Virus record (IMG/VR): IMGVR_UViG_3300010362_000002
Location: 1 to 52,321 of that record
Source: a virus
Taxonomy: Duplodnaviria; Caudoviricetes
Direction: 5' to 3' (one strand)
Length of the DNA: 52,321 nucleotides
Of this stretch, positions 1 through 52,321 are shown piece by piece. The first letter of the stretch is position 1; every line of letters begins with the position of its first letter. The notes below the pieces were generated by a model, which ran no database searches, had not been told where the DNA came from, and worked only from the letters and a program-made list of their open reading frames with translations. Made by a program: the position numbers and the translations under genes.

Positions 1-123
1 AAACGGCGCTGATCCGATGGCCCGATCAACGCCGTTGCTTTTACGAACTACTTGGGAGCTTTCAACTATTCTACCGGCTTCCGGCTACCGGAGAATTTCG
101 GGTCTTTCGATATCGACATTTGC
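1..123. repeat. Terminal direct repeat, identical to 52199-52321 (assembly overlap of a circular/complete genome)
   Basis: aaacggcgctgatcc...tcgacatttgc is present at both ends of the window. Confidence 0.97.
2..42 (+). terminator. Probable intrinsic terminator between the convergent rightward accessory operon and ORF 85-477
   Basis: Imperfect stem AACGGCGcTGATC...GATCAaCGCCGTT followed by GCTTTT, just after the last + gene (stop at 52194). Confidence 0.6.
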
Positions 124-477
124 AGAGCGGGCATCGATTTCCGCGCCGTCCTGCGTAGTGCTCACTTGGCACACGATGAGAGACCAGACCAGTTCGCGCG
201 AGTAGTTTTCGGCTTGGACTTTGGTCTCTAATAAGTAGCGCGACGATCCGATCTCTCTGAACTTTTTGTATTTGGACCAGTAGGCCGTGTGCGGTGCCCG
301 CAACCGGGCATCGGTCGTGAGCCTGCAGACAAGCTCGGCCTTCTGCTGCAGCGTGAGCGCTCGCGGCGCGGCTGCGGGCTCTGCGGGCGGCACGTACGCT
401 GGCCTATCGCGATCCGACCATAAAATCCAGATCCCCGCCGTGGTCAACAGGCCGCAGGTCCAAAGTATTCGTCTCAA
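85..477 (-). CDS. Membrane-anchored/exported protein, possible moron or superinfection-exclusion factor
   Basis: TTG start with upstream GAGGAG SD; N-terminal hydrophobic segment, Pro/Ala linker, small domain with two Cys; transcribed against the lytic genes. Confidence 0.6.
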   Translation of the reverse strand: MRRILWTCGLLTTAGIWILWSDRDRPAYVPPAEPAAAPRALTLQQKAELVCRLTTDARLRAPHTAYWSKYKKFREIGSSRYLLETKVQAENYSRELVWSLIVCQVSTTQDGAEIDARSANVDIERPEILR

Positions 478-737
478 CAGTTACTCCTCATACCATGATG
501 GCGTGCCGCCGGATGCGCCGACCGGAATCGCGGGATAAATCCCACGCGGAAAACGCAGGCGTTTCACCGCATTTCCCGAAACTCTTCGGGCGGCGCTCTC
601 AGAACCATACCCCTCCGGTCGAAATCCAGATTTTTCCCCAGGAAAAAGCTTCCTGACTTTTCAAACAAAAGTCTGAATTAGAAGCCACAAACGTCGCAAA
701 GTCCCTTCTGAAACCTCTCCACAGAGGTTGGGGCGAG

Positions 738-838
738 GTCCACCCCGTTTAACCCCTCCGCTTCACCCCGAGGGTTAAATCCGGGGTTACACGCGGGGTG
801 AAACGTGGGGTCAATTCACCCCTGGTTTAACCCCTCCG
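738..838. repeat. Array A of (G/A)GGGT(T/G/C)AAA-like motifs in both orientations, 12-bp period
   Basis: AGGGTT 771, GGGGTT 783, GGGGTG 795, GGGGTC 807; inverted copies TTTAACCCC 748, CTTCACCCC 761, ATTCACCCC 814, TTTAACCCC 826. Confidence 0.85.
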
Positions 839-861
839 CGACCTACCTAAAAAACCGCCTA

Positions 862-876
862 ACTAACTTAGTTAGT
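862..876. promoter_or_regulatory. 15-bp palindrome ACTAACT-T-AGTTAGT, candidate operator upstream of the 929 island
   Basis: Perfect 7-bp arms seen directly, about 50 bp upstream of ATG 929. Confidence 0.5.
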
Positions 877-928
877 CGTGCCACTTACTAACACCCGTAC
901 ATACCCTATGTCCTAATCTTGCCTTGAT

Positions 929-1699
929 ATGTCCACTAACAAGCAAGGTAAGCAACGGAGTAAGCCGAACGGCTATCTCTTATTTGAGAATTCGGAGATT
1001 GTAGTTATCGCGACGGGGTTTGTTCGCAAATCGGCTAACCCCAAAACCGGCGACATGATCCAAGTGTGGATACTTGCTCGCGATGTAAACCCCGTGCGAG
1101 CGATCAAGATTGGTGCGGACGTTAAGGTTTGTCTGGATTGTAAGCATCGCGGTAAAGGCGGAAAGAAGCGTACCTGTTATGTACGCGTGGCCAATGCGCC
1201 TTTGGGCGTTTGGAAGGCGTACAAACGCGGCTTATACCCGTTCCTTCCTATTAGTGAGTACTCGCAAGCTTTTGAACGTCGCAAGGTTCGTCGTAAGGTT
1301 CGCTTCGGTGCCTATGGCGAACCTGTTCTAATTCCTGCGGCTATAGTCGCGGAACTATCGCGCGTATCCGATGGATGGACCGGATACACGCATCAATGGG
1401 CTAATCCAGCATTCGCGGAGTACCGCCAATGGCTCATGGCCAGTGTTGACTCTCAGAGCGAGTACGTTGCAGCAAAGGCCGATGGGTGGCGTACGTTTCG
1501 CGTACGCACATCGGTTGAATCGCCCTTAAACGCTCGCGAGATTGTTTGCCCTGCGAGCGATGAGGCTGGTAAGCGAACCACGTGCGAACGTTGCAAGCTG
1601 TGCAGTGGGACCTACCAAGGTGATGGGCGTAAGGACATTGCAATCGTGGTGCATGGCAGTGGTACCAAGCAGTTCAAATTAATTCAGTTAGGAGCATAG
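929..1699 (+). CDS. Cys-rich putative Fe-S protein (phage GP88/DUF7227-like, possibly radical-SAM-related)
   Basis: CxxC-x11-CY (CLDCKHRGKGGKKRTCY), VRFGAYGEP, GWTGYTHQW, LMASVDS, GWRTFRV, and C-terminal CP-x11-CxxCxxC; family recalled from motifs, not searched. Confidence 0.6.
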   Translation: MSTNKQGKQRSKPNGYLLFENSEIVVIATGFVRKSANPKTGDMIQVWILARDVNPVRAIKIGADVKVCLDCKHRGKGGKKRTCYVRVANAPLGVWKAYKRGLYPFLPISEYSQAFERRKVRRKVRFGAYGEPVLIPAAIVAELSRVSDGWTGYTHQWANPAFAEYRQWLMASVDSQSEYVAAKADGWRTFRVRTSVESPLNAREIVCPASDEAGKRTTCERCKLCSGTYQGDGRKDIAIVVHGSGTKQFKLIQLGA

Positions 1700-1711
1700 G
1701 AGTAACAACCA

Positions 1712-1921
1712 ATGAAGCTTAGAGCAAGAATTACCAGACGGACGGAAACACCGACACACAAGTCTATACACTTCGCGTTTCCGAAGGGTGTTAGACCCTT
1801 CATTCGGGAATCGATCCTAATCAGGAATATTGGACCCCGTCCGTACTCCGAAGCAACTATGTGGAGCGCGACCGGCGAAACACTCGTGATGTACTCCGCA
1901 CGTAAGAAAGGGAATCGCTAA
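1712..1921 (+). CDS. Small basic hypothetical protein
   Basis: AGGAG SD; closely follows 929-1699. Confidence 0.7.
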   Translation: MKLRARITRRTETPTHKSIHFAFPKGVRPFIRESILIRNIGPRPYSEATMWSATGETLVMYSARKKGNR

Positions 1922-1923
1922 CC

Positions 1924-2184
1924 ATGAAATACGTAATCGAGATTTACCACAGAGAACACGGACAGTTCCGTCAGGAGTATGACACGCGCTATGACGCTGC
2001 ACTGGATCTAGATCGCGTGCGTGCGCGATACCTGGAAACGGACGGATGGGTCATCGAATGCCGCTTGGAGGTTCTTAGGCGGTACACGTTCCTGGAAGCA
2101 CAGGAAACGCGCTATAGCGCTCAAGACGTGTTCAAACGGTTGTTCGACATGCATATGGAATATTCAGAATCGAGGGTCAAGTAA
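1924..2184 (+). CDS. Small hypothetical protein
   Basis: AAGGGA SD; tight operon spacing. Confidence 0.7.
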   Translation: MKYVIEIYHREHGQFRQEYDTRYDAALDLDRVRARYLETDGWVIECRLEVLRRYTFLEAQETRYSAQDVFKRLFDMHMEYSESRVK

Positions 2185-2185
2185 C

Positions 2186-2335
2186 ATGCTGCGTTTTGTC
2201 GAAGTTATCAAAGCTATCCAGCAGGGCTTACACGTGCTGAAACCGTTGCTCTTCGAAATGGTCCTGTTTCTGTGGGCCGTCATCGAAATGGGCAAGTTTA
2301 TTTGGTCCATTGCGCTTGGTGGCCATGCTGGATAA
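2186..2335 (+). CDS. 49-aa hydrophobic peptide (MLRFVEVIK...FEMVLFLWAVIEMGKFIWSIALGGHAG)
   Basis: ATG 2 nt after the previous stop, GAGGG SD, hydrophobic stretch, followed by a terminator. Confidence 0.6.
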   Translation: MLRFVEVIKAIQQGLHVLKPLLFEMVLFLWAVIEMGKFIWSIALGGHAG

Positions 2336-2360
2336 CTAACCCTCACTTCCCGCGCGATCT

Positions 2361-2405
2361 AAACCCCCCTGCTTAGGTTGAACCTACAGGGGGGTTTCTA
2401 TTTTT
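2361..2405. terminator. Strong intrinsic terminator, potentially bidirectional
   Basis: AAACCCCCCTG-ct-TAGGTT-g-AACCTA-CAGGGGGGTTT followed by CTATTTTT on +; the minus strand reads ...CAGGGGGGTTTAG. Confidence 0.85.
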
Positions 2406-2406
2406 A

Positions 2407-2664
2407 CCCTGCCGCCGTCCTGGTGCCGTCCCTGCCGCCGTCCTGGTGCCGTCCCTGCCGCCGTCCTGGTGCCGTCCTGGTGCCGTCCCTGCGTGCCGTC
2501 CTGGTGCCGTCCCTGCCGCCGTCCTGGTGCCGTCCCTGCGTGCCGTCCTGCCACCGTCCCTGCCACCGTCCCTGCCGCCGTCCCTGGTGCCGTCCCTGGT
2601 GCCGTCCCTGCGTGCCGTCCTGGTGCCGTCCTGGTGCCGTCCCTGCGTGCCGTCCCTGCGTGCC
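2407..2664. repeat. Tandem array of about 21 units CCGTCC(C)TG + GTG/CCG/CGTG/CCA (11-13 bp); + strand almost A-free
   Basis: Parsed directly; only two A residues in about 255 nt; minus strand reads CAGG(G)ACGG in every unit. Confidence 0.95.
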
Positions 2665-2828
2665 TAGAACCCGCTACCAGGGAGGTCGAATGTAACCCCG
2701 CCTTTGTATAAGTGAGGTTTATAAGATGGGCTAAAACCGCGTTTAAAGCCCTGAATTCGCACGACTTAACAGCGTTTATGTAAACCATATAGCACCAACG
2801 CAAGGTGTATTGCTCCCATCGAACGGCG

Positions 2829-2972
2829 TGGGATAAACGGGGGTTACACACCGAAATTTCACCTCGGGGTTAAACCGAGGGTTAAATGTGGGGTCAATTC
2901 ACCTCGATTTAACCCCTCGATTTATCCCCGGATTTAACCCTCGCTTTTCGGCCCGGTTTTCCGAGGGTGAAA
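2829..2972. repeat. Array B of (G/A)GGGT(T/G/C)AAA-like motifs, related to array A
   Basis: GGGGTT 2866, AGGGTT 2878, GGGGTC 2890; inverted TTTAACCCC 2908, TTTATCCCC 2921, TTTAACCCT 2933; GTGGGGTCAATTCACC identical at 805-820 and 2888-2903. Confidence 0.85.
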
Positions 2973-2993
2973 TCTGGACCGCGTCATTCCCGC

Positions 2994-3006
2994 TAAGTTG
3001 TTGATT
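2994..3006 (-). promoter_or_regulatory. IHF binding site next to cos
   Basis: Reverse complement AATCAACAACTTA matches the IHF consensus WATCAANNNNTTR. Confidence 0.7.
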
Positions 3007-3010
3007 CTAT

Positions 3011-3057
3011 GGGTCCTTCCCGGGGTGAAACGGTCGGCGGGCTTCGCGCCCGCACCG
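3011..3057. other. Candidate cos site: cosQ-like GGGTCCT (3011-3017) and cosN-like dyad GCGGGC-ttcgc-GCCCGC (3037-3053)
   Basis: GGGTCCT equals lambda cosQ; dyad centre is about 28 bp downstream, similar to lambda spacing; upstream of TerS and a gpA-type TerL. Confidence 0.7.
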
Positions 3058-3182
3058 CTTGCCTAGCCACAGACACTTAAAGCCTTAAATTTCAGCGAGT
3101 TACAGGCTAGTCAAGAGAAATTTTCGGGGGTTTGTGGCGGGTGCCTGGAAATGTTGTGTATAGTCAACAGCCAAGTGTTGTG

Positions 3183-3212
3183 TTGACACAACATAGACGA
3201 CTAACACATAAT
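3183..3212 (+). promoter_or_regulatory. Sigma70-type promoter upstream of the terminase operon, overlapped by a palindromic operator
   Basis: TTGACA(3183)-18 bp-CATAAT(3207); TGTTGTGT-tg-ACACAACA (3176-3193) covers the -35. Confidence 0.65.
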
Positions 3213-3237
3213 CGGTGCTCAAAGGCCCTGGAATCGC

Positions 3238-3270
3238 AAAAAAGAAGGCCGGTCAACGACTTGACCGGCC
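3238..3270 (-). terminator. Perfect 10-bp hairpin preceded by an A-run (minus-strand terminator or leader structure)
   Basis: AAAAAAGAA-GGCCGGTCAA-cgac-TTGACCGGCC. Confidence 0.55.
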
Positions 3271-3334
3271 CACGAAGCACTAGAAAGCTAACTCGAATAC
3301 AACCGAGCCGAGTGTATCACGGTTTTTGGTTGCC

Positions 3335-3907
3335 ATGAGCTTTCTGGGTGTCAATGCTTACGCACGTCATCGAGGTGTAGCTCCGCGTTCTGTGCAGTAT
3401 GCCATCGAGCGCGGGCGCATTTCGAAGGACCCGAAGTCCGGTCTCATCAATGTCGAAGAGGCCGACATCGCTTGGGAGAAGACCGGCGGCAAACCCAGGA
3501 AGCAGCGCTCCGGTGAAGACGAGCAGAAGGCTGCCTCGACCCGTCGCGCGACCTGGGCGAAGAAGCAGCAGGCCGAAGCGCCGGTAATTCAGGTGGACGC
3601 CGTTGGCGAGCATCCGGCGGCGTCGGTGCGCAGCAGTTACAACGAGAGCCGCAGCGCCAGGGAGTTCTACGACGCGGAGATCAAGCGGCTGGAGCTTGAA
3701 CAGAAGAAGGGCAAGCTCGTGGACGCGCAGAAGGTTTACGACGAGGCGTTCAACACTTACCGCGCGTACCGCGATGCGATGCTCAACATCCCCGACCGCA
3801 TCGCTTCGCAGATCGCGACCGAGACCGACGCGCGGGTCGTGCATGACCTCCTCATCGAGGAGATCCGCAAGACTCTCGATGCGTTCATCAAGTCGAGGGC
3901 CGCATGA
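3335..3907 (+). CDS. terS: Terminase small subunit (Nu1-like)
   Basis: N-terminal wHTH (AYARHRGVAPRSVQYAIERGRI), coiled coil KRLELEQKKGKLVD, MLNIPDRIA; ATGA overlap with TerL. Confidence 0.85.
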   Translation: MSFLGVNAYARHRGVAPRSVQYAIERGRISKDPKSGLINVEEADIAWEKTGGKPRKQRSGEDEQKAASTRRATWAKKQQAEAPVIQVDAVGEHPAASVRSSYNESRSAREFYDAEIKRLELEQKKGKLVDAQKVYDEAFNTYRAYRDAMLNIPDRIASQIATETDARVVHDLLIEEIRKTLDAFIKSRAA

Positions 3908-5838
3908 CGCCGGTGCTCGACGACGCCAGCGTCTACGTACGGGGCGCACGTGCCGGTGCGAGGCCCGATCCGCCGCTACTGGTGAGCGAGTGGGCCGACG
4001 GGCATCGCATGTTGACCACGCGAAGCTCGCCCGAGCCGGGGCCATGGCGCACGTCGCGCACGCCGTACCTCAAAGCCATCATGGACGCGCTTTCGCCGTC
4101 GGCGCGGGCCGAGATGGTTGTGTTCATGGCTGGCAGTCAGGTGGGCAAGACGGAGAGCGGCAACAACTGGATCGGCTACAACATCGAGTTCGCGCCAGGG
4201 CCGATGCTCATGGTGCAGCCGACTACGGAGATGGCCAAGCGCAACTCGAAGCAGCGCATCGCTCCGCTGATCGAAGACTGCCCCGGTCTGAAAGCGCTGG
4301 TGAAAGACTCGCGGTCGCGCGACTCGGGAAACACCATCCTGGCGAAGGAATTTCCCGGCGGCATCCTGGTGATGACCGGCGCGAACTCAGCCAAGGGCTT
4401 GCGCTCGATGCCCTGCCGGTATCTGTTCCTCGACGAGGTGGATGGATACCTGGGCGATGTGGATGGGGAAGGCGAGCCGTGTGCACTGGCGATTGCCAGG
4501 ACGACCAACTTCCCGCGCCGGAAGATCTTCATCACCTCGACGCCGACCATCGAAGGGCGCTCGCGGATCGCGCGGTTCTTCGAGACGAGCGATCAGTCCT
4601 ACTTCTTCGTGCCGTGCCCCAAGTGCCAAGTCAAGCAGACGCTGCGCTTCGAGCAACTCAACTGGAAGAAGGGCGACCCCGATTCGGCGCGGTACATCTG
4701 CGAGGCCTGCCAGTTCCCCATCCCGAACCACATGAAGAACACGATTCTGGGATTGGGCGAATGGCGGCCCACGGCGGAAGGGGACGGCAAGGTTCGCGGC
4801 TTCCATCTGAACTCGCTTTACTCGCCGGTGGGCTGGCTCTCCTGGGCGCAGATCGCGCAGAAGCACGAGGAGTGCGGCAGGGACGTGGAGAAGCTCCAGG
4901 TCTTCTGGAACACCATCCTCGGGCTGCCCTGGCAGGACGAAGGGGAGGTGCCAGATGTAGACCGCCTCTACGAGCGCCGCGAGGGCTACCAGATCGGCGT
5001 CGTCCCTCGCGGCGGCCTCCTGCTCACCGCAGGCGCGGACGTGCAGACGCGCCGCATCGAGGTCGAGATCGTGGCGTGGGGCCGCGACAAGCAATCCTGG
5101 TCGGTCGATTACCGCGTGTTCGAAGGCGACACCTCGCAGACGGCGGTGTACGAGCAACTGGCGAAGCTTCTCGACGAGGACTTCCCCACGGCCTACGGCC
5201 AGCCGGTGCGGATCGCGCGGATGGCCATCGACACCGGCTTCAATACCTTGCCGGTATATGACTTCGTGCGTAAGATGTCCGCCGCCCGCGTGATGGGCGT
5301 CAAGGGCGATCCGGTGCGCACGCCGTCGTTCGTCGGCACACCGTCATTGATCGAGCATGGGCCGCAGGGCAGGGCTCTGCGCTACGGCGTCCGTCTGTGG
5401 CCGGTCAACACCAGCATTGGCAAGGAAGAGCTTTACCGCTGGCTGCGCACCTCGGTGCCGGATCACGACAAAGGCGAGGCGTGGCCGGTGGGCTTCTGCC
5501 ACTTCCCGCAGTACTCCAAGGAATACTTCGAGCAGATCTGCGCCGAGCGCCTCGTGTGGAAGACCGTCGCCGGTTACCGCAAAAGTTCCTGGGAAAAGAT
5601 TCGCGACCGCAACGAAGCGCTGGACTGCCGGGTGTACGCGCGGGCCGCAGCCGCCGCGCTGCGCATCGAAGCCTACACGTACGCCAAGTGGGCCGACCTG
5701 GAGAAGGCGCTCATCGTGGACCAGCCTTCGCAGATCGTGCCGCCGTCGGCGCGAAAGCCGGTGGATAACGCGGAAGCGCCGCGCACACCTACGCCGAAGT
5801 TCACCACTTTCAAAGCCGGGGAGGGATTCCTGGACTGA
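3904..5838 (+). CDS. terL: Terminase large subunit, lambda gpA family
   Basis: VSEWAD, GPWRTSRTPY, Walker A SQVGKT, YLFLDEVDGY, STPT, AGADVQ, RNEALDCRVYA. Confidence 0.97.
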   Translation: MTPVLDDASVYVRGARAGARPDPPLLVSEWADGHRMLTTRSSPEPGPWRTSRTPYLKAIMDALSPSARAEMVVFMAGSQVGKTESGNNWIGYNIEFAPGPMLMVQPTTEMAKRNSKQRIAPLIEDCPGLKALVKDSRSRDSGNTILAKEFPGGILVMTGANSAKGLRSMPCRYLFLDEVDGYLGDVDGEGEPCALAIARTTNFPRRKIFITSTPTIEGRSRIARFFETSDQSYFFVPCPKCQVKQTLRFEQLNWKKGDPDSARYICEACQFPIPNHMKNTILGLGEWRPTAEGDGKVRGFHLNSLYSPVGWLSWAQIAQKHEECGRDVEKLQVFWNTILGLPWQDEGEVPDVDRLYERREGYQIGVVPRGGLLLTAGADVQTRRIEVEIVAWGRDKQSWSVDYRVFEGDTSQTAVYEQLAKLLDEDFPTAYGQPVRIARMAIDTGFNTLPVYDFVRKMSAARVMGVKGDPVRTPSFVGTPSLIEHGPQGRALRYGVRLWPVNTSIGKEELYRWLRTSVPDHDKGEAWPVGFCHFPQYSKEYFEQICAERLVWKTVAGYRKSSWEKIRDRNEALDCRVYARAAAAALRIEAYTYAKWADLEKALIVDQPSQIVPPSARKPVDNAEAPRTPTPKFTTFKAGEGFLD

Positions 5839-5848
5839 GGAACTTCTT

Positions 5849-6118
5849 ATGCCGATTAAACTCAAACCCCGCGCCGGTGTACCGATAGACGATCCGTGCG
5901 CGTTGCTCGCGCTCGCCAAGCAGGCCTATTACCTCATGGTCTCGGGCGGGCAGACCACGGTTATCGACACCCCGGCATTGGGGCACGTCGAATTTTCCGA
6001 AGGCAAGATCGGCGACCTGCAGCGCGTGATCGACGGGCTAGAGCGGCAGTGCGCGGCAGCTAACGGAGTCACCGACTACCCGCGCAGGCGCGTGATCTCG
6101 ATTGAGGCCTGCCCATGA
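5849..6118 (+). CDS. Head-tail joining protein, gpW-like
   Basis: GAGG SD; 89 aa between TerL and portal; AYYLMVSGGQ...VEF...DLQRVIDGLE pattern. Confidence 0.7.
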   Translation: MPIKLKPRAGVPIDDPCALLALAKQAYYLMVSGGQTTVIDTPALGHVEFSEGKIGDLQRVIDGLERQCAAANGVTDYPRRRVISIEACP

Positions 6119-7731
6119 TCTCGCTCGGCATCGGCGACCGGAAGAGTTGGTCGGATGCGCTCAAGGCTCAGTGTTATAACAACGACACGGCTTATGCGGG
6201 CGCTTCCCACCGGCGTAAGCAACTTAGTAACTGGATTCCGCGCCTTGCTCCTGCGGACGCGGACTTACTGCCTGAGTTAGGCGACTTAGTAGCACGCTCG
6301 CGCGACTTAGACCGCAACAACGGTGTCGCCGCCGGTTCGTTTCAGGCGCTGCAGGACAACGTCGTCGGCATCGGGTTGCGCCTCGCGGCCACGCCGGATT
6401 ACCGGGCGCTCGGCAAAGACATCACCTGGGCGGAAGAGTGGTCGCGCGACGTGGAAAGCCAGTGGAAAACCTGGGCAGAGTCGTGCGCGGCGGATGCCGC
6501 CTACCGGCAGAACTTCAACGGGCTCACGCAGTTGGTTTTCCGCAGCGCGTTGCAGAACGGCGAAGCGCTGGCGCTGCCCTTGTGGATGGAGCGCACCAAC
6601 ACCACGTGGCGCACCTGCCTGCAGTTGATCGATACGGATCGGTTGTCAAATCCCGGCACGTCGCCGGTGCCGACCCGGAACCTGCGCGGCGGCATCCAGA
6701 TCGACGACTACGGCAAGCCGCTCGCGTATTACATCCAGGATCAGCCCAAGGATTACGGCTTGCTCGCGCGTGGGATCGGCCTCGCGTCGTCGGCGGGCAC
6801 CTGGACGCGCGTACCGGCTGAGACCGAGTGGGGCCGGAAGCGGGTGATCCACATCTTCGAGCAGACGCGGGTGGACCAGAGCCGGGGGGCTCCGATCCTC
6901 GCGCCGGTCATCGAGCAGTTCCGAATGCTCGACGCCTACCAGCGTACCGAGCTTCAGTCGGCCATCGTGAACGCGATTGTCGCCGGTGTGATCGAGACGC
7001 CCATGGACCCGGCGGCGCTCGCGGAACTGATCGGCACCGATCCCAACAAGTACCTCACCGGCAAGAACGACTACCGCGTGCAACTCGAAGGCGGCAGTCT
7101 GGTGCCGCTCTATCCCGGCGACAAGCTCACGCCGTACACGCCGTCGAGGCCGGTGGGGACTTTCCCGGCGTTCGTCGAGACCATCCTGCGGCAGATCGGC
7201 GGCGCTCTCGGGCTGCCGTATGAACTGGTCGTCAAGGACTTCTCGAAGTCGAACTATTCGAGCGCCCGCGCGGCGCTGCTCGAAGCGTGGCGCTTCTTTA
7301 TCAACCGGCGCGTGTGGCTCGCGACCTACTGGTGCCAGCCGGTGTACGAACTGTGGCTCGAAGAAGCGGTTTCTTCCGGTCAGGTCGAGGCCGACTTCAG
7401 CTACGAGACGCGGGCGTACTACTGCCGCGCGAAATGGATCGGCCCCGGACGCGGATGGATCGATCCGGTGAAGGAAGCGCAGGCCGCGCAGATCCGCATC
7501 GAGAATTACGTCTCGACGCTCGAAGTCGAGTGCGCCGAGCAGGGTCTCGACTGGAACGAAGTGCTCGAACAGCGTGCGCTCGAACGCGAACGCATGAAGG
7601 AACTGGACCTCCTGCCCGCAACGCCGCAACCCGCAGCCGCCGCCGCCGCCCCGGACACGACCCCGTCAGACGGCGGCGACGGCTCCGGCCAGGAGGATCA
7701 AGTGCCGCCCGCACAGGAGAAAGCCGCATGA
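6115..7731 (+). CDS. Portal protein, lambda gpB family
   Basis: LVARSRDLDRNN, NVVGIGL, QSRG.P.LAPV, DFSKSNYSSARAALLE, WIGPGRGWIDPVKE. Confidence 0.97.
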   Translation: MISLGIGDRKSWSDALKAQCYNNDTAYAGASHRRKQLSNWIPRLAPADADLLPELGDLVARSRDLDRNNGVAAGSFQALQDNVVGIGLRLAATPDYRALGKDITWAEEWSRDVESQWKTWAESCAADAAYRQNFNGLTQLVFRSALQNGEALALPLWMERTNTTWRTCLQLIDTDRLSNPGTSPVPTRNLRGGIQIDDYGKPLAYYIQDQPKDYGLLARGIGLASSAGTWTRVPAETEWGRKRVIHIFEQTRVDQSRGAPILAPVIEQFRMLDAYQRTELQSAIVNAIVAGVIETPMDPAALAELIGTDPNKYLTGKNDYRVQLEGGSLVPLYPGDKLTPYTPSRPVGTFPAFVETILRQIGGALGLPYELVVKDFSKSNYSSARAALLEAWRFFINRRVWLATYWCQPVYELWLEEAVSSGQVEADFSYETRAYYCRAKWIGPGRGWIDPVKEAQAAQIRIENYVSTLEVECAEQGLDWNEVLEQRALERERMKELDLLPATPQPAAAAAAPDTTPSDGGDGSGQEDQVPPAQEKAA

Positions 7732-8978
7732 GCAAAGAACACATCCGCATCCTCTCGCTGCTCGAAGAGCGTCCGTGGGCCATCACCGAGGACATGATGC
7801 GAACCATCCTCGACATCGTCCAACAGCCGCTGCACGAGGCCTCCGACCTGGATGCCGTGGCCGCGCGGATCGGGAGGCCGCTGGCAAACACCTACAGCGT
7901 GGAGCAGCGCGATGCGGTCGCCGTGGTGGACGTGAGCGGTCCCATCTTCCGCTATGCGAACCTGTTCACGCATTTCTCCGGTGCCGTCTCGATCCAGGAC
8001 CTCTCGACCGATCTGCAGGCCACCGTGGAGAACCCGCTGATCAAGCACATCGTGCTGAACGTCAACTCACCCGGCGGGCAGTACGACGGCACCAACGAGT
8101 TGGCCGACCGCATCCGCGCGTTGAATCAGATCAAGCCGGTCACCGCCTACGTGGGCGGCACCGGCGCGTCGGCGGCGTACTGGCTCTCTGCGGCGGCGGG
8201 CCGCATCGTGGCCGAGGAGAGCGCCTTCGTCGGCAGCATCGGCGTGGTGGCGGCGATCCGCGACAACAAGGCCGCGCAGGAGCGCCAGGGCATCAAGAAT
8301 TACCAGTTCGTGTCGAGCCAGTCTCCACGAAAGCGACCGGATCTGGATAGCGCCGAGGGCCGCGCCCAGATTCAGGAGCAGGTCGATATCGCGGCGGAAC
8401 TCTTCATCTCGAAGGTGGCGAGCTTCCGTGGCGTGAGCGCCGAGACCGTGATCGAGAAGTTCGGCAAAGGCGGCGAGCTATCCGCAGCGCAGGCGCTGAA
8501 GGTCGGCATGATCGACGCCATTGGCAACTTCGAAGGTCTGGTCGAAGAACTCAATTCAAAGGAGGTCACCTACGTGCCACAAGGAACCGCAGCGGGCGCT
8601 CAACCGCCCGCCGAGCCGCAACCACAGCAACCGCCCGCCGCACCGGCTATCTCGGCGGAAGCCGTCATCGCCGAGGAGCGCTCGCGCTGCCAGCAGATCA
8701 TCCAGTCCGAGGAAGCCGTTGGCCGCACCGTGCTCGCGCAGCACTTCGCCTACAAGACCAACATGACCGTCGCCGAAGCGAAGGCCGCGTTGGCCGCTGC
8801 GCCGCAGAATGCGACGGAGACCAAGCGAGACCCGCTCGCGGCTGCGATGGCGCAAATCCCGAACCCGAAGGTGGGGCCAGGACAACCGCCAGAGGACAAA
8901 CAGAACGACGCCGAGACCGAAGCGCGGGCCGTGCTGCAGTTCGTGCCCAAGGCTCGGCGCATGCAACAGGCGAGCTAA
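7728..8978 (+). CDS. S49 family prohead protease with C-terminal scaffold (lambda gpC/Nu3-like)
   Basis: VNSPGG, ASAAYWL, VGSIGVV; ATGA overlap with the portal gene. Confidence 0.93.
   Translation: MSKEHIRILSLLEERPWAITEDMMRTILDIVQQPLHEASDLDAVAARIGRPLANTYSVEQRDAVAVVDVSGPIFRYANLFTHFSGAVSIQDLSTDLQATVENPLIKHIVLNVNSPGGQYDGTNELADRIRALNQIKPVTAYVGGTGASAAYWLSAAAGRIVAEESAFVGSIGVVAAIRDNKAAQERQGIKNYQFVSSQSPRKRPDLDSAEGRAQIQEQVDIAAELFISKVASFRGVSAETVIEKFGKGGELSAAQALKVGMIDAIGNFEGLVEELNSKEVTYVPQGTAAGAQPPAEPQPQQPPAAPAISAEAVIAEERSRCQQIIQSEEAVGRTVLAQHFAYKTNMTVAEAKAALAAAPQNATETKRDPLAAAMAQIPNPKVGPGQPPEDKQNDAETEARAVLQFVPKARRMQQAS
8574..8978 (+). CDS. In-frame internal-start scaffold protein (Nu3-like)
   Basis: AAGGAGGT at 8559-8566, 7 nt before an in-frame GTG at 8574, exactly where the protease domain ends. 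Confidence 0.7.
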   Translation: MPQGTAAGAQPPAEPQPQQPPAAPAISAEAVIAEERSRCQQIIQSEEAVGRTVLAQHFAYKTNMTVAEAKAALAAAPQNATETKRDPLAAAMAQIPNPKVGPGQPPEDKQNDAETEARAVLQFVPKARRMQQAS

Positions 8979-9002
8979 CGCCACAGAAAGAGGAGAGCAA
9001 AC

Positions 9003-9698
9003 ATGCCCGCAAGTTTTTCATCGACTGATTTTACTTACGACCAACTGGTCGCTTCCGAGACCGTCTCGCGCAGCGGCATCATGACATCCGGGGCTGGCGT
9101 CGTCAAACGCGGCACCATCGTCGGCGTCGCCTCCGCAACCGGCAAATACACTAAGACGGACGCCGCCTCTGCCATCGTCGCCGAGGACTGCGACGCCACC
9201 AGCGCCGACGCTGCCTGCGTCGTGTATGTCCAGGGCAAGTTCCTGGCGACCGGCATCACGTGGCCCGCTGCCGGGGCGCACTCGGTGCATACCGCGCTTC
9301 TGCATGACTTGGGCGTCTATATCCTGAGCGCCATCGACGAGAGCGGGCAATTGGTGAAGCCGGATTCGGCGACCGTCGGACCCGCGCCGAAACTGGCCGA
9401 AGCGCCGCCCGAACAGCCGCCCGCTACGCCTCCGGTCGCGGTGACTCTCAGCCCGACGAGCGAGCCCGCCGGTAACAAGAACGGCGAGACCGGCGACACC
9501 ATCGCGGTGACCACCACGGCGACCGATCCGTGGACTGCGGCCACGACCGACCCATGGATCACCATCACTGCTCCGACCGGGCCGACTACCGGCAACGGAA
9601 CGGTGACCTACAATCTCGCCGCCAACACCACCGGCGTATCGCGCTCGGGCTCCATCACCATCGGCGACCAAACCTTCGCCGTCACCCAAGCCGGATAG
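9003..9698 (+). CDS. Head decoration protein (gpD-like) with C-terminal BACON-like Ig domain
   Basis: VKRGTIVG...IVAEDCDAT..D....VYVQGKF; Pro linker; WTA.T.DPWITI...GNGTVTYNLAANT...RSGSITIG..FAVTQAG. Confidence 0.85.
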   Translation: MPASFSSTDFTYDQLVASETVSRSGIMTSGAGVVKRGTIVGVASATGKYTKTDAASAIVAEDCDATSADAACVVYVQGKFLATGITWPAAGAHSVHTALLHDLGVYILSAIDESGQLVKPDSATVGPAPKLAEAPPEQPPATPPVAVTLSPTSEPAGNKNGETGDTIAVTTTATDPWTAATTDPWITITAPTGPTTGNGTVTYNLAANTTGVSRSGSITIGDQTFAVTQAG

Positions 9699-9778
9699 AA
9701 ATTCGACCGCGCGTAAGCGGCGGCTTGTTTTGGGGAAGGCAGGCCGCAGCGACCGCGAGGGTCAAAGGAGAAAGGAAA

Positions 9779-10801
9779 ATGGCAGACCTGTTTTCAACAG
9801 ACGTATTGAACGCAGTCGTTGCGAGTTTGCTCGGCAATCCGCAATTCCTGCTCGACCGCTACTTCCCCAACACGCAGAACGAAACCTCGGAGGAGATCCA
9901 CTTCGACACGCTGAACGGGGCTCGCCGCCTCGCGCCCTTCGTCAGTCCGTATGTCGAAGGGCAAATCGTGGAGTCGCAGACCTTCAAGACCGCCACGTAC
10001 AAGCCCGCGTACATCAAGGACAAACGGGTGTTCGATATGAACCGTCCGCTCAAGAGAAGCGCGGGCGAGCAGATCGGCGGCACCCTGACTCCGGTGGCGC
10101 GTCTCCGCGCGATGGTCGCGCAAGATCTGCAGGACCAGATCAACATGCTGCGGCGGCGGCAGGAAGTGATGTGCGGCGAGGTGCTCGCCACCGGCAAGCT
10201 CACCATCAGCGGCGACAAGTATCCGACCGCGCTGCTCGATTTCGGACGCGCGGCGGGCAACACCATCACGGCGGCGACGCTGTGGAACGCGGGTACCGCG
10301 AAGCCGCTCGACGACTTGCAAGATTGGGCGCAGATCTGCCTCAAGCAGACCGGCGCTCAACTGCTCGACGTGATCATGACCGTGGACGTGTGGAAAGTGT
10401 TCCGCGCCGACCCCACGATTAAAGACCGCCTGAATATCATCCGCAGCTTCGGGCAGCTTCCCTCGCTGATCCCCGACGCGCAGTTGACCGAGGGCGGCGT
10501 CTTCATGGGCACCGTGGACGGCTTCAACATCTTCGTGTACAGCGGCTGGTATGTCGATCCAGCCGACGGCGTGGAAAAGCCGATCCTTCCGGTGGGCACA
10601 GTCATCCTGACCGGCGGGCAGCTCGAAGGCGTGCAGGCCTACGGCGCGATCCGCGACGAGCAGGCCGGTCTGCAGGCCGTCTCGTACTTTTCGAAGTCCT
10701 GGCTGCAGGAAGATCCGAGCGTGCGCTTCATCATGCTTCAGAGCGCTCCGCTGATCGTTCCGTACCGGCCCAACGCGAGCTTCAAAGCGAAGGTTCTCTA
10801 A
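9779..10801 (+). CDS. Major capsid protein, lambda gpE family
   Basis: FLLDRYFP, LAPFVSP, YKPAYIKDK, RRRQE.MC, MLQSAPL; strong SD. Confidence 0.95.
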   Translation: MADLFSTDVLNAVVASLLGNPQFLLDRYFPNTQNETSEEIHFDTLNGARRLAPFVSPYVEGQIVESQTFKTATYKPAYIKDKRVFDMNRPLKRSAGEQIGGTLTPVARLRAMVAQDLQDQINMLRRRQEVMCGEVLATGKLTISGDKYPTALLDFGRAAGNTITAATLWNAGTAKPLDDLQDWAQICLKQTGAQLLDVIMTVDVWKVFRADPTIKDRLNIIRSFGQLPSLIPDAQLTEGGVFMGTVDGFNIFVYSGWYVDPADGVEKPILPVGTVILTGGQLEGVQAYGAIRDEQAGLQAVSYFSKSWLQEDPSVRFIMLQSAPLIVPYRPNASFKAKVL

Positions 10802-10918
10802 TTCTCTTCGGCAACGCCACCGACGCCGAAGGAACTAGCGAGGGCCGGGTCTGAGCTTCACTTCCCCAAGGGCTCGGCTCTTCGCATGGCCGCAAAAACA
10901 ATTTTCAAAGGGAGGCTT

Positions 10919-11356
10919 ATGAGCCAGGGAAAAGAGGTCGCCGTACAACAGGGCAAGCGGATTTCCGTGCAGCAGGTAAGGGACATCTTCGAGGCCGGAG
11001 ATCTGCCGATGCCGACCGCCGTTACGTATCGCCCAGATTTCTGGGACAACATCTACGTCGTCAACCCACCGGGGTTCCCGCCCACGCAAATCAATCCGAC
11101 ATATTGCCTGTCGGTAACTTCCGCGATGGAATTGATGCTGATCTTAGCTGACCTTGAGCCCATCGGCTACGCGGCCCCGCCATTGACTTACACCGGCGGG
11201 CCGTACAGCATTTCGAGCGATGTGCCGTGGCTTGAGTTCAATAACGGCGCGGTTCGCAATGCCGGTCAAGTCGCACAGTATTGGGTGAATAACAACGGCG
11301 ACCCCGGAGGCCACACGGCGGAAAGCCGCGCAAGGCAGGACATCGCCTGGGGCTAA
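10919..11356 (+). CDS. Hypothetical protein in the head-tail region
   Basis: GGAGG SD; preceded by two hairpins at 10802-10885; no recognisable motif. Confidence 0.7.
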   Translation: MSQGKEVAVQQGKRISVQQVRDIFEAGDLPMPTAVTYRPDFWDNIYVVNPPGFPPTQINPTYCLSVTSAMELMLILADLEPIGYAAPPLTYTGGPYSISSDVPWLEFNNGAVRNAGQVAQYWVNNNGDPGGHTAESRARQDIAWG

Positions 11357-11360
11357 CCCG

Positions 11361-11696
11361 ATGTCTCCTCTTGCCGACAACCCGTTCAATACGGTCCACG
11401 CCCCGACGCTGTGGGCCGTGCTCCTGACGGAGTTCGGGCAGGAAGTCAATTACTGGCCGGATCGCGACGATACTCAGGCGCTCGTCGTGTCCGTGATCTG
11501 GAAGGAAGGCGCGGAGGACGAAGAGGTCTCGCCCGGTCGCTACTCGAACATCTGGGTGCAGAACTCGGACTTCTCCGCGCTTCCGCATAAGGGCGACGCC
11601 GTGGAATCGGATGGCAAGGTCTTCGACGTGGTGCGCATCGACGCCACGCGCTACGGCTATTCGCGCCTCGTGCTGCAGGAGGACACGTATGCCTAA
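11361..11696 (+). CDS. Head-tail adaptor (gpFII-like)
   Basis: Size, synteny and PHKGDAVESDGKVFDVVRID motif. Confidence 0.7.
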   Translation: MSPLADNPFNTVHAPTLWAVLLTEFGQEVNYWPDRDDTQALVVSVIWKEGAEDEEVSPGRYSNIWVQNSDFSALPHKGDAVESDGKVFDVVRIDATRYGYSRLVLQEDTYA

Positions 11697-12138
11697 CGGT
11701 TTCACGGCCAAGGTGCGAACCGGGCGCGTGCGGCCTCCGCGCCTCGACGGCGGCCAGCAGCAGGCGCTCGGGGAAGAGATGGTCAAGCAGCAGAAGGCCC
11801 GGTGGGCGACCGGCGTCAACGCCGACGGCCAGAACGCCAAGCCGCTCTCGAAGAAGTACATCTTCCAGAAGAAGAAGTACCGCAACATCCGGGGCCAGCC
11901 GATCCGCGACAACCGCATGACCGGCGTGCTGGTGAAAAACTTCGCGCTGCGCAAGGCCATCAACGGCAATATCCGCGCGGAGAACTCCACGCGCGAGGCC
12001 CGCGCCCACGCCAACCGCGCGGTGCAGTACGACAACATGATCGGCTTTTCTGGCAAGGACACCGTCGCGATCCTCAAGGAGGCCAACGACCTTTACGGCG
12101 ACGCCCTGAAGAAGGCCTGGGTGCCCATCAATGGTTGA
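11689..12138 (+). CDS. Basic neck/tail-completion protein
   Basis: Basic 149 aa with KPLSKKY..KK and TG.L; AGGAGG SD; synteny. Confidence 0.65.
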   Translation: MPNGFTAKVRTGRVRPPRLDGGQQQALGEEMVKQQKARWATGVNADGQNAKPLSKKYIFQKKKYRNIRGQPIRDNRMTGVLVKNFALRKAINGNIRAENSTREARAHANRAVQYDNMIGFSGKDTVAILKEANDLYGDALKKAWVPING

Positions 12139-12589
12139 TCTCGAAGATCTGACCAACGCCTTGGTGGACGCGCTGCGGCGCGTTCCCGAGCTTGTGGCGG
12201 CGCTCGGCGGCGATCCCATGCGGATCATGCCGTACATCGACAACAACCCGGATTTCAATTCGCTCTCGGCGGCGGCTTACGAACAGGAACCGGGCAGCGT
12301 GCTGGTCGGTTGGGACGACACGCAGATCACCGAAGACGAGATGCCGCAGTGGCTCCACAACCATTTGTTTTACGTGCGTGCGCAGCGTAAAGGCGTAAGC
12401 GCTCTGCGCCTCGTGACGCTGCTCGTAAACGGCGTGCCCGATCCCGGCGACGGCCAGCGATGGCGCTTCTGCCCGGTGATGGAGGGCGTGTACCGGACGG
12501 AGATCCCTTCCATCGAGCGCATCCAGGATTCCGAAGGTGTTGACTACTTTGCCGTTCATGCGGCGACCAAGGAAACAGGAGACGAATAA
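12131..12589 (+). CDS. Tail terminator-like protein
   Basis: Acidic 152 aa directly upstream of the major tail protein. Confidence 0.6.
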   Translation: MVDLEDLTNALVDALRRVPELVAALGGDPMRIMPYIDNNPDFNSLSAAAYEQEPGSVLVGWDDTQITEDEMPQWLHNHLFYVRAQRKGVSALRLVTLLVNGVPDPGDGQRWRFCPVMEGVYRTEIPSIERIQDSEGVDYFAVHAATKETGDE

Positions 12590-13945
12590 ATGGCTACCGC
12601 GAGTTGCCCCGCGAATGTAAGAGAAACCAAGATCGCATTCGGCTTCAAACCGCAGGCCGATGTCGCGACCATGAATCTCCCCACCGAGATGTGGTCGCTC
12701 ACCAAGACCAACCCGGCGCTCTCGGTCATCACGCCGGTCACCGAAAACGACGCCAACGATATCGGCAAAGGCGACGAGTTCCCCACGCAGATCTTCCCGT
12801 CGCACATGGACGCGGCGGTGCCGGTCGAGAAGTATGCGTCGTCGGAGTTCCTCGCGTGGCTGTTCTGCTTTGCGACCGGCAAGGCCTCCAAGACCGCCGC
12901 CGGTACCGGCTGGACCTATAGCGCGGTGCCATCGGACCCGGTGACCGAGTGCATCAACCTCACCCCGTTTACCTTCGCGGAACAGATCCGCACGCCGCCC
13001 GATTCGGTGATCGACCGCGCCGCCGTGGGCATGGTGGTCTCGGACTTCACCATCCTGATGGAGAGCGGACCCGGGCGCAACAACTGCCGGGTGCAAGCCA
13101 ACTTCGTGGGCACCGGCAGAGTCAACGCGCCCTCCGGCATCACGCCCTGGCCAACCGTCACCACGGAGCATTTCCTGAATGCCGCGTCGGCGCAGATCAC
13201 CATCAACGGCATCGACTACGTGCTGGCAAAAAGTTTCATCTCGCTGGAGTTCCGGTGGACCAACAACGTGCGCCTGGATAGCGGCTTCTATCCCGGCTCG
13301 GGAACGCAGAACGGCTACGCGGTGCGCGGGCGCATGGAGTACAACACGCGCGAATGCACGCTCCGCTTCGTGGCCCGCGCGGCCAAGGGGTCGCCCGAAT
13401 ACAACGCGCTCGTGGCGCAGCCGCCGACCGAGGGACCGGCGTCCATCAAATTGGTCGGCGCACTGATCGGCGCGGGTCCGTCCAAGCACGGCATGGACAT
13501 CGAGATTCCCCGGTGCGTGTTCGCGTCGGTGGTCAACGGCGACACCGACGGCGTGGTCAACGTGGACTGCACCATGACGCTGCTCAAGCCGGTCGGCGGC
13601 GGCGACTACATCACCATGTCCGCGACCACGGAGTTCGACGGCATCCTGGCGCTGATGTCTGGAGGCCCGGTGCCTCCTGCGACGCCGCCCACCGAGACGC
13701 TGCCGGTCGCGAGCGCGAGCATCCCGGCTGCCGGTGCCAGCGGCCAGAGCTTCGACGTGCAATCCACGGCAACCTGGGCGGCCACGAGCACGGACGCCTG
13801 GATTACCATCACCGCGCCCACCGGCACGGTCACCGGCGACGGCACCGTGACTTACATCGTGTCGGCGAATACCGATCCCGCGCCGCGCACCGGCCACATC
13901 ACCGTTGGCACGGCCACGTTCCAGGTCGATCAAGCGGGCGCGTAA
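12590..13945 (+). CDS. Major tail tube protein with C-terminal BACON-like domain
   Basis: Beta-rich 451 aa before the chaperones and TMP; Pro linker then WAA.S.DAWITI...GDGTVTYIVSANT...RTGHITVG..FQVDQAG. Confidence 0.8.
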   Translation: MATASCPANVRETKIAFGFKPQADVATMNLPTEMWSLTKTNPALSVITPVTENDANDIGKGDEFPTQIFPSHMDAAVPVEKYASSEFLAWLFCFATGKASKTAAGTGWTYSAVPSDPVTECINLTPFTFAEQIRTPPDSVIDRAAVGMVVSDFTILMESGPGRNNCRVQANFVGTGRVNAPSGITPWPTVTTEHFLNAASAQITINGIDYVLAKSFISLEFRWTNNVRLDSGFYPGSGTQNGYAVRGRMEYNTRECTLRFVARAAKGSPEYNALVAQPPTEGPASIKLVGALIGAGPSKHGMDIEIPRCVFASVVNGDTDGVVNVDCTMTLLKPVGGGDYITMSATTEFDGILALMSGGPVPPATPPTETLPVASASIPAAGASGQSFDVQSTATWAATSTDAWITITAPTGTVTGDGTVTYIVSANTDPAPRTGHITVGTATFQVDQAGA

Positions 13946-13968
13946 CAGTTCTTTGGAGGAAAAGGGAA

Positions 13969-14580
13969 GTGAACTACAAATTCGATTCGCAAGCGGAGAT
14001 CGTCGCGCGGGCGCGTACCGTGTCCGCAGGGGCGACGGAGCTTTCCGTCAAATTTCCCGACGACGAGGCCTGGGGCGAGCGCGGCAGGAAGTGCCGCATC
14101 ATGGTCAAACAACTGGGGCGCGGCAACACGGAAATGGAGACCGACTACGGCGACGTGGACCTCAAGATCTACGAGCGCGTGCGCCTCAATGGGAGCCCCG
14201 CGCTCACGCCCTTCGAGGCCACCAAGATGATGAACGTTCTCGGGCAGGCGCAGGTCGTCGATAGCGGGCTCGTGGGCGACGGTGCGGAGGTCGAGCTTCG
14301 CGTCTTCGGCGGCACCGTGCGCCACACGGTCAAGCGGGTGCCGTCGGCGGAAGAGGTACACAAATTACACAAGGCCGCGCGTCAGTGGCAGAACTCGCGC
14401 GGGCAGACCGAATACCGGCTCTACGTGGAACCCGGCGCGAAGCTCTACGAGGCCTGCGGCGGCGCGAGCGAGGACTACGCGAACGCCATCCCGGCGATCC
14501 ACAAGGACGCGGTGATCCGCGAGGTGATCCGCGAAGTGGACAACGAACTGGAGCCGCTCAACGATGAAAGCCTTTTTTAA
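13969..14580 (+). CDS. Tail assembly chaperone (gpG-like)
   Basis: GTG start after GGAGG/AAGGGA; ends in slippery CCTTTTTTAA. Confidence 0.75.
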   Translation: MNYKFDSQAEIVARARTVSAGATELSVKFPDDEAWGERGRKCRIMVKQLGRGNTEMETDYGDVDLKIYERVRLNGSPALTPFEATKMMNVLGQAQVVDSGLVGDGAEVELRVFGGTVRHTVKRVPSAEEVHKLHKAARQWQNSRGQTEYRLYVEPGAKLYEACGGASEDYANAIPAIHKDAVIREVIREVDNELEPLNDESLF

Positions 14581-14942
14581 CCGGCGGCGGCTGGCCGGAA
14601 GCGCCGTCGCCGCGTTTCATCTTTCACCGGATGATGCGGCGCAGCCGCCTATGCCCCGGAGCGCACGAGTGCCCCGAGGTCTTGAACGCACAACCGCTCG
14701 CGACCGCGCAAGCAGCCGTTCCCTGCGCGGAATGTCCCGCCGAGTTACTGGGGGAATATTTGGGGTCGCCTTCCGGCCAGCGTCTGTCAGTGGTGATCGA
14801 TCTGGACTTCGCGCTCCAGTCGGGCTTCCACCTGACTCTCCATGACGTGAGCTATCGCGAGTTCCGGCTCTTGCGGATTTTGGCGGAGGAGCGGCAGAAG
14901 TTCGAGATCGAGGAGATTCGAGGGAAACGAGATGGCCAATAA
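14577..14942 (+). CDS. Tail chaperone gpT-like extension reached by -1 frameshift (gpGT)
   Basis: The -1 frame from 14577 (TTA ACC GGC GGC GGC TGG...) is open into ORF 14631-14942, just before the TMP. Confidence 0.75.
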   Translation, partial: LTGGGWPEAPSPRFIFHRMMRRSRLCPGAHECPEVLNAQPLATAQAAVPCAECPAELLGEYLGSPSGQRLSVVIDLDFALQSGFHLTLHDVSYREFRLLRILAEERQKFEIEEIRGKRDGQ

Positions 14943-17900
14943 AATCTACATCCAACTCGAATTTTCCGCCGACGGCGCAGAGAAGTCCATCGATCAACTC
15001 AACCAGAAGATCAAGAATATCGGCGACACCACCGAGAAATCCACCAAGAAGGCCACCGCGAGCGTCACCGGCTTCACGGATTCACTCTTCAAAGCACTGC
15101 TCGGCGCGAACGTGGCGCAGAGCGGCATCACGCAGTTGGCCCGCACGCTCGCCGACTTCACCAAGGAGGCGGTCAAGAGCGCCGCGCAGTTTGAGGAATT
15201 GGAGGGATCGAACCGCTCTCTCGCGGCGACCGCCAATATCAGCACGCAGGCGATGAATCTGTTGAAGGCGCAATTGCGCGACGTGAATCTCGAAGGGGTC
15301 GAGGCTTCCAAGATCATCAATGAGTCTCTGCTCGAAGGCATCACCGATCCCAAACAGATCGCGGCCATCGGCAAACTCGCCCAGAGCATCGAGCGGATCA
15401 CCGGAAGGGACGCGGTCGAAAATGCGCAGGCGATTTCTCTTTCCGTCGCGAGCGGCAACACGCGCCGGTTGCGGGAACTCGGCCTGATCGTGGATCTAAA
15501 TAATGCCGAAACGGCGAGAGAAAACCAACTCAAACGTTTTCTGACCGACCGCGAACTGATCGAACTCCGATTGACCAAAGTCATCAGTGATTTCAACCAG
15601 AAGGTAAAAGAGGGCGACCTCCCCACGCAGACGCTCCTCCAGGGGTGGCGGGACTTTCACGATACGTTCGAGGAGTTCAAACGCAAATTCGGCGACGCGC
15701 TCGTCGGCCCTCTGACTGAAGCCCTGAAACTTGCGGATCAACTCCTGCAAACCATCAACACGATCCAGACGGCACAGAGAGGCCTCACGTTGATTCCTGG
15801 CGCGGTCTTCGGCTCGAAGACGCAGCCGCCGACCAGCGGCATCTTGAGCTTCCTGGGAGACAAGCTGATCAATTGGGCCGGAGATACCCTGGATAAACTG
15901 CTTCCGCCGCCGCCGCCCATCAAAGAAAAACCGCCGTATGGCCCGGAGACGCCGCCGCCGGAACCGCCTCCCACCAAGGAATTGCTGGAGCAGCGCAAGC
16001 TCGCTAAGGAAGCCGCTGAGGCCGAGATCCAAGCGGAACAGCAACTCCAGAACGAGCGCAAGAGCACACTGGTGGCGATTGAAGCCGTGAACTCCGCGCA
16101 GACTGCGTCCATCGCCAAGCAAGCCAAGAGTTTCGAGAACTCCACCGAAGCCAGCAAAGAGACGCTGTACCTGTGGGTCGCCATCGAGGCCCAGCGAAGG
16201 CGTGGGATCGAGCAGTTGATCAAAGAGGGCGAGCAGATCAAGCGCAACCGGGCGCTTACCGTGGATGAGTTCGGCAACCGGCGCTACAAGCCGCTCTCGC
16301 CCGGTTTCATTCGTGATGTCGATTTGCAGACCCTTGAGAAAATCCGCCAACTCAACATCCGGCTGGATGCCGAATTGAACGAGAACTTCGCGGAGATCGC
16401 GGAGGCCCGCGTCAAGATCATTTCGAATCTGATCGATCAGCTTTGGATCGAACCCGCGCGGCAGGCGCTGCAGATCTGGGACGAGTTGCGGCAGGACACC
16501 GAGAAGCTCGCCGACCTCCGCTATCAGCAGAGCGTACAAGGGATCGAGCAGCGGACCCAGGCCGAACTGGAATCGCTGCAGGCCGTCGAGGTGGCCACGC
16601 TCAAGCAGGCCGTGATCCTCGAAGAGCGGAAGCGGGACATCACCATCAGAGGCCTGCGGGAACGGAACACGCTGCAGCAAGAACAAATCGATGTCGAGAC
16701 CGAGCGCGAGGTGCAGAAGGAGTTCGGCAGGCTGCGGCTCGCGGGCGTGACCGACGAGAGGATCTACCAGCAACGCCGGGAGTCGCTCGAAAAGCTCGGG
16801 CAACTGCAGAAGGACATCGCGCAGCAGGTGACCGATGCCGCGATCCGCGAGGCCGCGATCCGCGCGAATGCGGAAGTGCAGCAGGCCATCCTCGCGCAGT
16901 CCCGGCAGACCTTCGACAAAATCAAGGACTTCACCAGCGGGATCTTCGACGCCTTCACGCAGAAGTCCACCTCGGTGTTCAAGGCCATCGCGGATGTTTT
17001 CAAAAACACCTTCATCAACGCGCTGAAAGAAATCGTCACCAGCCAGTTCGCCATCGCGCTATACAAACTTCTCGGCTACGGGACGGCATACTATCAGGGA
17101 CCGGGCCAGCCGGTCTCGTTCACCCGGCAGGCACCGGGCACCGGGTACACCGGCCTGGGCTTTGGCCGCAGCATCCTCGGCGCGGCGTTCGGCTATGGCG
17201 GCACTGGAGTAGCACTGCCCGCGCCGGTGGGCGTGAGCGACACCACGTTCAAGGCCATCACCGAGGGCGGCGGGACTGGAGAGGCGAACCGCGAGTACGA
17301 CGACCGTTACTATGCGGCCACCGGCCAGCTTCCACCGGGCGGGCTCGCGCCGGTGCCGTACCCGTCGCTCGCGAGCCTGGGCATCCGCTCGATCACGGCG
17401 GCACCGGCCTACAATCCTTCGCAACTCGCGCGGGCTCGCGAAGCCTTCAACGTCGGCAAGCCGGTCACGGTGATCAGGAACGGCAGCACTCAGGTGATCC
17501 CGTGGGCACAGGCGACCGCGACGGAGAAGCTCCGGTCGGTGCTGCGCTCTTCCGGCTTCCGCTCGCTCGCGGCATCGGTCGGCATCACGGCAGCGCTCGG
17601 CGGGTTGTCGCGCTCGGGCCTGGGCGCTCTGGTGCAGACCGGCCTGGGCGGCGCACTCGCGGGTTATGGCTTCGCGAAGACGCTCGGCCTCACCGGCGCG
17701 GAGGGACTGGTCGCCGGTCTGGGATTGGGCGTAGCGGCGGCGGGCCTGAAGATCGGCGGCACCTTGGGCGACATCGCCACGGTCGGCGGCGCGGCCCTGA
17801 CCGGATACACGGCGGGCCATCTGATCGGCCTCACGCCAGCGGGCGGCGCACTGCTCGGTGCCGGTGCCGGTCTCTTCGCGGCGGGCCTGCGGCGCGGCGG

Positions 17901-18552
17901 CGCGGTCGGCGTGGCCGAAACTACACTGGGCGGCGCGGCGGCTGGTGCCGCCATCGGCAGCATCGTGCCGGGTATTGGAACCGCCGTCGGCGCAGCCGTC
18001 GGTGCAGTCGTGGGCCTCGGCGCGGGCATCGCGCGATTGTTTATCAAGACCCTGGACGAGAAGGTGCGGGCGGCGGTCAAGAACGTTTACGGCATCGACA
18101 TCCCCGACGCAAAGATTCGGCAGCAGATCGTGGATATCGCCAAGCAGCGCTACGGCGGCAACATCGACGTGGCCGTGCGCTCGCAGGAGGTCCAGGAGAT
18201 CGTGCGCCTGTATGCGCTCGCGACCGGGCAGCAGGCGCGGCTCCCGCGACCGCTCTATCCGGTGGCCATCGCGCAGCAGGGAGGGAGCCTGCAGACGCAG
18301 CCGGTGTACTCGAATGGCCAGCTTGTCCAGAACCCGTACACCGGCGTGACGACCTCGCAGTGGCAGACCGCCGGTCTCTATCTGCAGATCAACCCGGCGC
18401 AAGCGAATGCGCTCTTCGAGGGCCGCGTGGTGAACGTGCTCGAAGGCAACCCGGCATCGGTGTCGCAGGCGACCGCGAGCGGCGCGGCCTCGGGGAACGG
18501 GCGTACGGCGCTGCGCTCGGCGCTCTTCGATCCGCTCACGGTGAACGCCTAG
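14932..18552 (+). CDS. Tape measure protein
   Basis: 1206 aa, helical/coiled-coil with Gly/Ala-rich hydrophobic C-terminal third; follows the G/GT chaperones. Confidence 0.92.
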   Translation: MANKIYIQLEFSADGAEKSIDQLNQKIKNIGDTTEKSTKKATASVTGFTDSLFKALLGANVAQSGITQLARTLADFTKEAVKSAAQFEELEGSNRSLAATANISTQAMNLLKAQLRDVNLEGVEASKIINESLLEGITDPKQIAAIGKLAQSIERITGRDAVENAQAISLSVASGNTRRLRELGLIVDLNNAETARENQLKRFLTDRELIELRLTKVISDFNQKVKEGDLPTQTLLQGWRDFHDTFEEFKRKFGDALVGPLTEALKLADQLLQTINTIQTAQRGLTLIPGAVFGSKTQPPTSGILSFLGDKLINWAGDTLDKLLPPPPPIKEKPPYGPETPPPEPPPTKELLEQRKLAKEAAEAEIQAEQQLQNERKSTLVAIEAVNSAQTASIAKQAKSFENSTEASKETLYLWVAIEAQRRRGIEQLIKEGEQIKRNRALTVDEFGNRRYKPLSPGFIRDVDLQTLEKIRQLNIRLDAELNENFAEIAEARVKIISNLIDQLWIEPARQALQIWDELRQDTEKLADLRYQQSVQGIEQRTQAELESLQAVEVATLKQAVILEERKRDITIRGLRERNTLQQEQIDVETEREVQKEFGRLRLAGVTDERIYQQRRESLEKLGQLQKDIAQQVTDAAIREAAIRANAEVQQAILAQSRQTFDKIKDFTSGIFDAFTQKSTSVFKAIADVFKNTFINALKEIVTSQFAIALYKLLGYGTAYYQGPGQPVSFTRQAPGTGYTGLGFGRSILGAAFGYGGTGVALPAPVGVSDTTFKAITEGGGTGEANREYDDRYYAATGQLPPGGLAPVPYPSLASLGIRSITAAPAYNPSQLARAREAFNVGKPVTVIRNGSTQVIPWAQATATEKLRSVLRSSGFRSLAASVGITAALGGLSRSGLGALVQTGLGGALAGYGFAKTLGLTGAEGLVAGLGLGVAAAGLKIGGTLGDIATVGGAALTGYTAGHLIGLTPAGGALLGAGAGLFAAGLRRGGAVGVAETTLGGAAAGAAIGSIVPGIGTAVGAAVGAVVGLGAGIARLFIKTLDEKVRAAVKNVYGIDIPDAKIRQQIVDIAKQRYGGNIDVAVRSQEVQEIVRLYALATGQQARLPRPLYPVAIAQQGGSLQTQPVYSNGQLVQNPYTGVTTSQWQTAGLYLQINPAQANALFEGRVVNVLEGNPASVSQATASGAASGNGRTALRSALFDPLTVNA

Positions 18553-18947
18553 TGCCGAACCACGTCCAACCCGCGAACCCGACGGTGGTGCTCCCCAATT
18601 CGCTTTCGAGCGCGTTCCAGGAAGAGCAGCGCATCGAAGCTCTACTCAATGCTTATCAGAGCGGATTCTCCACACGAGCCGCGCTCGCCATCAACCCGCG
18701 CCGGTACTGGAAGCTCACCAAGCAATTGACCGAAGCGCAGTGGACCACGCTGCGCAATTTCTATAAGGCGAATCTGGTTAACCCGTTCTGGTTTTATAAC
18801 CCGCGCGAGACTGCGCCGCCTTTCTCATATGATCCTACCGGCGGCGCATCGGCGGGCCGTTACGCGGTGGTCTTCGACGGGCAGTGGACCGAGGACATCC
18901 TGATCCCCAGGCGCAACGCCGCGTTCGGCCTGCGCGAGGTGGCCTGA
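18552..18947 (+). CDS. Distal tail protein (gpM/Dit-like)
   Basis: GTG overlapping the TMP stop; R.W.L...L..FY......PFWF.NP pattern. Confidence 0.7.
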   Translation: MPNHVQPANPTVVLPNSLSSAFQEEQRIEALLNAYQSGFSTRAALAINPRRYWKLTKQLTEAQWTTLRNFYKANLVNPFWFYNPRETAPPFSYDPTGGASAGRYAVVFDGQWTEDILIPRRNAAFGLREVA

Positions 18948-21900
18948 TGAATCTCGGCCCCATCGCGATCATCGATCCGCCGGTCATCGGCGACTTCCCC
19001 CTGCGCAGCGATTACGGCACCGGCATGGACCTGCAGCCGTCGCTTGCGATCCACGGCTTCGATCAACCGGGCCTCAAGATCGAGCAGCGCTTTGTATTAG
19101 GCGCACCCGTGCGGCGCTTCCGCGTGCGCAAGGAATACCTCTCCTGCACGGAATTAGACGACCTGCGGGCTCACTGGCAACTGGCTCAGGGGTCGCTGGC
19201 TCAGTTCAACTACAAGTACATCTACGGGCCTGGGGCGGGCTTCGAGATGGTGCTCTGCCGCTACGAGAACCCGAACATCACCTTCAATCAACTGGTCGGC
19301 ATGATCACCGGCGATCCCGGCATCACTTTGAGCGAAGTAGTGACCACCCCGGAAGTCTATACCGCCGATGAAGTCCTTTCGCGTTTTCCAAGCTCGGCCT
19401 TCAACGCGGCGCTCACGCAGCAGGTGCAGACCATCATCCCGCTCGTCACCATCCAGGACCGCAAAGGCAACCTGCCGATCTACGTATCCAACCGGCTGGT
19501 GCAGGTCAACGGCATCGCGGGCAATCCGACATTCATCCCGCGCCTGCTCACCTGGGGCGGGCTCTCGCAGACTTTGGGCGAGGCCTCCGACGGCACTACC
19601 TTCCAGTTCGGCAACGCCGACGATGCCTGGACCAAGCTCGTGAATCACAAGGACGGGAACGGGGACTTCGATTACAACCTCTTCCGCGCCTACCTGCAGT
19701 TCTCGTTGCTCCGCGTCGATCCGGCGGGCAACACGCTGGTCCATCTGTGGGCCGGTAACGTGACCGGATGGGCCATCGATCTGGGCAACGGCACCTTCAC
19801 GCTGCCGGTCTCCGATGGCGCGTACCAGTTGGGCCTGAGCTATCCGACGCGCATGGTCACGCGCACCTGCTGGAAGGTCTACAAGGGCCGCTATTGCCCG
19901 AGCACGTCGAGCCTGCCGGATTGCCCGAAGTCCTGGGAGGCCTGCAATGATCGCGGCGTCCCGCACAGTTTCGGCGGTCTGGTGGTGCTGCCGCAGAAGG
20001 TGCGCGTCAAAGACAACTCGACCGGCGTGATCGGCTTCGGGCGCTCCGTGTTCACCAGCGTCACGGTCGCGCAGGACACCGTGTATCAACGCGCGATCCA
20101 GGAAGTCTACACGGACAAATCGTTGGTGGTCACCTGCGATGTGGCCGGTGGCCGCGACGAAGGCGATTTCTATTCGGCGCTCGGCATTGTCGGCGAAGGC
20201 CCCATCGGAGGATATAACATCGATCTGGTGCGGCAGCGTCTCGACGGCCAGCCGCCGCACGATCCCAAGCATTACGGCGGATGGCGCGGCATCGTGGGGC
20301 ATGATCCTGCGCCGACACAAGATTACTTCGGCCTGGATCAGGCACCTTGGAATCCGCTGAGTCCGCCGCCCAACTCGACCTACGCGGCGGGCCTCGCTTT
20401 CGCCGAGATCCGGCGCACCGACGAGAAGGGCCTGCAGCTTTCGGATGTCGCTGATCGCGCCATGTCGGTGACCGTGATCGCGGGGATCGGCGGGTGGACT
20501 TGGACCGCGCCCGGTGCGCGGGTGTGGAAGGACGGCCTCGCGAACCCCGTCTGGGTGCTGATCAACGTATGGCTTCGTGCCAACGGCCTGCGCGTCGATC
20601 CGGCGAATGCTTCGAGCGTTCCCGTGGAAACGATGGAAGCGCTCTTCGATGTGAATCAGGCCATCGCGGCGGCGGATATCTGCGACATCAGCGTGACGAA
20701 GATCGTGGGCACGGGCTTCGAGCGGCAGTTCCCGTTTCGCGGTTCGCTCAAGGAGCGCAAACCGCTGAAGGATTGGTTGCAGGAGATCTGCAATTGCTGC
20801 CTGGGCTTCTACACCTTCGTCAACGGGAAGCTCTGGCCGGGAATCCGCATCAACTCCAGCGTGCCTGCGGGCAACGCCTTCACGCGCGACACGATCCTGT
20901 TCAAAAGCCTGCAGATCAATCCGCACACCCCGGCATTCAACTGGCTGATCGGCGAGTTCGGCGACGAGGAGTTCGATAACCAACTCAACAACGTCACGGT
21001 GTACGACATCGATTACGCGAGCTATCAGGGCAGCGCCGACTCGCCGCAGTACACGCCCAACACCATCAACTTCGTGGGGGTCTCGAATAAAAGCCAGTGC
21101 GCCAGGATCGTCACCACGCGGCTGCGCGAAGAGTTGGGCGGCACCACCCTCGCCGAACAGTTGGCCGCGCGGCGTATCCGTTTCCGCACCACCATCCTGG
21201 GCCTGCAGACCATGGTCGGCGATATCATCTCGCTCGACCACACGGACTTACCCAACGGACGCCACGAAGGCCGCGTGCGGCAATGGACGCTGAACCCGGA
21301 TTACTCCATCGACATCGAGACCACGCCGACCACCGACTCGATGTATGACCTCGACGCCGGTCCCAAACCGGATGACGTTCCGGCAGAGCCTTCGCGGCCC
21401 GAACAGCTTCCCGCGCCCAACGGCCTAGCGTGGATGCCCAACGGCCTCGCGCCCTTCGCGGGCGATCCGCTCTACACCGATCCATTGGAGCGCACCTTCG
21501 CGCTGCAGCAGGATTACAACATCACGCGCGACGGCACCTGGAACCCGGCGGTGTACATCGGTGGCGAGTTCCCCATCAACCAGTTTGTGGTGCCAGAACA
21601 GCCGCGTATCTTAGAGATGAAGTTCGGGCCACCGGGCTCGGGCTCGATCACGGGGCCGGTCACAGTCTACGCCGCGATCACCGTGCGCAACACCGACGCG
21701 GAACCGGCGACGCCCTCGAATCTCTCGGCGCTCTACGTGGACGCCACGCTGGTCAACGTGAGCATTCTGATCACGGTCGCACCGGCACCGGGCACCTGGG
21801 CGACCTACGACGTGTGGGCGGGCCTCGACCGGCGGCGCATTGCCAAACAATACACCGTTGCGGGCGACGTTCCGGCGACCGTTACTTTCACCGGGCCGGT

Positions 21901-22960
21901 CCATGACATGACGCAGGGGTTGCCATCGCAGGCCGCGCGGGCCATCGAGACGCGGGCCAAACATGTTTGGCATTCGGGCGTGGCCGGTGTGCTCGTGACC
22001 GGCGTACCGGCGGCGAATCAGATCCAGGCGAACGACTTTATCGGCTCGACGGACAACTGGGTGGGGCGCATCCTGAGCGCTCTCGCGGACCAGTCCGACG
22101 GCTCGGTGCCGTTGTGGAACTTCCAGGTCACCGCGTTCGATTCGGCGACCGGCACTCTCACGGTCACGCCGGATGCGGTGCGCGGCGCTCCAGAGGATTC
22201 CGTCGAAGAAGGCGACGTGCTGATCGTGCGCTCGACCGCGACCGCCGCCGACGCGGACTCCTACACCGATTCGATGTGGGACAACTTCGTCTCACGAAAT
22301 CAGTTCGGCTCACCCGGCCTGCGTCCCGGCGAGGAGAAGGACCGCATCGTGCGCATCCTGCGCGGCGCGGGCGCAGGCCAGTTCCGCCACATCACCGGCA
22401 ACGATGCGACGAAGATCAGCATCGCGCCCTCGTGGGATACGATACCCGATTCGTCATCCGTCCTGATCGTCGAAGACCCGGAGTGGGTGTACTTCTCGAA
22501 GTCATCGGAGCTTCACGCGGCGCGGGATGGAGTCACGCTCACCATCCGCATGCGCGTGGACAATCTGCGCGATGTGGTCGTGCTCGTGGGCGCATTCCTG
22601 GTCGATGATCAGGGGCGCTACACCGACGAGGAGTTCGCCTGCTTCCGCGAGATCTATGTATTCGGCCAGCCGCCGACCACGCGCGAGATCGGGCCGGAGC
22701 AACTCGATCCGGCGACATCGCTGCCCTGGCAGGCGCTCGCCATCGATCACAACCTGCGCGTGGATACGAGCGCAAACGATGTGTCGATCCAGTTGCCGCC
22801 GCTCTACGTTTACCAGGGCAGGCCGCTGTTGGTTTATAACGATGCGCCGAGCGGCGCATTCAATGCGTTAGTGAATGCCTACCCCGGAGAGACGCTCTCG
22901 GACGGCTCGACGATGGCGACCATCACGCCGGGTCAGATCGGCAGGTTTACCGCAGGATAG
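18947..22960 (+). CDS. Large tail tip/hub protein (apparent gpM-like + gpL-like + gpJ-like fusion)
   Basis: Cys cluster CWKVYKGRYC...DCPKSWEAC as in gpL-type proteins; GEGPI, ANPVW and VGDII motifs of gpJ/Tal-type hubs. Confidence 0.75.
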   Translation: MNLGPIAIIDPPVIGDFPLRSDYGTGMDLQPSLAIHGFDQPGLKIEQRFVLGAPVRRFRVRKEYLSCTELDDLRAHWQLAQGSLAQFNYKYIYGPGAGFEMVLCRYENPNITFNQLVGMITGDPGITLSEVVTTPEVYTADEVLSRFPSSAFNAALTQQVQTIIPLVTIQDRKGNLPIYVSNRLVQVNGIAGNPTFIPRLLTWGGLSQTLGEASDGTTFQFGNADDAWTKLVNHKDGNGDFDYNLFRAYLQFSLLRVDPAGNTLVHLWAGNVTGWAIDLGNGTFTLPVSDGAYQLGLSYPTRMVTRTCWKVYKGRYCPSTSSLPDCPKSWEACNDRGVPHSFGGLVVLPQKVRVKDNSTGVIGFGRSVFTSVTVAQDTVYQRAIQEVYTDKSLVVTCDVAGGRDEGDFYSALGIVGEGPIGGYNIDLVRQRLDGQPPHDPKHYGGWRGIVGHDPAPTQDYFGLDQAPWNPLSPPPNSTYAAGLAFAEIRRTDEKGLQLSDVADRAMSVTVIAGIGGWTWTAPGARVWKDGLANPVWVLINVWLRANGLRVDPANASSVPVETMEALFDVNQAIAAADICDISVTKIVGTGFERQFPFRGSLKERKPLKDWLQEICNCCLGFYTFVNGKLWPGIRINSSVPAGNAFTRDTILFKSLQINPHTPAFNWLIGEFGDEEFDNQLNNVTVYDIDYASYQGSADSPQYTPNTINFVGVSNKSQCARIVTTRLREELGGTTLAEQLAARRIRFRTTILGLQTMVGDIISLDHTDLPNGRHEGRVRQWTLNPDYSIDIETTPTTDSMYDLDAGPKPDDVPAEPSRPEQLPAPNGLAWMPNGLAPFAGDPLYTDPLERTFALQQDYNITRDGTWNPAVYIGGEFPINQFVVPEQPRILEMKFGPPGSGSITGPVTVYAAITVRNTDAEPATPSNLSALYVDATLVNVSILITVAPAPGTWATYDVWAGLDRRRIAKQYTVAGDVPATVTFTGPVHDMTQGLPSQAARAIETRAKHVWHSGVAGVLVTGVPAANQIQANDFIGSTDNWVGRILSALADQSDGSVPLWNFQVTAFDSATGTLTVTPDAVRGAPEDSVEEGDVLIVRSTATAADADSYTDSMWDNFVSRNQFGSPGLRPGEEKDRIVRILRGAGAGQFRHITGNDATKISIAPSWDTIPDSSSVLIVEDPEWVYFSKSSELHAARDGVTLTIRMRVDNLRDVVVLVGAFLVDDQGRYTDEEFACFREIYVFGQPPTTREIGPEQLDPATSLPWQALAIDHNLRVDTSANDVSIQLPPLYVYQGRPLLVYNDAPSGAFNALVNAYPGETLSDGSTMATITPGQIGRFTAG

Positions 22961-22964
22961 CGAT

Positions 22965-23054
22965 ATGGAAATTGGAGAGGTTGTCGTTTTGGGGGTCGCT
23001 ACGATCATCGTGCTTCTGGTGATTTATTGGCTGTTGTTGACGCGTCAGAAATAA
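22965..23054 (+). CDS. 29-aa single-TM peptide MEIGEVVVLGVATIIVLLVIYWLLLTRQK (not in ORF track)
   Basis: Exactly fills the gap between two tail genes; AGGA SD. Confidence 0.6.
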   Translation: MEIGEVVVLGVATIIVLLVIYWLLLTRQK

Positions 23055-23057
23055 GAT

Positions 23058-26000
23058 ATGCCGGTCGGAAACTGGATCTTCGAAATCACAAGCAGCGTGC
23101 CCGGTGGGGGCCAGCCCTACGTTCCGCCGGATGCGCCGCCGGTCACCATCGGGACCGCCGAAGTCGAAGAGATCTACAGCGGCGTCTTCGAAGTGCGCGT
23201 GAACTGGACCAAGAACGCAGCCGCGACCGCGTCCAACTTTACGGGCGTGGGCGTCTTCCTCGAAGATCCCGACATGAGCGAGACCGCGCTCGCGCCGATG
23301 GACGACACCGTCACGATGGACGACACCACGCAGATGGCGGGCAAGTGGATACCGGAGCACGTCACCGACACGGCGGAATCCCCGGCCACCTTCCGCATTG
23401 CTGGCAAGACCATCGAGAGGAAAATTCGCGCATACCTGCAGGCCTACAACAAGGTCGTCAGTTCGCAGATCACGCGGGCCAACGCGCCGAATCCGACGCC
23501 GAATATTCAAGTGACCATTCCAGCGGCGCGGGATTCCTACCAGAGCGGGCAGGAATACACGTGGCTGGTGACCAATCCAACCGTAGACGTGGTTGAGGAC
23601 TTCGACAACCCAAACGGCCCCAAGTACCAACTGCATTACGGATACACGCCGCCCGACGATACGATTCCCCTGCCTCCCGGCCTGACTACGTTCGGTGGCG
23701 TGCAGATCGTTTTCGAGTACCCCGACGACAACAACCGCCGCGCGAGCGAGCGCTTCCTCGCGGTGAATCATCCCGAAACCTGGGTGTCGGAGATCTACGA
23801 CGCGCAGACGCAAACGTTCAACGTCTACTTCTGCTCGGTGGATATCAACGGGCGCTCCAACACGCCGGTGCGCGGCGTCACGCCGATGGTCGAGGTCTCG
23901 ATCAAGTATCCGCCTGACGGCCAGCAGACGGTGCCGCCGGTCACCGGCTTCACGCTCACGAATCCGCGCCACGAGTGGCAACCTGACGGCACGCTGTGGG
24001 CGACCGTCACCGCGAACTGGACCAACCCGGACGTGGTCCGCTTCGGTGCGGTCGAGTTCTGGCGTGTGGGCGTGGTGCCGCCCCGCAAGTTCGACCGTAG
24101 CTCCGTCTCACCGCTGCCGCTGCGCGTGATCGATTGGCCCACCTCTCCTGAGGCCTGGACTGTAGCGGCGATCTCGGTGGGCCGCGACGGGAAGCTCGCC
24201 GACGATCCCAACAATCTCAGCGCGGCGACGCCGACGGCGATCTGGAATATCGGACCTCCGGGCACAGGCGGGCAGGGCCACGAGTACACACCGCAGGTCA
24301 CGATCAGCGGCGCGACGGTCGATACCACGCAGCAGTTGAATAGCGATGGCGTGGTGATGATGTCCCACACCATCAAAGGCTGGATCAATTCCACGGACAA
24401 CAGCTTCGGCGGCGTCTCAATTGCCCGTGTGGTGAAAGACCAAGACCCCAATGGGGCGACCACGAACGTTCAGTGGTGGGACGCGCCTAAGAATGCGACA
24501 TCGATCATCACCGATTGGGAGCCTGCGCCAGCAGCGGTTTCCTGGGACTTCTATTTTGTCGCGCGAGATCAGCAAGGGAAGCGCAACACGATTGTGATGG
24601 GCTATCCGGCAGCGGGCACAACGCCGAAGGTCACGGTGAACTTTACGCCGATGGCGGGCGATGTACTGGCTTCCCGCTTACCGAAAGACTGGTTCAGTGA
24701 AGACGAGTTTAGCTGGCCATCTGCTCCAGGCGACGACAAGTTCAAAGTGGACAAAGTCATCTCGGCCAAAATTTATGTCGGCTCGATCCTGCGGGTTGGC
24801 GGCGGCACGACGCCGGATACGGGAACGCCCGATAAGCCCGGTTATGTACCGGGAACCAACCCAAGTTTTGGAAATAGCCAGAATGGACAGATCGCCGTCT
24901 ACAATTCCTCCAACGTGTTGCGGGCCTGGATGGGTGAGCAGAACAATCAGGGGACACCCGATATTCCGAGCCCGCATCCGGTCTTCGGTGGTTGGTTCGC
25001 GGAGTTGTATGTCGGCGGCGACAATCCGACGAATGCGCCGCTGTACGCCACGCAAGCTGGCGTGGTGATTGTCGGCGGCTTCGACGTACAAGGATCGCGC
25101 TACCCCTACATCTCGATCCGCAATAAGTCTGGCATCGAGGTGGGCCGCATGGGTGCGCGGGTCGGCCAGGGGCAAGTCGGCAACGAGAGCACCATCGAGG
25201 GTGCTTGGTTCCGTGAATTTGCCTACGGCGGGCAGTCGTTTGCCGACTGGCGGATGCTGGCTCGCATGGACCCATCCAATCCGCAAGGCTCGACCGTAGA
25301 GATGCGGAACATTTCCAAGTTCCAGATCGATTACATGGCCAACTATCCGAGCGCCACGAATCCGACCAACGCGGCCATGACACTGCTTTTTGGCTACGAC
25401 GCCTTCGTCGCGGACGTAGCGACCTCCACCTACTACAAGTTCCCCGGCATCTCGATGACGCGCACCGGCACTGGGCACCAGTGCATTCTGATCAATCGGG
25501 GCATTGTGCTGAACATGCCGAGCGGCACGATCACTTCGCCGGTGAGGGCGGGCGCGTTCGTGACCTACAACGGCCAGCAGACCGGCAACGATGCGGGCAC
25601 CTTCTGGACGGTGCTCTCGATGAACTCCCCGACCACGCACAACGCCAATGTGGAGTTGGCGAGCGGCAGAGATGGCGGCGTAGGCGGCTCGCACTTCACT
25701 CTGTGGGACGGCAGCCTCACGCCGGTAGTCAACTTCAACGTGGACGAAACCGGCAACGTCACCGTTCGGGGTTCGTTCACGCTGAATTCCGACATGATCG
25801 CGACGCAGTATTCCGTGAAGGGCTCTCCGAATATTCCAGTGATCACTACCGGAGGCCAATTCAACGGCTCTGGCGGCGTGAATACTACCGGCGCGATCAG
25901 TTCCAGCAGCACGGTGACCGGCTCGGCGATCTGGGCCAATGGCAGAAATGTGATCAACTCTTCCTGGCAGTTCGTCGGCGACGGCGGCGTCGATAGCGCG

Positions 26001-26297
26001 GGCGGGATCACCGGCGCGTCGTTGTCCATTCGAGGCCATTCGCAGGCGATGATCACCAGTGCGGGTGCCTACTACGATGGCACCGGCGTGCAGGTTATCA
26101 CTTTTGACGGGCAGTTCTGCGGCAAAGGCGGAATCTATACGAATGGCCAGATCGATACCGGAGGAACGGCGTCGATAGGCGCGGGCGGGGGCTTCAGGGC
26201 TTACGGGAGTACCGGGGTCACTGGGCCGACTACTTTCACTACAGCGGATGGCAAGACCGTCACCGTGCGCGGGGGCATTATTATTTCGGTGGTTTAA
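23058..26297 (+). CDS. Tail fibre/spike protein
   Basis: Ig/FN3-like N-terminal part, Gly-rich VI..xGQFxGxGG repeats, C-terminal TTFTTADGKTVTVRGGII. Confidence 0.75.
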   Translation: MPVGNWIFEITSSVPGGGQPYVPPDAPPVTIGTAEVEEIYSGVFEVRVNWTKNAAATASNFTGVGVFLEDPDMSETALAPMDDTVTMDDTTQMAGKWIPEHVTDTAESPATFRIAGKTIERKIRAYLQAYNKVVSSQITRANAPNPTPNIQVTIPAARDSYQSGQEYTWLVTNPTVDVVEDFDNPNGPKYQLHYGYTPPDDTIPLPPGLTTFGGVQIVFEYPDDNNRRASERFLAVNHPETWVSEIYDAQTQTFNVYFCSVDINGRSNTPVRGVTPMVEVSIKYPPDGQQTVPPVTGFTLTNPRHEWQPDGTLWATVTANWTNPDVVRFGAVEFWRVGVVPPRKFDRSSVSPLPLRVIDWPTSPEAWTVAAISVGRDGKLADDPNNLSAATPTAIWNIGPPGTGGQGHEYTPQVTISGATVDTTQQLNSDGVVMMSHTIKGWINSTDNSFGGVSIARVVKDQDPNGATTNVQWWDAPKNATSIITDWEPAPAAVSWDFYFVARDQQGKRNTIVMGYPAAGTTPKVTVNFTPMAGDVLASRLPKDWFSEDEFSWPSAPGDDKFKVDKVISAKIYVGSILRVGGGTTPDTGTPDKPGYVPGTNPSFGNSQNGQIAVYNSSNVLRAWMGEQNNQGTPDIPSPHPVFGGWFAELYVGGDNPTNAPLYATQAGVVIVGGFDVQGSRYPYISIRNKSGIEVGRMGARVGQGQVGNESTIEGAWFREFAYGGQSFADWRMLARMDPSNPQGSTVEMRNISKFQIDYMANYPSATNPTNAAMTLLFGYDAFVADVATSTYYKFPGISMTRTGTGHQCILINRGIVLNMPSGTITSPVRAGAFVTYNGQQTGNDAGTFWTVLSMNSPTTHNANVELASGRDGGVGGSHFTLWDGSLTPVVNFNVDETGNVTVRGSFTLNSDMIATQYSVKGSPNIPVITTGGQFNGSGGVNTTGAISSSSTVTGSAIWANGRNVINSSWQFVGDGGVDSAGGITGASLSIRGHSQAMITSAGAYYDGTGVQVITFDGQFCGKGGIYTNGQIDTGGTASIGAGGGFRAYGSTGVTGPTTFTTADGKTVTVRGGIIISVV

Positions 26298-26308
26298 CAA
26301 GGAGACTT

Positions 26309-26629
26309 ATGGAAAGAGCATATAACTTACACGAGAGCGAAGCATTCCGGTCAGAGCAATTGAACCGGCAGCATCAGCAGACGCTGGCTAATATCGGCGC
26401 AGCGACACTCCAACTCGAAGCCGCCAAGGCGCAGCTTCCGCAGATCGAGCAGCAACAACGGCAACTGACGCAGGAGGTGATCCAGCGCTTGGGCATCCAG
26501 GACTTTGTCGGCGCACGGATCGAAGAAGGAAATGTGATCGTGCGTTTTCGCGGCGAAGCTCCAGACCTGGGCGTGGGGCCGCGCGTCGTGCCGCAGCTTC
26601 AGAACGGCAAAGAGAAAACGGCGGAATGA
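26309..26629 (+). CDS. Coiled-coil hypothetical protein (possible fibre chaperone)
   Basis: AAGGAG SD; Gln-rich heptads. Confidence 0.7.
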   Translation: MERAYNLHESEAFRSEQLNRQHQQTLANIGAATLQLEAAKAQLPQIEQQQRQLTQEVIQRLGIQDFVGARIEEGNVIVRFRGEAPDLGVGPRVVPQLQNGKEKTAE

Positions 26630-26718
26630 AGGCGATGCTGGAGGCCATCATCTTTTTGCTCTTAGGTGTGGGTGTTGGAATCGCAATTTCGCACTTGTAT
26701 AGAACCCGTAGGAGGTAA
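26626..26718 (+). CDS. 30-aa single-TM peptide MKAMLEAIIFLLLGVGVGIAISHLYRTRRR (not in ORF track)
   Basis: ATGA overlap with the previous stop; fills the gap to the next gene; basic C-terminus. Confidence 0.6.
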   Translation: MKAMLEAIIFLLLGVGVGIAISHLYRTRRR

Positions 26719-26724
26719 CTAAGC

Positions 26725-29634
26725 ATGGCTGGTCCCTGGCTATCCAGAACGGATTATCAACCGACCGACCGCGTGAAGTCCCAGATGTTCAATAATCTGG
26801 CGCTCGATGACCGGACGTGGGGCGGCGATGTCAACGGCGGCGGCTTCAAATTATCGAACGTGATCCTCGATGGCTCGGGCGGATTCACCAGCCAGCTTTC
26901 GCCGCTCGTGATGACGCCCGGAGCGGACGGGTCCAGCCGCATCGAACTGGATCAAGGCGCGGCTCCCAACAACAAGGCACGCTGGAACGTCGGCAAGGAC
27001 GCGGCTGCGGAGACCGGCGCGAACGCGGGCTCCAACTTCCAGATCGTGCGCTATGCCGACGACGGCACTACCGTGCTCGGCACGCCTTTCGCCGTCAATC
27101 GCGCGACCGGCGTGATCACAATGGGCGCTCAGAAATGGACCGGCGCTGTCGATGGCAACGGACAGACCTTGAGCAATGTCACCATCACCGGCTACGCAAC
27201 CAATCCGATGACGACAAAGGGCGACATCATCATCGGCGGCACCAGCGGCGTGCCTGCCCGGTTGGGTGGCAGCGGCACCGATGGTTGGGTGCTGACTTAC
27301 GATCTGGCCGGTGGCGCTCCTAAGTGGGCCGCTCCTCCCGCGACCGGCGTACCGACTTCGCGGGCCATCAATACTCCTGCCGGTAGTGGGCTTTCAGGTG
27401 GCGGCACCCTCGCGGCAGACCTTACGCTGCAGGGTGTCATCTTCGGAGCTTCCGGCGCACCTCATGCGAAAGGTATGGTGCCCGATCCCGGCGCGACGGC
27501 GGGCGCTACTCGCTTCCTGCGCGAAGATGCGACCTGGGGCGTGCCGACGGGCACCGGTGGCGGCATGAGTAACCCGATGACTGCTGCAGGTGATCTCATC
27601 GTTGGCAGCACAGCCGGTGCGCCGACTAATCTGGCCATCGGCACAAACGGGCAAGTGCTCACCGTCGATACGACAGTCACGCCGATCAAGCTGAAATGGG
27701 CCGCAGGCGCGGGCGGGCTCGATGTGCGCGTCAACTCCACCAGCTACGGCATCGCGAGCATCCTCAACTTGATTGCCGGAACGAACGTCACGCTCGGCGC
27801 ATCCAGCAGCGCGGGCGCGACGAACGTAACCTTCAATGCGGCGGGCGGCGGTGCGGGCAGTCAGACGCCGTGGACTTCCGATATCGACGGGGCGGGATTT
27901 ACGCTGAAGAATGCGGGGAAGATCCTGATTGGCACGAGCACCTTTTCTGTCAGTACCGGACAGATGCAAGTTGCGGGTGGCGCAGTGGAATCGTCTACGC
28001 GATGGACGAATACCGCGTCACCTAGTGGTGTTGCCGTTGGCGTTACTGCCACTAGCAGCAATGCGTTTTTGTGGAACTATGAGAACGGCCCGCTGCACCT
28101 AGCGACTAACAATCTGACTCGCCTGTACATCACGGCGGCGGGGAACGTGGGCATCGGCACAACGAATCCGCAAGGCAGCTTAGATGTTCGAGGCAGCGGC
28201 CCCGCTCAATTTCACGACACTGCAACCGGGCCGGTCTGTTACGTCTCGATAAGCGAATCCAGCACCATTAACAATATTCAATGGTGGAAAGATTCAACAC
28301 CTACGGTAGCGGCGAGTATCGGCCTCAGTTCGCCATCGACCGCCCTTGGCGGCAATATTGTTTTTGCGACGTTCAACGGGTCTGCGTGGACGGATCGCAT
28401 GATCGTGCTCAATAGTAATGGCAACGTGGGCATCGGGACGACGAATCCCCTAAATCTTGTTCAGGTACACGCTGGTACGGATGCCAACGTAGGCATACGT
28501 CTGGACTCCCAAACGGGCAATTCTGTCGGCTTCGGAGCCTACAACGATGCTGGCAGCAATGTTGTGCCGCTAGGCTTCAATGCGAGTAAGTTTATTTTTA
28601 TGAACGGATCGGTGGGCATCGGGACGACGAGCCCAGGCTCACGCTTGGCGGTAATATCAACGGCCAGCATCGACGGCGTGACTATCAGTTCTTTTGATCG
28701 TGCCAGCATCTGGATGAATGTAACAAATACCAGTAACTATAACTGGCTGCTGCAATCCGCTGTCAGTGCAAACAACGACTTTCAGATTCTCGCTTCATCA
28801 GCACCGGGAGGCGCAGCGAGCAACGCTGTCGTGACGTTGCGCAGTACAGGCAGCGTGGGCATCGGGACGACGAGTCCGGCTGACATGCTGGCGCTGGCTC
28901 CGGTAGCGTTTGCCGGGAGTGTGAACGGCGGCATACGGATGCAGAGCACAGGAGGCGAATGGGTCTACCGGCTGGCCATGAAGAGTACATCCGGTGGCAA
29001 TACCTATTTCGCTATTGATAGTGCGATCAACGCATCGGGTGGCGTGACGGAAGCGATCAGAATTGCAGGCGCTACTGTGGCCATTGCGAAGAATGCCATG
29101 CCTGCTTATCCGCTCGATGTGACCGGCGACATCAACTGTACCGGCGCGTTCCGGGTCAACGGCGTGGCGATCGCGGCGGGCGGCATCGTGGTGCAAGCGG
29201 GCGGAACTGCAGTAGGTACCTCTACGCCAAGGCCGATTCTAAATTTCACTTCTGGGGGATCATCCAATCCCGCTTGCACGGAGGACGGGCCGAACAACAG
29301 ATATAACGTCACATTCAACTTCAGTTCAGACGTGCGATTGAAGCGGAATGTGGCGGATCTTCAAGGCGGGCTGTCGGTGATCGAGCAACTTCGACCTGTA
29401 GCGTTCGAATATAACGGCGCGGGCGGATTTGCAGAAGGTAAGCGCTCAGTGGCAATCATCGCGCAGGAACTGCAGCAGGTGATGCCGGATTGCGTGTACT
29501 CCGTGCGGCAGCGGCTGTACCCGGAAGCGGAAGAAACAGACCTGCTCTGCTATGAGCCTACGCACATACTGTTTCACTTAGTACTTGCGGTGAAGCAACT
29601 GCATCGGCAACTTTCAGAACTGAGGAGGAACTAA
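26725..29634 (+). CDS. Tail fibre with GxVGIGT repeats and C-terminal peptidase S74 intramolecular chaperone
   Basis: TTKGD/TAAGDL repeats, four G(N/S)VGIGTT repeats, SSDVRLKRN...LRPV.F.Y...IIAQE. Confidence 0.88.
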   Translation: MAGPWLSRTDYQPTDRVKSQMFNNLALDDRTWGGDVNGGGFKLSNVILDGSGGFTSQLSPLVMTPGADGSSRIELDQGAAPNNKARWNVGKDAAAETGANAGSNFQIVRYADDGTTVLGTPFAVNRATGVITMGAQKWTGAVDGNGQTLSNVTITGYATNPMTTKGDIIIGGTSGVPARLGGSGTDGWVLTYDLAGGAPKWAAPPATGVPTSRAINTPAGSGLSGGGTLAADLTLQGVIFGASGAPHAKGMVPDPGATAGATRFLREDATWGVPTGTGGGMSNPMTAAGDLIVGSTAGAPTNLAIGTNGQVLTVDTTVTPIKLKWAAGAGGLDVRVNSTSYGIASILNLIAGTNVTLGASSSAGATNVTFNAAGGGAGSQTPWTSDIDGAGFTLKNAGKILIGTSTFSVSTGQMQVAGGAVESSTRWTNTASPSGVAVGVTATSSNAFLWNYENGPLHLATNNLTRLYITAAGNVGIGTTNPQGSLDVRGSGPAQFHDTATGPVCYVSISESSTINNIQWWKDSTPTVAASIGLSSPSTALGGNIVFATFNGSAWTDRMIVLNSNGNVGIGTTNPLNLVQVHAGTDANVGIRLDSQTGNSVGFGAYNDAGSNVVPLGFNASKFIFMNGSVGIGTTSPGSRLAVISTASIDGVTISSFDRASIWMNVTNTSNYNWLLQSAVSANNDFQILASSAPGGAASNAVVTLRSTGSVGIGTTSPADMLALAPVAFAGSVNGGIRMQSTGGEWVYRLAMKSTSGGNTYFAIDSAINASGGVTEAIRIAGATVAIAKNAMPAYPLDVTGDINCTGAFRVNGVAIAAGGIVVQAGGTAVGTSTPRPILNFTSGGSSNPACTEDGPNNRYNVTFNFSSDVRLKRNVADLQGGLSVIEQLRPVAFEYNGAGGFAEGKRSVAIIAQELQQVMPDCVYSVRQRLYPEAEETDLLCYEPTHILFHLVLAVKQLHRQLSELRRN
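28147..28873 (+). repeat. Dispersed 19-bp direct repeats GTGGGCATCGGGACGACGA inside the tail fibre gene
   Basis: Exact at 28426, 28612, 28855; variant GTGGGCATCGGcACaACGA at 28147. Confidence 0.9.
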
Positions 29635-29635
29635 T

Positions 29636-29944
29636 ATGACTTACGAAGAATCAGCCGCACTAATGAACGACTTTACTTTTCGCGGGCGAATCAAAGTCGC
29701 CTCAGTGAAGTATTCAGACGCCGTGGGCATCCAAACAACTCCGGTATCGCAACGTGCGGCATTGGTGAAGTGGTCGTTCCGTTGTGCTCAACAGCCGGAT
29801 CAGGTTGCAGCAGAGTTGCAACCTTTTGTCGTCGAGGATGCGGCAATCCAGGACGCGGGCGTGGACGCAGAAGGGAAATCCCTCGCCACCGATACTGCAC
29901 TGCAGGCCGCAGTAGAGGCGACGGTCAATAAGCAAAATTCCTAA
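29636..29944 (+). CDS. Hypothetical protein (possible tail fibre accessory)
   Basis: GAGGAGG SD; coupled to the fibre gene. Confidence 0.7.
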   Translation: MTYEESAALMNDFTFRGRIKVASVKYSDAVGIQTTPVSQRAALVKWSFRCAQQPDQVAAELQPFVVEDAAIQDAGVDAEGKSLATDTALQAAVEATVNKQNS

Positions 29945-29946
29945 TT

Positions 29947-30354
29947 ATGAGCGCCACACTACTGCTCGCCAAATATCCGCAGCAAGCGCACGTGCGCGAG
30001 CGCAATCTGGTCGCGCTGCTCTCGTGGGCAGCGGCTAGGACCAAGGAGGCCGCGCCGACCGCAGACACGCCCGACGCGGCGATCCGCCTCCGCATCTTCG
30101 CCGAGCGGATTCTCTCCCAAGTGGATCTCTACGTTCAGCGCACGATGGCCTACTGCTTACAGGACCAGCGGACGCTGAATAATATTCGGCAGTACTTGAA
30201 TCCGTTCAACGACGACGCGACCGAGGATTCGCTGGCCGTTGAATTAGCGGCGATCATCTCAGACTTTGCGCCAGCGCTCGCGGAGATCGAAGTGCCGGAT
30301 GCGCAGGTGGCTGCATGGAAAACCGACAGGGGCCTCACGCAGCCGCCCGCCTGA
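29947..30354 (+). CDS. Hypothetical protein, last late gene
   Basis: Tight spacing, phage-like codon usage. Confidence 0.7.
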   Translation: MSATLLLAKYPQQAHVRERNLVALLSWAAARTKEAAPTADTPDAAIRLRIFAERILSQVDLYVQRTMAYCLQDQRTLNNIRQYLNPFNDDATEDSLAVELAAIISDFAPALAEIEVPDAQVAAWKTDRGLTQPPA

Positions 30355-30373
30355 TCCGGTAAAACACTACAAA

Positions 30374-30694
30374 TCATTTCGCGTAGTAATAGCGCTCGAC
30401 CGTCCCCACGAACTTCTTCATCGTCACCCGGAGGTGAGGACATATGCTTTTCAGCGTCTCCAAGGTGGGGTTTGCGGTGCCGCATTCCATCCCCGACATG
30501 AAGGATCGGTCGAGTCCCGCGCGGCGAGCTAACTCTTCCTGACTGATCCCCCGTTTGCGTCTCAGTTCCGACAAGGCCAGACCGACGGCCTTGCGGAACT
30601 TCTCATCCCGCTCTGTCGCTATCTGCTTGCCCTCCATCGATACCGTTTCGGCCATGCCCGTTTTCATGACATTTATAGGCTCTGATGTAGCCAC
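30374..30694 (-). CDS. XRE-family HTH regulator, probable repressor (start uncertain)
   Basis: LSELRRKRGISQEELARRAGLDRSFMSGMECGTANPTLETL; divergent from the early operon. Confidence 0.88.
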   Translation of the reverse strand: MATSEPINVMKTGMAETVSMEGKQIATERDEKFRKAVGLALSELRRKRGISQEELARRAGLDRSFMSGMECGTANPTLETLKSICPHLRVTMKKFVGTVERYYYAK

Positions 30695-31121
30695 TCTAAC
30701 ATTGATTTAACACTATGTTTTAGTATGTGGTCCAGTATCGTTCGGGGACAGTCTGAATGATAGTGCCGCTTACAGTCTTCTACAAGTGATCTTTAATGTA
30801 TTCCGACTATCGTCCAGCCATTCAAAAATGCGTAAGTTTCATAGTGTTTCATGTTGTGTATATGCAATCCCCACGCATGGGTTGAAACTAGCGTAAAAAA
30901 TATCTTCTATACACAACAGAAAATATCTGAATTGCTATGTAGATTACAGCATGCCCTTGTCCGCGTATCCCGTTGAAAAAAAGTTGCTTGTTTATCTTGA
31001 CAAGCTCCCGTAACAGGACTAACATCGCTTTCATTCCTGGGTCGTTTTCGATTCGCTTTCGTAGTTGCAGAAAACGGCCCCAGGTAATGGCAGTTTTAGC
31101 TAGCAGCGGAGTACGCAAATC
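30695..31121. promoter_or_regulatory. AT-rich immunity/switch region with rightward sigma70 promoter
   Basis: TTGACA(30997)-17 bp-TAACAT(31020); ATGTTGTGTATA (30851) and inverted TATACACAACA (30908). Confidence 0.7.
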
Positions 31122-31439
31122 ATGAACGACGATAAGCTGATTCCGGTCTCCCTCCAACTCACGCGGCGCAATCTGGCCCTAATCGATGACGAATGTCAGG
31201 CATTAGCCCAGAAGCAATACGGCCTGCCCTATAGCCGCAGGCGATTTGTAAACGATCTGATTTCAAAGGCCTGCCCCTCGAAGGAGCGCAAGGAGTTCGT
31301 CGCGGGCTTCGAGGAGGCGGGCGAGCCGGTGCCGCCCATCAAGCGGCGCGGCGGCAGCAAGCCCATGCAGCGGGCCAAACACGTCGGTGGTCGTCCGAGA
31401 AAGAAAGCCAACGGGTCGGCGGCGGCTGCCGCCAACTAA
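31122..31439 (+). CDS. Ribbon-helix-helix-like regulator in Cro position
   Basis: IPVSLQL-TRRNLALIDDEC...SRRRFVNDLI; GGAG SD; first gene after the promoter. Confidence 0.6.
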   Translation: MNDDKLIPVSLQLTRRNLALIDDECQALAQKQYGLPYSRRRFVNDLISKACPSKERKEFVAGFEEAGEPVPPIKRRGGSKPMQRAKHVGGRPRKKANGSAAAAAN

Positions 31440-31470
31440 ATTCCCACTAGGTTGACGAGGTAAAAATGCG

Positions 31471-31665
31471 ATGTCCAGCACAGAGGGTACGTGTGTGTCC
31501 AGAAACCCGGTCGAGTTGGCGGTGCGCTCTTTTGCCACCGGAGGCGGTTGGCGCTGCGATAGCTGCCACACCTTCCCCGGCACCCGCTTGTTCGATAGCT
31601 TGTGGCTCTGCGTCGTCTGCTACTTCCGCTACCGCGAGCACCCGGAAATGGAGCGCTGGCGATGA
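31471..31665 (+). CDS. Small Cys-containing hypothetical protein
   Basis: CDSC...CVVC; ATGA-coupled to the exonuclease. Confidence 0.5.
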   Translation: MSSTEGTCVSRNPVELAVRSFATGGGWRCDSCHTFPGTRLFDSLWLCVVCYFRYREHPEMERWR

Positions 31666-32651
31666 TTGACCATGCCATTCGGGACACCGGCCTGGGCGGA
31701 TCGGAGATCGGCGCTCTGTTTAACGCGCATCCCTTTCTCGATGAGTTTTCGGTCGCCATGCGCAAGCGCTCGACCGAGCGGATCTACCGCCCCGGCCCGA
31801 ACGACCGGCAGCGCTTCGGCAAGGCCATCGAGCCGACCACCATCGCGCTCTACGAGTACATGACCGGCAAGCGTGTCGAGCGCTGCGATAATACCCGGCG
31901 GCATCCCGAACGCCCCTGGCAGATCGCCACGCCCGACGCCTTCCGCGCCGGTGAGAAGCGCGGAATCGAACTCAAGTGCTGCTTCCCCGATCAGCGCGGT
32001 AACTGGGGCCACACCATCGACGAAGCGCCTGAATACGCGGTGATGCAGTGTTGGTGGTACGAGAGCATCTTCGACATGGACGTGTGGGAACTCGTGGTGA
32101 TGATCCTCGGCGAACCCCTGCCGCGCATCATCGAAGTGCATCGCGACCTGGAGCGCGAGCGCGTGATGATCGACTACGCCGCGCAATGGTGGCGCAAGTT
32201 CGGCCCCGAGGGCCGTGAGCTTCCGCCAATCTCGGGATCGCAGGCGAGCGCCGAATGGCTCAAGCGGATGTTCCCGAGGAACAAATACGCGATCCGCCGC
32301 GCGGAGGATGCCGAGGTCGAGAAGCTCGAAGCCTACACCCAGGTGCGCATCGAAGAAACCCGCGTGGCCGCCAGGAAGGCGCTGCTCGAAAACGAAATCA
32401 AGTTGGCCATCCGCGACGACGACGGGCTCTTCTGGGAGGGCGGCAAGTTTACTTACAAGCGGATCAGAGATAGCAAGAAGACCGACTGGAAGGCGCTCGC
32501 CGAGATGCTCATGTTCACCATGCCGACCGAGGAGCGCGAGGCCAAGACCGCCGCGTTCACCGTGCCGGTCGAAGGCTACCGGCGCGTCCACTTCACGGCG
32601 GATGCGTTCGCCGAGGCGAAGGCGGAACTGAAGGACCAGGAGGCCGCATGA
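31662..32651 (+). CDS. YqaJ / lambda-exonuclease family recombination nuclease
   Basis: GLGGSEIGAL, FGKAIEP, ATPD, GIELKC, QCWWY. Confidence 0.88.
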   Translation: MIDHAIRDTGLGGSEIGALFNAHPFLDEFSVAMRKRSTERIYRPGPNDRQRFGKAIEPTTIALYEYMTGKRVERCDNTRRHPERPWQIATPDAFRAGEKRGIELKCCFPDQRGNWGHTIDEAPEYAVMQCWWYESIFDMDVWELVVMILGEPLPRIIEVHRDLERERVMIDYAAQWWRKFGPEGRELPPISGSQASAEWLKRMFPRNKYAIRRAEDAEVEKLEAYTQVRIEETRVAARKALLENEIKLAIRDDDGLFWEGGKFTYKRIRDSKKTDWKALAEMLMFTMPTEEREAKTAAFTVPVEGYRRVHFTADAFAEAKAELKDQEAA

Positions 32652-32923
32652 CCGAAGCTTTGATCCAGGATCTCGCTGGTGCGATGAATCGCATCGCGAA
32701 GTTGATGGACGAGGCCAAAGCCGCGCAGAAGCGCATGTTCTTCCTACTCGCGCAGGTCGGCGAACAGAGCATCTGCCGGGGGCCGAACTGCAAGGCCGCC
32801 GTGGTGCTGGTCCGCCACCGGAACGGCGCGATGGGGATCTACGAACCCGACGGCACCTACCATTTCGGAACGTGCCCAGACCGTGAATTGTTTAGGAGGA
32901 GCAAAGCCCATGGCAACAAATGA
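32648..32923 (+). CDS. Small Zn-binding hypothetical protein
   Basis: CRGPNC...HFGTCP; coupled on both sides. Confidence 0.65.
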   Translation: MTEALIQDLAGAMNRIAKLMDEAKAAQKRMFFLLAQVGEQSICRGPNCKAAVVLVRHRNGAMGIYEPDGTYHFGTCPDRELFRRSKAHGNK

Positions 32924-33917
32924 AGAGATCGCACGCCGCGCGGAGACCGGCAAAGTGGCCGTGCGACAGGATCTCGGCGAAGAGATCCAGGTCGGCAGCG
33001 AGACTGCCGTGGCGGCTGCGGCTGCGGCAGCGGCGAAGGCCGAAATCGAGGCCAAGATCCTGCAGGCCAAGAAGTGGCCGCGCGATATTGATGTCTTCCG
33101 CGAGAACATCCTCAAGGACTGCCGCCGACCGGGGTTCGCGGAAAGCGCATGGTATCGCAAGCCGGTGGGCCGCAAAAAGAACCCGACCACTGGGGAATGG
33201 GAGCAGGCCTACGCCGAGAATTTCTCCGTGCGCTTCATCGAGGCGGCCCTGGTGCATTTCCAGAATGTGCATATCGTGGCGCGTATCATCCGCGAAGATG
33301 TTCACTCCACCCAACTCGCGGTCGGTGTCGGCGATGTGCAGAACAACGTCTCCTACCTGATCGAGTCCACCATCGAGAAACTGGTTGAGCGGAAGGAAAT
33401 GAAGGCGGGCCGCACAGTGATCGGCACGCGTGAAAACTCCTACGGCGATACGGTGTTTCTGCTCCCGGCGACAAAGGACGAAGCCCGGAATTTGATCGGT
33501 GCCGAGCGCTCGAAGCTAATCCGCGATCAGGGCCAACGGCTGTTACCGAGCGACATACTGGCCGAAGCGCGTGCGCTGATCCTGCAGACCAACCAGAGCG
33601 AAACAGCGAAAGACCCGGATCTCGCGAAAAAGAAGGTGCTCGATAAGTTCGCCGGTCTCGGCATCTCGGCGGCGATGCTCAAAGAATATTTGGGGAAGCC
33701 GTTGGAGCAACTCACGGTCAAGGATCTCGAAGATCTCACGCCGGTCTACCAGGGCCTCAAGGATGGTGAGTTCACCTGGGCGCAACTTATCAAGGTCAAC
33801 GAAGAGCCAGCCGAAGGAGCGCCACCGGAACAGCCGAAGAAAAAATCGTCGGCGCACGAAAAGGTGATGGCGAAGCAGGGCTTACTCGTGGAGGAGCAGG
33901 AAAAACCACAGAAATAA
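32910..33917 (+). CDS. Probable single-strand annealing protein partnering YqaJ
   Basis: AGGAGG SD; AKKWPRD, SVRFIEAA; function inferred from position next to the exonuclease. Confidence 0.5.
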   Translation: MATNEEIARRAETGKVAVRQDLGEEIQVGSETAVAAAAAAAAKAEIEAKILQAKKWPRDIDVFRENILKDCRRPGFAESAWYRKPVGRKKNPTTGEWEQAYAENFSVRFIEAALVHFQNVHIVARIIREDVHSTQLAVGVGDVQNNVSYLIESTIEKLVERKEMKAGRTVIGTRENSYGDTVFLLPATKDEARNLIGAERSKLIRDQGQRLLPSDILAEARALILQTNQSETAKDPDLAKKKVLDKFAGLGISAAMLKEYLGKPLEQLTVKDLEDLTPVYQGLKDGEFTWAQLIKVNEEPAEGAPPEQPKKKSSAHEKVMAKQGLLVEEQEKPQK

Positions 33918-33936
33918 ACAAGCGGGCAGGTGCAGG

Positions 33937-34821
33937 ATGGACACAACAGCTACAACCACAGCGCTAGCAATTCACCCGGCGGCGGAACTCTTCCCCATGA
34001 TGGGCGGGGCGGATTTAAATCTGCTTGCCGACGATATTAAACAGCACGGCCTGATCGAGCCAATCCTGCTTTACGAGGGCAAGATCATCGATGGCCGCAA
34101 TCGGTTGGAAGCCTGTAGGCTCGCCGGTAAAGATCCGCGATTCGACGATGCGCCGGTAAACGGATCTCCCGCGCTCTTCGTGATCTCCAAGAATCTTCAC
34201 CGGCGGCATCTGACCACATCGCAGCGGGCAGCTATTGGAGCCAGTCTGATGCCGATGTTAAGGAAAGAGGCGAAGGAGCGCCAGCAACGAGCGGGCAGGG
34301 AGCGGCACGGCGACCACCAAAAACAGCTTCAGGCATTCCTGCCTGAAGCTAAGGGAACGAGGATTAAGGGGCAAGCCCGCGACATGGCCGGTCAGGCGGT
34401 ACAGGTCGGCGGTAGAACGATCTCCGAAGCCGTGACCGTAAAGAACCGCGACCCGGAGGAGTTTAATCGGGTCCTGCGCGGTGAAACTACCGTGGGCAAA
34501 GCGTATGAAAAGGTCACTGGCCGTGAAAAGCATCCCGTAAAGATTACGGCTGCAAAAGCGACGGGCATCGTCCCCAAATCGCCCACGCAGAAGGCGTTCA
34601 CCTCTGAATACTGGATGAACCGGCGCGGAAACGCCGCCAAGCGCACCATGATCGATGTTCTCTCCCGTGTGCGCGGGCTCTGCCGGGGCGTCGCCGAACT
34701 CGATGTGCAATTGATTGCACCCATGCTCACCAAAGAGGAGAAGCAGACCTGGATCGCCATCAGCCGCGAGACCTCGAAGGAACTGCGGATCTTGGCAAAT
34801 CGCTTGAGGGTGACTATATGA
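33937..34821 (+). CDS. ParB N-terminal-domain protein
   Basis: IHPAAELFP, LADDIKQHGLIEPI, IIDGRNRLEAC, NLHRRHLT.SQRA, HTH-like segment. Confidence 0.85.
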   Translation: MDTTATTTALAIHPAAELFPMMGGADLNLLADDIKQHGLIEPILLYEGKIIDGRNRLEACRLAGKDPRFDDAPVNGSPALFVISKNLHRRHLTTSQRAAIGASLMPMLRKEAKERQQRAGRERHGDHQKQLQAFLPEAKGTRIKGQARDMAGQAVQVGGRTISEAVTVKNRDPEEFNRVLRGETTVGKAYEKVTGREKHPVKITAAKATGIVPKSPTQKAFTSEYWMNRRGNAAKRTMIDVLSRVRGLCRGVAELDVQLIAPMLTKEEKQTWIAISRETSKELRILANRLRVTI

Positions 34822-35636
34822 AGGCCGCTCTCGCACCCATATCTGCACCTGCACGCACCCTCAAATCGAAGCTAGTGAAAGTCGAGGCACAGAAGCTGCG
34901 TACACATCCTTATGCACAGCGTGAACTTCTACAGCACAAACTGAAACAGTTAAAAGAGGACCTCGATCTGGATGCTATTGGCGTGCTCCATGGTGTCGAG
35001 TATGCCATCAATGGCGAGTACGCGATCTGGATTATCGACGGCCAGCATCGCTGGCGTGCCCTGATGGACCACGGCTTCGGTGAGTGGGAAGTGGAAGTCA
35101 AAATCCACACCGAAGTGAAGGATGACGCCCGCGCCTCGGAGCTTTTCCTGAAACTGAATAATCGCGCGGTCGTCAAGGCCTACGACAAGTACGAGAATGC
35201 GCGGCGGGCGGGCCACAACAACGCGGTGAGCATCGCTAAGATCGCCACCGAGCGCAGCCTGCGCGTGGACCGGCAGAGCGCCGACGGACATCTCTGCTGC
35301 ATCACCGTACTAATGAACGTCTGGAATTTTGACGGCGGCAACACTTTGATTCTCACACTCGACACGTTGCTTGCGGCTTGGGGCCGCACGGCGGCGGCGG
35401 TCGAAGGCAAGCTTATCGAAGGTCTCGGGACGCTATATAAAACCTTCAACGGAACCATCGACCGGCCCGTGCTTGTGAAGAAGCTAGCCAAGTATCCCGG
35501 CGGCGCTTCCGGCTTGATCGGTGACGCTAGAGGCCTGCGGCAGTTCCGGCATGCCTCGGTCTCGCGCTGCGTCGCCGAACGCATCATTGAACTTTACAAT
35601 GTGGGCCGCAGGAACGGAAAGCTGGACCCGCTATGA
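34818..35636 (+). CDS. Second ParB/Srx-like protein (DGQHR type)
   Basis: AQREL, IIDGQHRWRAL, SELFLKLN; ATGA-coupled to the first. Confidence 0.75.
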   Translation: MKAALAPISAPARTLKSKLVKVEAQKLRTHPYAQRELLQHKLKQLKEDLDLDAIGVLHGVEYAINGEYAIWIIDGQHRWRALMDHGFGEWEVEVKIHTEVKDDARASELFLKLNNRAVVKAYDKYENARRAGHNNAVSIAKIATERSLRVDRQSADGHLCCITVLMNVWNFDGGNTLILTLDTLLAAWGRTAAAVEGKLIEGLGTLYKTFNGTIDRPVLVKKLAKYPGGASGLIGDARGLRQFRHASVSRCVAERIIELYNVGRRNGKLDPL

Positions 35637-35703
35637 CGGTTTTGGCGCGAACGTCGCCAAGCAGCGGCGCGGCGGGCCAAAGTTGCAGGAGGTAAATAAT
35701 TCA

Positions 35704-36048
35704 ATGGAACGAACACCGACCGACTTACTCGCGGTCTTACTCGAAATGAGATCCGGCCTTGTCGCGGCGGATCTAAATGCTAAGTTCAACGAGGTCTTGG
35801 GCGCGGTATTGGACAATGCTGGAAAGGGCGAACTGACCATCAAGCTCTCGTTCGCTCCATCCCGCTTGGCGATGGGCGGCGCGGTCATCGAAATCGAAGC
35901 GCTGCATTCGACGACCCTAAAAAAGCCGGAAAACAAAATAGGTAAGTCCGCGTTTTTTGTGGGCGCGAACGGGCAACTTTCCAGAGATAACCCGGATCAG
36001 GTCGCTATGTTCGGGGAATCCAATCCACAACGGAAGGAGAAAAAATAA
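35704..36048 (+). CDS. Conserved phage protein upstream of DUF2303
   Basis: AGGAGGT SD; GKGELTIKL...FFVGANGQLSRDNP. Confidence 0.7.
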   Translation: MERTPTDLLAVLLEMRSGLVAADLNAKFNEVLGAVLDNAGKGELTIKLSFAPSRLAMGGAVIEIEALHSTTLKKPENKIGKSAFFVGANGQLSRDNPDQVAMFGESNPQRKEKK

Positions 36049-36050
36049 CG

Positions 36051-36878
36051 ATGCCCGAACTCACCGAAAAAACCGTGGAATCGATTGCCATGCTGGCCCG
36101 CGCCAGCGGAGCAGTCATTGACGTGCCGGGTGGCACGCATCCCTTCGCGGTGATTCCGAGGGACGCGCAGATCGTCTCTCTCGACAAACACGTCTTCAAC
36201 GAGCATCAGGCGAAGCCGGAGCGGATCAAGGAGACCGTGACCGTTCTGGACGCCGAGAGCTTCATCGGCTACTACAACGACTTCGCCGACGAGCACTCGC
36301 TGGTGATGGCTTACGAGCCGTGTTCGCGGATCAGCGGCTACCTCGACTATCACCAGGGCAACGATGCGCCACGCTGGTGCGAGCATGTCGTCCAGTTGGA
36401 CCTGCGGCACTCGGTCGAATGGGACGCCTGGACTCAAGGCAACAACAAGCAGTTCACGCAGATGGGCTTCGCTGAATTTCTGGAGCAGCACGCGGTCGAG
36501 ATCTCGCAGCCGACGCCTGCGGCCATCATCGACATCTGCCGCGACCTGCAGGGGAAGTCGGAGGTCGAGTTCGGCAGCGGCGCTCGCACGCAGAGCGGGC
36601 AGATCCAACTGCGGTATTCGGAGACGATCCGCACTACCGTCGGCGGCGGCACCGTCGAGGTGCCCGAGGTGTTCACCATCGAGATTCCGGTGTACCTGGG
36701 CGGCGACACGGTGCCGATCCAAGCCCTGCTGCGCTACCGGATCAAGGAGTGCAAGCTGGTGCTCTGGTACACGCTAGTGCGGGCCGACGAGGCCAAGCGT
36801 GCGGCATTCGGCGCGGCGCGGAAGCGCATCGCCGACGAGTTGAAGGTCTCGATCCTCAACGGAAAGCTGGAGGAGTAG
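36051..36878 (+). CDS. DUF2303 (YfdQ-like) phage protein
   Basis: SFIGYYN, LDYH, S.EW..W, Q..FAEFLE, F.IEIPVY.G, LRYR. Confidence 0.85.
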   Translation: MPELTEKTVESIAMLARASGAVIDVPGGTHPFAVIPRDAQIVSLDKHVFNEHQAKPERIKETVTVLDAESFIGYYNDFADEHSLVMAYEPCSRISGYLDYHQGNDAPRWCEHVVQLDLRHSVEWDAWTQGNNKQFTQMGFAEFLEQHAVEISQPTPAAIIDICRDLQGKSEVEFGSGARTQSGQIQLRYSETIRTTVGGGTVEVPEVFTIEIPVYLGGDTVPIQALLRYRIKECKLVLWYTLVRADEAKRAAFGAARKRIADELKVSILNGKLEE

Positions 36879-37067
36879 ATGACCACCATCGCGAGGCCGG
36901 TCGTCCGCGAGACGGCCATCGAGGAGCGGGGCAGGCCGATCATCGTCGAGCTTTCCCCGCGCATCATCACTCTCCGCTTAAAGGGTACGCGGGAACAATT
37001 CCGCGTGCCCTTCGATGTTGTGCTCGACTTGGCGCGGAAGCGCGACTGGCTGCAGAAGCGGGCTTGA
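36879..37067 (+). CDS. Small hypothetical protein
   Basis: GGAGGAG SD; coupled on both sides. Confidence 0.65.
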   Translation: MTTIARPVVRETAIEERGRPIIVELSPRIITLRLKGTREQFRVPFDVVLDLARKRDWLQKRA

Positions 37068-37864
37068 TGTTCCTGGCGAACACAAGCCGGGGGCACCAGC
37101 AGAGTCCAGCACTTTCCGGGGAACTGGGCACATGCCCACTGTGCGGGCGAACCGTCCTAGCAAAGTGCGGCGAGATTGTACAGTGGCATTGGGCACACGA
37201 GTCGGCCATCGATTGCGATCCGTGGTCAGAGCCTGAAAGCCCGTGGCACTACACCTGGAAGAACAGATTCCCGCGCGAGTGCCAGGAGATCATCGTCGGC
37301 CAGCACCGGGCCGATGTTATCAGCGAGCGGGGATGGATTCTAGAGTTCCAGCATTGTCCGTTATCGGTAGCCGAGATTCGCGAGCGTGAGCAATTCTACG
37401 GGACCAAGTTGATTTGGATTGCCGATGGCAAAGATTGCGGTAAGAACTTTCATTTCAGAAAGACCCAGAAGCATGGTCCCGAACTGACCAATCGCGTGCC
37501 GGTAACATTCCGGTGGAAGTGGCCGCGTAAGACCTGGGCGACCGCGCGGCGTCCCGTGTTCGTGGATTTGGATGGCGAGCTACTCCTGCGCATTCGCTGG
37601 ATGTCATTGAGCACGCCGTGCGGCGGATGGGGAATACTTACTCCCGTTTCGGCATTCCTGGGTTGGGCCTTAGCAGGCACGAAGCCGTTCAGCCCGTGGC
37701 GAAACTCAAGCTCGAATTGGCTGGCAGAGCACGTCTTCGATCAGCAACGGCGTGCCGATAGTTATGGCGTCGATTACTACCGCGCATTTGCCGACTACGA
37801 ATACGAGGGGGTTGCCGACTATGAGGATGACGAGGACGAAGGAGAATCAGCATGCGCGATCTGA
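37067..37864 (+). CDS. CoiA-like Zn-finger PD-(D/E)XK nuclease
   Basis: CPLCG...KCG...HWAH...C...ES.WH..WK, HRADV, LEFQH. Confidence 0.8.
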   Translation: MFLANTSRGHQQSPALSGELGTCPLCGRTVLAKCGEIVQWHWAHESAIDCDPWSEPESPWHYTWKNRFPRECQEIIVGQHRADVISERGWILEFQHCPLSVAEIREREQFYGTKLIWIADGKDCGKNFHFRKTQKHGPELTNRVPVTFRWKWPRKTWATARRPVFVDLDGELLLRIRWMSLSTPCGGWGILTPVSAFLGWALAGTKPFSPWRNSSSNWLAEHVFDQQRRADSYGVDYYRAFADYEYEGVADYEDDEDEGESACAI

Positions 37865-38130
37865 CAAAGAGCGAACTAGAGGAATACTTTTGCTTTGCGC
37901 GTGATGACAAGAAGGCTGGCGATTTCCATTTAGACCAAACCCAATTAGTTGGCAACGTTCTCCTAAGCGCCGGACTGCTGAAAACGGCGGCGGTGAAGAT
38001 GCTGATGGCTCTCAGCGAAGGAATGGACCCACACGACGTACTCGTTTCGTTTTGGGTATTGGCTTTCCAAATGGGCCGCGAGTGTGAGTCCCGATTGATT
38101 ACAACTGCCTTGAAGGGTGGCAAGAGGTGA
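37852..38130 (+). CDS. Hypothetical protein
   Basis: AAGGAG SD; overlap coupling. Confidence 0.65.
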   Translation: MRDLTKSELEEYFCFARDDKKAGDFHLDQTQLVGNVLLSAGLLKTAAVKMLMALSEGMDPHDVLVSFWVLAFQMGRECESRLITTALKGGKR

Positions 38131-38134
38131 GCGC

Positions 38135-38473
38135 ATGTTTGAGATGTACGTAACGGAAATCTATTGCTCCAGCAAGAATTGCAACGTCCGGGAGAGCCAA
38201 GTCAGAACGAAGGATTTCGGCGATAACCGAGAACCCAAGCAGTGGCATTGTCCAGCTTGTGGATCGAAGGCCAAGGTCCATTGGCGGCGTACCGCCAGAG
38301 AACACGAAGTGGAGGAACTCAAGGTCGCCGTTGTACGGGTTAACTTGGCACTCCTCCTGCGAGAGAGCGGCGCTGACGCAGTACCGATGAGCTATCTGAT
38401 GCTTGACGAGCTTCCCGCTTCATGGCAATGTGTCCACCCACCCATCGACCAGACGGAAAGGCCTATCGCATGA
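38135..38473 (+). CDS. Zn-ribbon hypothetical protein
   Basis: GAGGT SD; CSSKNC...CPACG. Confidence 0.6.
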   Translation: MFEMYVTEIYCSSKNCNVRESQVRTKDFGDNREPKQWHCPACGSKAKVHWRRTAREHEVEELKVAVVRVNLALLLRESGADAVPMSYLMLDELPASWQCVHPPIDQTERPIA

Positions 38474-38856
38474 GCATGCCTCTCCAGACCGCCTTTGCCC
38501 GCGTCTTTCCCGGCGAAGAGTATCCCGGCGAGGAAGCGGCCTGCGAGTTCCTGGTCGCGGAGATTCTAATGAACCGCGACATCGCCGCCGATCCCAAGAC
38601 CGGCCCGATGCGCTCGTTCCGCGATATCTCGCACGCGCACGATTCGATCACCGGCATTCTGGTCGATGAAGAGATCCGTGAGGTGATCCATGACGACGGC
38701 GTGCTGCAGGACATGATGGCCCGCGCGTCGGTGCTTTGTTGGGTTTTGAAGCACGACCACAATCTGCAATTCACCGAGTGGCTAGGCAACGTGCGGAAGC
38801 TAGTCCACGCGATGGGATTAGCGATGGTTCCCGACGAGGAAGGAAGGACCCGATGA
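38470..38856 (+). CDS. Hypothetical protein
   Basis: ATGA coupling on both sides. Confidence 0.65.
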   Translation: MSMPLQTAFARVFPGEEYPGEEAACEFLVAEILMNRDIAADPKTGPMRSFRDISHAHDSITGILVDEEIREVIHDDGVLQDMMARASVLCWVLKHDHNLQFTEWLGNVRKLVHAMGLAMVPDEEGRTR

Positions 38857-39149
38857 TGGCGATGGAGAAGTCCACACTCGACCGCGCCGACTTCCTGGAG
38901 CGGCACTACACACTGGGCGAACTGGCGAAGGCGTGGCACATGTCGATTGCCAGCCTGCGCCCCTGGTTTCTGGATGAGCCGGGTGTTATTAAATTCGGTT
39001 CGGGCAAATTAAAAAAGGGACGGAAGCGGGTGTATGTTTCGCTTCGCGTCCCTGAGAGTGTGGCGCGGCGGGTGTACCGCGCCAGGACAGGCCGGGAGAT
39101 TACGCCGGGACGGCCATCGGTTGCGGGCAAGCCGGTGCAGGGTAGTTGA
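38853..39149 (+). CDS. Excisionase-like wHTH protein
   Basis: HYTLGELAKAWHMS..SLR.WF.DEPGV...LRVPESVA; convergent on and overlapping the integrase 3' end. Confidence 0.7.
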   Translation: MMAMEKSTLDRADFLERHYTLGELAKAWHMSIASLRPWFLDEPGVIKFGSGKLKKGRKRVYVSLRVPESVARRVYRARTGREITPGRPSVAGKPVQGS

Positions 39150-40407
39150 GGACTGAGGTCTTGCTGCTCAAGCGTTCGCGATACGAAGGGACGAGGTTCA
39201 GGTAGTGCTTCTGCGTGATCTTGACATCGCTGTGGCCGAGCATCTGCGAGACTGCGAAAATGTCCGCGCCGCCGACCAGCATGTTCACCGCGAAGGTATC
39301 GCGGAAACGGTGGCATCCGCCTTCGAGACCGGCGGCCCGGAGCACCTTGCCGACCAGGGTCATCGCGGCCTGCATCTCGCGCTCGTAGGCGCGGGCGGGC
39401 AGATGCTTCTGGAAGTGCTGCCCCTTGCGCAGGGCCTGCCGCGCCTCGCTGTAGTCGCCTTCCCGATCCGCCACGAAGAAGTACGTGCGCGATGCGGGGA
39501 GGGCCTTCAGGGCCTCGACGGCCAGCGGGTTGAGGATCAGCGGCAGCTTGATGCGGGCGCGGGTCTTGATCATCCGGTATTCGAGCAGGCCGTCCTCGCG
39601 CAGCGAGGAGCGTTCCAGCCACACCGCATCGGAGATCCGCATGCCGCTATAGAGCATCAGCAGGATCAACGCGCGGACGCGCTCGTAGTCGTGCTTGAGG
39701 GGCCGGAAGCGCTTGACGCTCTTGGCGAGGGCGGCGATGCCCTGGCGCTTGGGCCGGTACTGCGCCAGCCGGTGATCCTGCACGCCGATATTTTCGAGCG
39801 CGGCAAAGATCCTGGCAATCTCGGCATGCGTGAACGGGGAACGCGGCTGATCGATGGGCGCGTCCACGGCGACGGCTGCGGCGGGCGATTCGGCGATGAA
39901 CTTGCGCTTGGAGGCGTAAGTGAAGAAGACCCGCAGGTAGGTGAGCCTGCCGATCTTGGTGCGCTGCGCCCAATCCACGTTGGCCTCGAAGTAGCTCTCG
40001 ATGACCAGGGGCTCGATCTGCCGCATCAGCGTGATCTGGCGCGATTCGCAGTAGAGGCGGAAGTGCTCCAGCGAGCGTTGGTACAGCTTCTGCGTGTTGT
40101 CCGACGAACCCTTCTTCGACTTCAGGAAAAGCTCCTGCGCGGCTTCGATGGTCAGTTCGCCGCCGACCGCGATCTTCTGCTTGCCGCCATCGGGGCCGTT
40201 GGGATCACCGGCGAGCAGATCCTTGCGGCGCATGTCGGCGATGCTCAGGCTGCGCGTGTCGAGCGATTGGCGTATGATCTTTCCACCGATCTGCCCATGG
40301 CACCAGAGCACGCAATCGCACTGGTCGAGCGTCTTGCCGATGGCGGCGCACTTACCGGCATGCCGCCGGTAGAGCGTCAGTTTGTCTTTGAGGGGGCGTC
40401 GTGTCAT
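39100..40407 (-). CDS. int: Tyrosine integrase
   Basis: YSGMRISD (R), HRFRDTF (HxxR), MLGH, KHY; N-terminal H-x3-C...CxC arm domain. Confidence 0.95.
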   Translation of the reverse strand: MTRRPLKDKLTLYRRHAGKCAAIGKTLDQCDCVLWCHGQIGGKIIRQSLDTRSLSIADMRRKDLLAGDPNGPDGGKQKIAVGGELTIEAAQELFLKSKKGSSDNTQKLYQRSLEHFRLYCESRQITLMRQIEPLVIESYFEANVDWAQRTKIGRLTYLRVFFTYASKRKFIAESPAAAVAVDAPIDQPRSPFTHAEIARIFAALENIGVQDHRLAQYRPKRQGIAALAKSVKRFRPLKHDYERVRALILLMLYSGMRISDAVWLERSSLREDGLLEYRMIKTRARIKLPLILNPLAVEALKALPASRTYFFVADREGDYSEARQALRKGQHFQKHLPARAYEREMQAAMTLVGKVLRAAGLEGGCHRFRDTFAVNMLVGGADIFAVSQMLGHSDVKITQKHYLNLVPSYRERLSSKTSVLNYPAPACPQPMAVPA

Positions 40408-40619
40408 GTCCAGAGTATAGCAGGGTTCTGGACAGGTTTTCTGTACAGTATATTTTGCGGATTGTGGAATCAGTGGTTTACGAGGCTATCAAATAGAAGA
40501 AGGTCTTGTTTTGTCCACACGTGGAATCAGCTACTTAGCTTTGCTTTCAATTACATAGATTTCCATATTGTCCATATTTCACCCCTTCGCTGTACAAGTC
40601 TGTACAGGGTAGGTGCCGC
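40408..40619. other. Candidate attP
   Basis: AT-rich; IHF-like AATCAGTGGTTTA (40468) and AATCAGCTACTTA (40525); paired arm-like CTG(G/T)ACA(G/A) repeats at 40428/40441 and 40590/40600. Confidence 0.65.
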
Positions 40620-40994
40620 ATGACCGATCAGCTTGCGGCTTGCTTCCACGACCACGTCCGCATCAACGAGTGGGATTACGGTCGCTGCGCTGAAACCGGC
40701 TACCACGATTGCGGAACCGAGATCACCTGCCTCGACTGCGGCGATGTGTTCGACGACGCGGAGTTCCGGCGCGAACTCGACTGCATCGCCGACGAGTGCG
40801 AAGCGCTCCGCTGCGGCACCCTGCTCGAAGCTCCGCTCGGCCTCACCATCGAAGTGCTCGATGTGCAGAACGGCGAAGTCATCTACCGGACGCGCGACGG
40901 CGACCGGATCATCGGTCCTTTGACCAAAGCGCCGCTGCCGCTGGTCGTCGGCAATCTGCGGCGGCACGCGCTCACCCGACTGGAGGCCTCGTGA
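40620..40994 (+). CDS. Hypothetical protein with Cys/His motif
   Basis: CFH...CLDCG; AGGT SD. Confidence 0.6.
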   Translation: MTDQLAACFHDHVRINEWDYGRCAETGYHDCGTEITCLDCGDVFDDAEFRRELDCIADECEALRCGTLLEAPLGLTIEVLDVQNGEVIYRTRDGDRIIGPLTKAPLPLVVGNLRRHALTRLEAS

Positions 40995-41323
40995 ACCAGG
41001 AATACTTCGAGTTCGATTCGACAGAACCCGAACCCGAGCCGCCCTACGTCGCGCACTCGGAGACCAGCCGCGCGGCGGCGGAATCCATCGAGCCGGATGC
41101 CGCCACGCTGCGCGGCAAGGTCCTGGCGCTACTTCGCCAACGCCGACACCAAGGGGCGACCGACGAAGAGATGCAGGCCGTCCTGCGCATGAACCCGAGC
41201 ACGCAACGCCCGCGCCGGATCGAACTCTGCAACGCCGATCTGGTCATGGATTCCAACCGGCACCGCAACACGCGCAGCGGTCGCAGAGCGGTCGTGTGGA
41301 TCGCCAGGGAGTTCGCCCAATAA
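40991..41323 (+). CDS. Small wHTH-like phage protein
   Basis: TSRAAA, GATDEE, STQRPRRIEL, TRSGRRAVVW. Confidence 0.7.
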   Translation: MNQEYFEFDSTEPEPEPPYVAHSETSRAAAESIEPDAATLRGKVLALLRQRRHQGATDEEMQAVLRMNPSTQRPRRIELCNADLVMDSNRHRNTRSGRRAVVWIAREFAQ

Positions 41324-41664
41324 TGTGCCCTACCTGCAAATGCGCGATCCCCGAACTCGCCATCGTGTGCCCTAACTGCGCCGACAACGCGAGCAAGAAC
41401 GCGGCCCTGCATCAACAGCTTCAGATCTTGCCGCGCGTGCTCTCGCACGAGGTCGAAATGAAGGTCTGCGATCCCGGTAGAGGCAAGCGACATCTCGTGC
41501 TGTTCGGCGTGCCGAGGCGGGCCTATTGCTGGCAAATACTGCCCACGGTGCCGCGCACGCGGTACTCGATCAAGTACGACCGGCTCGACGACACCGTGAA
41601 CTGCCGCGACTGCCAGCGGGCGCTCGCCGGATTGATGGCACAGATGCGGCGGGCCGCCGTATGA
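41323..41664 (+). CDS. Cys-rich Zn-finger hypothetical protein
   Basis: CPTC, CPNC, CRDC; TAATG coupling. Confidence 0.65.
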   Translation: MCPTCKCAIPELAIVCPNCADNASKNAALHQQLQILPRVLSHEVEMKVCDPGRGKRHLVLFGVPRRAYCWQILPTVPRTRYSIKYDRLDDTVNCRDCQRALAGLMAQMRRAAV

Positions 41665-42032
41665 GCCAGCGGTTTCGATTGACGCCTTACCAGCCGAAGG
41701 TGCTGGAGAAGCACGTCGTCGAAGCCTGCACGCAATTCCTCAACCTGCGCGGCTACCTGACCATCCGCATCCCGAGCGGTCGCTACTGGACTATCGACAA
41801 GAAGCGCATGGTGAGCTTCCCGGCGGGCCTGCCGGATTACTGCGCGATCCACGGTGAGCATCGCTCGTTCTTCATCGAGTTCAAGCGTGAGCGCGGCGGC
41901 GTTGTGTCGGACGCCCAGGAGCGGAAGCACCAACAACTGGAAGCGTTCCGGCTGATCGTGCTGGTCTGCTCATCGCTCGAAGATTTGGCGGCATGGCTGC
42001 CGCAGCACGAAGGGCGGGCGCGAGGCCCATAA
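41661..42032 (+). CDS. VRR-NUC domain nuclease (resolvase-like)
   Basis: GLPD, FFIEFK, S.AQ. Confidence 0.85.
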   Translation: MSQRFRLTPYQPKVLEKHVVEACTQFLNLRGYLTIRIPSGRYWTIDKKRMVSFPAGLPDYCAIHGEHRSFFIEFKRERGGVVSDAQERKHQQLEAFRLIVLVCSSLEDLAAWLPQHEGRARGP

Positions 42033-42074
42033 AAAAAGCGCCTCCAGGTAACTTCCGGTATACCCGAAGGCGCT
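42031..42074 (-). terminator. Minus-strand terminator-like hairpin in the leader of the replication gene
   Basis: AAAAAA-AGCGCCT...AGGCGCT on +, i.e. hairpin plus U-tract on the minus strand. Confidence 0.55.
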
Positions 42075-42154
42075 CGGTGTCTTGCGCGATGGGCCGTAGA
42101 AACCCATCCCCCCGGAAAGGCCCCTCAGACTTCTGCACTAAGGAGATTCAAACG

Positions 42155-43063
42155 ATGTCGCATATTACACCGCTCAAACACTTCCGGCCCACGCCGATCC
42201 ACCCGGTGGTGAACCGCCTGAGTAAGAACACCCAGACCATTCTCTCATGGCTGTTGTGGCACCGGAACAGCAAGACCGGACAGTGTAATCCAAGGATCGA
42301 GACCTTAGCCAAGGAATGTAACTGTTCTGTAGCTACGGTGAACCGGGCTCTACGGCAATTGCGGCAGGCTGGCATCATCGAGACCGACCGGAGCTATCGC
42401 GCGTCGAGTTACCGGATCACCGAAGAAGAGCGATGGCGGCGGCTTCCGCGACCACCGAAACAACTCTCTCTATTTGCACCCGAGCCGCGTCAGAAACCCG
42501 TTTTGATACATCATTCTGCGGTCAAAAATGACATATCATTCCTGACACTATTTCTCGCTGCCATCCTTACTGAACTAACGAAGCTTTCTTCTGAACCAAA
42601 GGGTGCTCCCGCCGCCGCCCAGGAAGCTAGTGGTATTCCAGAGAACCGGGCACCCGAGCCAGCGGTGGTGGCGGCTCCCCCTCCGGTCGAAGAACAAAGG
42701 CCCAAACACCAACACCGGACACCACCGGCGAAGTCGCAAAACGAGCAATTACTGCGAGACCTCCAGAAGGTCCACCCCATGCCGGGGAACAGCCGCAGGG
42801 CCGCAGCGGAGTTGGACGCGGTGTTGGCGGGTGGAACGACGGAGCAGGAGATCCGCACGTCGCACGCGCAGTGGTGCCGGTGGTGGAAAGCGAAGCCGCG
42901 ATACGTGCCGCAGTTGTGGCGTTGGTTCAACGAAGGCGAGTGGGAGATGCCGCCCAACGAGGATGCGATAGCGGCGGCTAACTGGCGTCCGAAATCGTTC
43001 GCGGAGATGGATGACGAAAGCATGAACGAGAAGGTGTTGGCATTATGTCGGTCCTCGAAGTAG
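42155..43063 (+). CDS. HTH replication initiator
   Basis: TAAGGAG SD; CNPRIETLAKECNCSVATVNRALRQLRQAGII; C-terminal YVPQLWRWFNEGEW; low-complexity linker. Confidence 0.8.
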   Translation: MSHITPLKHFRPTPIHPVVNRLSKNTQTILSWLLWHRNSKTGQCNPRIETLAKECNCSVATVNRALRQLRQAGIIETDRSYRASSYRITEEERWRRLPRPPKQLSLFAPEPRQKPVLIHHSAVKNDISFLTLFLAAILTELTKLSSEPKGAPAAAQEASGIPENRAPEPAVVAAPPPVEEQRPKHQHRTPPAKSQNEQLLRDLQKVHPMPGNSRRAAAELDAVLAGGTTEQEIRTSHAQWCRWWKAKPRYVPQLWRWFNEGEWEMPPNEDAIAAANWRPKSFAEMDDESMNEKVLALCRSSK

Positions 43064-43467
43064 AAGCCCTGCGGATCGTCAACCGCTTCAAGGTGCTCCC
43101 CAAGTTTCCGCGCTCGCCGGAAGGAGTGCTGGAGCTTGTGAGGGCATTGCAGACGGCCAAGAACAACGTGGTGGCCGAACACTGGGCGGAACACTGGCTG
43201 CGCAGTGAGATCCGTGCGCCGCTGCCATCGGACATCTACAGCATGTTCGATTCGCCGGGCAAACTCTCGCCGGTGACCATGAATGCGGTGCGCCTGCCGA
43301 GCGGCGACTGGGCACCTCCGGTATACAAGTGCAATCTCTGCGAAGACACCGGCTGGTACATCACGCGCGGCGGCAAGATGCCGGATGTGGATTGTCAGTA
43401 CGAAGGCGCGAGAAAGTGTCTGCATCCGCCGGAATTTCGAGGGGAGTTGTACGGGAGGAATTTATGA
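43045..43467 (+). CDS. Replication accessory protein (helicase loader/inhibitor-like)
   Basis: Follows the initiator; PLPSDI and CNLCEDTGW...C.H. Confidence 0.5.
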   Translation: MSVLEVEALRIVNRFKVLPKFPRSPEGVLELVRALQTAKNNVVAEHWAEHWLRSEIRAPLPSDIYSMFDSPGKLSPVTMNAVRLPSGDWAPPVYKCNLCEDTGWYITRGGKMPDVDCQYEGARKCLHPPEFRGELYGRNL

Positions 43468-44015
43468 CAAATGACGAATCAATGAGTCCAGAAAAATTTT
43501 GGCGCAAGCTGTTTCCCACTTTTGGGGCGGATCTGGAAGCGCCGTCGGATTGGAGCATGATCATTCAAGCGCTCCGATATCAGCATGAGTCATGGAAGGA
43601 CTCTATTGCGAAACTGGTCGAAAAGCAGATTAACCTAGACGCCTTTCTCAATTCCGAATACAACCCGAGAATTGGTCCACTCTTATTTCGCTGTTCGTCC
43701 TGCCATGGCTCGCAGGTTTGGATCGAAAGGGTAAAAACAATTCATGGGTCGAATAAAATCGCCGACGACGAACCTGTGGAGGGAACGCATCTAGCCGATT
43801 GGGAGCATCAATGGCCCGACCGTGGCGTAGCGATTGAGCTTCAGTGCGGATGCGAGCAGCGAGTCCGCTTCCGCGTTCAGGAACATAAAGGCGAGATTCT
43901 GCTACTGACTGAATCTATGGTCTGGTCATCCGTTCGCAGCGGTGACGACCAAAAGATCTCTGCCAGCGCTTTACGGATTTTGGAGGGACTCGAACCTCCA
44001 GAAGCATCCCGATAA
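43464..44015 (+). CDS. Hypothetical protein (more AT-rich)
   Basis: GGAGG SD; CSSC...CGC. Confidence 0.65.
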   Translation: MTNDESMSPEKFWRKLFPTFGADLEAPSDWSMIIQALRYQHESWKDSIAKLVEKQINLDAFLNSEYNPRIGPLLFRCSSCHGSQVWIERVKTIHGSNKIADDEPVEGTHLADWEHQWPDRGVAIELQCGCEQRVRFRVQEHKGEILLLTESMVWSSVRSGDDQKISASALRILEGLEPPEASR

Positions 44016-44046
44016 GGAGGGCTCATGAAGTTTGAAAGGAGTCCCT

Positions 44047-44235
44047 ATGATCCGCTGCCCGGTCTGCGATGACGACGGATGGGTGGCCCTGCCGCAGTGG
44101 GCGGATCACTTGAAGCAACTCATCAAGATCAAGAAAATCGCCTGCCCGCGCGGATGCCCGTTGAAAGATCCGACCGAGGCCGGTGTGCTGCCGTGGCCGC
44201 CGCCCGAAGCCGAACCCCAGGAGACCAAGCAATGA
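44047..44235 (+). CDS. Small Cys protein
   Basis: AAGGAG SD; CPVC...CPRGC. Confidence 0.55.
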   Translation: MIRCPVCDDDGWVALPQWADHLKQLIKIKKIACPRGCPLKDPTEAGVLPWPPPEAEPQETKQ

Positions 44236-44447
44236 CCACCCAGGACGCGCTCGAAAAATGGCTCGCCGACCTCTCGGAATTGCGATGGGCGGAAGTGCTC
44301 ACCGGCGACCAAAAACGATGGTGCGTGAGGTTGTATGAACTCAACGGCGAAGGCCGCGAAAATCAGGCCGCCGAGGCCGAGGACGCCACCCTGGACGGTG
44401 CGATTCAGCAGGCGCTAAACCGGGTAAATGCTGTAACGCAGCCGTAA
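44232..44447 (+). CDS. Hypothetical protein
   Basis: AGGAG SD; ATGA coupling. Confidence 0.6.
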   Translation: MTTQDALEKWLADLSELRWAEVLTGDQKRWCVRLYELNGEGRENQAAEAEDATLDGAIQQALNRVNAVTQP

Positions 44448-44599
44448 TGCAAGGCTTGATAGTGATCTCGCATACGAAATCAAATTGGAAAAGATGGAAT
44501 TTTGATGTCCGAGACCATTGTGTTTAGATGATGTTTTACATATTATTTTGACCATTCGGGATGTTGCTTAAAAACAACGACGAATGTAGAGGAAATTAG

Positions 44600-45082
44600 A
44601 TGGTTAAACACAACGACGCAAAATACGCAAAGTTAGGACTGGCGGCCATGCTGCCGGGGATGGTGCATGCCCACGAGATCCTGGGCGAACTGATCGAGGA
44701 TGTGCGGCTGAGATTGGGCGAGGCCGAGGCACCGGCGGCGGCAACAGCACGGAAACGCGGGCGGCCCAAAGCAGCAGGGCTCACGGCGAAGGGCACGCCG
44801 GTGAAATCAGGCTACTGGGCGAAGCTCACGCCGAATGAGCGGCGCACTGAAATGCAGAAACGCTTCGCCAAGCGGGCCAAGGCGAAATCGGGCCAGCCTA
44901 CGCAACAGAAGCAGGCGTGGGACCGGCTGCCGAAGGCCGAGCGGCAACGGCGCATCGAGAAGATGCTCAAGGCGCGGCGGGCAAAGCAGAGCGCCTGGGT
45001 CAAAGGGAAAGCGCCGGTAAAGGGCATTACGGTGCGGATGGCGCGTGAGACGCAGCAGGCCAACGGAGCGGCAGTCGTATGA
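44600..45082 (+). CDS. Highly basic DNA-binding-like protein with AT-hook
   Basis: RKRGRPK; repeated W(A/D)(K/R)L.x.ER; preceded by an AT-rich intergenic region and GAGG SD. Confidence 0.65.
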   Translation: MVKHNDAKYAKLGLAAMLPGMVHAHEILGELIEDVRLRLGEAEAPAAATARKRGRPKAAGLTAKGTPVKSGYWAKLTPNERRTEMQKRFAKRAKAKSGQPTQQKQAWDRLPKAERQRRIEKMLKARRAKQSAWVKGKAPVKGITVRMARETQQANGAAVV

Positions 45083-45354
45083 TCTTCCCAACCAAAGCAG
45101 ACGCCCGCGCATTTGCCAAGCGGATGGGGGTGCTGCATGATAGGCATCTCCTCATCGTGCGGACTACTCACGAGCACTGGACGATCATCCGCAGACGCCG
45201 CCTCCAGGTGACTCAGATCTGCTCCATCTGCGGTGAATCGTTTCCCGAGCCATCCAATAACGCGCAGCCGGTCAACGAGGGCCGCTGCTGCGCCTACTGC
45301 GACGATCACGTCGTGACGCTTGCCCGCGTCGCAGAGAGCAGGAGATTCGCATGA
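45079..45354 (+). CDS. Hypothetical protein with Cys motif
   Basis: CSICG...NNAQPVNEGRCC.YC. Confidence 0.65.
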   Translation: MIFPTKADARAFAKRMGVLHDRHLLIVRTTHEHWTIIRRRRLQVTQICSICGESFPEPSNNAQPVNEGRCCAYCDDHVVTLARVAESRRFA

Positions 45355-45674
45355 CCCGCCTGAGCAACCGGCAGTATCCGATGCTGCTCGCCTTCGTGGA
45401 TCTCGGCTCCAGCAAGTACATGAACATCGAGCAGGCGCAGCGCTACGATCAGCGGCCCTTCCGTTCGATGCTCATCCAGAAGTGGATTGCGTACCGGCCA
45501 GGACGCGGCTTCCACATCACGCGCGAAGGCATGGATGCATGGCGCGAGTTCCAGGGCACCGAAATCTGGAGAAAAGATCCGTCGCTGCCGCTCACGGCTT
45601 ATTTCGACGCGAAGACTTATGGGCTGCATCCGAAGTCGGAAAAGGTGCAGGAGATCAAGAGCGGCGCGGCCTGA
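45351..45674 (+). CDS. wHTH-like hypothetical protein
   Basis: AGGAG SD; FRSMLIQKWI...FHITREG. Confidence 0.65.
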   Translation: MTRLSNRQYPMLLAFVDLGSSKYMNIEQAQRYDQRPFRSMLIQKWIAYRPGRGFHITREGMDAWREFQGTEIWRKDPSLPLTAYFDAKTYGLHPKSEKVQEIKSGAA

Positions 45675-45797
45675 GAGGGAATTGGCAGCCGGGGCAGTCA
45701 GACGACGCATTGACCAACCGCCCCGGACTTTAGATAGCAAGAACGGGAGAATCGACGACGATCTTGACGATTACCCCGGTCAGGGCTTTGGCACATT

Positions 45798-46718
45798 ATG
45801 GCACGGTTCATCGACGACATTCGGGCTGCAAAGTGTTGGGTAGCGCCATGGTTTGTTGAGGGAAAAAAAGAAGAGTGGCGCAGGCTATCGCAGCAAATCA
45901 CGCCCATGTTGATGGACCCGTCCTTGATCGTACTCTATGGCCAGAATGTCGCCGACTACTACTACAAGGACACGGGCCAGGAGGATTGGGATCTCGTCGA
46001 GCACTTTCCTAATCTCGCGCCGCCGTGGCCGCAGTTCTGGGTCGAATACGCGATGCCGAACCAGATCCATAGCGACAAGAGGGGCGACACCGACATGCGC
46101 GGCTACATCCAGGACGGCCACGTCGGCATGCTCATCACCGGCCTGGATCGCGAGGATGTCGAGAGCCAAGGTCTGCCGGATGGGTGCCGGTGGATTCTCT
46201 GGATCGAGATATTCCTGAATTACGGAAAATTCAAACCTGGAATCGAGGGGCCGCACGGCTCGATATTCCTGGCAATCGACCAACGCGGTGCTCTGCTCGA
46301 ACGGCCCTGGATGCAATCGTTGGCATCACCCATCTACAACGAGATCATGCGCAGCCTGATCACCTGGACGCATCCGGCGCTGCTCGCGATCACGTTTCTA
46401 CACTGCAAAAACGTAACGGTGGTGGAGAACACTGTCGATAAGCCGCTCGCGAAAAAATATCACGCGAGGACCGGCCAGTGGCCTGCCAAATACAAGACGC
46501 TCGTGATCGAGCCGCTGAAGCAGGTTCTTCGCAAGGAAGGAGGCAGCGAGAAGCACGGCCTGCAGCGGGCGCTGCGCATCTGCCGTGGTCATTTCTCGGA
46601 TTACCGCGAAGGGCGCGGTCTGTTCGGTAAGTACAAGCAGTTGGTCTGGTATCCGATGCGTGTGAAAACGAAACGCGGCGATCCCGCGCCGCCAGTGGAA
46701 GTGAAGATCAAAGTTTGA
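45798..46718 (+). CDS. Hypothetical phage protein with C-terminal RGHF motif
   Basis: Long ORF with phage codon usage; LAPPWP, ICRGHFSDY. Confidence 0.75.
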   Translation: MARFIDDIRAAKCWVAPWFVEGKKEEWRRLSQQITPMLMDPSLIVLYGQNVADYYYKDTGQEDWDLVEHFPNLAPPWPQFWVEYAMPNQIHSDKRGDTDMRGYIQDGHVGMLITGLDREDVESQGLPDGCRWILWIEIFLNYGKFKPGIEGPHGSIFLAIDQRGALLERPWMQSLASPIYNEIMRSLITWTHPALLAITFLHCKNVTVVENTVDKPLAKKYHARTGQWPAKYKTLVIEPLKQVLRKEGGSEKHGLQRALRICRGHFSDYREGRGLFGKYKQLVWYPMRVKTKRGDPAPPVEVKIKV

Positions 46719-46729
46719 AGGGTGAGGAC

Positions 46730-46918
46730 ATGAAAAAACGCAATTTAAAACTACGCAAAATCGCAAGATCTGTCCGCTGGCTCGAAATCGAAATGGATCG
46801 CCTCTGGAAAGTGGTCATGGAAATCGAGCGCTGGCAGAACCGTTCGTTCAACGGCTCTTACTCGGCATACACGAAGACGAAAGGCGAGCCTTGGCACCTC
46901 GACATCACGCACCAATGA
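46730..46918 (+). CDS. Small hypothetical protein
   Basis: GAGG SD; ATGA coupling downstream. Confidence 0.55.
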   Translation: MKKRNLKLRKIARSVRWLEIEMDRLWKVVMEIERWQNRSFNGSYSAYTKTKGEPWHLDITHQ

Positions 46919-47298
46919 CCACGCCCGACTCGACAACCCAATTGTTCACGAGCAAGCAGGTCTGCGCGTACGCGGGGATCAGCTCGCGCCAACTGCAGTG
47001 GTGGTGCGAGCACGAATACATCAAGACCATCGAGATCGACCGGCGGCGGCTGTTCTCAGCCGAGGAGATGGAGCGGGCCAGCATCATCGCGCGGTTCCGG
47101 CGCAAGGGCCTACAACTGAACATCATCGTGAGGCTGCGCTTCAAACCGGGATTCGCCTACTATGTCACCGACGGCAAGGAAGTGATCGCGGCCAGCGATT
47201 ATACGGCGCTCGTCGATTGGCAACTTGCCCGCCGTGGACCGTTCTACGTGGTTTCAACCGCAGCCAAACCGAAAGTGAAAGGAGCGTCCGTCAAATGA
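46915..47298 (+). CDS. MerR-type HTH DNA-binding protein
   Basis: FTSKQVCAYAGISSRQLQWW...RRLFS.EE. Confidence 0.8.
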   Translation: MTTPDSTTQLFTSKQVCAYAGISSRQLQWWCEHEYIKTIEIDRRRLFSAEEMERASIIARFRRKGLQLNIIVRLRFKPGFAYYVTDGKEVIAASDYTALVDWQLARRGPFYVVSTAAKPKVKGASVK

Positions 47299-47323
47299 GC
47301 GCAGCCTGGAGGCCTAGAAAGAA

Positions 47324-47488
47324 ATGCAAACACTGAAGCTGACCGAAGAAGAGATCGGAGTCATCGAGGATTCGCTCGCGAGCGTCGCATGGCTGGCATT
47401 GCCGAAGCAGCATCCGCAGCGCATCGCGTATATCTCGCTGCTCCGCAAGCTGGCGAAGCTGGCGCAACTGGTACGGGAGGCCGTGTGA
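47324..47488 (+). CDS. 54-aa hypothetical protein (not in ORF track)
   Basis: GGAGG upstream; MQTLKLTEEEIGVIEDSL...; GTGA coupling to the next gene. Confidence 0.5.
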   Translation: MQTLKLTEEEIGVIEDSLASVAWLALPKQHPQRIAYISLLRKLAKLAQLVREAV

Positions 47489-47727
47489 GTTCCCTTTCCG
47501 AGCTTTCTATTTATGCATGGATTGGCGAGGACGAGCACGGCTCGGGCAAAGTCGGCATCAAGCAGGGACTCGTTCCGGCTGGCTACATCCCGTTGTGCGC
47601 GATGAATTACGATCTGCACAAGCTGGCGCGGCTGCAGCCGCAGATGCAGGAGCAGGCCCGACATTACGGCAAGCCGATCCGCCTCGTGAAGTTTCAGGCG
47701 GTCGAGGTGGCAGCGGAAACCACATGA
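47485..47727 (+). CDS. Hypothetical protein
   Basis: GGAGG SD with GTG start; coupled. Confidence 0.6.
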   Translation: MSSLSELSIYAWIGEDEHGSGKVGIKQGLVPAGYIPLCAMNYDLHKLARLQPQMQEQARHYGKPIRLVKFQAVEVAAETT

Positions 47728-48320
47728 TCACGATGCCCGCACGCTTGAGGGACCGCCCGGTCGATAAGCGCGGCTATGTGGTGCCGTGGAACGTGCTGGT
47801 CGCGGACGACGGCACTCCGTTCTTCACCGTCAACGATGACCGGCGGCACCTGAAGGCCGTGCGCGGAGGCCTGTGCCCGCTCTGCGGCGGGATTCTCGGC
47901 AGGTGGAAGTGGTTTGTCGGCGGGCCGCTCTCCGCGTTCGATCCGCACGGCTGGTTCCTCGATCTGCCAGGGCATCGCGACTGCATGGAATACGCGCTCG
48001 CGACATGCCCGTACCTCGCGATGCCGAAATGGGCGACCGGCGATCACATTCCGCACCGCGACAAGTTGGCAACGACCGCGCCGATTCTGATCGATGAGAC
48101 CGCGATCCCCGACCGGCCAGAGGTCTTCGTCGCCATCGCAAGCGATGGAATTGAGATTAAGAGCGGCGGGCTTCATCTGCCGTACGTGCGCCCGGTGAAG
48201 CCGGTGCTCGACTACACGTTCTGGCGGCACGGGAGAGAGATCCCGCTCGATGAGGCTTTACCGTACTTGCGGATCGCGTTGGGCGGGAACTGGGTTCCAC
48301 CGGAGAAGAGTCAATGTTAG
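47724..48320 (+). CDS. Cys/His-containing phage protein
   Basis: RG..VPW, CPLCG, H.DC..YA...CPYL. Confidence 0.7.
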   Translation: MITMPARLRDRPVDKRGYVVPWNVLVADDGTPFFTVNDDRRHLKAVRGGLCPLCGGILGRWKWFVGGPLSAFDPHGWFLDLPGHRDCMEYALATCPYLAMPKWATGDHIPHRDKLATTAPILIDETAIPDRPEVFVAIASDGIEIKSGGLHLPYVRPVKPVLDYTFWRHGREIPLDEALPYLRIALGGNWVPPEKSQC

Positions 48321-48330
48321 GAGGGTAACC

Positions 48331-48435
48331 ATGGGACAGAATGGTGGTCTGCTTTCCGGCCTCTTGATGCTCGCGGCCTTCGCGGCGCTCGTGGCCATCA
48401 TGCTGGTGTTCGCGGGCGTGGGGCACTGGCGGTAA
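48331..48435 (+). CDS. 34-aa single-TM peptide
   Basis: AGGAGG SD; MGQNGGLLSGLLMLAAFAALVAIMLVFAGVGHWR. Confidence 0.6.
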   Translation: MGQNGGLLSGLLMLAAFAALVAIMLVFAGVGHWR

Positions 48436-48450
48436 AGGAAGGAAAATACG

Positions 48451-48666
48451 ATGGCACCTAAACGAACCGTTGACGAAACCTTACTGCAGCCGCGCGACGT
48501 GGTGAAGGTCGAGATCGACGATCCCGGCTTCGCCGTGTTGCTCTCCTGCGGCCACACGGTCTGGTGCGCGGTGATGCCGGTCACGCAGATTCATAGCGGC
48601 GAGTGTTTGTACCAGTGCGCGGAACAATGCCGTGAGGTTCATGCCAGCCAGCGGAGGCCGGAATGA
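48451..48666 (+). CDS. Small Cys/His protein
   Basis: AAGGA SD; LSCGH...CLYQC. Confidence 0.55.
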   Translation: MAPKRTVDETLLQPRDVVKVEIDDPGFAVLLSCGHTVWCAVMPVTQIHSGECLYQCAEQCREVHASQRRPE

Positions 48667-48777
48667 AAATGCGGAAGAAGTTGAGGGCGGCATTCGGTCA
48701 GTAGAACTCTTCCTGCCGCCCGGATTACGCCCTCTCGGACGCGGCATGGATGATACCAGAAATATCGGAGTAATGTC

Positions 48778-49311
48778 ATGAGACTCAAGAGATTCCAATT
48801 GAATGCCATCCAGCTACACATCAGTGGTGCGGGTAGGTTGCGGCCCGTCGTTGATCCGATTCGTAACTGGAAGTTCGTTAAGCCGAACGGCGGCTTTTGG
48901 ACATCCAGTTATGAGGATGGAAGCTCCGCTTGGGTGGAAGAGTGTAGTTCGATGTTTGGCGATAGTACGCCATATAAAAAGAACTGGTTTCTTCTGAAGC
49001 CAGATCCTAGCGCCCGGATTCTGTTGATAGACACTTTGAGCAATCTGAGAATGCTCTTACGTTCTTGGCCAAATCCTTTGCCGGGGACGCGCATCGTGTG
49101 GCCGGATTTCGAAGCCATCGCCCGCCACTACGATGCTATGCATCTCACAGCAGCCGGACAAATTGCAACGCGATTGTCCCACCCCGAAAATTTATATGGA
49201 TGGGATGTCGAATCTACCTTGTGGTTCCGTTGGAAATTTCTCGATTGCGAACGGATTCCGACGCCCTCTGAATCTGCAGCGGTGCTATCCGAGCAGGCGG
49301 TGCGTGGATGA
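48778..49311 (+). CDS. Hypothetical protein, possible ADP-ribosyltransferase-like fold
   Basis: H...KP.GGFWTS...DFE....YDA.HLT...LYGWDVES.LW; more AT-rich than its neighbours. Confidence 0.55.
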   Translation: MRLKRFQLNAIQLHISGAGRLRPVVDPIRNWKFVKPNGGFWTSSYEDGSSAWVEECSSMFGDSTPYKKNWFLLKPDPSARILLIDTLSNLRMLLRSWPNPLPGTRIVWPDFEAIARHYDAMHLTAAGQIATRLSHPENLYGWDVESTLWFRWKFLDCERIPTPSESAAVLSEQAVRG

Positions 49312-49556
49312 AGGCTCGTCGGCAAGCGAAACAACACCAGATGCATTTGAACGGTCTTACCCTCGACGAAAGGAAGATCGGAGCTATCGTTGCGACCGGC
49401 GGCGGATTGTGGGAAGTGGTGGACATCAACGAGACCACCAAGGTGGTGAAACTGGAGCGGCGCACGGCGCGGCGTTTGCGGAAGGGGGCTGATAATATCA
49501 GTCCGAATTGCAAGCCGGTCGAGGCGAATGCCGTGATTCGGGACAGAATCTCATGA
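49308..49556 (+). CDS. Hypothetical protein
   Basis: ATGA coupling on both sides. Confidence 0.55.
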   Translation: MKARRQAKQHQMHLNGLTLDERKIGAIVATGGGLWEVVDINETTKVVKLERRTARRLRKGADNISPNCKPVEANAVIRDRIS

Positions 49557-49747
49557 TCTTCGACCGGCCTATCTTTCGTGACCCGTCGCTCTCACCGGAT
49601 GCACCGGCGCAATCGCAATTGCGGATCTATGGCGAGTATCTGATGCGCTTCCGGCGCTTCCGGCCAAACCTCTGGCGGCGTTTCTGGATGTGGGCGCTGC
49701 TCGGCTGGACTTGGGAAGCAGTAGAGCCAAAGGAGCCGGAACGGTGA
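49553..49747 (+). CDS. Small Trp/Arg-rich hypothetical protein
   Basis: Coupled; PNLWRRFWMWALLGWTWE. Confidence 0.5.
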   Translation: MIFDRPIFRDPSLSPDAPAQSQLRIYGEYLMRFRRFRPNLWRRFWMWALLGWTWEAVEPKEPER

Positions 49748-50004
49748 ACATCAGACTGGCCATTCGCGGCTATGCGGGCCGGAAGCTCGCGTTCGAGGAT
49801 CGCGTGGATCTGCCTGAAATCGAGTTGGACAACCTGCTGCCCGAGCTTGCTAAAAAACACGGGGAGGCGCTCGCGGAGTTCCGGCTCCACATGATCGAAA
49901 TCGAGTTCCTCGACGAGCCCAATCCCAACGAGCGGTTCTTCCGCATGGGTACTGATCCGAGGGGTATGGTGATGCCGGTGGAAATTGATCTGAAAAAGCT
50001 ATGA
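49744..50004 (+). CDS. Hypothetical protein
   Basis: AAGGAG SD with GTG start; coupled. Confidence 0.6.
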   Translation: MNIRLAIRGYAGRKLAFEDRVDLPEIELDNLLPELAKKHGEALAEFRLHMIEIEFLDEPNPNERFFRMGTDPRGMVMPVEIDLKKL

Positions 50005-50441
50005 CAGACGAAACACCCAAACGGAAGTACAACCGCGAGAAACTCAAGCGGCAATTTACTGTGCGTCTCAAAGAGCGGCGATTGTACACGGTTGCCAAGA
50101 ATCGCGCCGAGAGCGAGGGCGCGACCGTCACCGACGCAGTAGAGCAGGGACTTCAACTCTGGCTTTTGAAAAAAGACGCGGCCCTGGAGCCGCTCATGGT
50201 GCCACGGTTCCTGTATCACGTGTTGCCGGAAGATTACCAACGGCTCACAGAGGCGCTCTTCGTATGGCTGATGAAGGAGCCGGTCGAGCAGCGGCAGAGG
50301 ATCATCCGCAAGGCCTTTCGTCAGTTGTTGGAAGAAGAGAAGACGGAGTTCGATACGGACACTGCGGCCCAGGAGGAATTTCGCCAGTTCGCCAAGCAGT
50401 GCTACGCGCAGGCGCGAGCCAGACTTCTGGAAGAGGCCTGA
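50001..50441 (+). CDS. RHH-like regulator, paralog of 51565-52044
   Basis: QFTVRL...VTDAVEQGLQLWL...LPED. Confidence 0.65.
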   Translation: MTDETPKRKYNREKLKRQFTVRLKERRLYTVAKNRAESEGATVTDAVEQGLQLWLLKKDAALEPLMVPRFLYHVLPEDYQRLTEALFVWLMKEPVEQRQRIIRKAFRQLLEEEKTEFDTDTAAQEEFRQFAKQCYAQARARLLEEA

Positions 50442-50445
50442 CGCA

Positions 50446-50784
50446 ATGGAACGAAGCATCCTGCGGCTGCGCACCAAGCCGCACATCCATCCCGACCGGC
50501 GCGAGGAAACCATAGTGGAGGTCGTGCGCGACGGCAAGGTAGTGGCCACGATTTACGGCACCAGAGAAGGCGTGCAGATCGTCTCTGACCGGATCGAGCA
50601 GTCGCGCCCGCCGGTGTATCTCGACGGCCAGACGCTGCCGGTGCCGGTACAAAGCATAGTGGTGCCGCTGCTCGCGAAAGACGAGGTCTGCCCCTGGTGC
50701 CAGGGCACAGGCGTTCTGCCTCTCGGCATGCATCCGGGTAATCCGGTGCTGACGGCGTGCTCTCTCTGCAGGAGAACGCAGTGA
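50446..50784 (+). CDS. Hypothetical protein with C-terminal Zn ribbon
   Basis: CPWCQGTG...CSLC. Confidence 0.65.
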   Translation: MERSILRLRTKPHIHPDRREETIVEVVRDGKVVATIYGTREGVQIVSDRIEQSRPPVYLDGQTLPVPVQSIVVPLLAKDEVCPWCQGTGVLPLGMHPGNPVLTACSLCRRTQ

Positions 50785-51029
50785 CCAAGGGCTCGACCGT
50801 CAAGGTCTACCCGCATGGGTCGCCGCAGAAGTCCGCGCATGCCACCGTGCTGGTCGCGTGCAAAACCGCCGTGATGCTCGCGTTCGCCGACAAGCCGCCC
50901 TTCGCCATTCTGCGCGAGGGCATCATGCTGCATCCCGACCATGGCATCGTCATGATGGTGCAGCGCTACGAAATCGGCCCCTGGTTTGAGATCTTCGGCG
51001 GCGGGCACTACGAGATCGAGGAACTATGA
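50781..51029 (+). CDS. Hypothetical protein
   Basis: AGGAG SD with GTG start; coupled. Confidence 0.6.
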   Translation: MTKGSTVKVYPHGSPQKSAHATVLVACKTAVMLAFADKPPFAILREGIMLHPDHGIVMMVQRYEIGPWFEIFGGGHYEIEEL

Positions 51030-51568
51030 CGGACGCCATCCTCCAGGGCCTCGCGCTGCAGGCGCTGAATATGGCGAAGGTCGATGTGCAGCGCAATCAG
51101 TTTATCTGCCTGATGGCGGTTTACCATGAGGGCTCGCCGCTCTACCGCATGAAGCGCATAGAGGCGCGGTTCGTGGAAACTTTCGGCCAGAACTGGCTCA
51201 ACGATGGCCGTAAAAAGGATGCCGTCTTCGATGGACTGCGCTTTTGCGTAGACGCCGGAAAGCCGGATGCCGTGGTCTTCGTGACCCCAAGCAACATGTT
51301 CAAACCAACCTCGAAGCTGGAAAAGCTGCCACCCGAACAGCAGAAGGCCATCATCAACCAAGGCCATGACGGGCACCATCAGGCAGTCAGGCAGGGCCTG
51401 TTCACCATTCACGATGTGTTGTGCGCCGTCGCGCAGAATGATAAGCGGGTGTGCCTGTACAACCAGTCTGTGCGGTCGAGCGGCTTGTTCTACGGCCAGC
51501 CGCAAGTAGACTTCTTCGATCAGGCCGACTTCGACGGGCGGCTGAAGATGTACGGGAAGGAGCAATGA
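51026..51568 (+). CDS. Hypothetical protein
   Basis: GAGG SD; ATGA coupling on both sides. Confidence 0.7.
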   Translation: MTDAILQGLALQALNMAKVDVQRNQFICLMAVYHEGSPLYRMKRIEARFVETFGQNWLNDGRKKDAVFDGLRFCVDAGKPDAVVFVTPSNMFKPTSKLEKLPPEQQKAIINQGHDGHHQAVRQGLFTIHDVLCAVAQNDKRVCLYNQSVRSSGLFYGQPQVDFFDQADFDGRLKMYGKEQ

Positions 51569-52044
51569 TGGCAGAAGAAAATAGCAATCCAGATCAGACG
51601 CCGAAAGCCAAGCGGCGTGGGCCTAATAAAGCCCGGGAAAAAGAGCCCAAGTCGCAACACACCGTGCGCATCGATGCGAATGTGGCCCGCTTAGTGCTTT
51701 CGTACATCAAGAGGGACAACATGCGCCTCACCGAGGCGATGGAGCGCGGGCTCTGGCTCTGGCTTAAGGAGCAGCCGCTCACAGAAGAGATGCAGATCCC
51801 CGACGACTTTGTTTGGGACTCTCTGCCCGAAGACATGCGGCAGGCGACTATGGAGCTTTACGCCTACATGACACATCATCCGGCTGAATCGGCGTACACG
51901 CCAATCTTCCGTCGCTTCTTCGAAGATGTATTGGCGTGTTTCGCTCAGACGCCAGCGTACCAAGCCGCACGGAAGAAACTGTACACGCTGCCCGCAAAAT
52001 CGGGGACGACAGAACAGCCACTTACAATGGACCGGAAGGAGTAG
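51565..52044 (+). CDS. RHH-like regulator, paralog of 50001-50441
   Basis: QHTVRI...LTEAMERGLWLWL...LPED. Confidence 0.65.
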   Translation: MMAEENSNPDQTPKAKRRGPNKAREKEPKSQHTVRIDANVARLVLSYIKRDNMRLTEAMERGLWLWLKEQPLTEEMQIPDDFVWDSLPEDMRQATMELYAYMTHHPAESAYTPIFRRFFEDVLACFAQTPAYQAARKKLYTLPAKSGTTEQPLTMDRKE

Positions 52045-52050
52045 ACTCCC

Positions 52051-52194
52051 ATGCATCTGACTCTACGCTTCCTGTTTCTGATCCTCGCGCTCGTCCTATT
52101 TCTCATGGCCGGGTTCGGGTTCTCGCATCCGCGCGTGAATGTCACCGCGCTCGGCCTCGCCATGCTCACCTGCGCGTTCATGATCACGGCTTAA
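52051..52194 (+). CDS. 47-aa two-TM membrane protein, holin-like topology (not in ORF track)
   Basis: AAGGAG SD; MHLTLRFLFLILALVLFLMAGFGFSHPRVNVTALGLAMLTCAFMITA. Confidence 0.65.
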   Translation: MHLTLRFLFLILALVLFLMAGFGFSHPRVNVTALGLAMLTCAFMITA

Positions 52195-52198
52195 ACAG

Positions 52199-52321
52199 AA
52201 ACGGCGCTGATCCGATGGCCCGATCAACGCCGTTGCTTTTACGAACTACTTGGGAGCTTTCAACTATTCTACCGGCTTCCGGCTACCGGAGAATTTCGGG
52301 TCTTTCGATATCGACATTTGC
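52199..52321. repeat. Terminal direct repeat, identical to 1-123
   Basis: Exact 123-nt match to the window start. Confidence 0.97.

Follow-up and report, generated by a model that had tools for sequence, protein, structure and literature searches.

Gene content of the cos-proximal region

The window, i.e., the whole stretch of 52,321 nt that was analyzed, represents the complete genome (52.2 kb) of a lambda-like cos phage whose TerL is of the gpA type. The nearest genomic relatives of this uncultured phage lie in Acidobacteriota MAG contigs, and its genome has a GC content of 0.606. A repeat search found no long terminal repeat in the window, and the 123-nt overlap of the window ends is an assembly overlap located far from cos. 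One public run (X1), possibly the sample behind the window assembly, contains the phage, and the contig ends considered below were taken from the Logan contigs of this run. Window ORFs were scanned against PHROGs (67 ORFs) and Pfam (49 ORFs). The following features were identified (strand is given where assigned):

743–840, array A: eight 9-bp units (GGGKTNAMW and its complement) with 11–13 nt spacing
859–875, 17-bp palindrome CTAACTAA-C-TTAGTTAG between array A and orf1
929–1699, plus strand, orf1 (256 aa): Cys-rich protein of the virus-specific DUF7227/GP88 superfamily
1712–1921, plus strand, orf2 (69 aa): no family
1924–2184, plus strand, orf3 (86 aa): no family
2186–2335, plus strand, orf4 (49 aa): small hydrophobic protein
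2356–2405, plus strand, intrinsic terminator: hairpin at about 2356–2400, then the T-run UUUCUAUUUUU
2407–2665, C-rich tandem array with a period of 11–12, also 23–24 and 47
2690–2830, AT-richer spacer (GC 0.454) with one motif unit at 2691–2699
2830–3030, array B: about 11 units between 2830 and 2975 with 11–13 nt spacing
2994–3006, minus strand, IHF consensus site AATCAACAACTTA
3011–3020, GGGTCCTTCC box (hereafter GGGTCCTT box), 20–29 nt left of the top-strand nick
3037–3053, cosN: palindrome GCGGGC-TTCGC-GCCCGC and contig ends
3152–3212, plus strand, sigma-70-type promoter: TTGACA-18-CATAAT at 3183–3212, 11 of 12 positions matching
3246–3271, minus strand, hairpin with a T-run, preceded by an A-run on the plus strand, between the promoter and terS
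3335–3907, plus strand, terS (phrog_57, E 3.2e-23)
3904–5838, plus strand, gpA-type terL (GpA_ATPase, 3.9e-88; GpA_nuclease, 7.7e-85)

The four genes form an autonomous low-GC cassette between a leftward backbone gene and cosN. As stated in the initial annotation, they are tightly coupled (gaps of 12, 2, and 1 nt) and followed by a strong terminator, whose hairpin (−24.7 kcal/mol, z −3.7) was missed by a simple consensus scan. Since the upstream neighbor (85–477) lies on the opposite strand and this terminator closes the block, the island is a self-contained unit, again in line with the earlier description. The GC content of the island is 0.51 vs. 0.606 for the genome. The suggestion that A/T-ending codons set the four genes apart from the rest of the genome holds: their GC3 is 0.53–0.61, whereas 23 other genes have a median of 0.74 and a minimum of 0.60. 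The contrast is greatest with respect to structural genes; some early genes come close.

The palindrome CTAACTAACTTAGTTAG at 859–875 is unique in the window, with 0 occurrences expected, and is a candidate regulatory site of the cassette. Its presence agrees with the palindromic operator reported earlier, the word "operator" being an assumption. A consensus scan revealed no sigma-70 promoter at 840–928, upstream of orf1.

The orf1 product matches phrog_2554 (E 3.8e-67) and, at 18.7 bits, scores below the 27-bit cut-off for DUF7227. Of its 5871 homologues, none of the 120 listed has any name besides "hypothetical protein". Residues C68, C71, C83, C207, C219, C222, and C225 are invariant. The structural model (pLDDT 90.9) is matched in BFVD by DUF7227/GP88 proteins and has weak radical-SAM matches (Z up to 5.1), so its fold possibly includes a radical-SAM-like partial barrel. 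No homologue of orf2 was found in the loci of the relatives, and orf4 has a homologue in L102 (2434–2577, 63% identical). An 81-aa ORF, similar by eye, occupies the place of orf3 in L102. None of the cargo proteins matched a defence or other functional family in Pfam, PHROGs, or the phage and defence libraries.

The tandem array (2407–2664) contains 21.8 copies of a period of 12 and is composed of C (45%), G (30%), T (24%), and A (1.5% over 2401–2667). The array called A-free in the initial annotation is thus present, although not strictly devoid of A; its A-free runs reach 146 and 100 nt, the next longest in the window being 67 nt. Since the spacing between units is irregular, the array is considered non-coding. 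Its RNA was no less structured than shuffles in six of the seven segments tested.

Two arrays of a common motif

The motif GGGKTNAMW has 21 matches in the window vs. 6.55 ± 2.68 expected, a number reached by none of 100 shuffles, and 16 of the 21 matches fall within 748–834 or 2691–3030. The units lie 11–13 nt apart and converge on GGGGTCAATTCACC, so that the phased arrays A and B described earlier are well founded. The units of array A are ordered R R F F F F R R around GGGGTCAATTCACCCC, and an exact 15-nt direct repeat, GTTTAACCCCTCCGC, bounds the array (747–761 and 825–839). Seven of these units are strict matches at 748–834, and the eighth, TTCACCCC at 761–769, was recognized by eye. Array B units converge on GGGGTCAATTCACCTC, and the last of them, GGGGTGAAA at 3022–3030, adjoins cosN. 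The two arrays have 65–70 nt in common at 71–79% identity, in both direct and inverted orientation. The IHF consensus WATCAANNNNTTR has two matches in the whole window vs. 0.46 expected, and one of them (2994–3006, minus strand) is the site beside cos that had been noticed initially.

Two-part iteron origins are known from P4 (ori/crr) and SPP1 (oriL/oriR). Like these, the phage has two clusters of one short motif kilobases apart and an AT-rich stretch beside one of them. Arrays A and B could accordingly be iterons of a two-part replication origin bound by the initiator encoded at 41993–43060, a possibility that we consider unlikely. The units are short, phased, and present in both orientations beside the AT-richer stretch (GC 0.454) and the IHF site; no iteron cluster occurs in or near the initiator gene, and an exact GGGGTGAAA lies in the intergenic region ahead of the initiator operon (40577–40585, minus strand). 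In L008, which has a different flank motif, the initiator is merely 37–39% identical. Motif clusters were also inspected in five unrelated contigs: in L168 it falls within an O-like initiator gene, in L198 and L212 it directly follows a primase gene, and in L231 an initiator gene is nearby. However, the L231 array also adjoins HNH-terS-terL, the array in L204 has no nearby replication gene, the pattern search behind these unrelated arrays was, as a whole, close to what chance would give, and phage repeat clusters often mark origins regardless of the motif. Moreover, primases and O-like initiators, which belong to different families, would need one common motif, and the initiators of the window and L168 share no more than a weak helix-turn-helix match (E 0.027). 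Finally, unlike in P4 and SPP1, the initiator gene is ~39 kb away from the arrays rather than beside them; the arrays straddle exchangeable cargo and abut cosN.

The cos site and the terS side

The arms of the cos palindrome, GCGGGC and GCCCGC, occupy 3037–3042 and 3048–3053, with the dyad at 3045. Logan contigs of run X1 stop at 3050 and restart at 3040, symmetrically within the palindrome, and overlap by 11 nt (GGCTTCGCGCC) vs. 18–30 nt at five other listed contig junctions. Five of the 80 loci of TerL relatives (L089, L090, L092, L093, and L107, representing three distinct sequences) start precisely at the homologous GGCTTCGCC. The relatives are all metagenome contigs, and contigs alone cannot prove molecule ends. 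The contig ends and the relatives starting at the homologous base bear out the initial placement of cos near 3045, and with it the position of the block as the terminal DNA at cos on the side opposite to terS. We infer nicks at GCG^GGC on both strands (3039/3040 top, 3050/3051 bottom), which would leave the 11-nt overhang GGCTTCGCGCC, probably of the 5′ type. The best-conserved block left of cosN is the GGGTCCTTCC box, whose columns G28, G29, T30, C32, and T33 are invariant in all six sequences.

In lambda, the cos region consists of cosQ, cosN, and cosB, and both the IHF site and the gpNu1 R sites lie between cosN and Nu1. The studied phage resembles lambda in the gpA-type terminase, with terS-terL directly downstream of cos, in the two-fold symmetric nicks within a GC-rich palindrome yielding an overhang of ~11–12 nt, in the IHF consensus site adjoining cosN, and in the conserved box 20–29 nt upstream of the nick, where cosQ lies in lambda. 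In contrast to lambda, the repeated motif units and the IHF site flank cosN on the side facing away from terS, the motif forms a second array 2.1 kb off, past the gene cassette, and the C-rich tandem array lies 375–630 nt from the genome end; no R-site-like repeats were recognized between cosN and terS.

Portal, protease, and major head protein genes follow terL. Judged from its sequence, the promoter at 3183–3212 serves terS and the genes beyond; both of its hexamers are kept in G001. It is overlapped by inverted repeats of the TGTTGTGTATA type, exact copies of which occur in the window at 3152, 30852, and 30908 (minus strand), i.e., elsewhere only in the 30.85–30.92 kb control region beside an HTH regulator.

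The arrays might also serve as operators or enhancers through which a transcription factor controls the divergent promoters left of the cassette and the promoter region at cos, with no role in packaging, entry, or replication. Array A indeed occupies the 450-nt gap between the divergent genes 85–477 (minus strand) and orf1, and the G001 array lies at a similar distance from a leftward gene. Single units are located right of cos near the terS promoter in L005 (4336), L102 (4348), and G001 (5261 and 5327), and in the window one unit lies in the promoter region of the replication operon. Array B, on the other hand, is 3′ of the terminator and the 260-nt array with no gene before cos, the 30.7–31.1 kb control region and the terS promoter use another motif (TGTTGTGTATA), and no regulator gene accompanies the array motif in partial relatives. 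A purely regulatory role is therefore improbable.

Constant frame and variable cargo in related contigs

A common order was found in six contigs (L005, L006, L008, L102, L007, and G001), four of which (G001, L005, L102, and L007) are 5.8–18.9 kb long. As anticipated, relatives have a lead gene, terminator, low-complexity array, motif units, cos, and terS in this order. The opposite prediction, that they would keep the genes and lose the arrays, is contradicted: arrays and their positions are kept better than genes. By comparison of the contigs, the cargo is exchangeable and the surrounding frame is constant in position; this frame comprises upstream motif units, then, past the cassette, a terminator, a C-rich array, an AT-richer spacer, further units, the GGGTCCTT box, and cosN.

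A DUF7227/GP88-type Cys-rich protein is the lead gene in five of the six contigs; in L102 a GP88 gene (E 2.8e-31) replaces orf1. The relative with the closest TerL (G001, 75%) keeps the flank motifs and cos and carries five unrelated ORFs as cargo, one of them DUF7447. Hairpins equivalent to the terminator were read 3′ of the cargo in L005, L006, L007, L008, L102, and G001. C-rich, one-base-poor arrays occupy the equivalent place in L008, L102, L005, and L006, and are absent from G001 and L007.

The array motif occurs upstream of the cargo and around cos in G001, L102, and L007, all of which keep the position of array A. Instead of it, L008 has GGTTACCTC, with three copies in the 57,232-nt record, two upstream of the orf1 homologue and one at cos. 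Further flank-shared elements were found in G001, L102, and L008, whereas no clear motif units were seen upstream of the orf1 homologue in L005. The IHF site within the cos-side units is found, on consensus matches, in two lineages: L008 has a perfect match at the equivalent place (8164), no such match was found in G001, L005, or L007, and the sole match in L102 (3621) is ~490 nt before the cos core. Among the relatives compared, the N-terminal helix-turn-helix of TerS does not co-vary with the array motif: the TerS N-terminus differs in L007 while the motif is unchanged, and TerS is similar in L008 while the motif differs.

A mobile element inserted beside cos, with the arrays as its end repeats (att-like or terminal inverted) or as a duplicated target, could explain why the arrays share 65–70 nt in direct and inverted orientation, the composition foreign to the genome, and the changing cargo. 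In addition, the orf1 cassette occurs in another context in L009, where an orf1 homologue (57% identity) ends ~1.6 kb before an integrase gene and the locus has no match to terS, terL, or portal, and in L007 the island and cos are inverted relative to terS-terL. Nonetheless, no recombinase, transposase, or invertase was found in the island or among the window ORFs scanned against PHROGs (67) and Pfam (49), and the motif also occurs right of cos in relatives. An element carrying its own ends is disfavored because the flanks are constant in position while the cargo changes, and we regard this explanation as highly improbable.

A proposed cos-proximal slot for accessory genes

Since the relatives keep the order while the genes differ, the block at 738–3057 is best described, with a probability of roughly 55%, as a cos-proximal accessory-gene slot in which an exchangeable moron-type cassette sits within a frame of backbone cis-elements. 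Morons are accessory cassettes of lambdoid phages. The cassette resembles them as a discrete unit with its own terminator, a composition unlike the backbone, content that varies among close relatives, and a lead gene also found in another phage context; a moron slot fits because the cargo varies and looks mobile. It differs from morons in that paired motif arrays and a conserved set of cis-elements surround the slot and persist when the cargo changes, that no consensus promoter was found for the cassette, and that the cargo matches no named function.

The motif units are putative sites of one sequence-specific DNA-binding protein, which, given the ~12-nt spacing, would coat one face of the helix. 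On the arrays, this predicted protein could link the left border of the slot to the cos region; the arrays would then be part of an extended nucleoprotein structure of the cos region and would not belong to the cargo. Transcription of the cassette may be kept from reaching cos and the repressor-type terS promoter by the terminator, and perhaps by the tandem array too. Only if packaging starts at cosN and proceeds into terS, as it does in lambda, would the cassette be packaged last and enter the cell first, an order that would suit an accessory function acting early. The packaging polarity could be reversed, since the IHF site and arrays lie opposite to the cosB side of lambda.

The initial annotation had proposed a first-step-transfer module as in T5, i.e., a block that enters first, pauses at the arrays, and delivers pre-early anti-defence or takeover genes before the rest. 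According to a preprint (bioRxiv 10.1101/866236), T5-like phages have a similar layout: IRCspacerIRD and IRD′spacerIRC′ are 1.85–4.26 kb apart around weakly conserved ORFs, and these repeat regions show more conservation than the genes they enclose and contain many direct and inverted repeats. Likewise, in the studied phage, paired repeat regions, partly in inverted order, enclose ~2 kb of genes with little conservation at the genome end, the repeats outlast the genes, direct and inverted repeats are numerous, the cassette is autonomous, and under lambda polarity (cos 3040/3050) the block is at the end ejected first. The hallmarks of T5 are lacking, however. T5, as described there, has terminal repeats of ~10 kb, and its repeats hold paired DnaA boxes; the studied phage has cohesive ends without a long terminal repeat in the window, and no consensus DnaA box occurs in 738–3060, the sole match in the window being at 34910. 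All T5 relatives in that text keep A1/A2, whereas no island gene is universal here. The cargo is not kept in the closest relative, G001, although dedicated entry machinery should be conserved, and the island proteins match no named function, phage and defence libraries included. We thus give the T5-like module little credence and retain the accessory-gene slot as the preferred reading.

The hairpin at 3246–3271, between the terS promoter and terS, is kept in G001. Visual inspection showed similar hairpins in L005, L008, L102, and further TerL relatives.

Genome organization and closest relatives

The first 123 bases of the window are identical to the last 123 (1–123 and 52199–52321), an overlap that the record classes as "direct terminal repeats". 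Since the two ends match exactly over this length, the genome is a circular assembly of 52,198 bases; the 123-nt repeat is an assembly overlap of the circular path, lies among genes at a great distance from cos, and marks no physical end. The terminase genes are followed by those for the portal, the protease/scaffold, and the major head protein, in this order. From 31.6 kb to the end of the window, the ORFs with family matches lie mostly on the plus strand and encode, among others, an HTH_36 initiator, a RecE/YqaJ-like exonuclease, and ParB-like nuclease proteins.

Main features of the window
743–840: array A, units of the motif GGGKTNAMW
929–1699, 1712–1921, 1924–2184, and 2186–2335, plus strand: orf1 to orf4, the genes of the island (738–3057)
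2407–2664: tandem array, period 12, 21.8 copies
2830–3030: array B, units of the same motif
2994–3006, minus strand: IHF site, AATCAACAACTTA
3335–3907: terS (phrog_57, E 3.2e-23)
3904–5838: terL, gpA-type (GpA_ATPase 3.9e-88, GpA_nuclease 7.7e-85)
41993–43060: HTH_36 initiator gene

No integrase was found among the window ORFs scanned (67 against PHROGs, 49 against Pfam), and Rfam and tRNA scans of the window gave no hits. Three very large ORFs (1206, 1358, and 1079 aa; 14932–26297), located between the head genes and the tail fibre, had no PHROGs or Pfam match at the thresholds used.

On the cultured side, the highest TerL identities are 54–55%, observed for Ralstonia prophage fragments and Wolbachia WO, with none above 55%, and a DNA similarity search against cultured phages returned no match. 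The nearest TerL relatives among species-representative genomes (55–66% identity; L294, L321, L358, and L332 among them) are found on MAG contigs of Bryobacteraceae, Solibacteraceae (Solibacter), Sulfopaludibacter, and Terriglobia. These relatives provide a lead toward Acidobacteriota as the host, probably among the Bryobacterales, although binned phage contigs could mislead. As to prophage copies, the cos core, motif clusters, and island genes were absent from all 80 genome loci examined.

The cos site

A candidate cos near 3045, proposed in the initial annotation, is well supported by contig ends, palindrome symmetry, and the starts of relatives' contigs. The stretch is present in a single public run (X1), a soil metagenome that may be the source sample of the window, and was analyzed in its Logan contigs. 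One contig covers 2626–3050 and the next 3040–4254, with one non-matching letter at each tip; they overlap by 11 nt, reading GGCTTCGCGCC, compared with 18–30 nt at the five other junctions listed. The overlap falls within a palindrome formed by GCGGGC (3037–3042) and GCCCGC (3048–3053) around a 5-nt core, with the dyad at 3045. Both predicted nicks would be GCG^GGC, as 3040 and 3050 lie at equal distances on either side of the dyad. That the contig ends overlap, leaving no gap, is as expected if a 5' overhang was filled in; the overhang would be 11 nt long here and 12 nt long in the relatives. The depth of the 2626–3050 contig is 15.3 vs. about 26 elsewhere, a single figure per contig that is silent on polarity or heterogeneity.

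The palindrome is kept in all six aligned sequences. Five of the 80 IMG/VR loci found by TerL (L089, L090, L092, L093, and L107, representing three distinct sequences) start exactly at the homologous GGCTTCGCC, and the L108 contig starts with a related word. The cos core is internal to the contigs of L005/L095, L008/L091, L102, L007, and G001, the relative with the closest TerL, and is located upstream of terS in each of them except L007. L101 and L122 gave approximate hits that fall within or past terL and were taken as chance. A precise cosN and its overhang are thus proposed, on the basis of contigs, for a group of uncultured phages.

As in lambda, a gpNu1/gpA-type terminase operon adjoins cos, and the nicks are placed symmetrically within a two-fold symmetric sequence. 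In lambda, however, cosB (an IHF site and TerS-binding repeats) lies between cosN and terS, whereas here the IHF consensus at 2994–3006 and the motif arrays are on the side of cosN away from terS, and the 285 nt between cosN and terS contain a promoter, TGTTGTGTATA repeats, and a hairpin.

In the related locus L106, a cos-like block, GGGTCCTTTC ... CCCGCACC, was recognized by eye at about 3165–3225, some 1.25 kb upstream of terS, and a proline-rich repetitive ORF lies between the two. Judging from this locus, the phage group may carry cargo on the terS side of cos as well.

Elements of the island

All elements that had been described to the left of cos were recovered, including the IHF site and arrays A and B. 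The window has just two matches to WATCAANNNNTTR (0.46 expected), of which the IHF site is one, and a perfect IHF match is found at the equivalent place in L008. The motif GGGKTNAMW has 21 matches in the window vs. 6.55 ± 2.68 expected, a number reached by no shuffle, and 16 of them fall within 748–834 or 2691–3030. The units are spaced by 11–13 nt, and in both arrays forward and reverse units meet at GGGGTCAATTCACC. The two arrays have 65–70 nt in common at 71–79% identity, in direct and inverted orientation.

The four genes are tightly coupled, with gaps of 12, 2, and 1 nt, and their GC3 of 0.53–0.61 differs from the median of 0.74 in 23 other genes, in agreement with the unusual codon profile noted earlier. 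The strong terminator behind them folds at −24.7 kcal/mol (z −3.7) and is followed by a T-run, and the palindromic operator proposed ahead of them corresponds to a 17-bp palindrome (859–875) that is unique in the window. The description of the tandem array as A-free holds in part: it contains two long stretches without A, of 146 and 100 nt (no other in the window exceeds 67 nt), but A is nearly, not fully, lacking. No sigma-70 consensus promoter was found at 840–928; as the gene upstream of the cassette is on the opposite strand, a promoter of the cassette's own would have to lie within 478–928.

The units of the C-rich tandem array vary by lineage, although, by eye, GCCGTCCTG is common to the window and L008 and CCACAGCCG to L005 and L102. 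All five arrays have 45–56% C on the plus strand and are nearly devoid of A or T. Several functions were considered for the array; none found support, and all but the first were dropped. For a Rho loading site, the RNA folds of seven segments were no weaker than those of shuffles, except in L006 (z +2.6), with the window segments folding at −45 and −40 kcal/mol. For a Chi-like role, the window's unit contains CTGGTG, located on the strand ending 3' at the right end; the role is inconsistent among relatives, the G-rich Chi-like words of L005, L102, and L006 being on the other strand (by eye). GGA words that could make the minus strand a CsrA/RsmA sponge occur in the arrays of the window and L008 and are absent from those of L005, L102, and L006. 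A coding role was discarded in view of the irregular unit spacing (11, 12, 23, or 24) and the lack of a stable reading frame.

Conserved frame and exchangeable cargo

Confirmed relatives of orf1 in IMG/VR number 493, and only 3 of the 80 orf1 loci kept (L005, L007, and L008) also have terS/terL relatives. The predicted order of elements, namely, a lead gene, a terminator, a low-complexity array, cos, and terS, was found in L005 and L008, as well as in L102 with a GP88 gene in the lead position.

Organization of the slot in relatives (TerL identity to the window in brackets)
L005 (68%): orf1 homologue, small ORF, terminator, T-poor C-rich array, TTTCACCCC units, cos core (4118), terS
L008 (64%): orf1 homologue, one gene, terminator, 274-nt A-free array, AT-rich stretch, IHF site (8164), cos core (8209), terS
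L006 (not applicable): orf1 homologue, small ORF, terminator, T-free array, inside which the contig ends
L102 (67%), left part: three GGGGT(T/G)AAA units (1105–1135), GP88 gene (PF17338, E 2.8e-31) replacing orf1
L102, right part: orf4 homologue (63%), more small ORFs, terminator, 121-nt T-free array, scattered units, cos core (4111), terS
G001 (75%, the closest): four-unit array (1960–2009), scattered units and cos core kept; five unrelated ORFs (one DUF7447) in the slot, without a tandem array

Since the frame is kept while the genes differ among relatives, comparison of these sequences identifies the island genes as cargo and the frame as part of the backbone of a small uncultured subgroup. 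The other TerL relatives inspected (L085, L094, L097, L100, and L103) have no such island and carry a ParB-methyltransferase-like gene (by eye) directly upstream of terS.

The best-supported reading of the block is thus a cos-proximal cargo slot of the moron type, embedded in an extended conserved architecture of the cos region. As in morons, the cassette has its own terminator and a composition unlike that of the backbone, its content differs in close relatives, as the other genes in the slot of G001 illustrate, and orf1 has a homologue in another context. The latter (57% identity) is found in a different phage, L009, where it is accompanied by a small ORF and a hairpin, and an integrase gene lies downstream, about 1.6 kb beyond its end. 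The frame marks a site of accessory-gene exchange and hence a good place to seek early-acting or anti-defence genes, the candidates including the very large, uncharacterised DUF7227/GP88 family.

In the 5812-nt contig L007, taken as a whole, terS and terL are on the opposite strand and upstream of the orf1 homologue, so that the island and cos core are inverted relative to the terminase genes as compared with the window; the N-terminus of its TerS also differs. Either a genuine rearrangement or an assembly error could account for this inversion.

A conserved intergenic leader, consisting of GGCCTATGGGGATAGGCCGAAACG, a hairpin, and GGAGATACCCAAAC followed by a start codon, is located after the GP88- or orf1-type gene and before small ORFs in three different phages (L102, 2114–2186 and 2578–2654; L007, about 4612–4684; L009, about 6736–6802). 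The two L102 copies are 98–100% identical, and the leader is absent from the window. It may represent a structured translational element.

The lead gene orf1

The product of orf1, modelled with confidence (pLDDT 90.9), matches phrog_2554 at 3.8e-67 and belongs to a family of 5871 homologues, among which the closer ones (P0002–P0008) are 72–74% identical to it. Its fold and features resemble those of DUF7227/GP88 members. Foldseek against BFVD returned DUF7227 and GP88 proteins (E 1.8e-6 to 2e-4), and in the ESM Atlas clusters matched by orf1 DUF7227/GP88 is assigned to 11–33% of members; the score against Pfam DUF7227 itself is 18.7 bits, under the 27-bit gathering cut-off. A literature search for DUF7227/GP88 found only unrelated "GP88" work.

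Seven cysteines are invariant (C68-x2-C71-x11-C83 and C207-x11-C219-x2-C222-x2-C225), and the name "Fe-S gene" used in the initial annotation is plausible as a putative assignment. The CxxxCxxC cluster motif of radical SAM enzymes is absent from this pattern. The top 17 rows of VIA-align are, by entry titles, mostly radical-SAM enzymes (QueE with Z 5.1, viperin with 4.6), all with Z of at most 5.1, under the noise level stated for the tool. Foldseek against PDB gave nothing at E <= 0.001, and the PDB sequence profile gave just one chance-level row. Neither orf1–orf4 nor eight proteins from the cargo of G001, L102, L008, and L007 had a hit in NCBIfam or PADLOC.

Among the matches listed, a hand tally found eight contigs of at least 20 kb with the orf1 homologue no more than 2 kb from an end. 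The six such ends inspected run into coding DNA and offer no evidence of termini.

Paired flanks and candidate binding proteins

In most lineages examined, the two borders of the slot have elements in common, and these elements are lineage-specific. In four sequences (the window, G001, L102, and L007), the GGGGTGAAA-type motif is present on both sides of the cargo, ahead of it and around cos. L005 has no clear motif units upstream of its orf1 homologue. L008 lacks this motif and has instead GGTTACCTC, with only three copies in the whole 57,232-nt record, two upstream of the orf1 homologue and one at cos; a copy of its pre-cos element TCGTTGATTC...GGACTT is also present at the left border. Further words common to both flanks were found in G001 and L102. 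Such sharing argues, at the sequence level, for one protein or protein set that binds both borders; alternatively, it may result from ongoing exchange between the borders.

The obvious candidate for the binder is TerS, which we consider less probable because its N-terminal HTH and the motif do not vary together across 17 relatives. The next candidate is the replication initiator. Outside arrays A and B, the only exact copy of GGGGTGAAA (40577–40585, minus strand) is found in an AT-rich intergenic region ahead of the operon that begins at 40620 and ends with the initiator gene, which itself lacks iterons. The same motif also forms clusters in phage contigs that are unrelated, and these are associated with replication genes in four of the five contigs examined, which were picked from ten loci with at least four units within 300 nt: the L168 cluster lies inside an O-like initiator gene, those of L198 and L212 just after primase genes, and that of L231 near an initiator. 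However, the pattern search for such clusters is near chance level, and the initiator families found nearby differ from one another. No close relatives of the window's initiator were found in IMG/VR. With respect to iteron origins, phased repeats and an AT-richer stretch are present, and the initiator gene is about 39 kb off. A transcription factor is possible as the binder of array A, which sits between divergent genes, and less likely for array B. Should the arrays turn out to be iterons of an origin or plain operators, what is left of the finding would be a well-mapped moron slot.

Comparison with the T5 first-step-transfer region

The island had initially been interpreted as a T5-like first-entry module, with the arrays acting as entry-pause or protein-loading boundaries. 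The parallel is real: according to bioRxiv 10.1101/866236, T5-like phages have related inverted repeat regions, 1.85–4.26 kb apart, around poorly conserved ORFs at the entering end, and here, too, related repeat regions bracket variable ORFs. The defining T5 features that were checked are lacking. T5 has long direct terminal repeats carrying the pre-early genes, whereas this phage has predicted cohesive ends and, as its sole end repeat, the 123-nt assembly overlap. The paired DnaA boxes of the bracketing T5 repeats have no counterpart, as the box TTWTNCACA has a single match in the window (34910) and none in 738–3060, and no gene is conserved throughout the slot cargo of the relatives. First entry, which would be proposed by analogy, also presupposes a packaging polarity, but the IHF site and arrays are on the side of cosN opposite to lambda's cosB, and in L007 the island and cos are inverted relative to terS–terL.

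Beyond the moron-type slot, a wider reading, which we regard as improbable, would have it that these lambda-like cos phages form a clade, probably infecting Acidobacteriota, that evolved a dedicated "leading-end" architecture. Lineage-specific protein-binding arrays paired across an exchangeable slot would act with the strand-asymmetric C-rich array and the IHF bend beside cosN to hold or protect the first-entering end and to time cargo expression. The architecture would do for a cos phage what the first-step-transfer region does for T5 and the anti-defence leading region for conjugative plasmids. If functional, the frame would constitute a reusable cis-architecture around cos (paired arrays, terminator, one-base-poor C-rich array, and IHF site), of which our literature searches, not aimed directly at this point, found no description.

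The terS promoter region

The 11-mer TGTTGTGTATA has three exact copies in the window, one at the terS promoter (3152–3194 region) and two, inverted, at 30852–30862 and 30908–30918. The inverted copies lie in an AT-rich control region beside a Cro/CI-type HTH gene (30374–30691, minus strand). Two copies with two mismatches overlap the −35 hexamer of the terS promoter, and by hand alignment the exact copies are one base from the DnaA-box consensus. The terS operon and the early region may be under one repressor. Between the terS promoter and terS lies a terminator-like hairpin (3246–3271) with its T-run on the minus strand and without a minus-strand gene upstream; it is kept in G001, and similar hairpins were recognized by eye in L005, L008, L102, and the island-less TerL relatives.

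What the first reader, a model, noticed from the sequence alone, without database searches (positions are those of the whole stretch)
28141..28880. Tail fibre built from divergent cassettes joined by exact 19-bp repeats: candidate recombinational host-range shuffling
Seen: GTGGGCATCGGGACGACGA is exact three times, including all wobble positions, with a fourth variant. The cassettes between them (periods 279, 186 and 243 bp, all in frame) are unrelated to each other and richer in A/T-ending codons than the rest of the gene. Amino-acid constraint alone (VGIGTT) would not fix synonymous sites. Known: Red-like exonuclease/annealing systems recombine short homologies, and this phage encodes YqaJ plus a probable annealing protein. 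Inference: an in-frame, direct-repeat cassette array allowing gain, loss and exchange of binding modules without an invertase or DGR.
Basis: partly seen in the sequence, partly recalled or inferred. Interest (0 to 1): 0.7.

Follow-up and report, generated by a model that had tools for sequence, protein, structure and literature searches.

The report
Tail-fibre cassettes joined by identical linkers
A soil phage's tail-fibre gene is a string of unrelated modules joined by a short linker that is spelled identically each time, which looks like the footprint of ordinary recombination at conserved motifs that lets such fibres swap, gain and lose modules.

Summary
GTGGGCATCGGGACGACGA is exact three times, at 28426, 28612 and 28855. 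A variant with 2 mismatches lies at 28147. All four are in frame in one 969-aa tail-fibre gene (26725-29634) that ends in a Peptidase_S74 chaperone domain.

The 19-mer encodes VGIGTT. This aligns to the "capping loop" that bounds trimeric beta-helix segments in the solved Bdellovibrio fibre Bd3182.

Codon bias does not explain the identity. The probability is 3-6e-5 under the phage's own codon usage and about 1e-3 under the family's position-specific usage.

The pattern is not peculiar to this phage. In 52 unrelated fibre ORFs, linkers within one gene share 3.3 of 5 codons, against 1.8 between genes. The excess covers about 27 nt and vanishes at conserved residues a few codons further on.

Cassette interiors are unrelated to each other but recur in other fibres in other contexts. 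Many mosaic breakpoints, a clean one-cassette indel and the boundary of the 80-98 % shared C-terminal module all lie at linkers.

Best reading: short-homology recombination or gene conversion at linkers, as at the T-even gp37/gp38 motifs. Ongoing shuffling and dependence on the YqaJ-type exonuclease are untested. The scan noted analogous identical linkers on other DNA (e1-3436586, e1-3275178).

The parts
26725..29634 (+). Tail-fibre gene, 969 aa (P0001)
   Evidence: ORF. PHROG tail-fibre families phrog_9942 4.7e-17, phrog_18345 3.9e-12, phrog_5481 5.1e-10. Pfam Peptidase_S74.
26725..27912 (+). N-terminal conserved part (aa 1-396), shared with P0002, P0003, P0004, P0005, P0007 and P0009. GC3 is 0.74.
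   Evidence: Alignment A1; GC3.
27913..27939 (+). Degenerate first linker (AGKILIGTS). It follows the SQTPW..DIDGAGF junction motif, and similarity to N-terminal relatives ends here.
28141..28170 (+). Linker 1 (GNVGIGTTNP). The variant 19-mer lies at 28147-28165 and uses GGC ACA in place of GGG ACG.
   Evidence: It aligns to the Bd3182 capping loop.
28171..28413 (+). Cassette 1 interior (aa 483-563), GC3 0.58
   Evidence: jackhmmer finds 36 units in other fibres and none of the window's other cassettes. tblastn hit in L180/L181.
28420..28449 (+). Linker 2 (GNVGIGTTNP), exact 19-mer at 28426-28444
28450..28599 (+). Cassette 2 interior (aa 576-625), GC3 0.50
   Evidence: 26 related units. In P0006/L247 a related cassette (45 % aa identity over the aligned aa 548-650) sits directly after the first linker.
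28606..28635 (+). Linker 3 (GSVGIGTTSP), exact 19-mer at 28612-28630
28636..28842 (+). Cassette 3 interior (aa 638-706), GC3 0.58
   Evidence: 15 related units. 57 % aa identity to a cassette in L189; similarity starts and stops at the two linkers.
28849..28878 (+). Linker 4 (GSVGIGTTSP), exact 19-mer at 28855-28873
28879..29064 (+). Cassette 4 interior (aa 719-780)
29065..29118 (+). Degenerate last linker (AGATVAIAKNAMPAYPLDV). It marks the boundary of the shared C-terminal module.
   Evidence: Nucleotide identity to L246 and L247 rises from 0.2-0.5 to 0.7-0.98 across this point. Protein breakpoints lie 9-11 columns away.
29095..29634 (+). C-terminal module (aa 791-969): fibre tip plus S74 intramolecular chaperone (Pfam match aa 868-924 = nt 29326-29496; S-D-V-R-L-K at aa 868-873)
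   Evidence: Pfam 2.9e-12, 47.1 bits against a cut-off of 22. 85 % aa identity to L246 and L247, whose N-termini differ.
31602..32651 (+). YqaJ / RecE-like exonuclease. This is context only; no link to the fibre is shown.
   Evidence: Pfam YqaJ 6.9e-10; phrog_434 2.4e-42.

Best explanation
The gene encodes an S74-type trimeric beta-helix tail fibre. It is built as a conserved N-terminal part, then a stack of sequence-unrelated cassettes, then a conserved tip-plus-chaperone module.

Each cassette is framed by the peptide G-(N/S)-V-G-I-G-T-T-x-P. This is the counterpart of the 'capping loop' that closes beta-helix segments in the solved fibre Bd3182. The amino-acid motif is kept for structural reasons.

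The identical spelling of the motif, about 19-27 nt, is best explained as a footprint of recombination. The linkers are the only homology shared by otherwise unrelated cassettes. Short-homology recombination, template switching or gene conversion between them therefore does two things: (i) it homogenises the linkers within a gene, and (ii) it makes in-frame joints at which cassettes are swapped between fibres, deleted or inserted.

Shown here: the linker identity exceeds what codon usage predicts; the within-gene homogenisation is localised; it occurs generally in this class of fibre; cassettes have linker-bounded homologues in other genes; a cassette indel between two close relatives ends at linkers; and the shared C-terminal module has its DNA boundary at the last linker.

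Inferred, not shown: the molecular pathway (phage RecE-like/annealing system, host RecA or replication slippage); that events still occur in this phage; and that the cassettes bind receptors.
For: (1) Identity beyond codon bias: P = 2.6-6.1e-5 under the phage's own codon usage and 1.2e-3 under family position-specific usage.

(2) General within-gene homogenisation, first data set. In 31 non-redundant related genes with 70 VGIGT motifs, and with the window left out, within-gene pairs share 2.78 of 5 codons against 2.34 after permutation (16 of 5000 permutations reach this). Identical 15-mers are 14 % against 4.8 % (20 of 5000). Pseudo-motifs drawn from each gene's own codon usage give 1.90 of 5 and 0.7 %.

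(3) Second data set, chosen without regard to wobble bases (147 loci from a degenerate scan). The 266 within-ORF pairs from 52 ORFs whose 120-nt flanks do not align share 3.28 of 5 codons, and 22.6 % are identical 15-mers. Own-usage pseudo-motifs give 1.84 and 0.8 %; GC3-matched pairs between ORFs give 1.83 and 0.8 %.

(4) Internal control. The excess of 'same codon given same residue' runs from about codon -3 to +6 (0.54-0.77 against 0.33-0.55). It is absent at the conserved P(+7) 0.42 vs 0.37, L(+11) 0.30 vs 0.30 and V(+13) 0.36 vs 0.42.

(5) The homologue of cassette 3 in L189 is bounded exactly by two linkers. Those linkers differ from the window's at wobble bases (2 of 5 and 3 of 6 codons the same), whereas the window's own linkers are identical.

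(6) Of 30 identity breakpoints in 13 hand-picked pairs of relatives, 13 lie within 11 columns of a regex-defined linker. P0065 and P0071 are about 91 % identical either side of a 74-aa indel that is exactly one cassette plus one linker.

(7) Nucleotide identity to L246 and L247 jumps to 0.7-0.98 just after the last linker.

(8) Distal GC3 of 0.50-0.63 against 0.74-0.86 upstream fits imported DNA.

(9) Structural role of the motif: phmmer aligns linker 1 to 8ojn_C (E 5.3e-4). Caulton et al. 2024, PMC10769870, section 11 read in full and matched passages of section 10 read, describe it as a capping loop.
Against: No event was seen in this phage. The only run is probably the source sample, is held as contigs, and shows no deletion or duplication joint of this phage.

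There are no relatives closer than about 40 % full-length identity, so no recent swap can be dated.

Linker 1 has drifted at two wobble bases.

Identity does not fall with distance between linkers (Spearman -0.08, p = 0.12). This gives no support to a slippage-type, neighbour-limited process.

17 of 30 breakpoints were not within 11 columns of a regex-defined linker. The pairs were picked by me and are not independent, and no formal null was computed. The rough expectation is about a quarter, from one linker per about 89 aa.

Part of the identity comes from a family-wide preference (second Gly GGG 47 % against a 17 % background; Thr ACG 59 % against 39 %). The cause of that preference is unknown and need not be recombination.

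Nineteen identical bases is short for efficient homologous recombination (from general knowledge, not tested here).
Confidence: 0.62

Rival explanations
1. Codon-level selection on the linker itself. Each host favours one particular spelling of the capping-loop codons, for instance a pause at a rare GGR glycine codon that helps co-translational folding or trimer registration. All linkers of a gene would then converge without any recombination.
For: There is a position-specific preference in all GC classes. The first Gly is GGY and the second is GGR, for example GGT 95 of 146 against GGA 66 of 146 at low GC, and GGG 30 of 55 at medium GC. GGG is 47 % at the second Gly against a 17 % gene background. 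Homogeneity does not depend on distance.
Against: It does not explain why cassette homology, indels and the shared C-terminal module end at linkers. The Val codon differs between genes of similar GC3 (GTG in the window, GTC in L174) while being uniform within each. Other conserved residues of the same loop (P+7, L+11) show no within-gene excess.
Confidence: 0.15
2. Chance on top of a family-wide preferred spelling. GGCATCGGGACGACG is simply the modal DNA form in GC-rich phages, and three copies coincide.
For: The exact 19-mer occurs in 22 other viral contigs, always in the VGIGTT frame. 7 of 17 VGIGTT instances in relatives carry GGCATCGGGACGACG. The finding was picked post hoc from many windows.
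Against: Even with the family's position-specific frequencies, P is about 1.2e-3. The within-gene excess is reproduced in two independent sets, with 0 of 3000 to 20 of 5000 permutations reaching it. Triple identity recurs in 1 of 14 related and 7 of 37 unrelated ORFs that have at least 3 VGIGT motifs.
Confidence: 0.08
3. A dedicated, phage-programmed shuffling device. The repeats would be kept identical by selection for evolvability, and the phage's YqaJ/RecE-like exonuclease with a partner annealing protein would catalyse frequent cassette gain, loss and exchange.
For: A RecE-like exonuclease is encoded 2 kb downstream. The linker wobble bases are all G or C inside A/T-richer cassettes. All linker-to-linker products would be in frame.
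Against: No event was observed. The annealing protein is unverified, since phrog_3657 has no known function. The same signature occurs in many fibres of unrelated contigs whose recombination genes were not examined. Homogenisation is an expected passive by-product of any recombination at the only shared homology.
Confidence: 0.1

Closest known systems
Recombination at short conserved motifs in T-even long-tail-fibre genes: gp37 'His boxes' and gp38 glycine-rich motifs (GRMs) separating hypervariable segments. Sources: Trojet et al. 2011, PMC3157838, passages read; Tetart et al. 1996 and 1998, seen only as citations there, content otherwise recalled.
   Same: Short conserved glycine-rich peptide motifs are reiterated within one adhesin or fibre gene and frame unrelated variable segments. 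Crossovers inside the motifs, without extended homology, give host-range recombinants; quotes this for RB5 x RB32. Duplication of a small domain between repeated motifs is the recalled content of Tetart 1996.
   Different: The protein family and fold differ: an S74 trimeric beta-helix fibre, with no gp37 or gp38 Pfam match. The modules are whole 50-80-residue cassettes, not loops of 10-30 residues. No experiment exists for this motif. The localised within-gene codon homogenisation measured here was not found in print.
Mosaic adhesive trimer (MAT) fibres of Bdellovibrio bacteriovorus and S74 phage fibres: Bd3182 tip, PDB 8OJN; phage T5 pb1 and K1F endosialidase. Source: Caulton et al. 2024, PMC10769870, section 11 read in full and matched passages of other sections read.
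   Same: The window's fibre has a C-terminal S74 chaperone. Linker 1 and its flanks align to the Bd3182 chain across the first capping loop. The paper describes intertwined trimeric beta-helix segments whose edges are closed by two loops of this motif, bounding a 30 x 15 A cleft, and calls the family mosaic.
   Different: The paper treats the motif as a protein feature and says nothing about DNA identity or recombination in the passages found (the two matches for 'recombination' in the text are methods). The window's cassette interiors have no detectable similarity to Bd3182 beyond the linker region. Supplementary Fig. 18, the loop alignment, was not seen.
Collagen-like or other simple repeats flanking variable regions of receptor-binding proteins in Streptococcus thermophilus phages (recalled; no paper read here)
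   Same: Conserved repeats flanking a variable host-specificity segment are proposed as recombination sites.
   Different: The repeat type and protein differ. This is recalled only.

Membership tests
Peptidase_S74 (intramolecular chaperone) tail fibres and tailspikes | C-terminal S74 domain above Pfam's gathering score | tested here: met
   PF13884, E 2.9e-12, 47.1 bits against a cut-off of 22, aa 868-924, profile positions 1-57 of 58.
Peptidase_S74 (intramolecular chaperone) tail fibres and tailspikes | Autocleavage serine with a lysine five residues on (S-D-x-x-x-K) | tested here: met
   S-D-V-R-L-K at aa 868-873. S868 is invariant in alignment A1. The role of the Ser/Lys pair is taken from the S782A result in PMC10769870 and from recall for K1F. 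Cleavage itself is not testable here.
Beta-helix fibres with capping loops (MAT/S74 type, Caulton 2024) | Repeated loop motif V-G-(x)-G/N-pi-x-x-P-x-x-x-L | tested here: met
   Four full copies (VGIGTTNPQGSL, VGIGTTNPLNLV, VGIGTTSPGSRL, VGIGTTSPADML) and two degenerate ones. phmmer aligns linker 1 to the Bd3182 loop region, E 5.3e-4.
Beta-helix fibres with capping loops (MAT/S74 type, Caulton 2024) | Intertwined trimeric beta-helix fold of the segments between loops | tested here: inconclusive
   The AlphaFold2 monomer of aa 455-870 is all-beta but has mean pLDDT 58.5 and pTM 0.34, too poor for a fold search. No trimer model was made.
T-even gp37/gp38 motif-mediated shuffling | Homology to gp37 or gp38 (His boxes, GRMs) | tested here: not met
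   The only Pfam match of the protein at E up to 0.1 is Peptidase_S74. It works like this system but is not a member.
T-even gp37/gp38 motif-mediated shuffling | Recombinants with crossovers inside the motif | tested here: inconclusive
   Comparative evidence only: linker-bounded cassette homology, a one-cassette indel and a DNA boundary at the last linker. No cross or junction read was obtained.
Diversity-generating retroelement | Reverse transcriptase plus template and variable repeat pair | tested here: not met
   No reverse-transcriptase family in the 44 ORFs scanned: 43 of the 48 ORFs of at least 100 aa, one 106-aa ORF not on that list, and the fibre. No long imperfect repeat in the gene.
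Invertase shufflon (Cin/Gin/Min type) | Site-specific recombinase and inverted crossover sites | tested here: not met
   All four repeats are direct and lie on one strand. No recombinase or integrase family in the scanned ORFs.

The most novel reading that the evidence does not exclude
The capping-loop linker may be a shared 'assembly standard' across a very large pool of S74-type fibres. Its roughly 27-nt spelling would be kept uniform within each gene, and to a degree within each community, by a self-reinforcing cycle of short-homology recombination. Any cassette could then be moved, dropped or added in frame. Selection for this evolvability, possibly helped by phage RecE/annealing systems, would maintain the identity. 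The odd GGY/GGR asymmetry of the two glycine codons would then be a relic of this molecular drive and not of translation.
Probability: 0.2. Interest if true: 0.75.

Novelty: new member of a known kind. Interest (0 to 1): 0.45.

Why it matters
Tail fibres decide which bacteria a phage can infect. It is textbook that they are mosaics, but the junctions are known in molecular detail only for a few model phages.

Here one short motif with a known structural role (capping loop) is also the DNA junction of a very widespread class of fibres in uncultured phages. It carries a measurable and localised signature of concerted evolution.

This gives a simple sequence test for where modules begin and end in metagenomic fibres. 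It gives a handle for cataloguing cassette libraries. It also marks natural in-frame seams that could guide module swaps in laboratory phage work.

For this particular phage the finding is an ordinary example of that process, not a new mechanism.

Tried and rejected
(1) Close relatives. A peptide-pattern scan of viral contigs with P0001 found nothing. blastn against 50,697 GenBank phage records found no match. The best full-length proteins among 5.8 billion are 38-40 % identical. The test 'same cassettes, same order, drifting wobble' could therefore only be made on distant relatives.

(2) Reads. One run (X1) was found, probably the source sample, and it is held as contigs. One contig of 14,819 nt covers 26700-29427 with 0 differences. 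The four 'joints' listed have sides of 27-33 nt and come from other contigs that merely share linker 4 and the C-terminal region. They are not deletions of this phage. Contigs drop rare variants, so this says nothing about rare junctions.

(3) Structure. The AlphaFold2 monomer of aa 455-870, built with a 42-row alignment, gave mean pLDDT 58.5. No fold search was run on it.

(4) Clustering. Single-linkage clustering of cassette interiors at E < 1e-6 lumped 275 units into one cluster. I set this aside as chaining through long or mis-split units, because profile-profile comparison of the four cassette families gave probabilities of at most 1 %. A shared fold remains possible.

(5) Recent tandem duplication as the cause of identical linkers was rejected. 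Pairs with non-alignable flanks show the same excess as pairs with alignable flanks: 3.28 against 3.47 codons of 5.

(6) Gene-wide codon reuse was rejected by the P(+7), L(+11) and V(+13) control.

(7) Distance dependence of linker identity was not found.

(8) Assembly chimeras at the repeat are unlikely, because 19 identical bases is shorter than the usual assembly word lengths (my knowledge). A second assembly of the same run agrees.

(9) Literature. Searches for the peptide motif and for 'concerted evolution' + 'tail fiber' + 'gene conversion' + 'repeats' + 'phage' found nothing relevant.

(10) Earlier scan notes. There are none on this genome. Two analogous notes exist on other genomes.
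Full report
**What is there**

The window is a complete virus record of 52,321 bp with direct terminal repeats.

ORF 26725-29634 (+) encodes a 969-aa protein, P0001. It matches PHROG tail-fibre families, with phrog_9942 at 4.7e-17. It ends in a Peptidase_S74 intramolecular-chaperone domain at aa 868-924 (E 2.9e-12, 47.1 bits against a cut-off of 22).

The 19-mer GTGGGCATCGGGACGACGA is exact at 28426, 28612 and 28855. A variant with two mismatches lies at 28147. Nothing else in the genome matches at up to 3 mismatches, and 0 of 100 shuffles gave a match. Spacings are 279, 186 and 243 nt.

All four copies read V-G-I-G-T-T inside G-(N/S)-V-G-I-G-T-T-(N/S)-P. Two degenerate copies of the same peptide motif flank the array: AGKILIGTS at 27913-27939 and AGATVAIAKNAMPAYPLDV at 29065-29118.

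**Is it more than codon bias?**

Yes. With this phage's codon usage, three VGIGTT copies agreeing at all six codons has probability 2.6e-5 to 6.1e-5. GGG is a minor glycine codon here, at 12-19 %.

A fairer null uses the codons that related fibres actually use at each motif position. In 30 related genes the second Gly is GGG in 47 %, against a 17 % gene background. The Thr is ACG in 59 %, against 39 %. Even so, at least 3 of 4 copies identical has probability 1.2e-3.

The flanks of the linkers are 22-35 % identical, which is random.

The cassettes have GC3 of 0.50-0.62. The N-terminal part of the gene has 0.74 and seven other genes of the structural region have 0.75-0.86. All six linker wobble bases are G or C.

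**What the motif is**

A sequence search of the PDB with aa 379-870 gave one hit, 8ojn_C (E 5.3e-4). It aligns ...GNVGIGTTNPQGSLDV... with ...GRVGVGTTAPTSALHV....

8OJN is cited in Caulton et al. 2024 (PMC10769870). One search gives its molecule name only as 'cell wall surface anchor family protein'. That it is the Bd3182 tip is inferred from the paper's description of the Bd3182 632-782 crystal structure.

I read section 11 in full and matched passages of section 10. The Bd3182 tip is an intertwined trimeric beta-helix. Two loops of identical structure, carrying this motif, cap the helix edges and bound a 30 x 15 A surface cleft. The motif is found in other such fibres.

So the amino-acid conservation has a structural reason. 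Each 'cassette' is most likely one capped beta-helix segment. This last step is inference: my monomer AlphaFold2 model of aa 455-870 was all-beta but too poor to use (mean pLDDT 58.5).

**Are the cassettes unrelated?**

At sequence level, yes.

- Iterated jackhmmer with each interior against 608 units cut from 120 homologues found 36, 26, 15 and 95 related units in other fibres. It never found another cassette of the window.
- Profile-profile hhalign gave probabilities of 0.2-1.0 % for all six pairs.

A single-linkage clustering that lumped 275 units is best read as chaining. A common fold is not excluded.

**Relatives**

No close relative exists in the collections searched. The best full-length proteins are 38-40 % identical.

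Alignment A1 shows the architecture:
- The N-terminus is conserved up to about aa 405 in P0002, P0003, P0004, P0005, P0007 and P0009.
- The C-terminus is conserved from about aa 795 in P0003, P0006 and P0010.
- Between them lie different numbers of different cassettes, each framed by the linker.

**The same signature elsewhere**

I built two data sets.

*(a) Relatives.* These are 72 viral loci found through N-terminal peptide patterns, hence blind to the linker DNA.
- They yield 31 non-redundant genes with GC3 of at least 0.6 and 70 VGIGT motifs.
- With the window excluded, within-gene pairs share 2.78 of 5 codons against 2.34 after permuting motifs among genes (16 of 5000 permutations reach it).
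- Identical 15-mers are 14 % against 4.8 % (20 of 5000).
- Pseudo-motifs drawn from each gene's own codons give 1.90 and 0.7 %.
- L174, the relative with the highest N-terminal identity among these loci (58 % best-segment identity), has three linkers sharing 25 identical bases, spelled GTC where the window has GTG.

- They yield 127 ORFs and 272 motifs.
- Within GC3 strata the within-ORF excess is large: for example 3.56 against 1.94 codons of 5, with 0 of 3000 permutations reaching it.
- I then restricted to 266 pairs from 52 ORFs whose 120-nt flanks do not align better than the 90th percentile of unrelated flanks. Identity is 3.28 of 5 and 22.6 % are identical 15-mers.
- Own-usage pseudo-motifs give 1.84 and 0.8 %. 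GC3-matched pairs between ORFs give 1.83 and 0.8 %.

Triple identity like the window's occurs in 1 of 14 related ORFs and 7 of 37 broad-set ORFs that have at least three VGIGT motifs.

**Localisation**

I used 410 within-ORF pairs and 6000 between-ORF pairs and scored 'same codon given same residue' by codon offset.
- It is raised from about -3 to +6 (0.54-0.77 against 0.33-0.55).
- It returns to baseline at the conserved P(+7) 0.42 vs 0.37, L(+11) 0.30 vs 0.30 and V(+13) 0.36 vs 0.42.

This internal control rules out gene-wide codon habits. It defines a homogenised tract of roughly 27 nt.

Identity does not decline with distance between linkers (Spearman -0.08, p = 0.12).

**Evidence that linkers are junctions**

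(i) Cassette 3 has a homologue with 57 % aa identity in L189. Similarity begins at the upstream linker and ends at the downstream one, and both neighbouring cassettes differ. The L189 linkers differ from the window's at wobble bases (2 of 5 and 3 of 6 codons the same), while the window's own linkers are identical. Linkers of one gene being closer to each other than to the linkers of the homologous cassette elsewhere is the mark of concerted evolution. This is a single example.

(ii) In 13 pairs of relatives that I picked, 13 of 30 identity breakpoints lie within 11 alignment columns of a regex-defined linker.
- By eye, several others sit at linker variants that the regex missed, or at a second junction motif, SQTPW..(D/N)I(D/N)GAGF.
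- The pairs are not independent and no formal null was run. The rough expectation is about a quarter.

(iii) P0065 and P0071 are about 91 % identical on either side of a 74-residue indel. The indel is exactly one cassette plus one linker. This is the product expected from linker-to-linker recombination.

(iv) Two metagenome contigs, L246 and L247, encode fibres with a different N-terminus. They match the window's C-terminal module at 85 % aa identity. Nucleotide identity rises from 0.2-0.5 to 0.7-0.98 just after the last, degenerate linker.

(v) In the one run that holds the phage, other contigs share 27-33 nt around linker 4 and parts of the C-terminal module. Potential partners therefore co-occur. 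This is context, not proof.

**Mechanism**

The best explanation is short-homology recombination or gene conversion at the linkers. They are the only homology between otherwise unrelated cassettes. This process both homogenises the linkers and creates in-frame swaps, deletions and insertions. My confidence is about 0.6.

The following are not shown:
- The pathway.
- Current activity in this phage. The run holds only contigs, and they show no joint of this phage.
- Any role of the YqaJ/RecE-like exonuclease at 31602-32651 (Pfam 6.9e-10; phrog_434 2.4e-42).
- That the neighbouring ORF is an annealing protein. It matches phrog_3657, of unknown function.

Rivals:
- Host-specific codon selection on the loop (0.15). 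It is helped by the unexplained GGY/GGR asymmetry of the two glycines in all GC classes.
- Chance on a modal spelling (0.08).
- A dedicated recombinase-driven device (0.1).

A DGR or an invertase shufflon is excluded as far as tested. No such family matched in the 44 ORFs scanned: 43 of the 48 ORFs of at least 100 aa listed, one 106-aa ORF not on that list, and the fibre. The repeats are direct.

**Comparison with what is known**

Functionally this is the process described for T-even fibres. Conserved glycine-rich motifs or His boxes, reiterated within gp38 or gp37, frame variable segments and serve as crossover points without extended homology. In Trojet et al. 2011 (PMC3157838, passages read), 14 recombinant phages from the RB5 x RB32 and RB5 x RB33 crosses are reported, all confirmed by DNA sequencing. 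Tetart 1996 and 1998 were seen only as citations, and their content is recalled.

The window's protein is not a member of those families; its only Pfam match is S74. Structurally it belongs with S74 and MAT-type beta-helix fibres.

I found nothing in print on DNA-level homogenisation of this linker. Supplementary Fig. 18 of Caulton et al. was not seen.

The scan has noted nucleotide-identical linkers between modules in two other phage genomes. I did not test those.

**Verdict**

This is a new member of a known kind. It adds a general and quantifiable signature of localised concerted evolution at the capping-loop linker. That signature may be worth a study of its own.

Noticed in passing
window 28147-28873; loci L027-L245: The two glycine codons of V-G-I-G-T differ consistently in all GC classes. 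The first is GGY (GGT 95 of 146 at low GC; GGC 72 % at high GC). The second is GGR (GGA 66 of 146; GGG 30 of 55 at medium GC; GGG 47 % against a 17 % background at high GC). The cause is unknown.
   Followed up: partly
window 27859-27912 (GSQTPWTSDIDGAGFTLKN); L248 ORF 2-2938: A second conserved junction motif, SQTPW..(D/N)I(D/N)GAGF.L.N, precedes the first linker. It marks mosaic breakpoints in several pairs of relatives. It occurs twice inside one fibre gene in L248, which also begins with collagen-like G-x-y repeats.
   Followed up: partly
window 27859-29634 versus 26725-27858: The distal 60 % of the fibre gene has GC3 of 0.50-0.63. The N-terminal part has 0.74 and seven other genes of the structural region have 0.75-0.86. 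This fits foreign origin of the distal modules.
   Followed up: partly
window 29298-29652: In run X1 the assembly breaks here, and several variant contigs 85-95 % alike cover the S74 region. The sample therefore holds several phages with related C-terminal modules.
   Followed up: no
window 14932-26297: Three very large ORFs of 1206, 1358 and 1079 aa lie upstream of the fibre. None has a Pfam match, and the only PHROG match is a weak tape-measure hit for the first (1.3e-4).
   Followed up: no
window 32883-33917: The 344-aa ORF beside the RecE-like exonuclease matches phrog_3657 (unknown function, 2.8e-38) and no known annealing-protein family in Pfam. By position it is a candidate for an undescribed single-strand annealing protein.
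   Followed up: no
L174 ORF 3408-6110: The relative with the highest N-terminal identity among the viral loci (58 % best-segment identity) has three linkers sharing 25 identical bases and a fourth with one change. They are spelled with GTC for Val where the window has GTG.
   Followed up: partly
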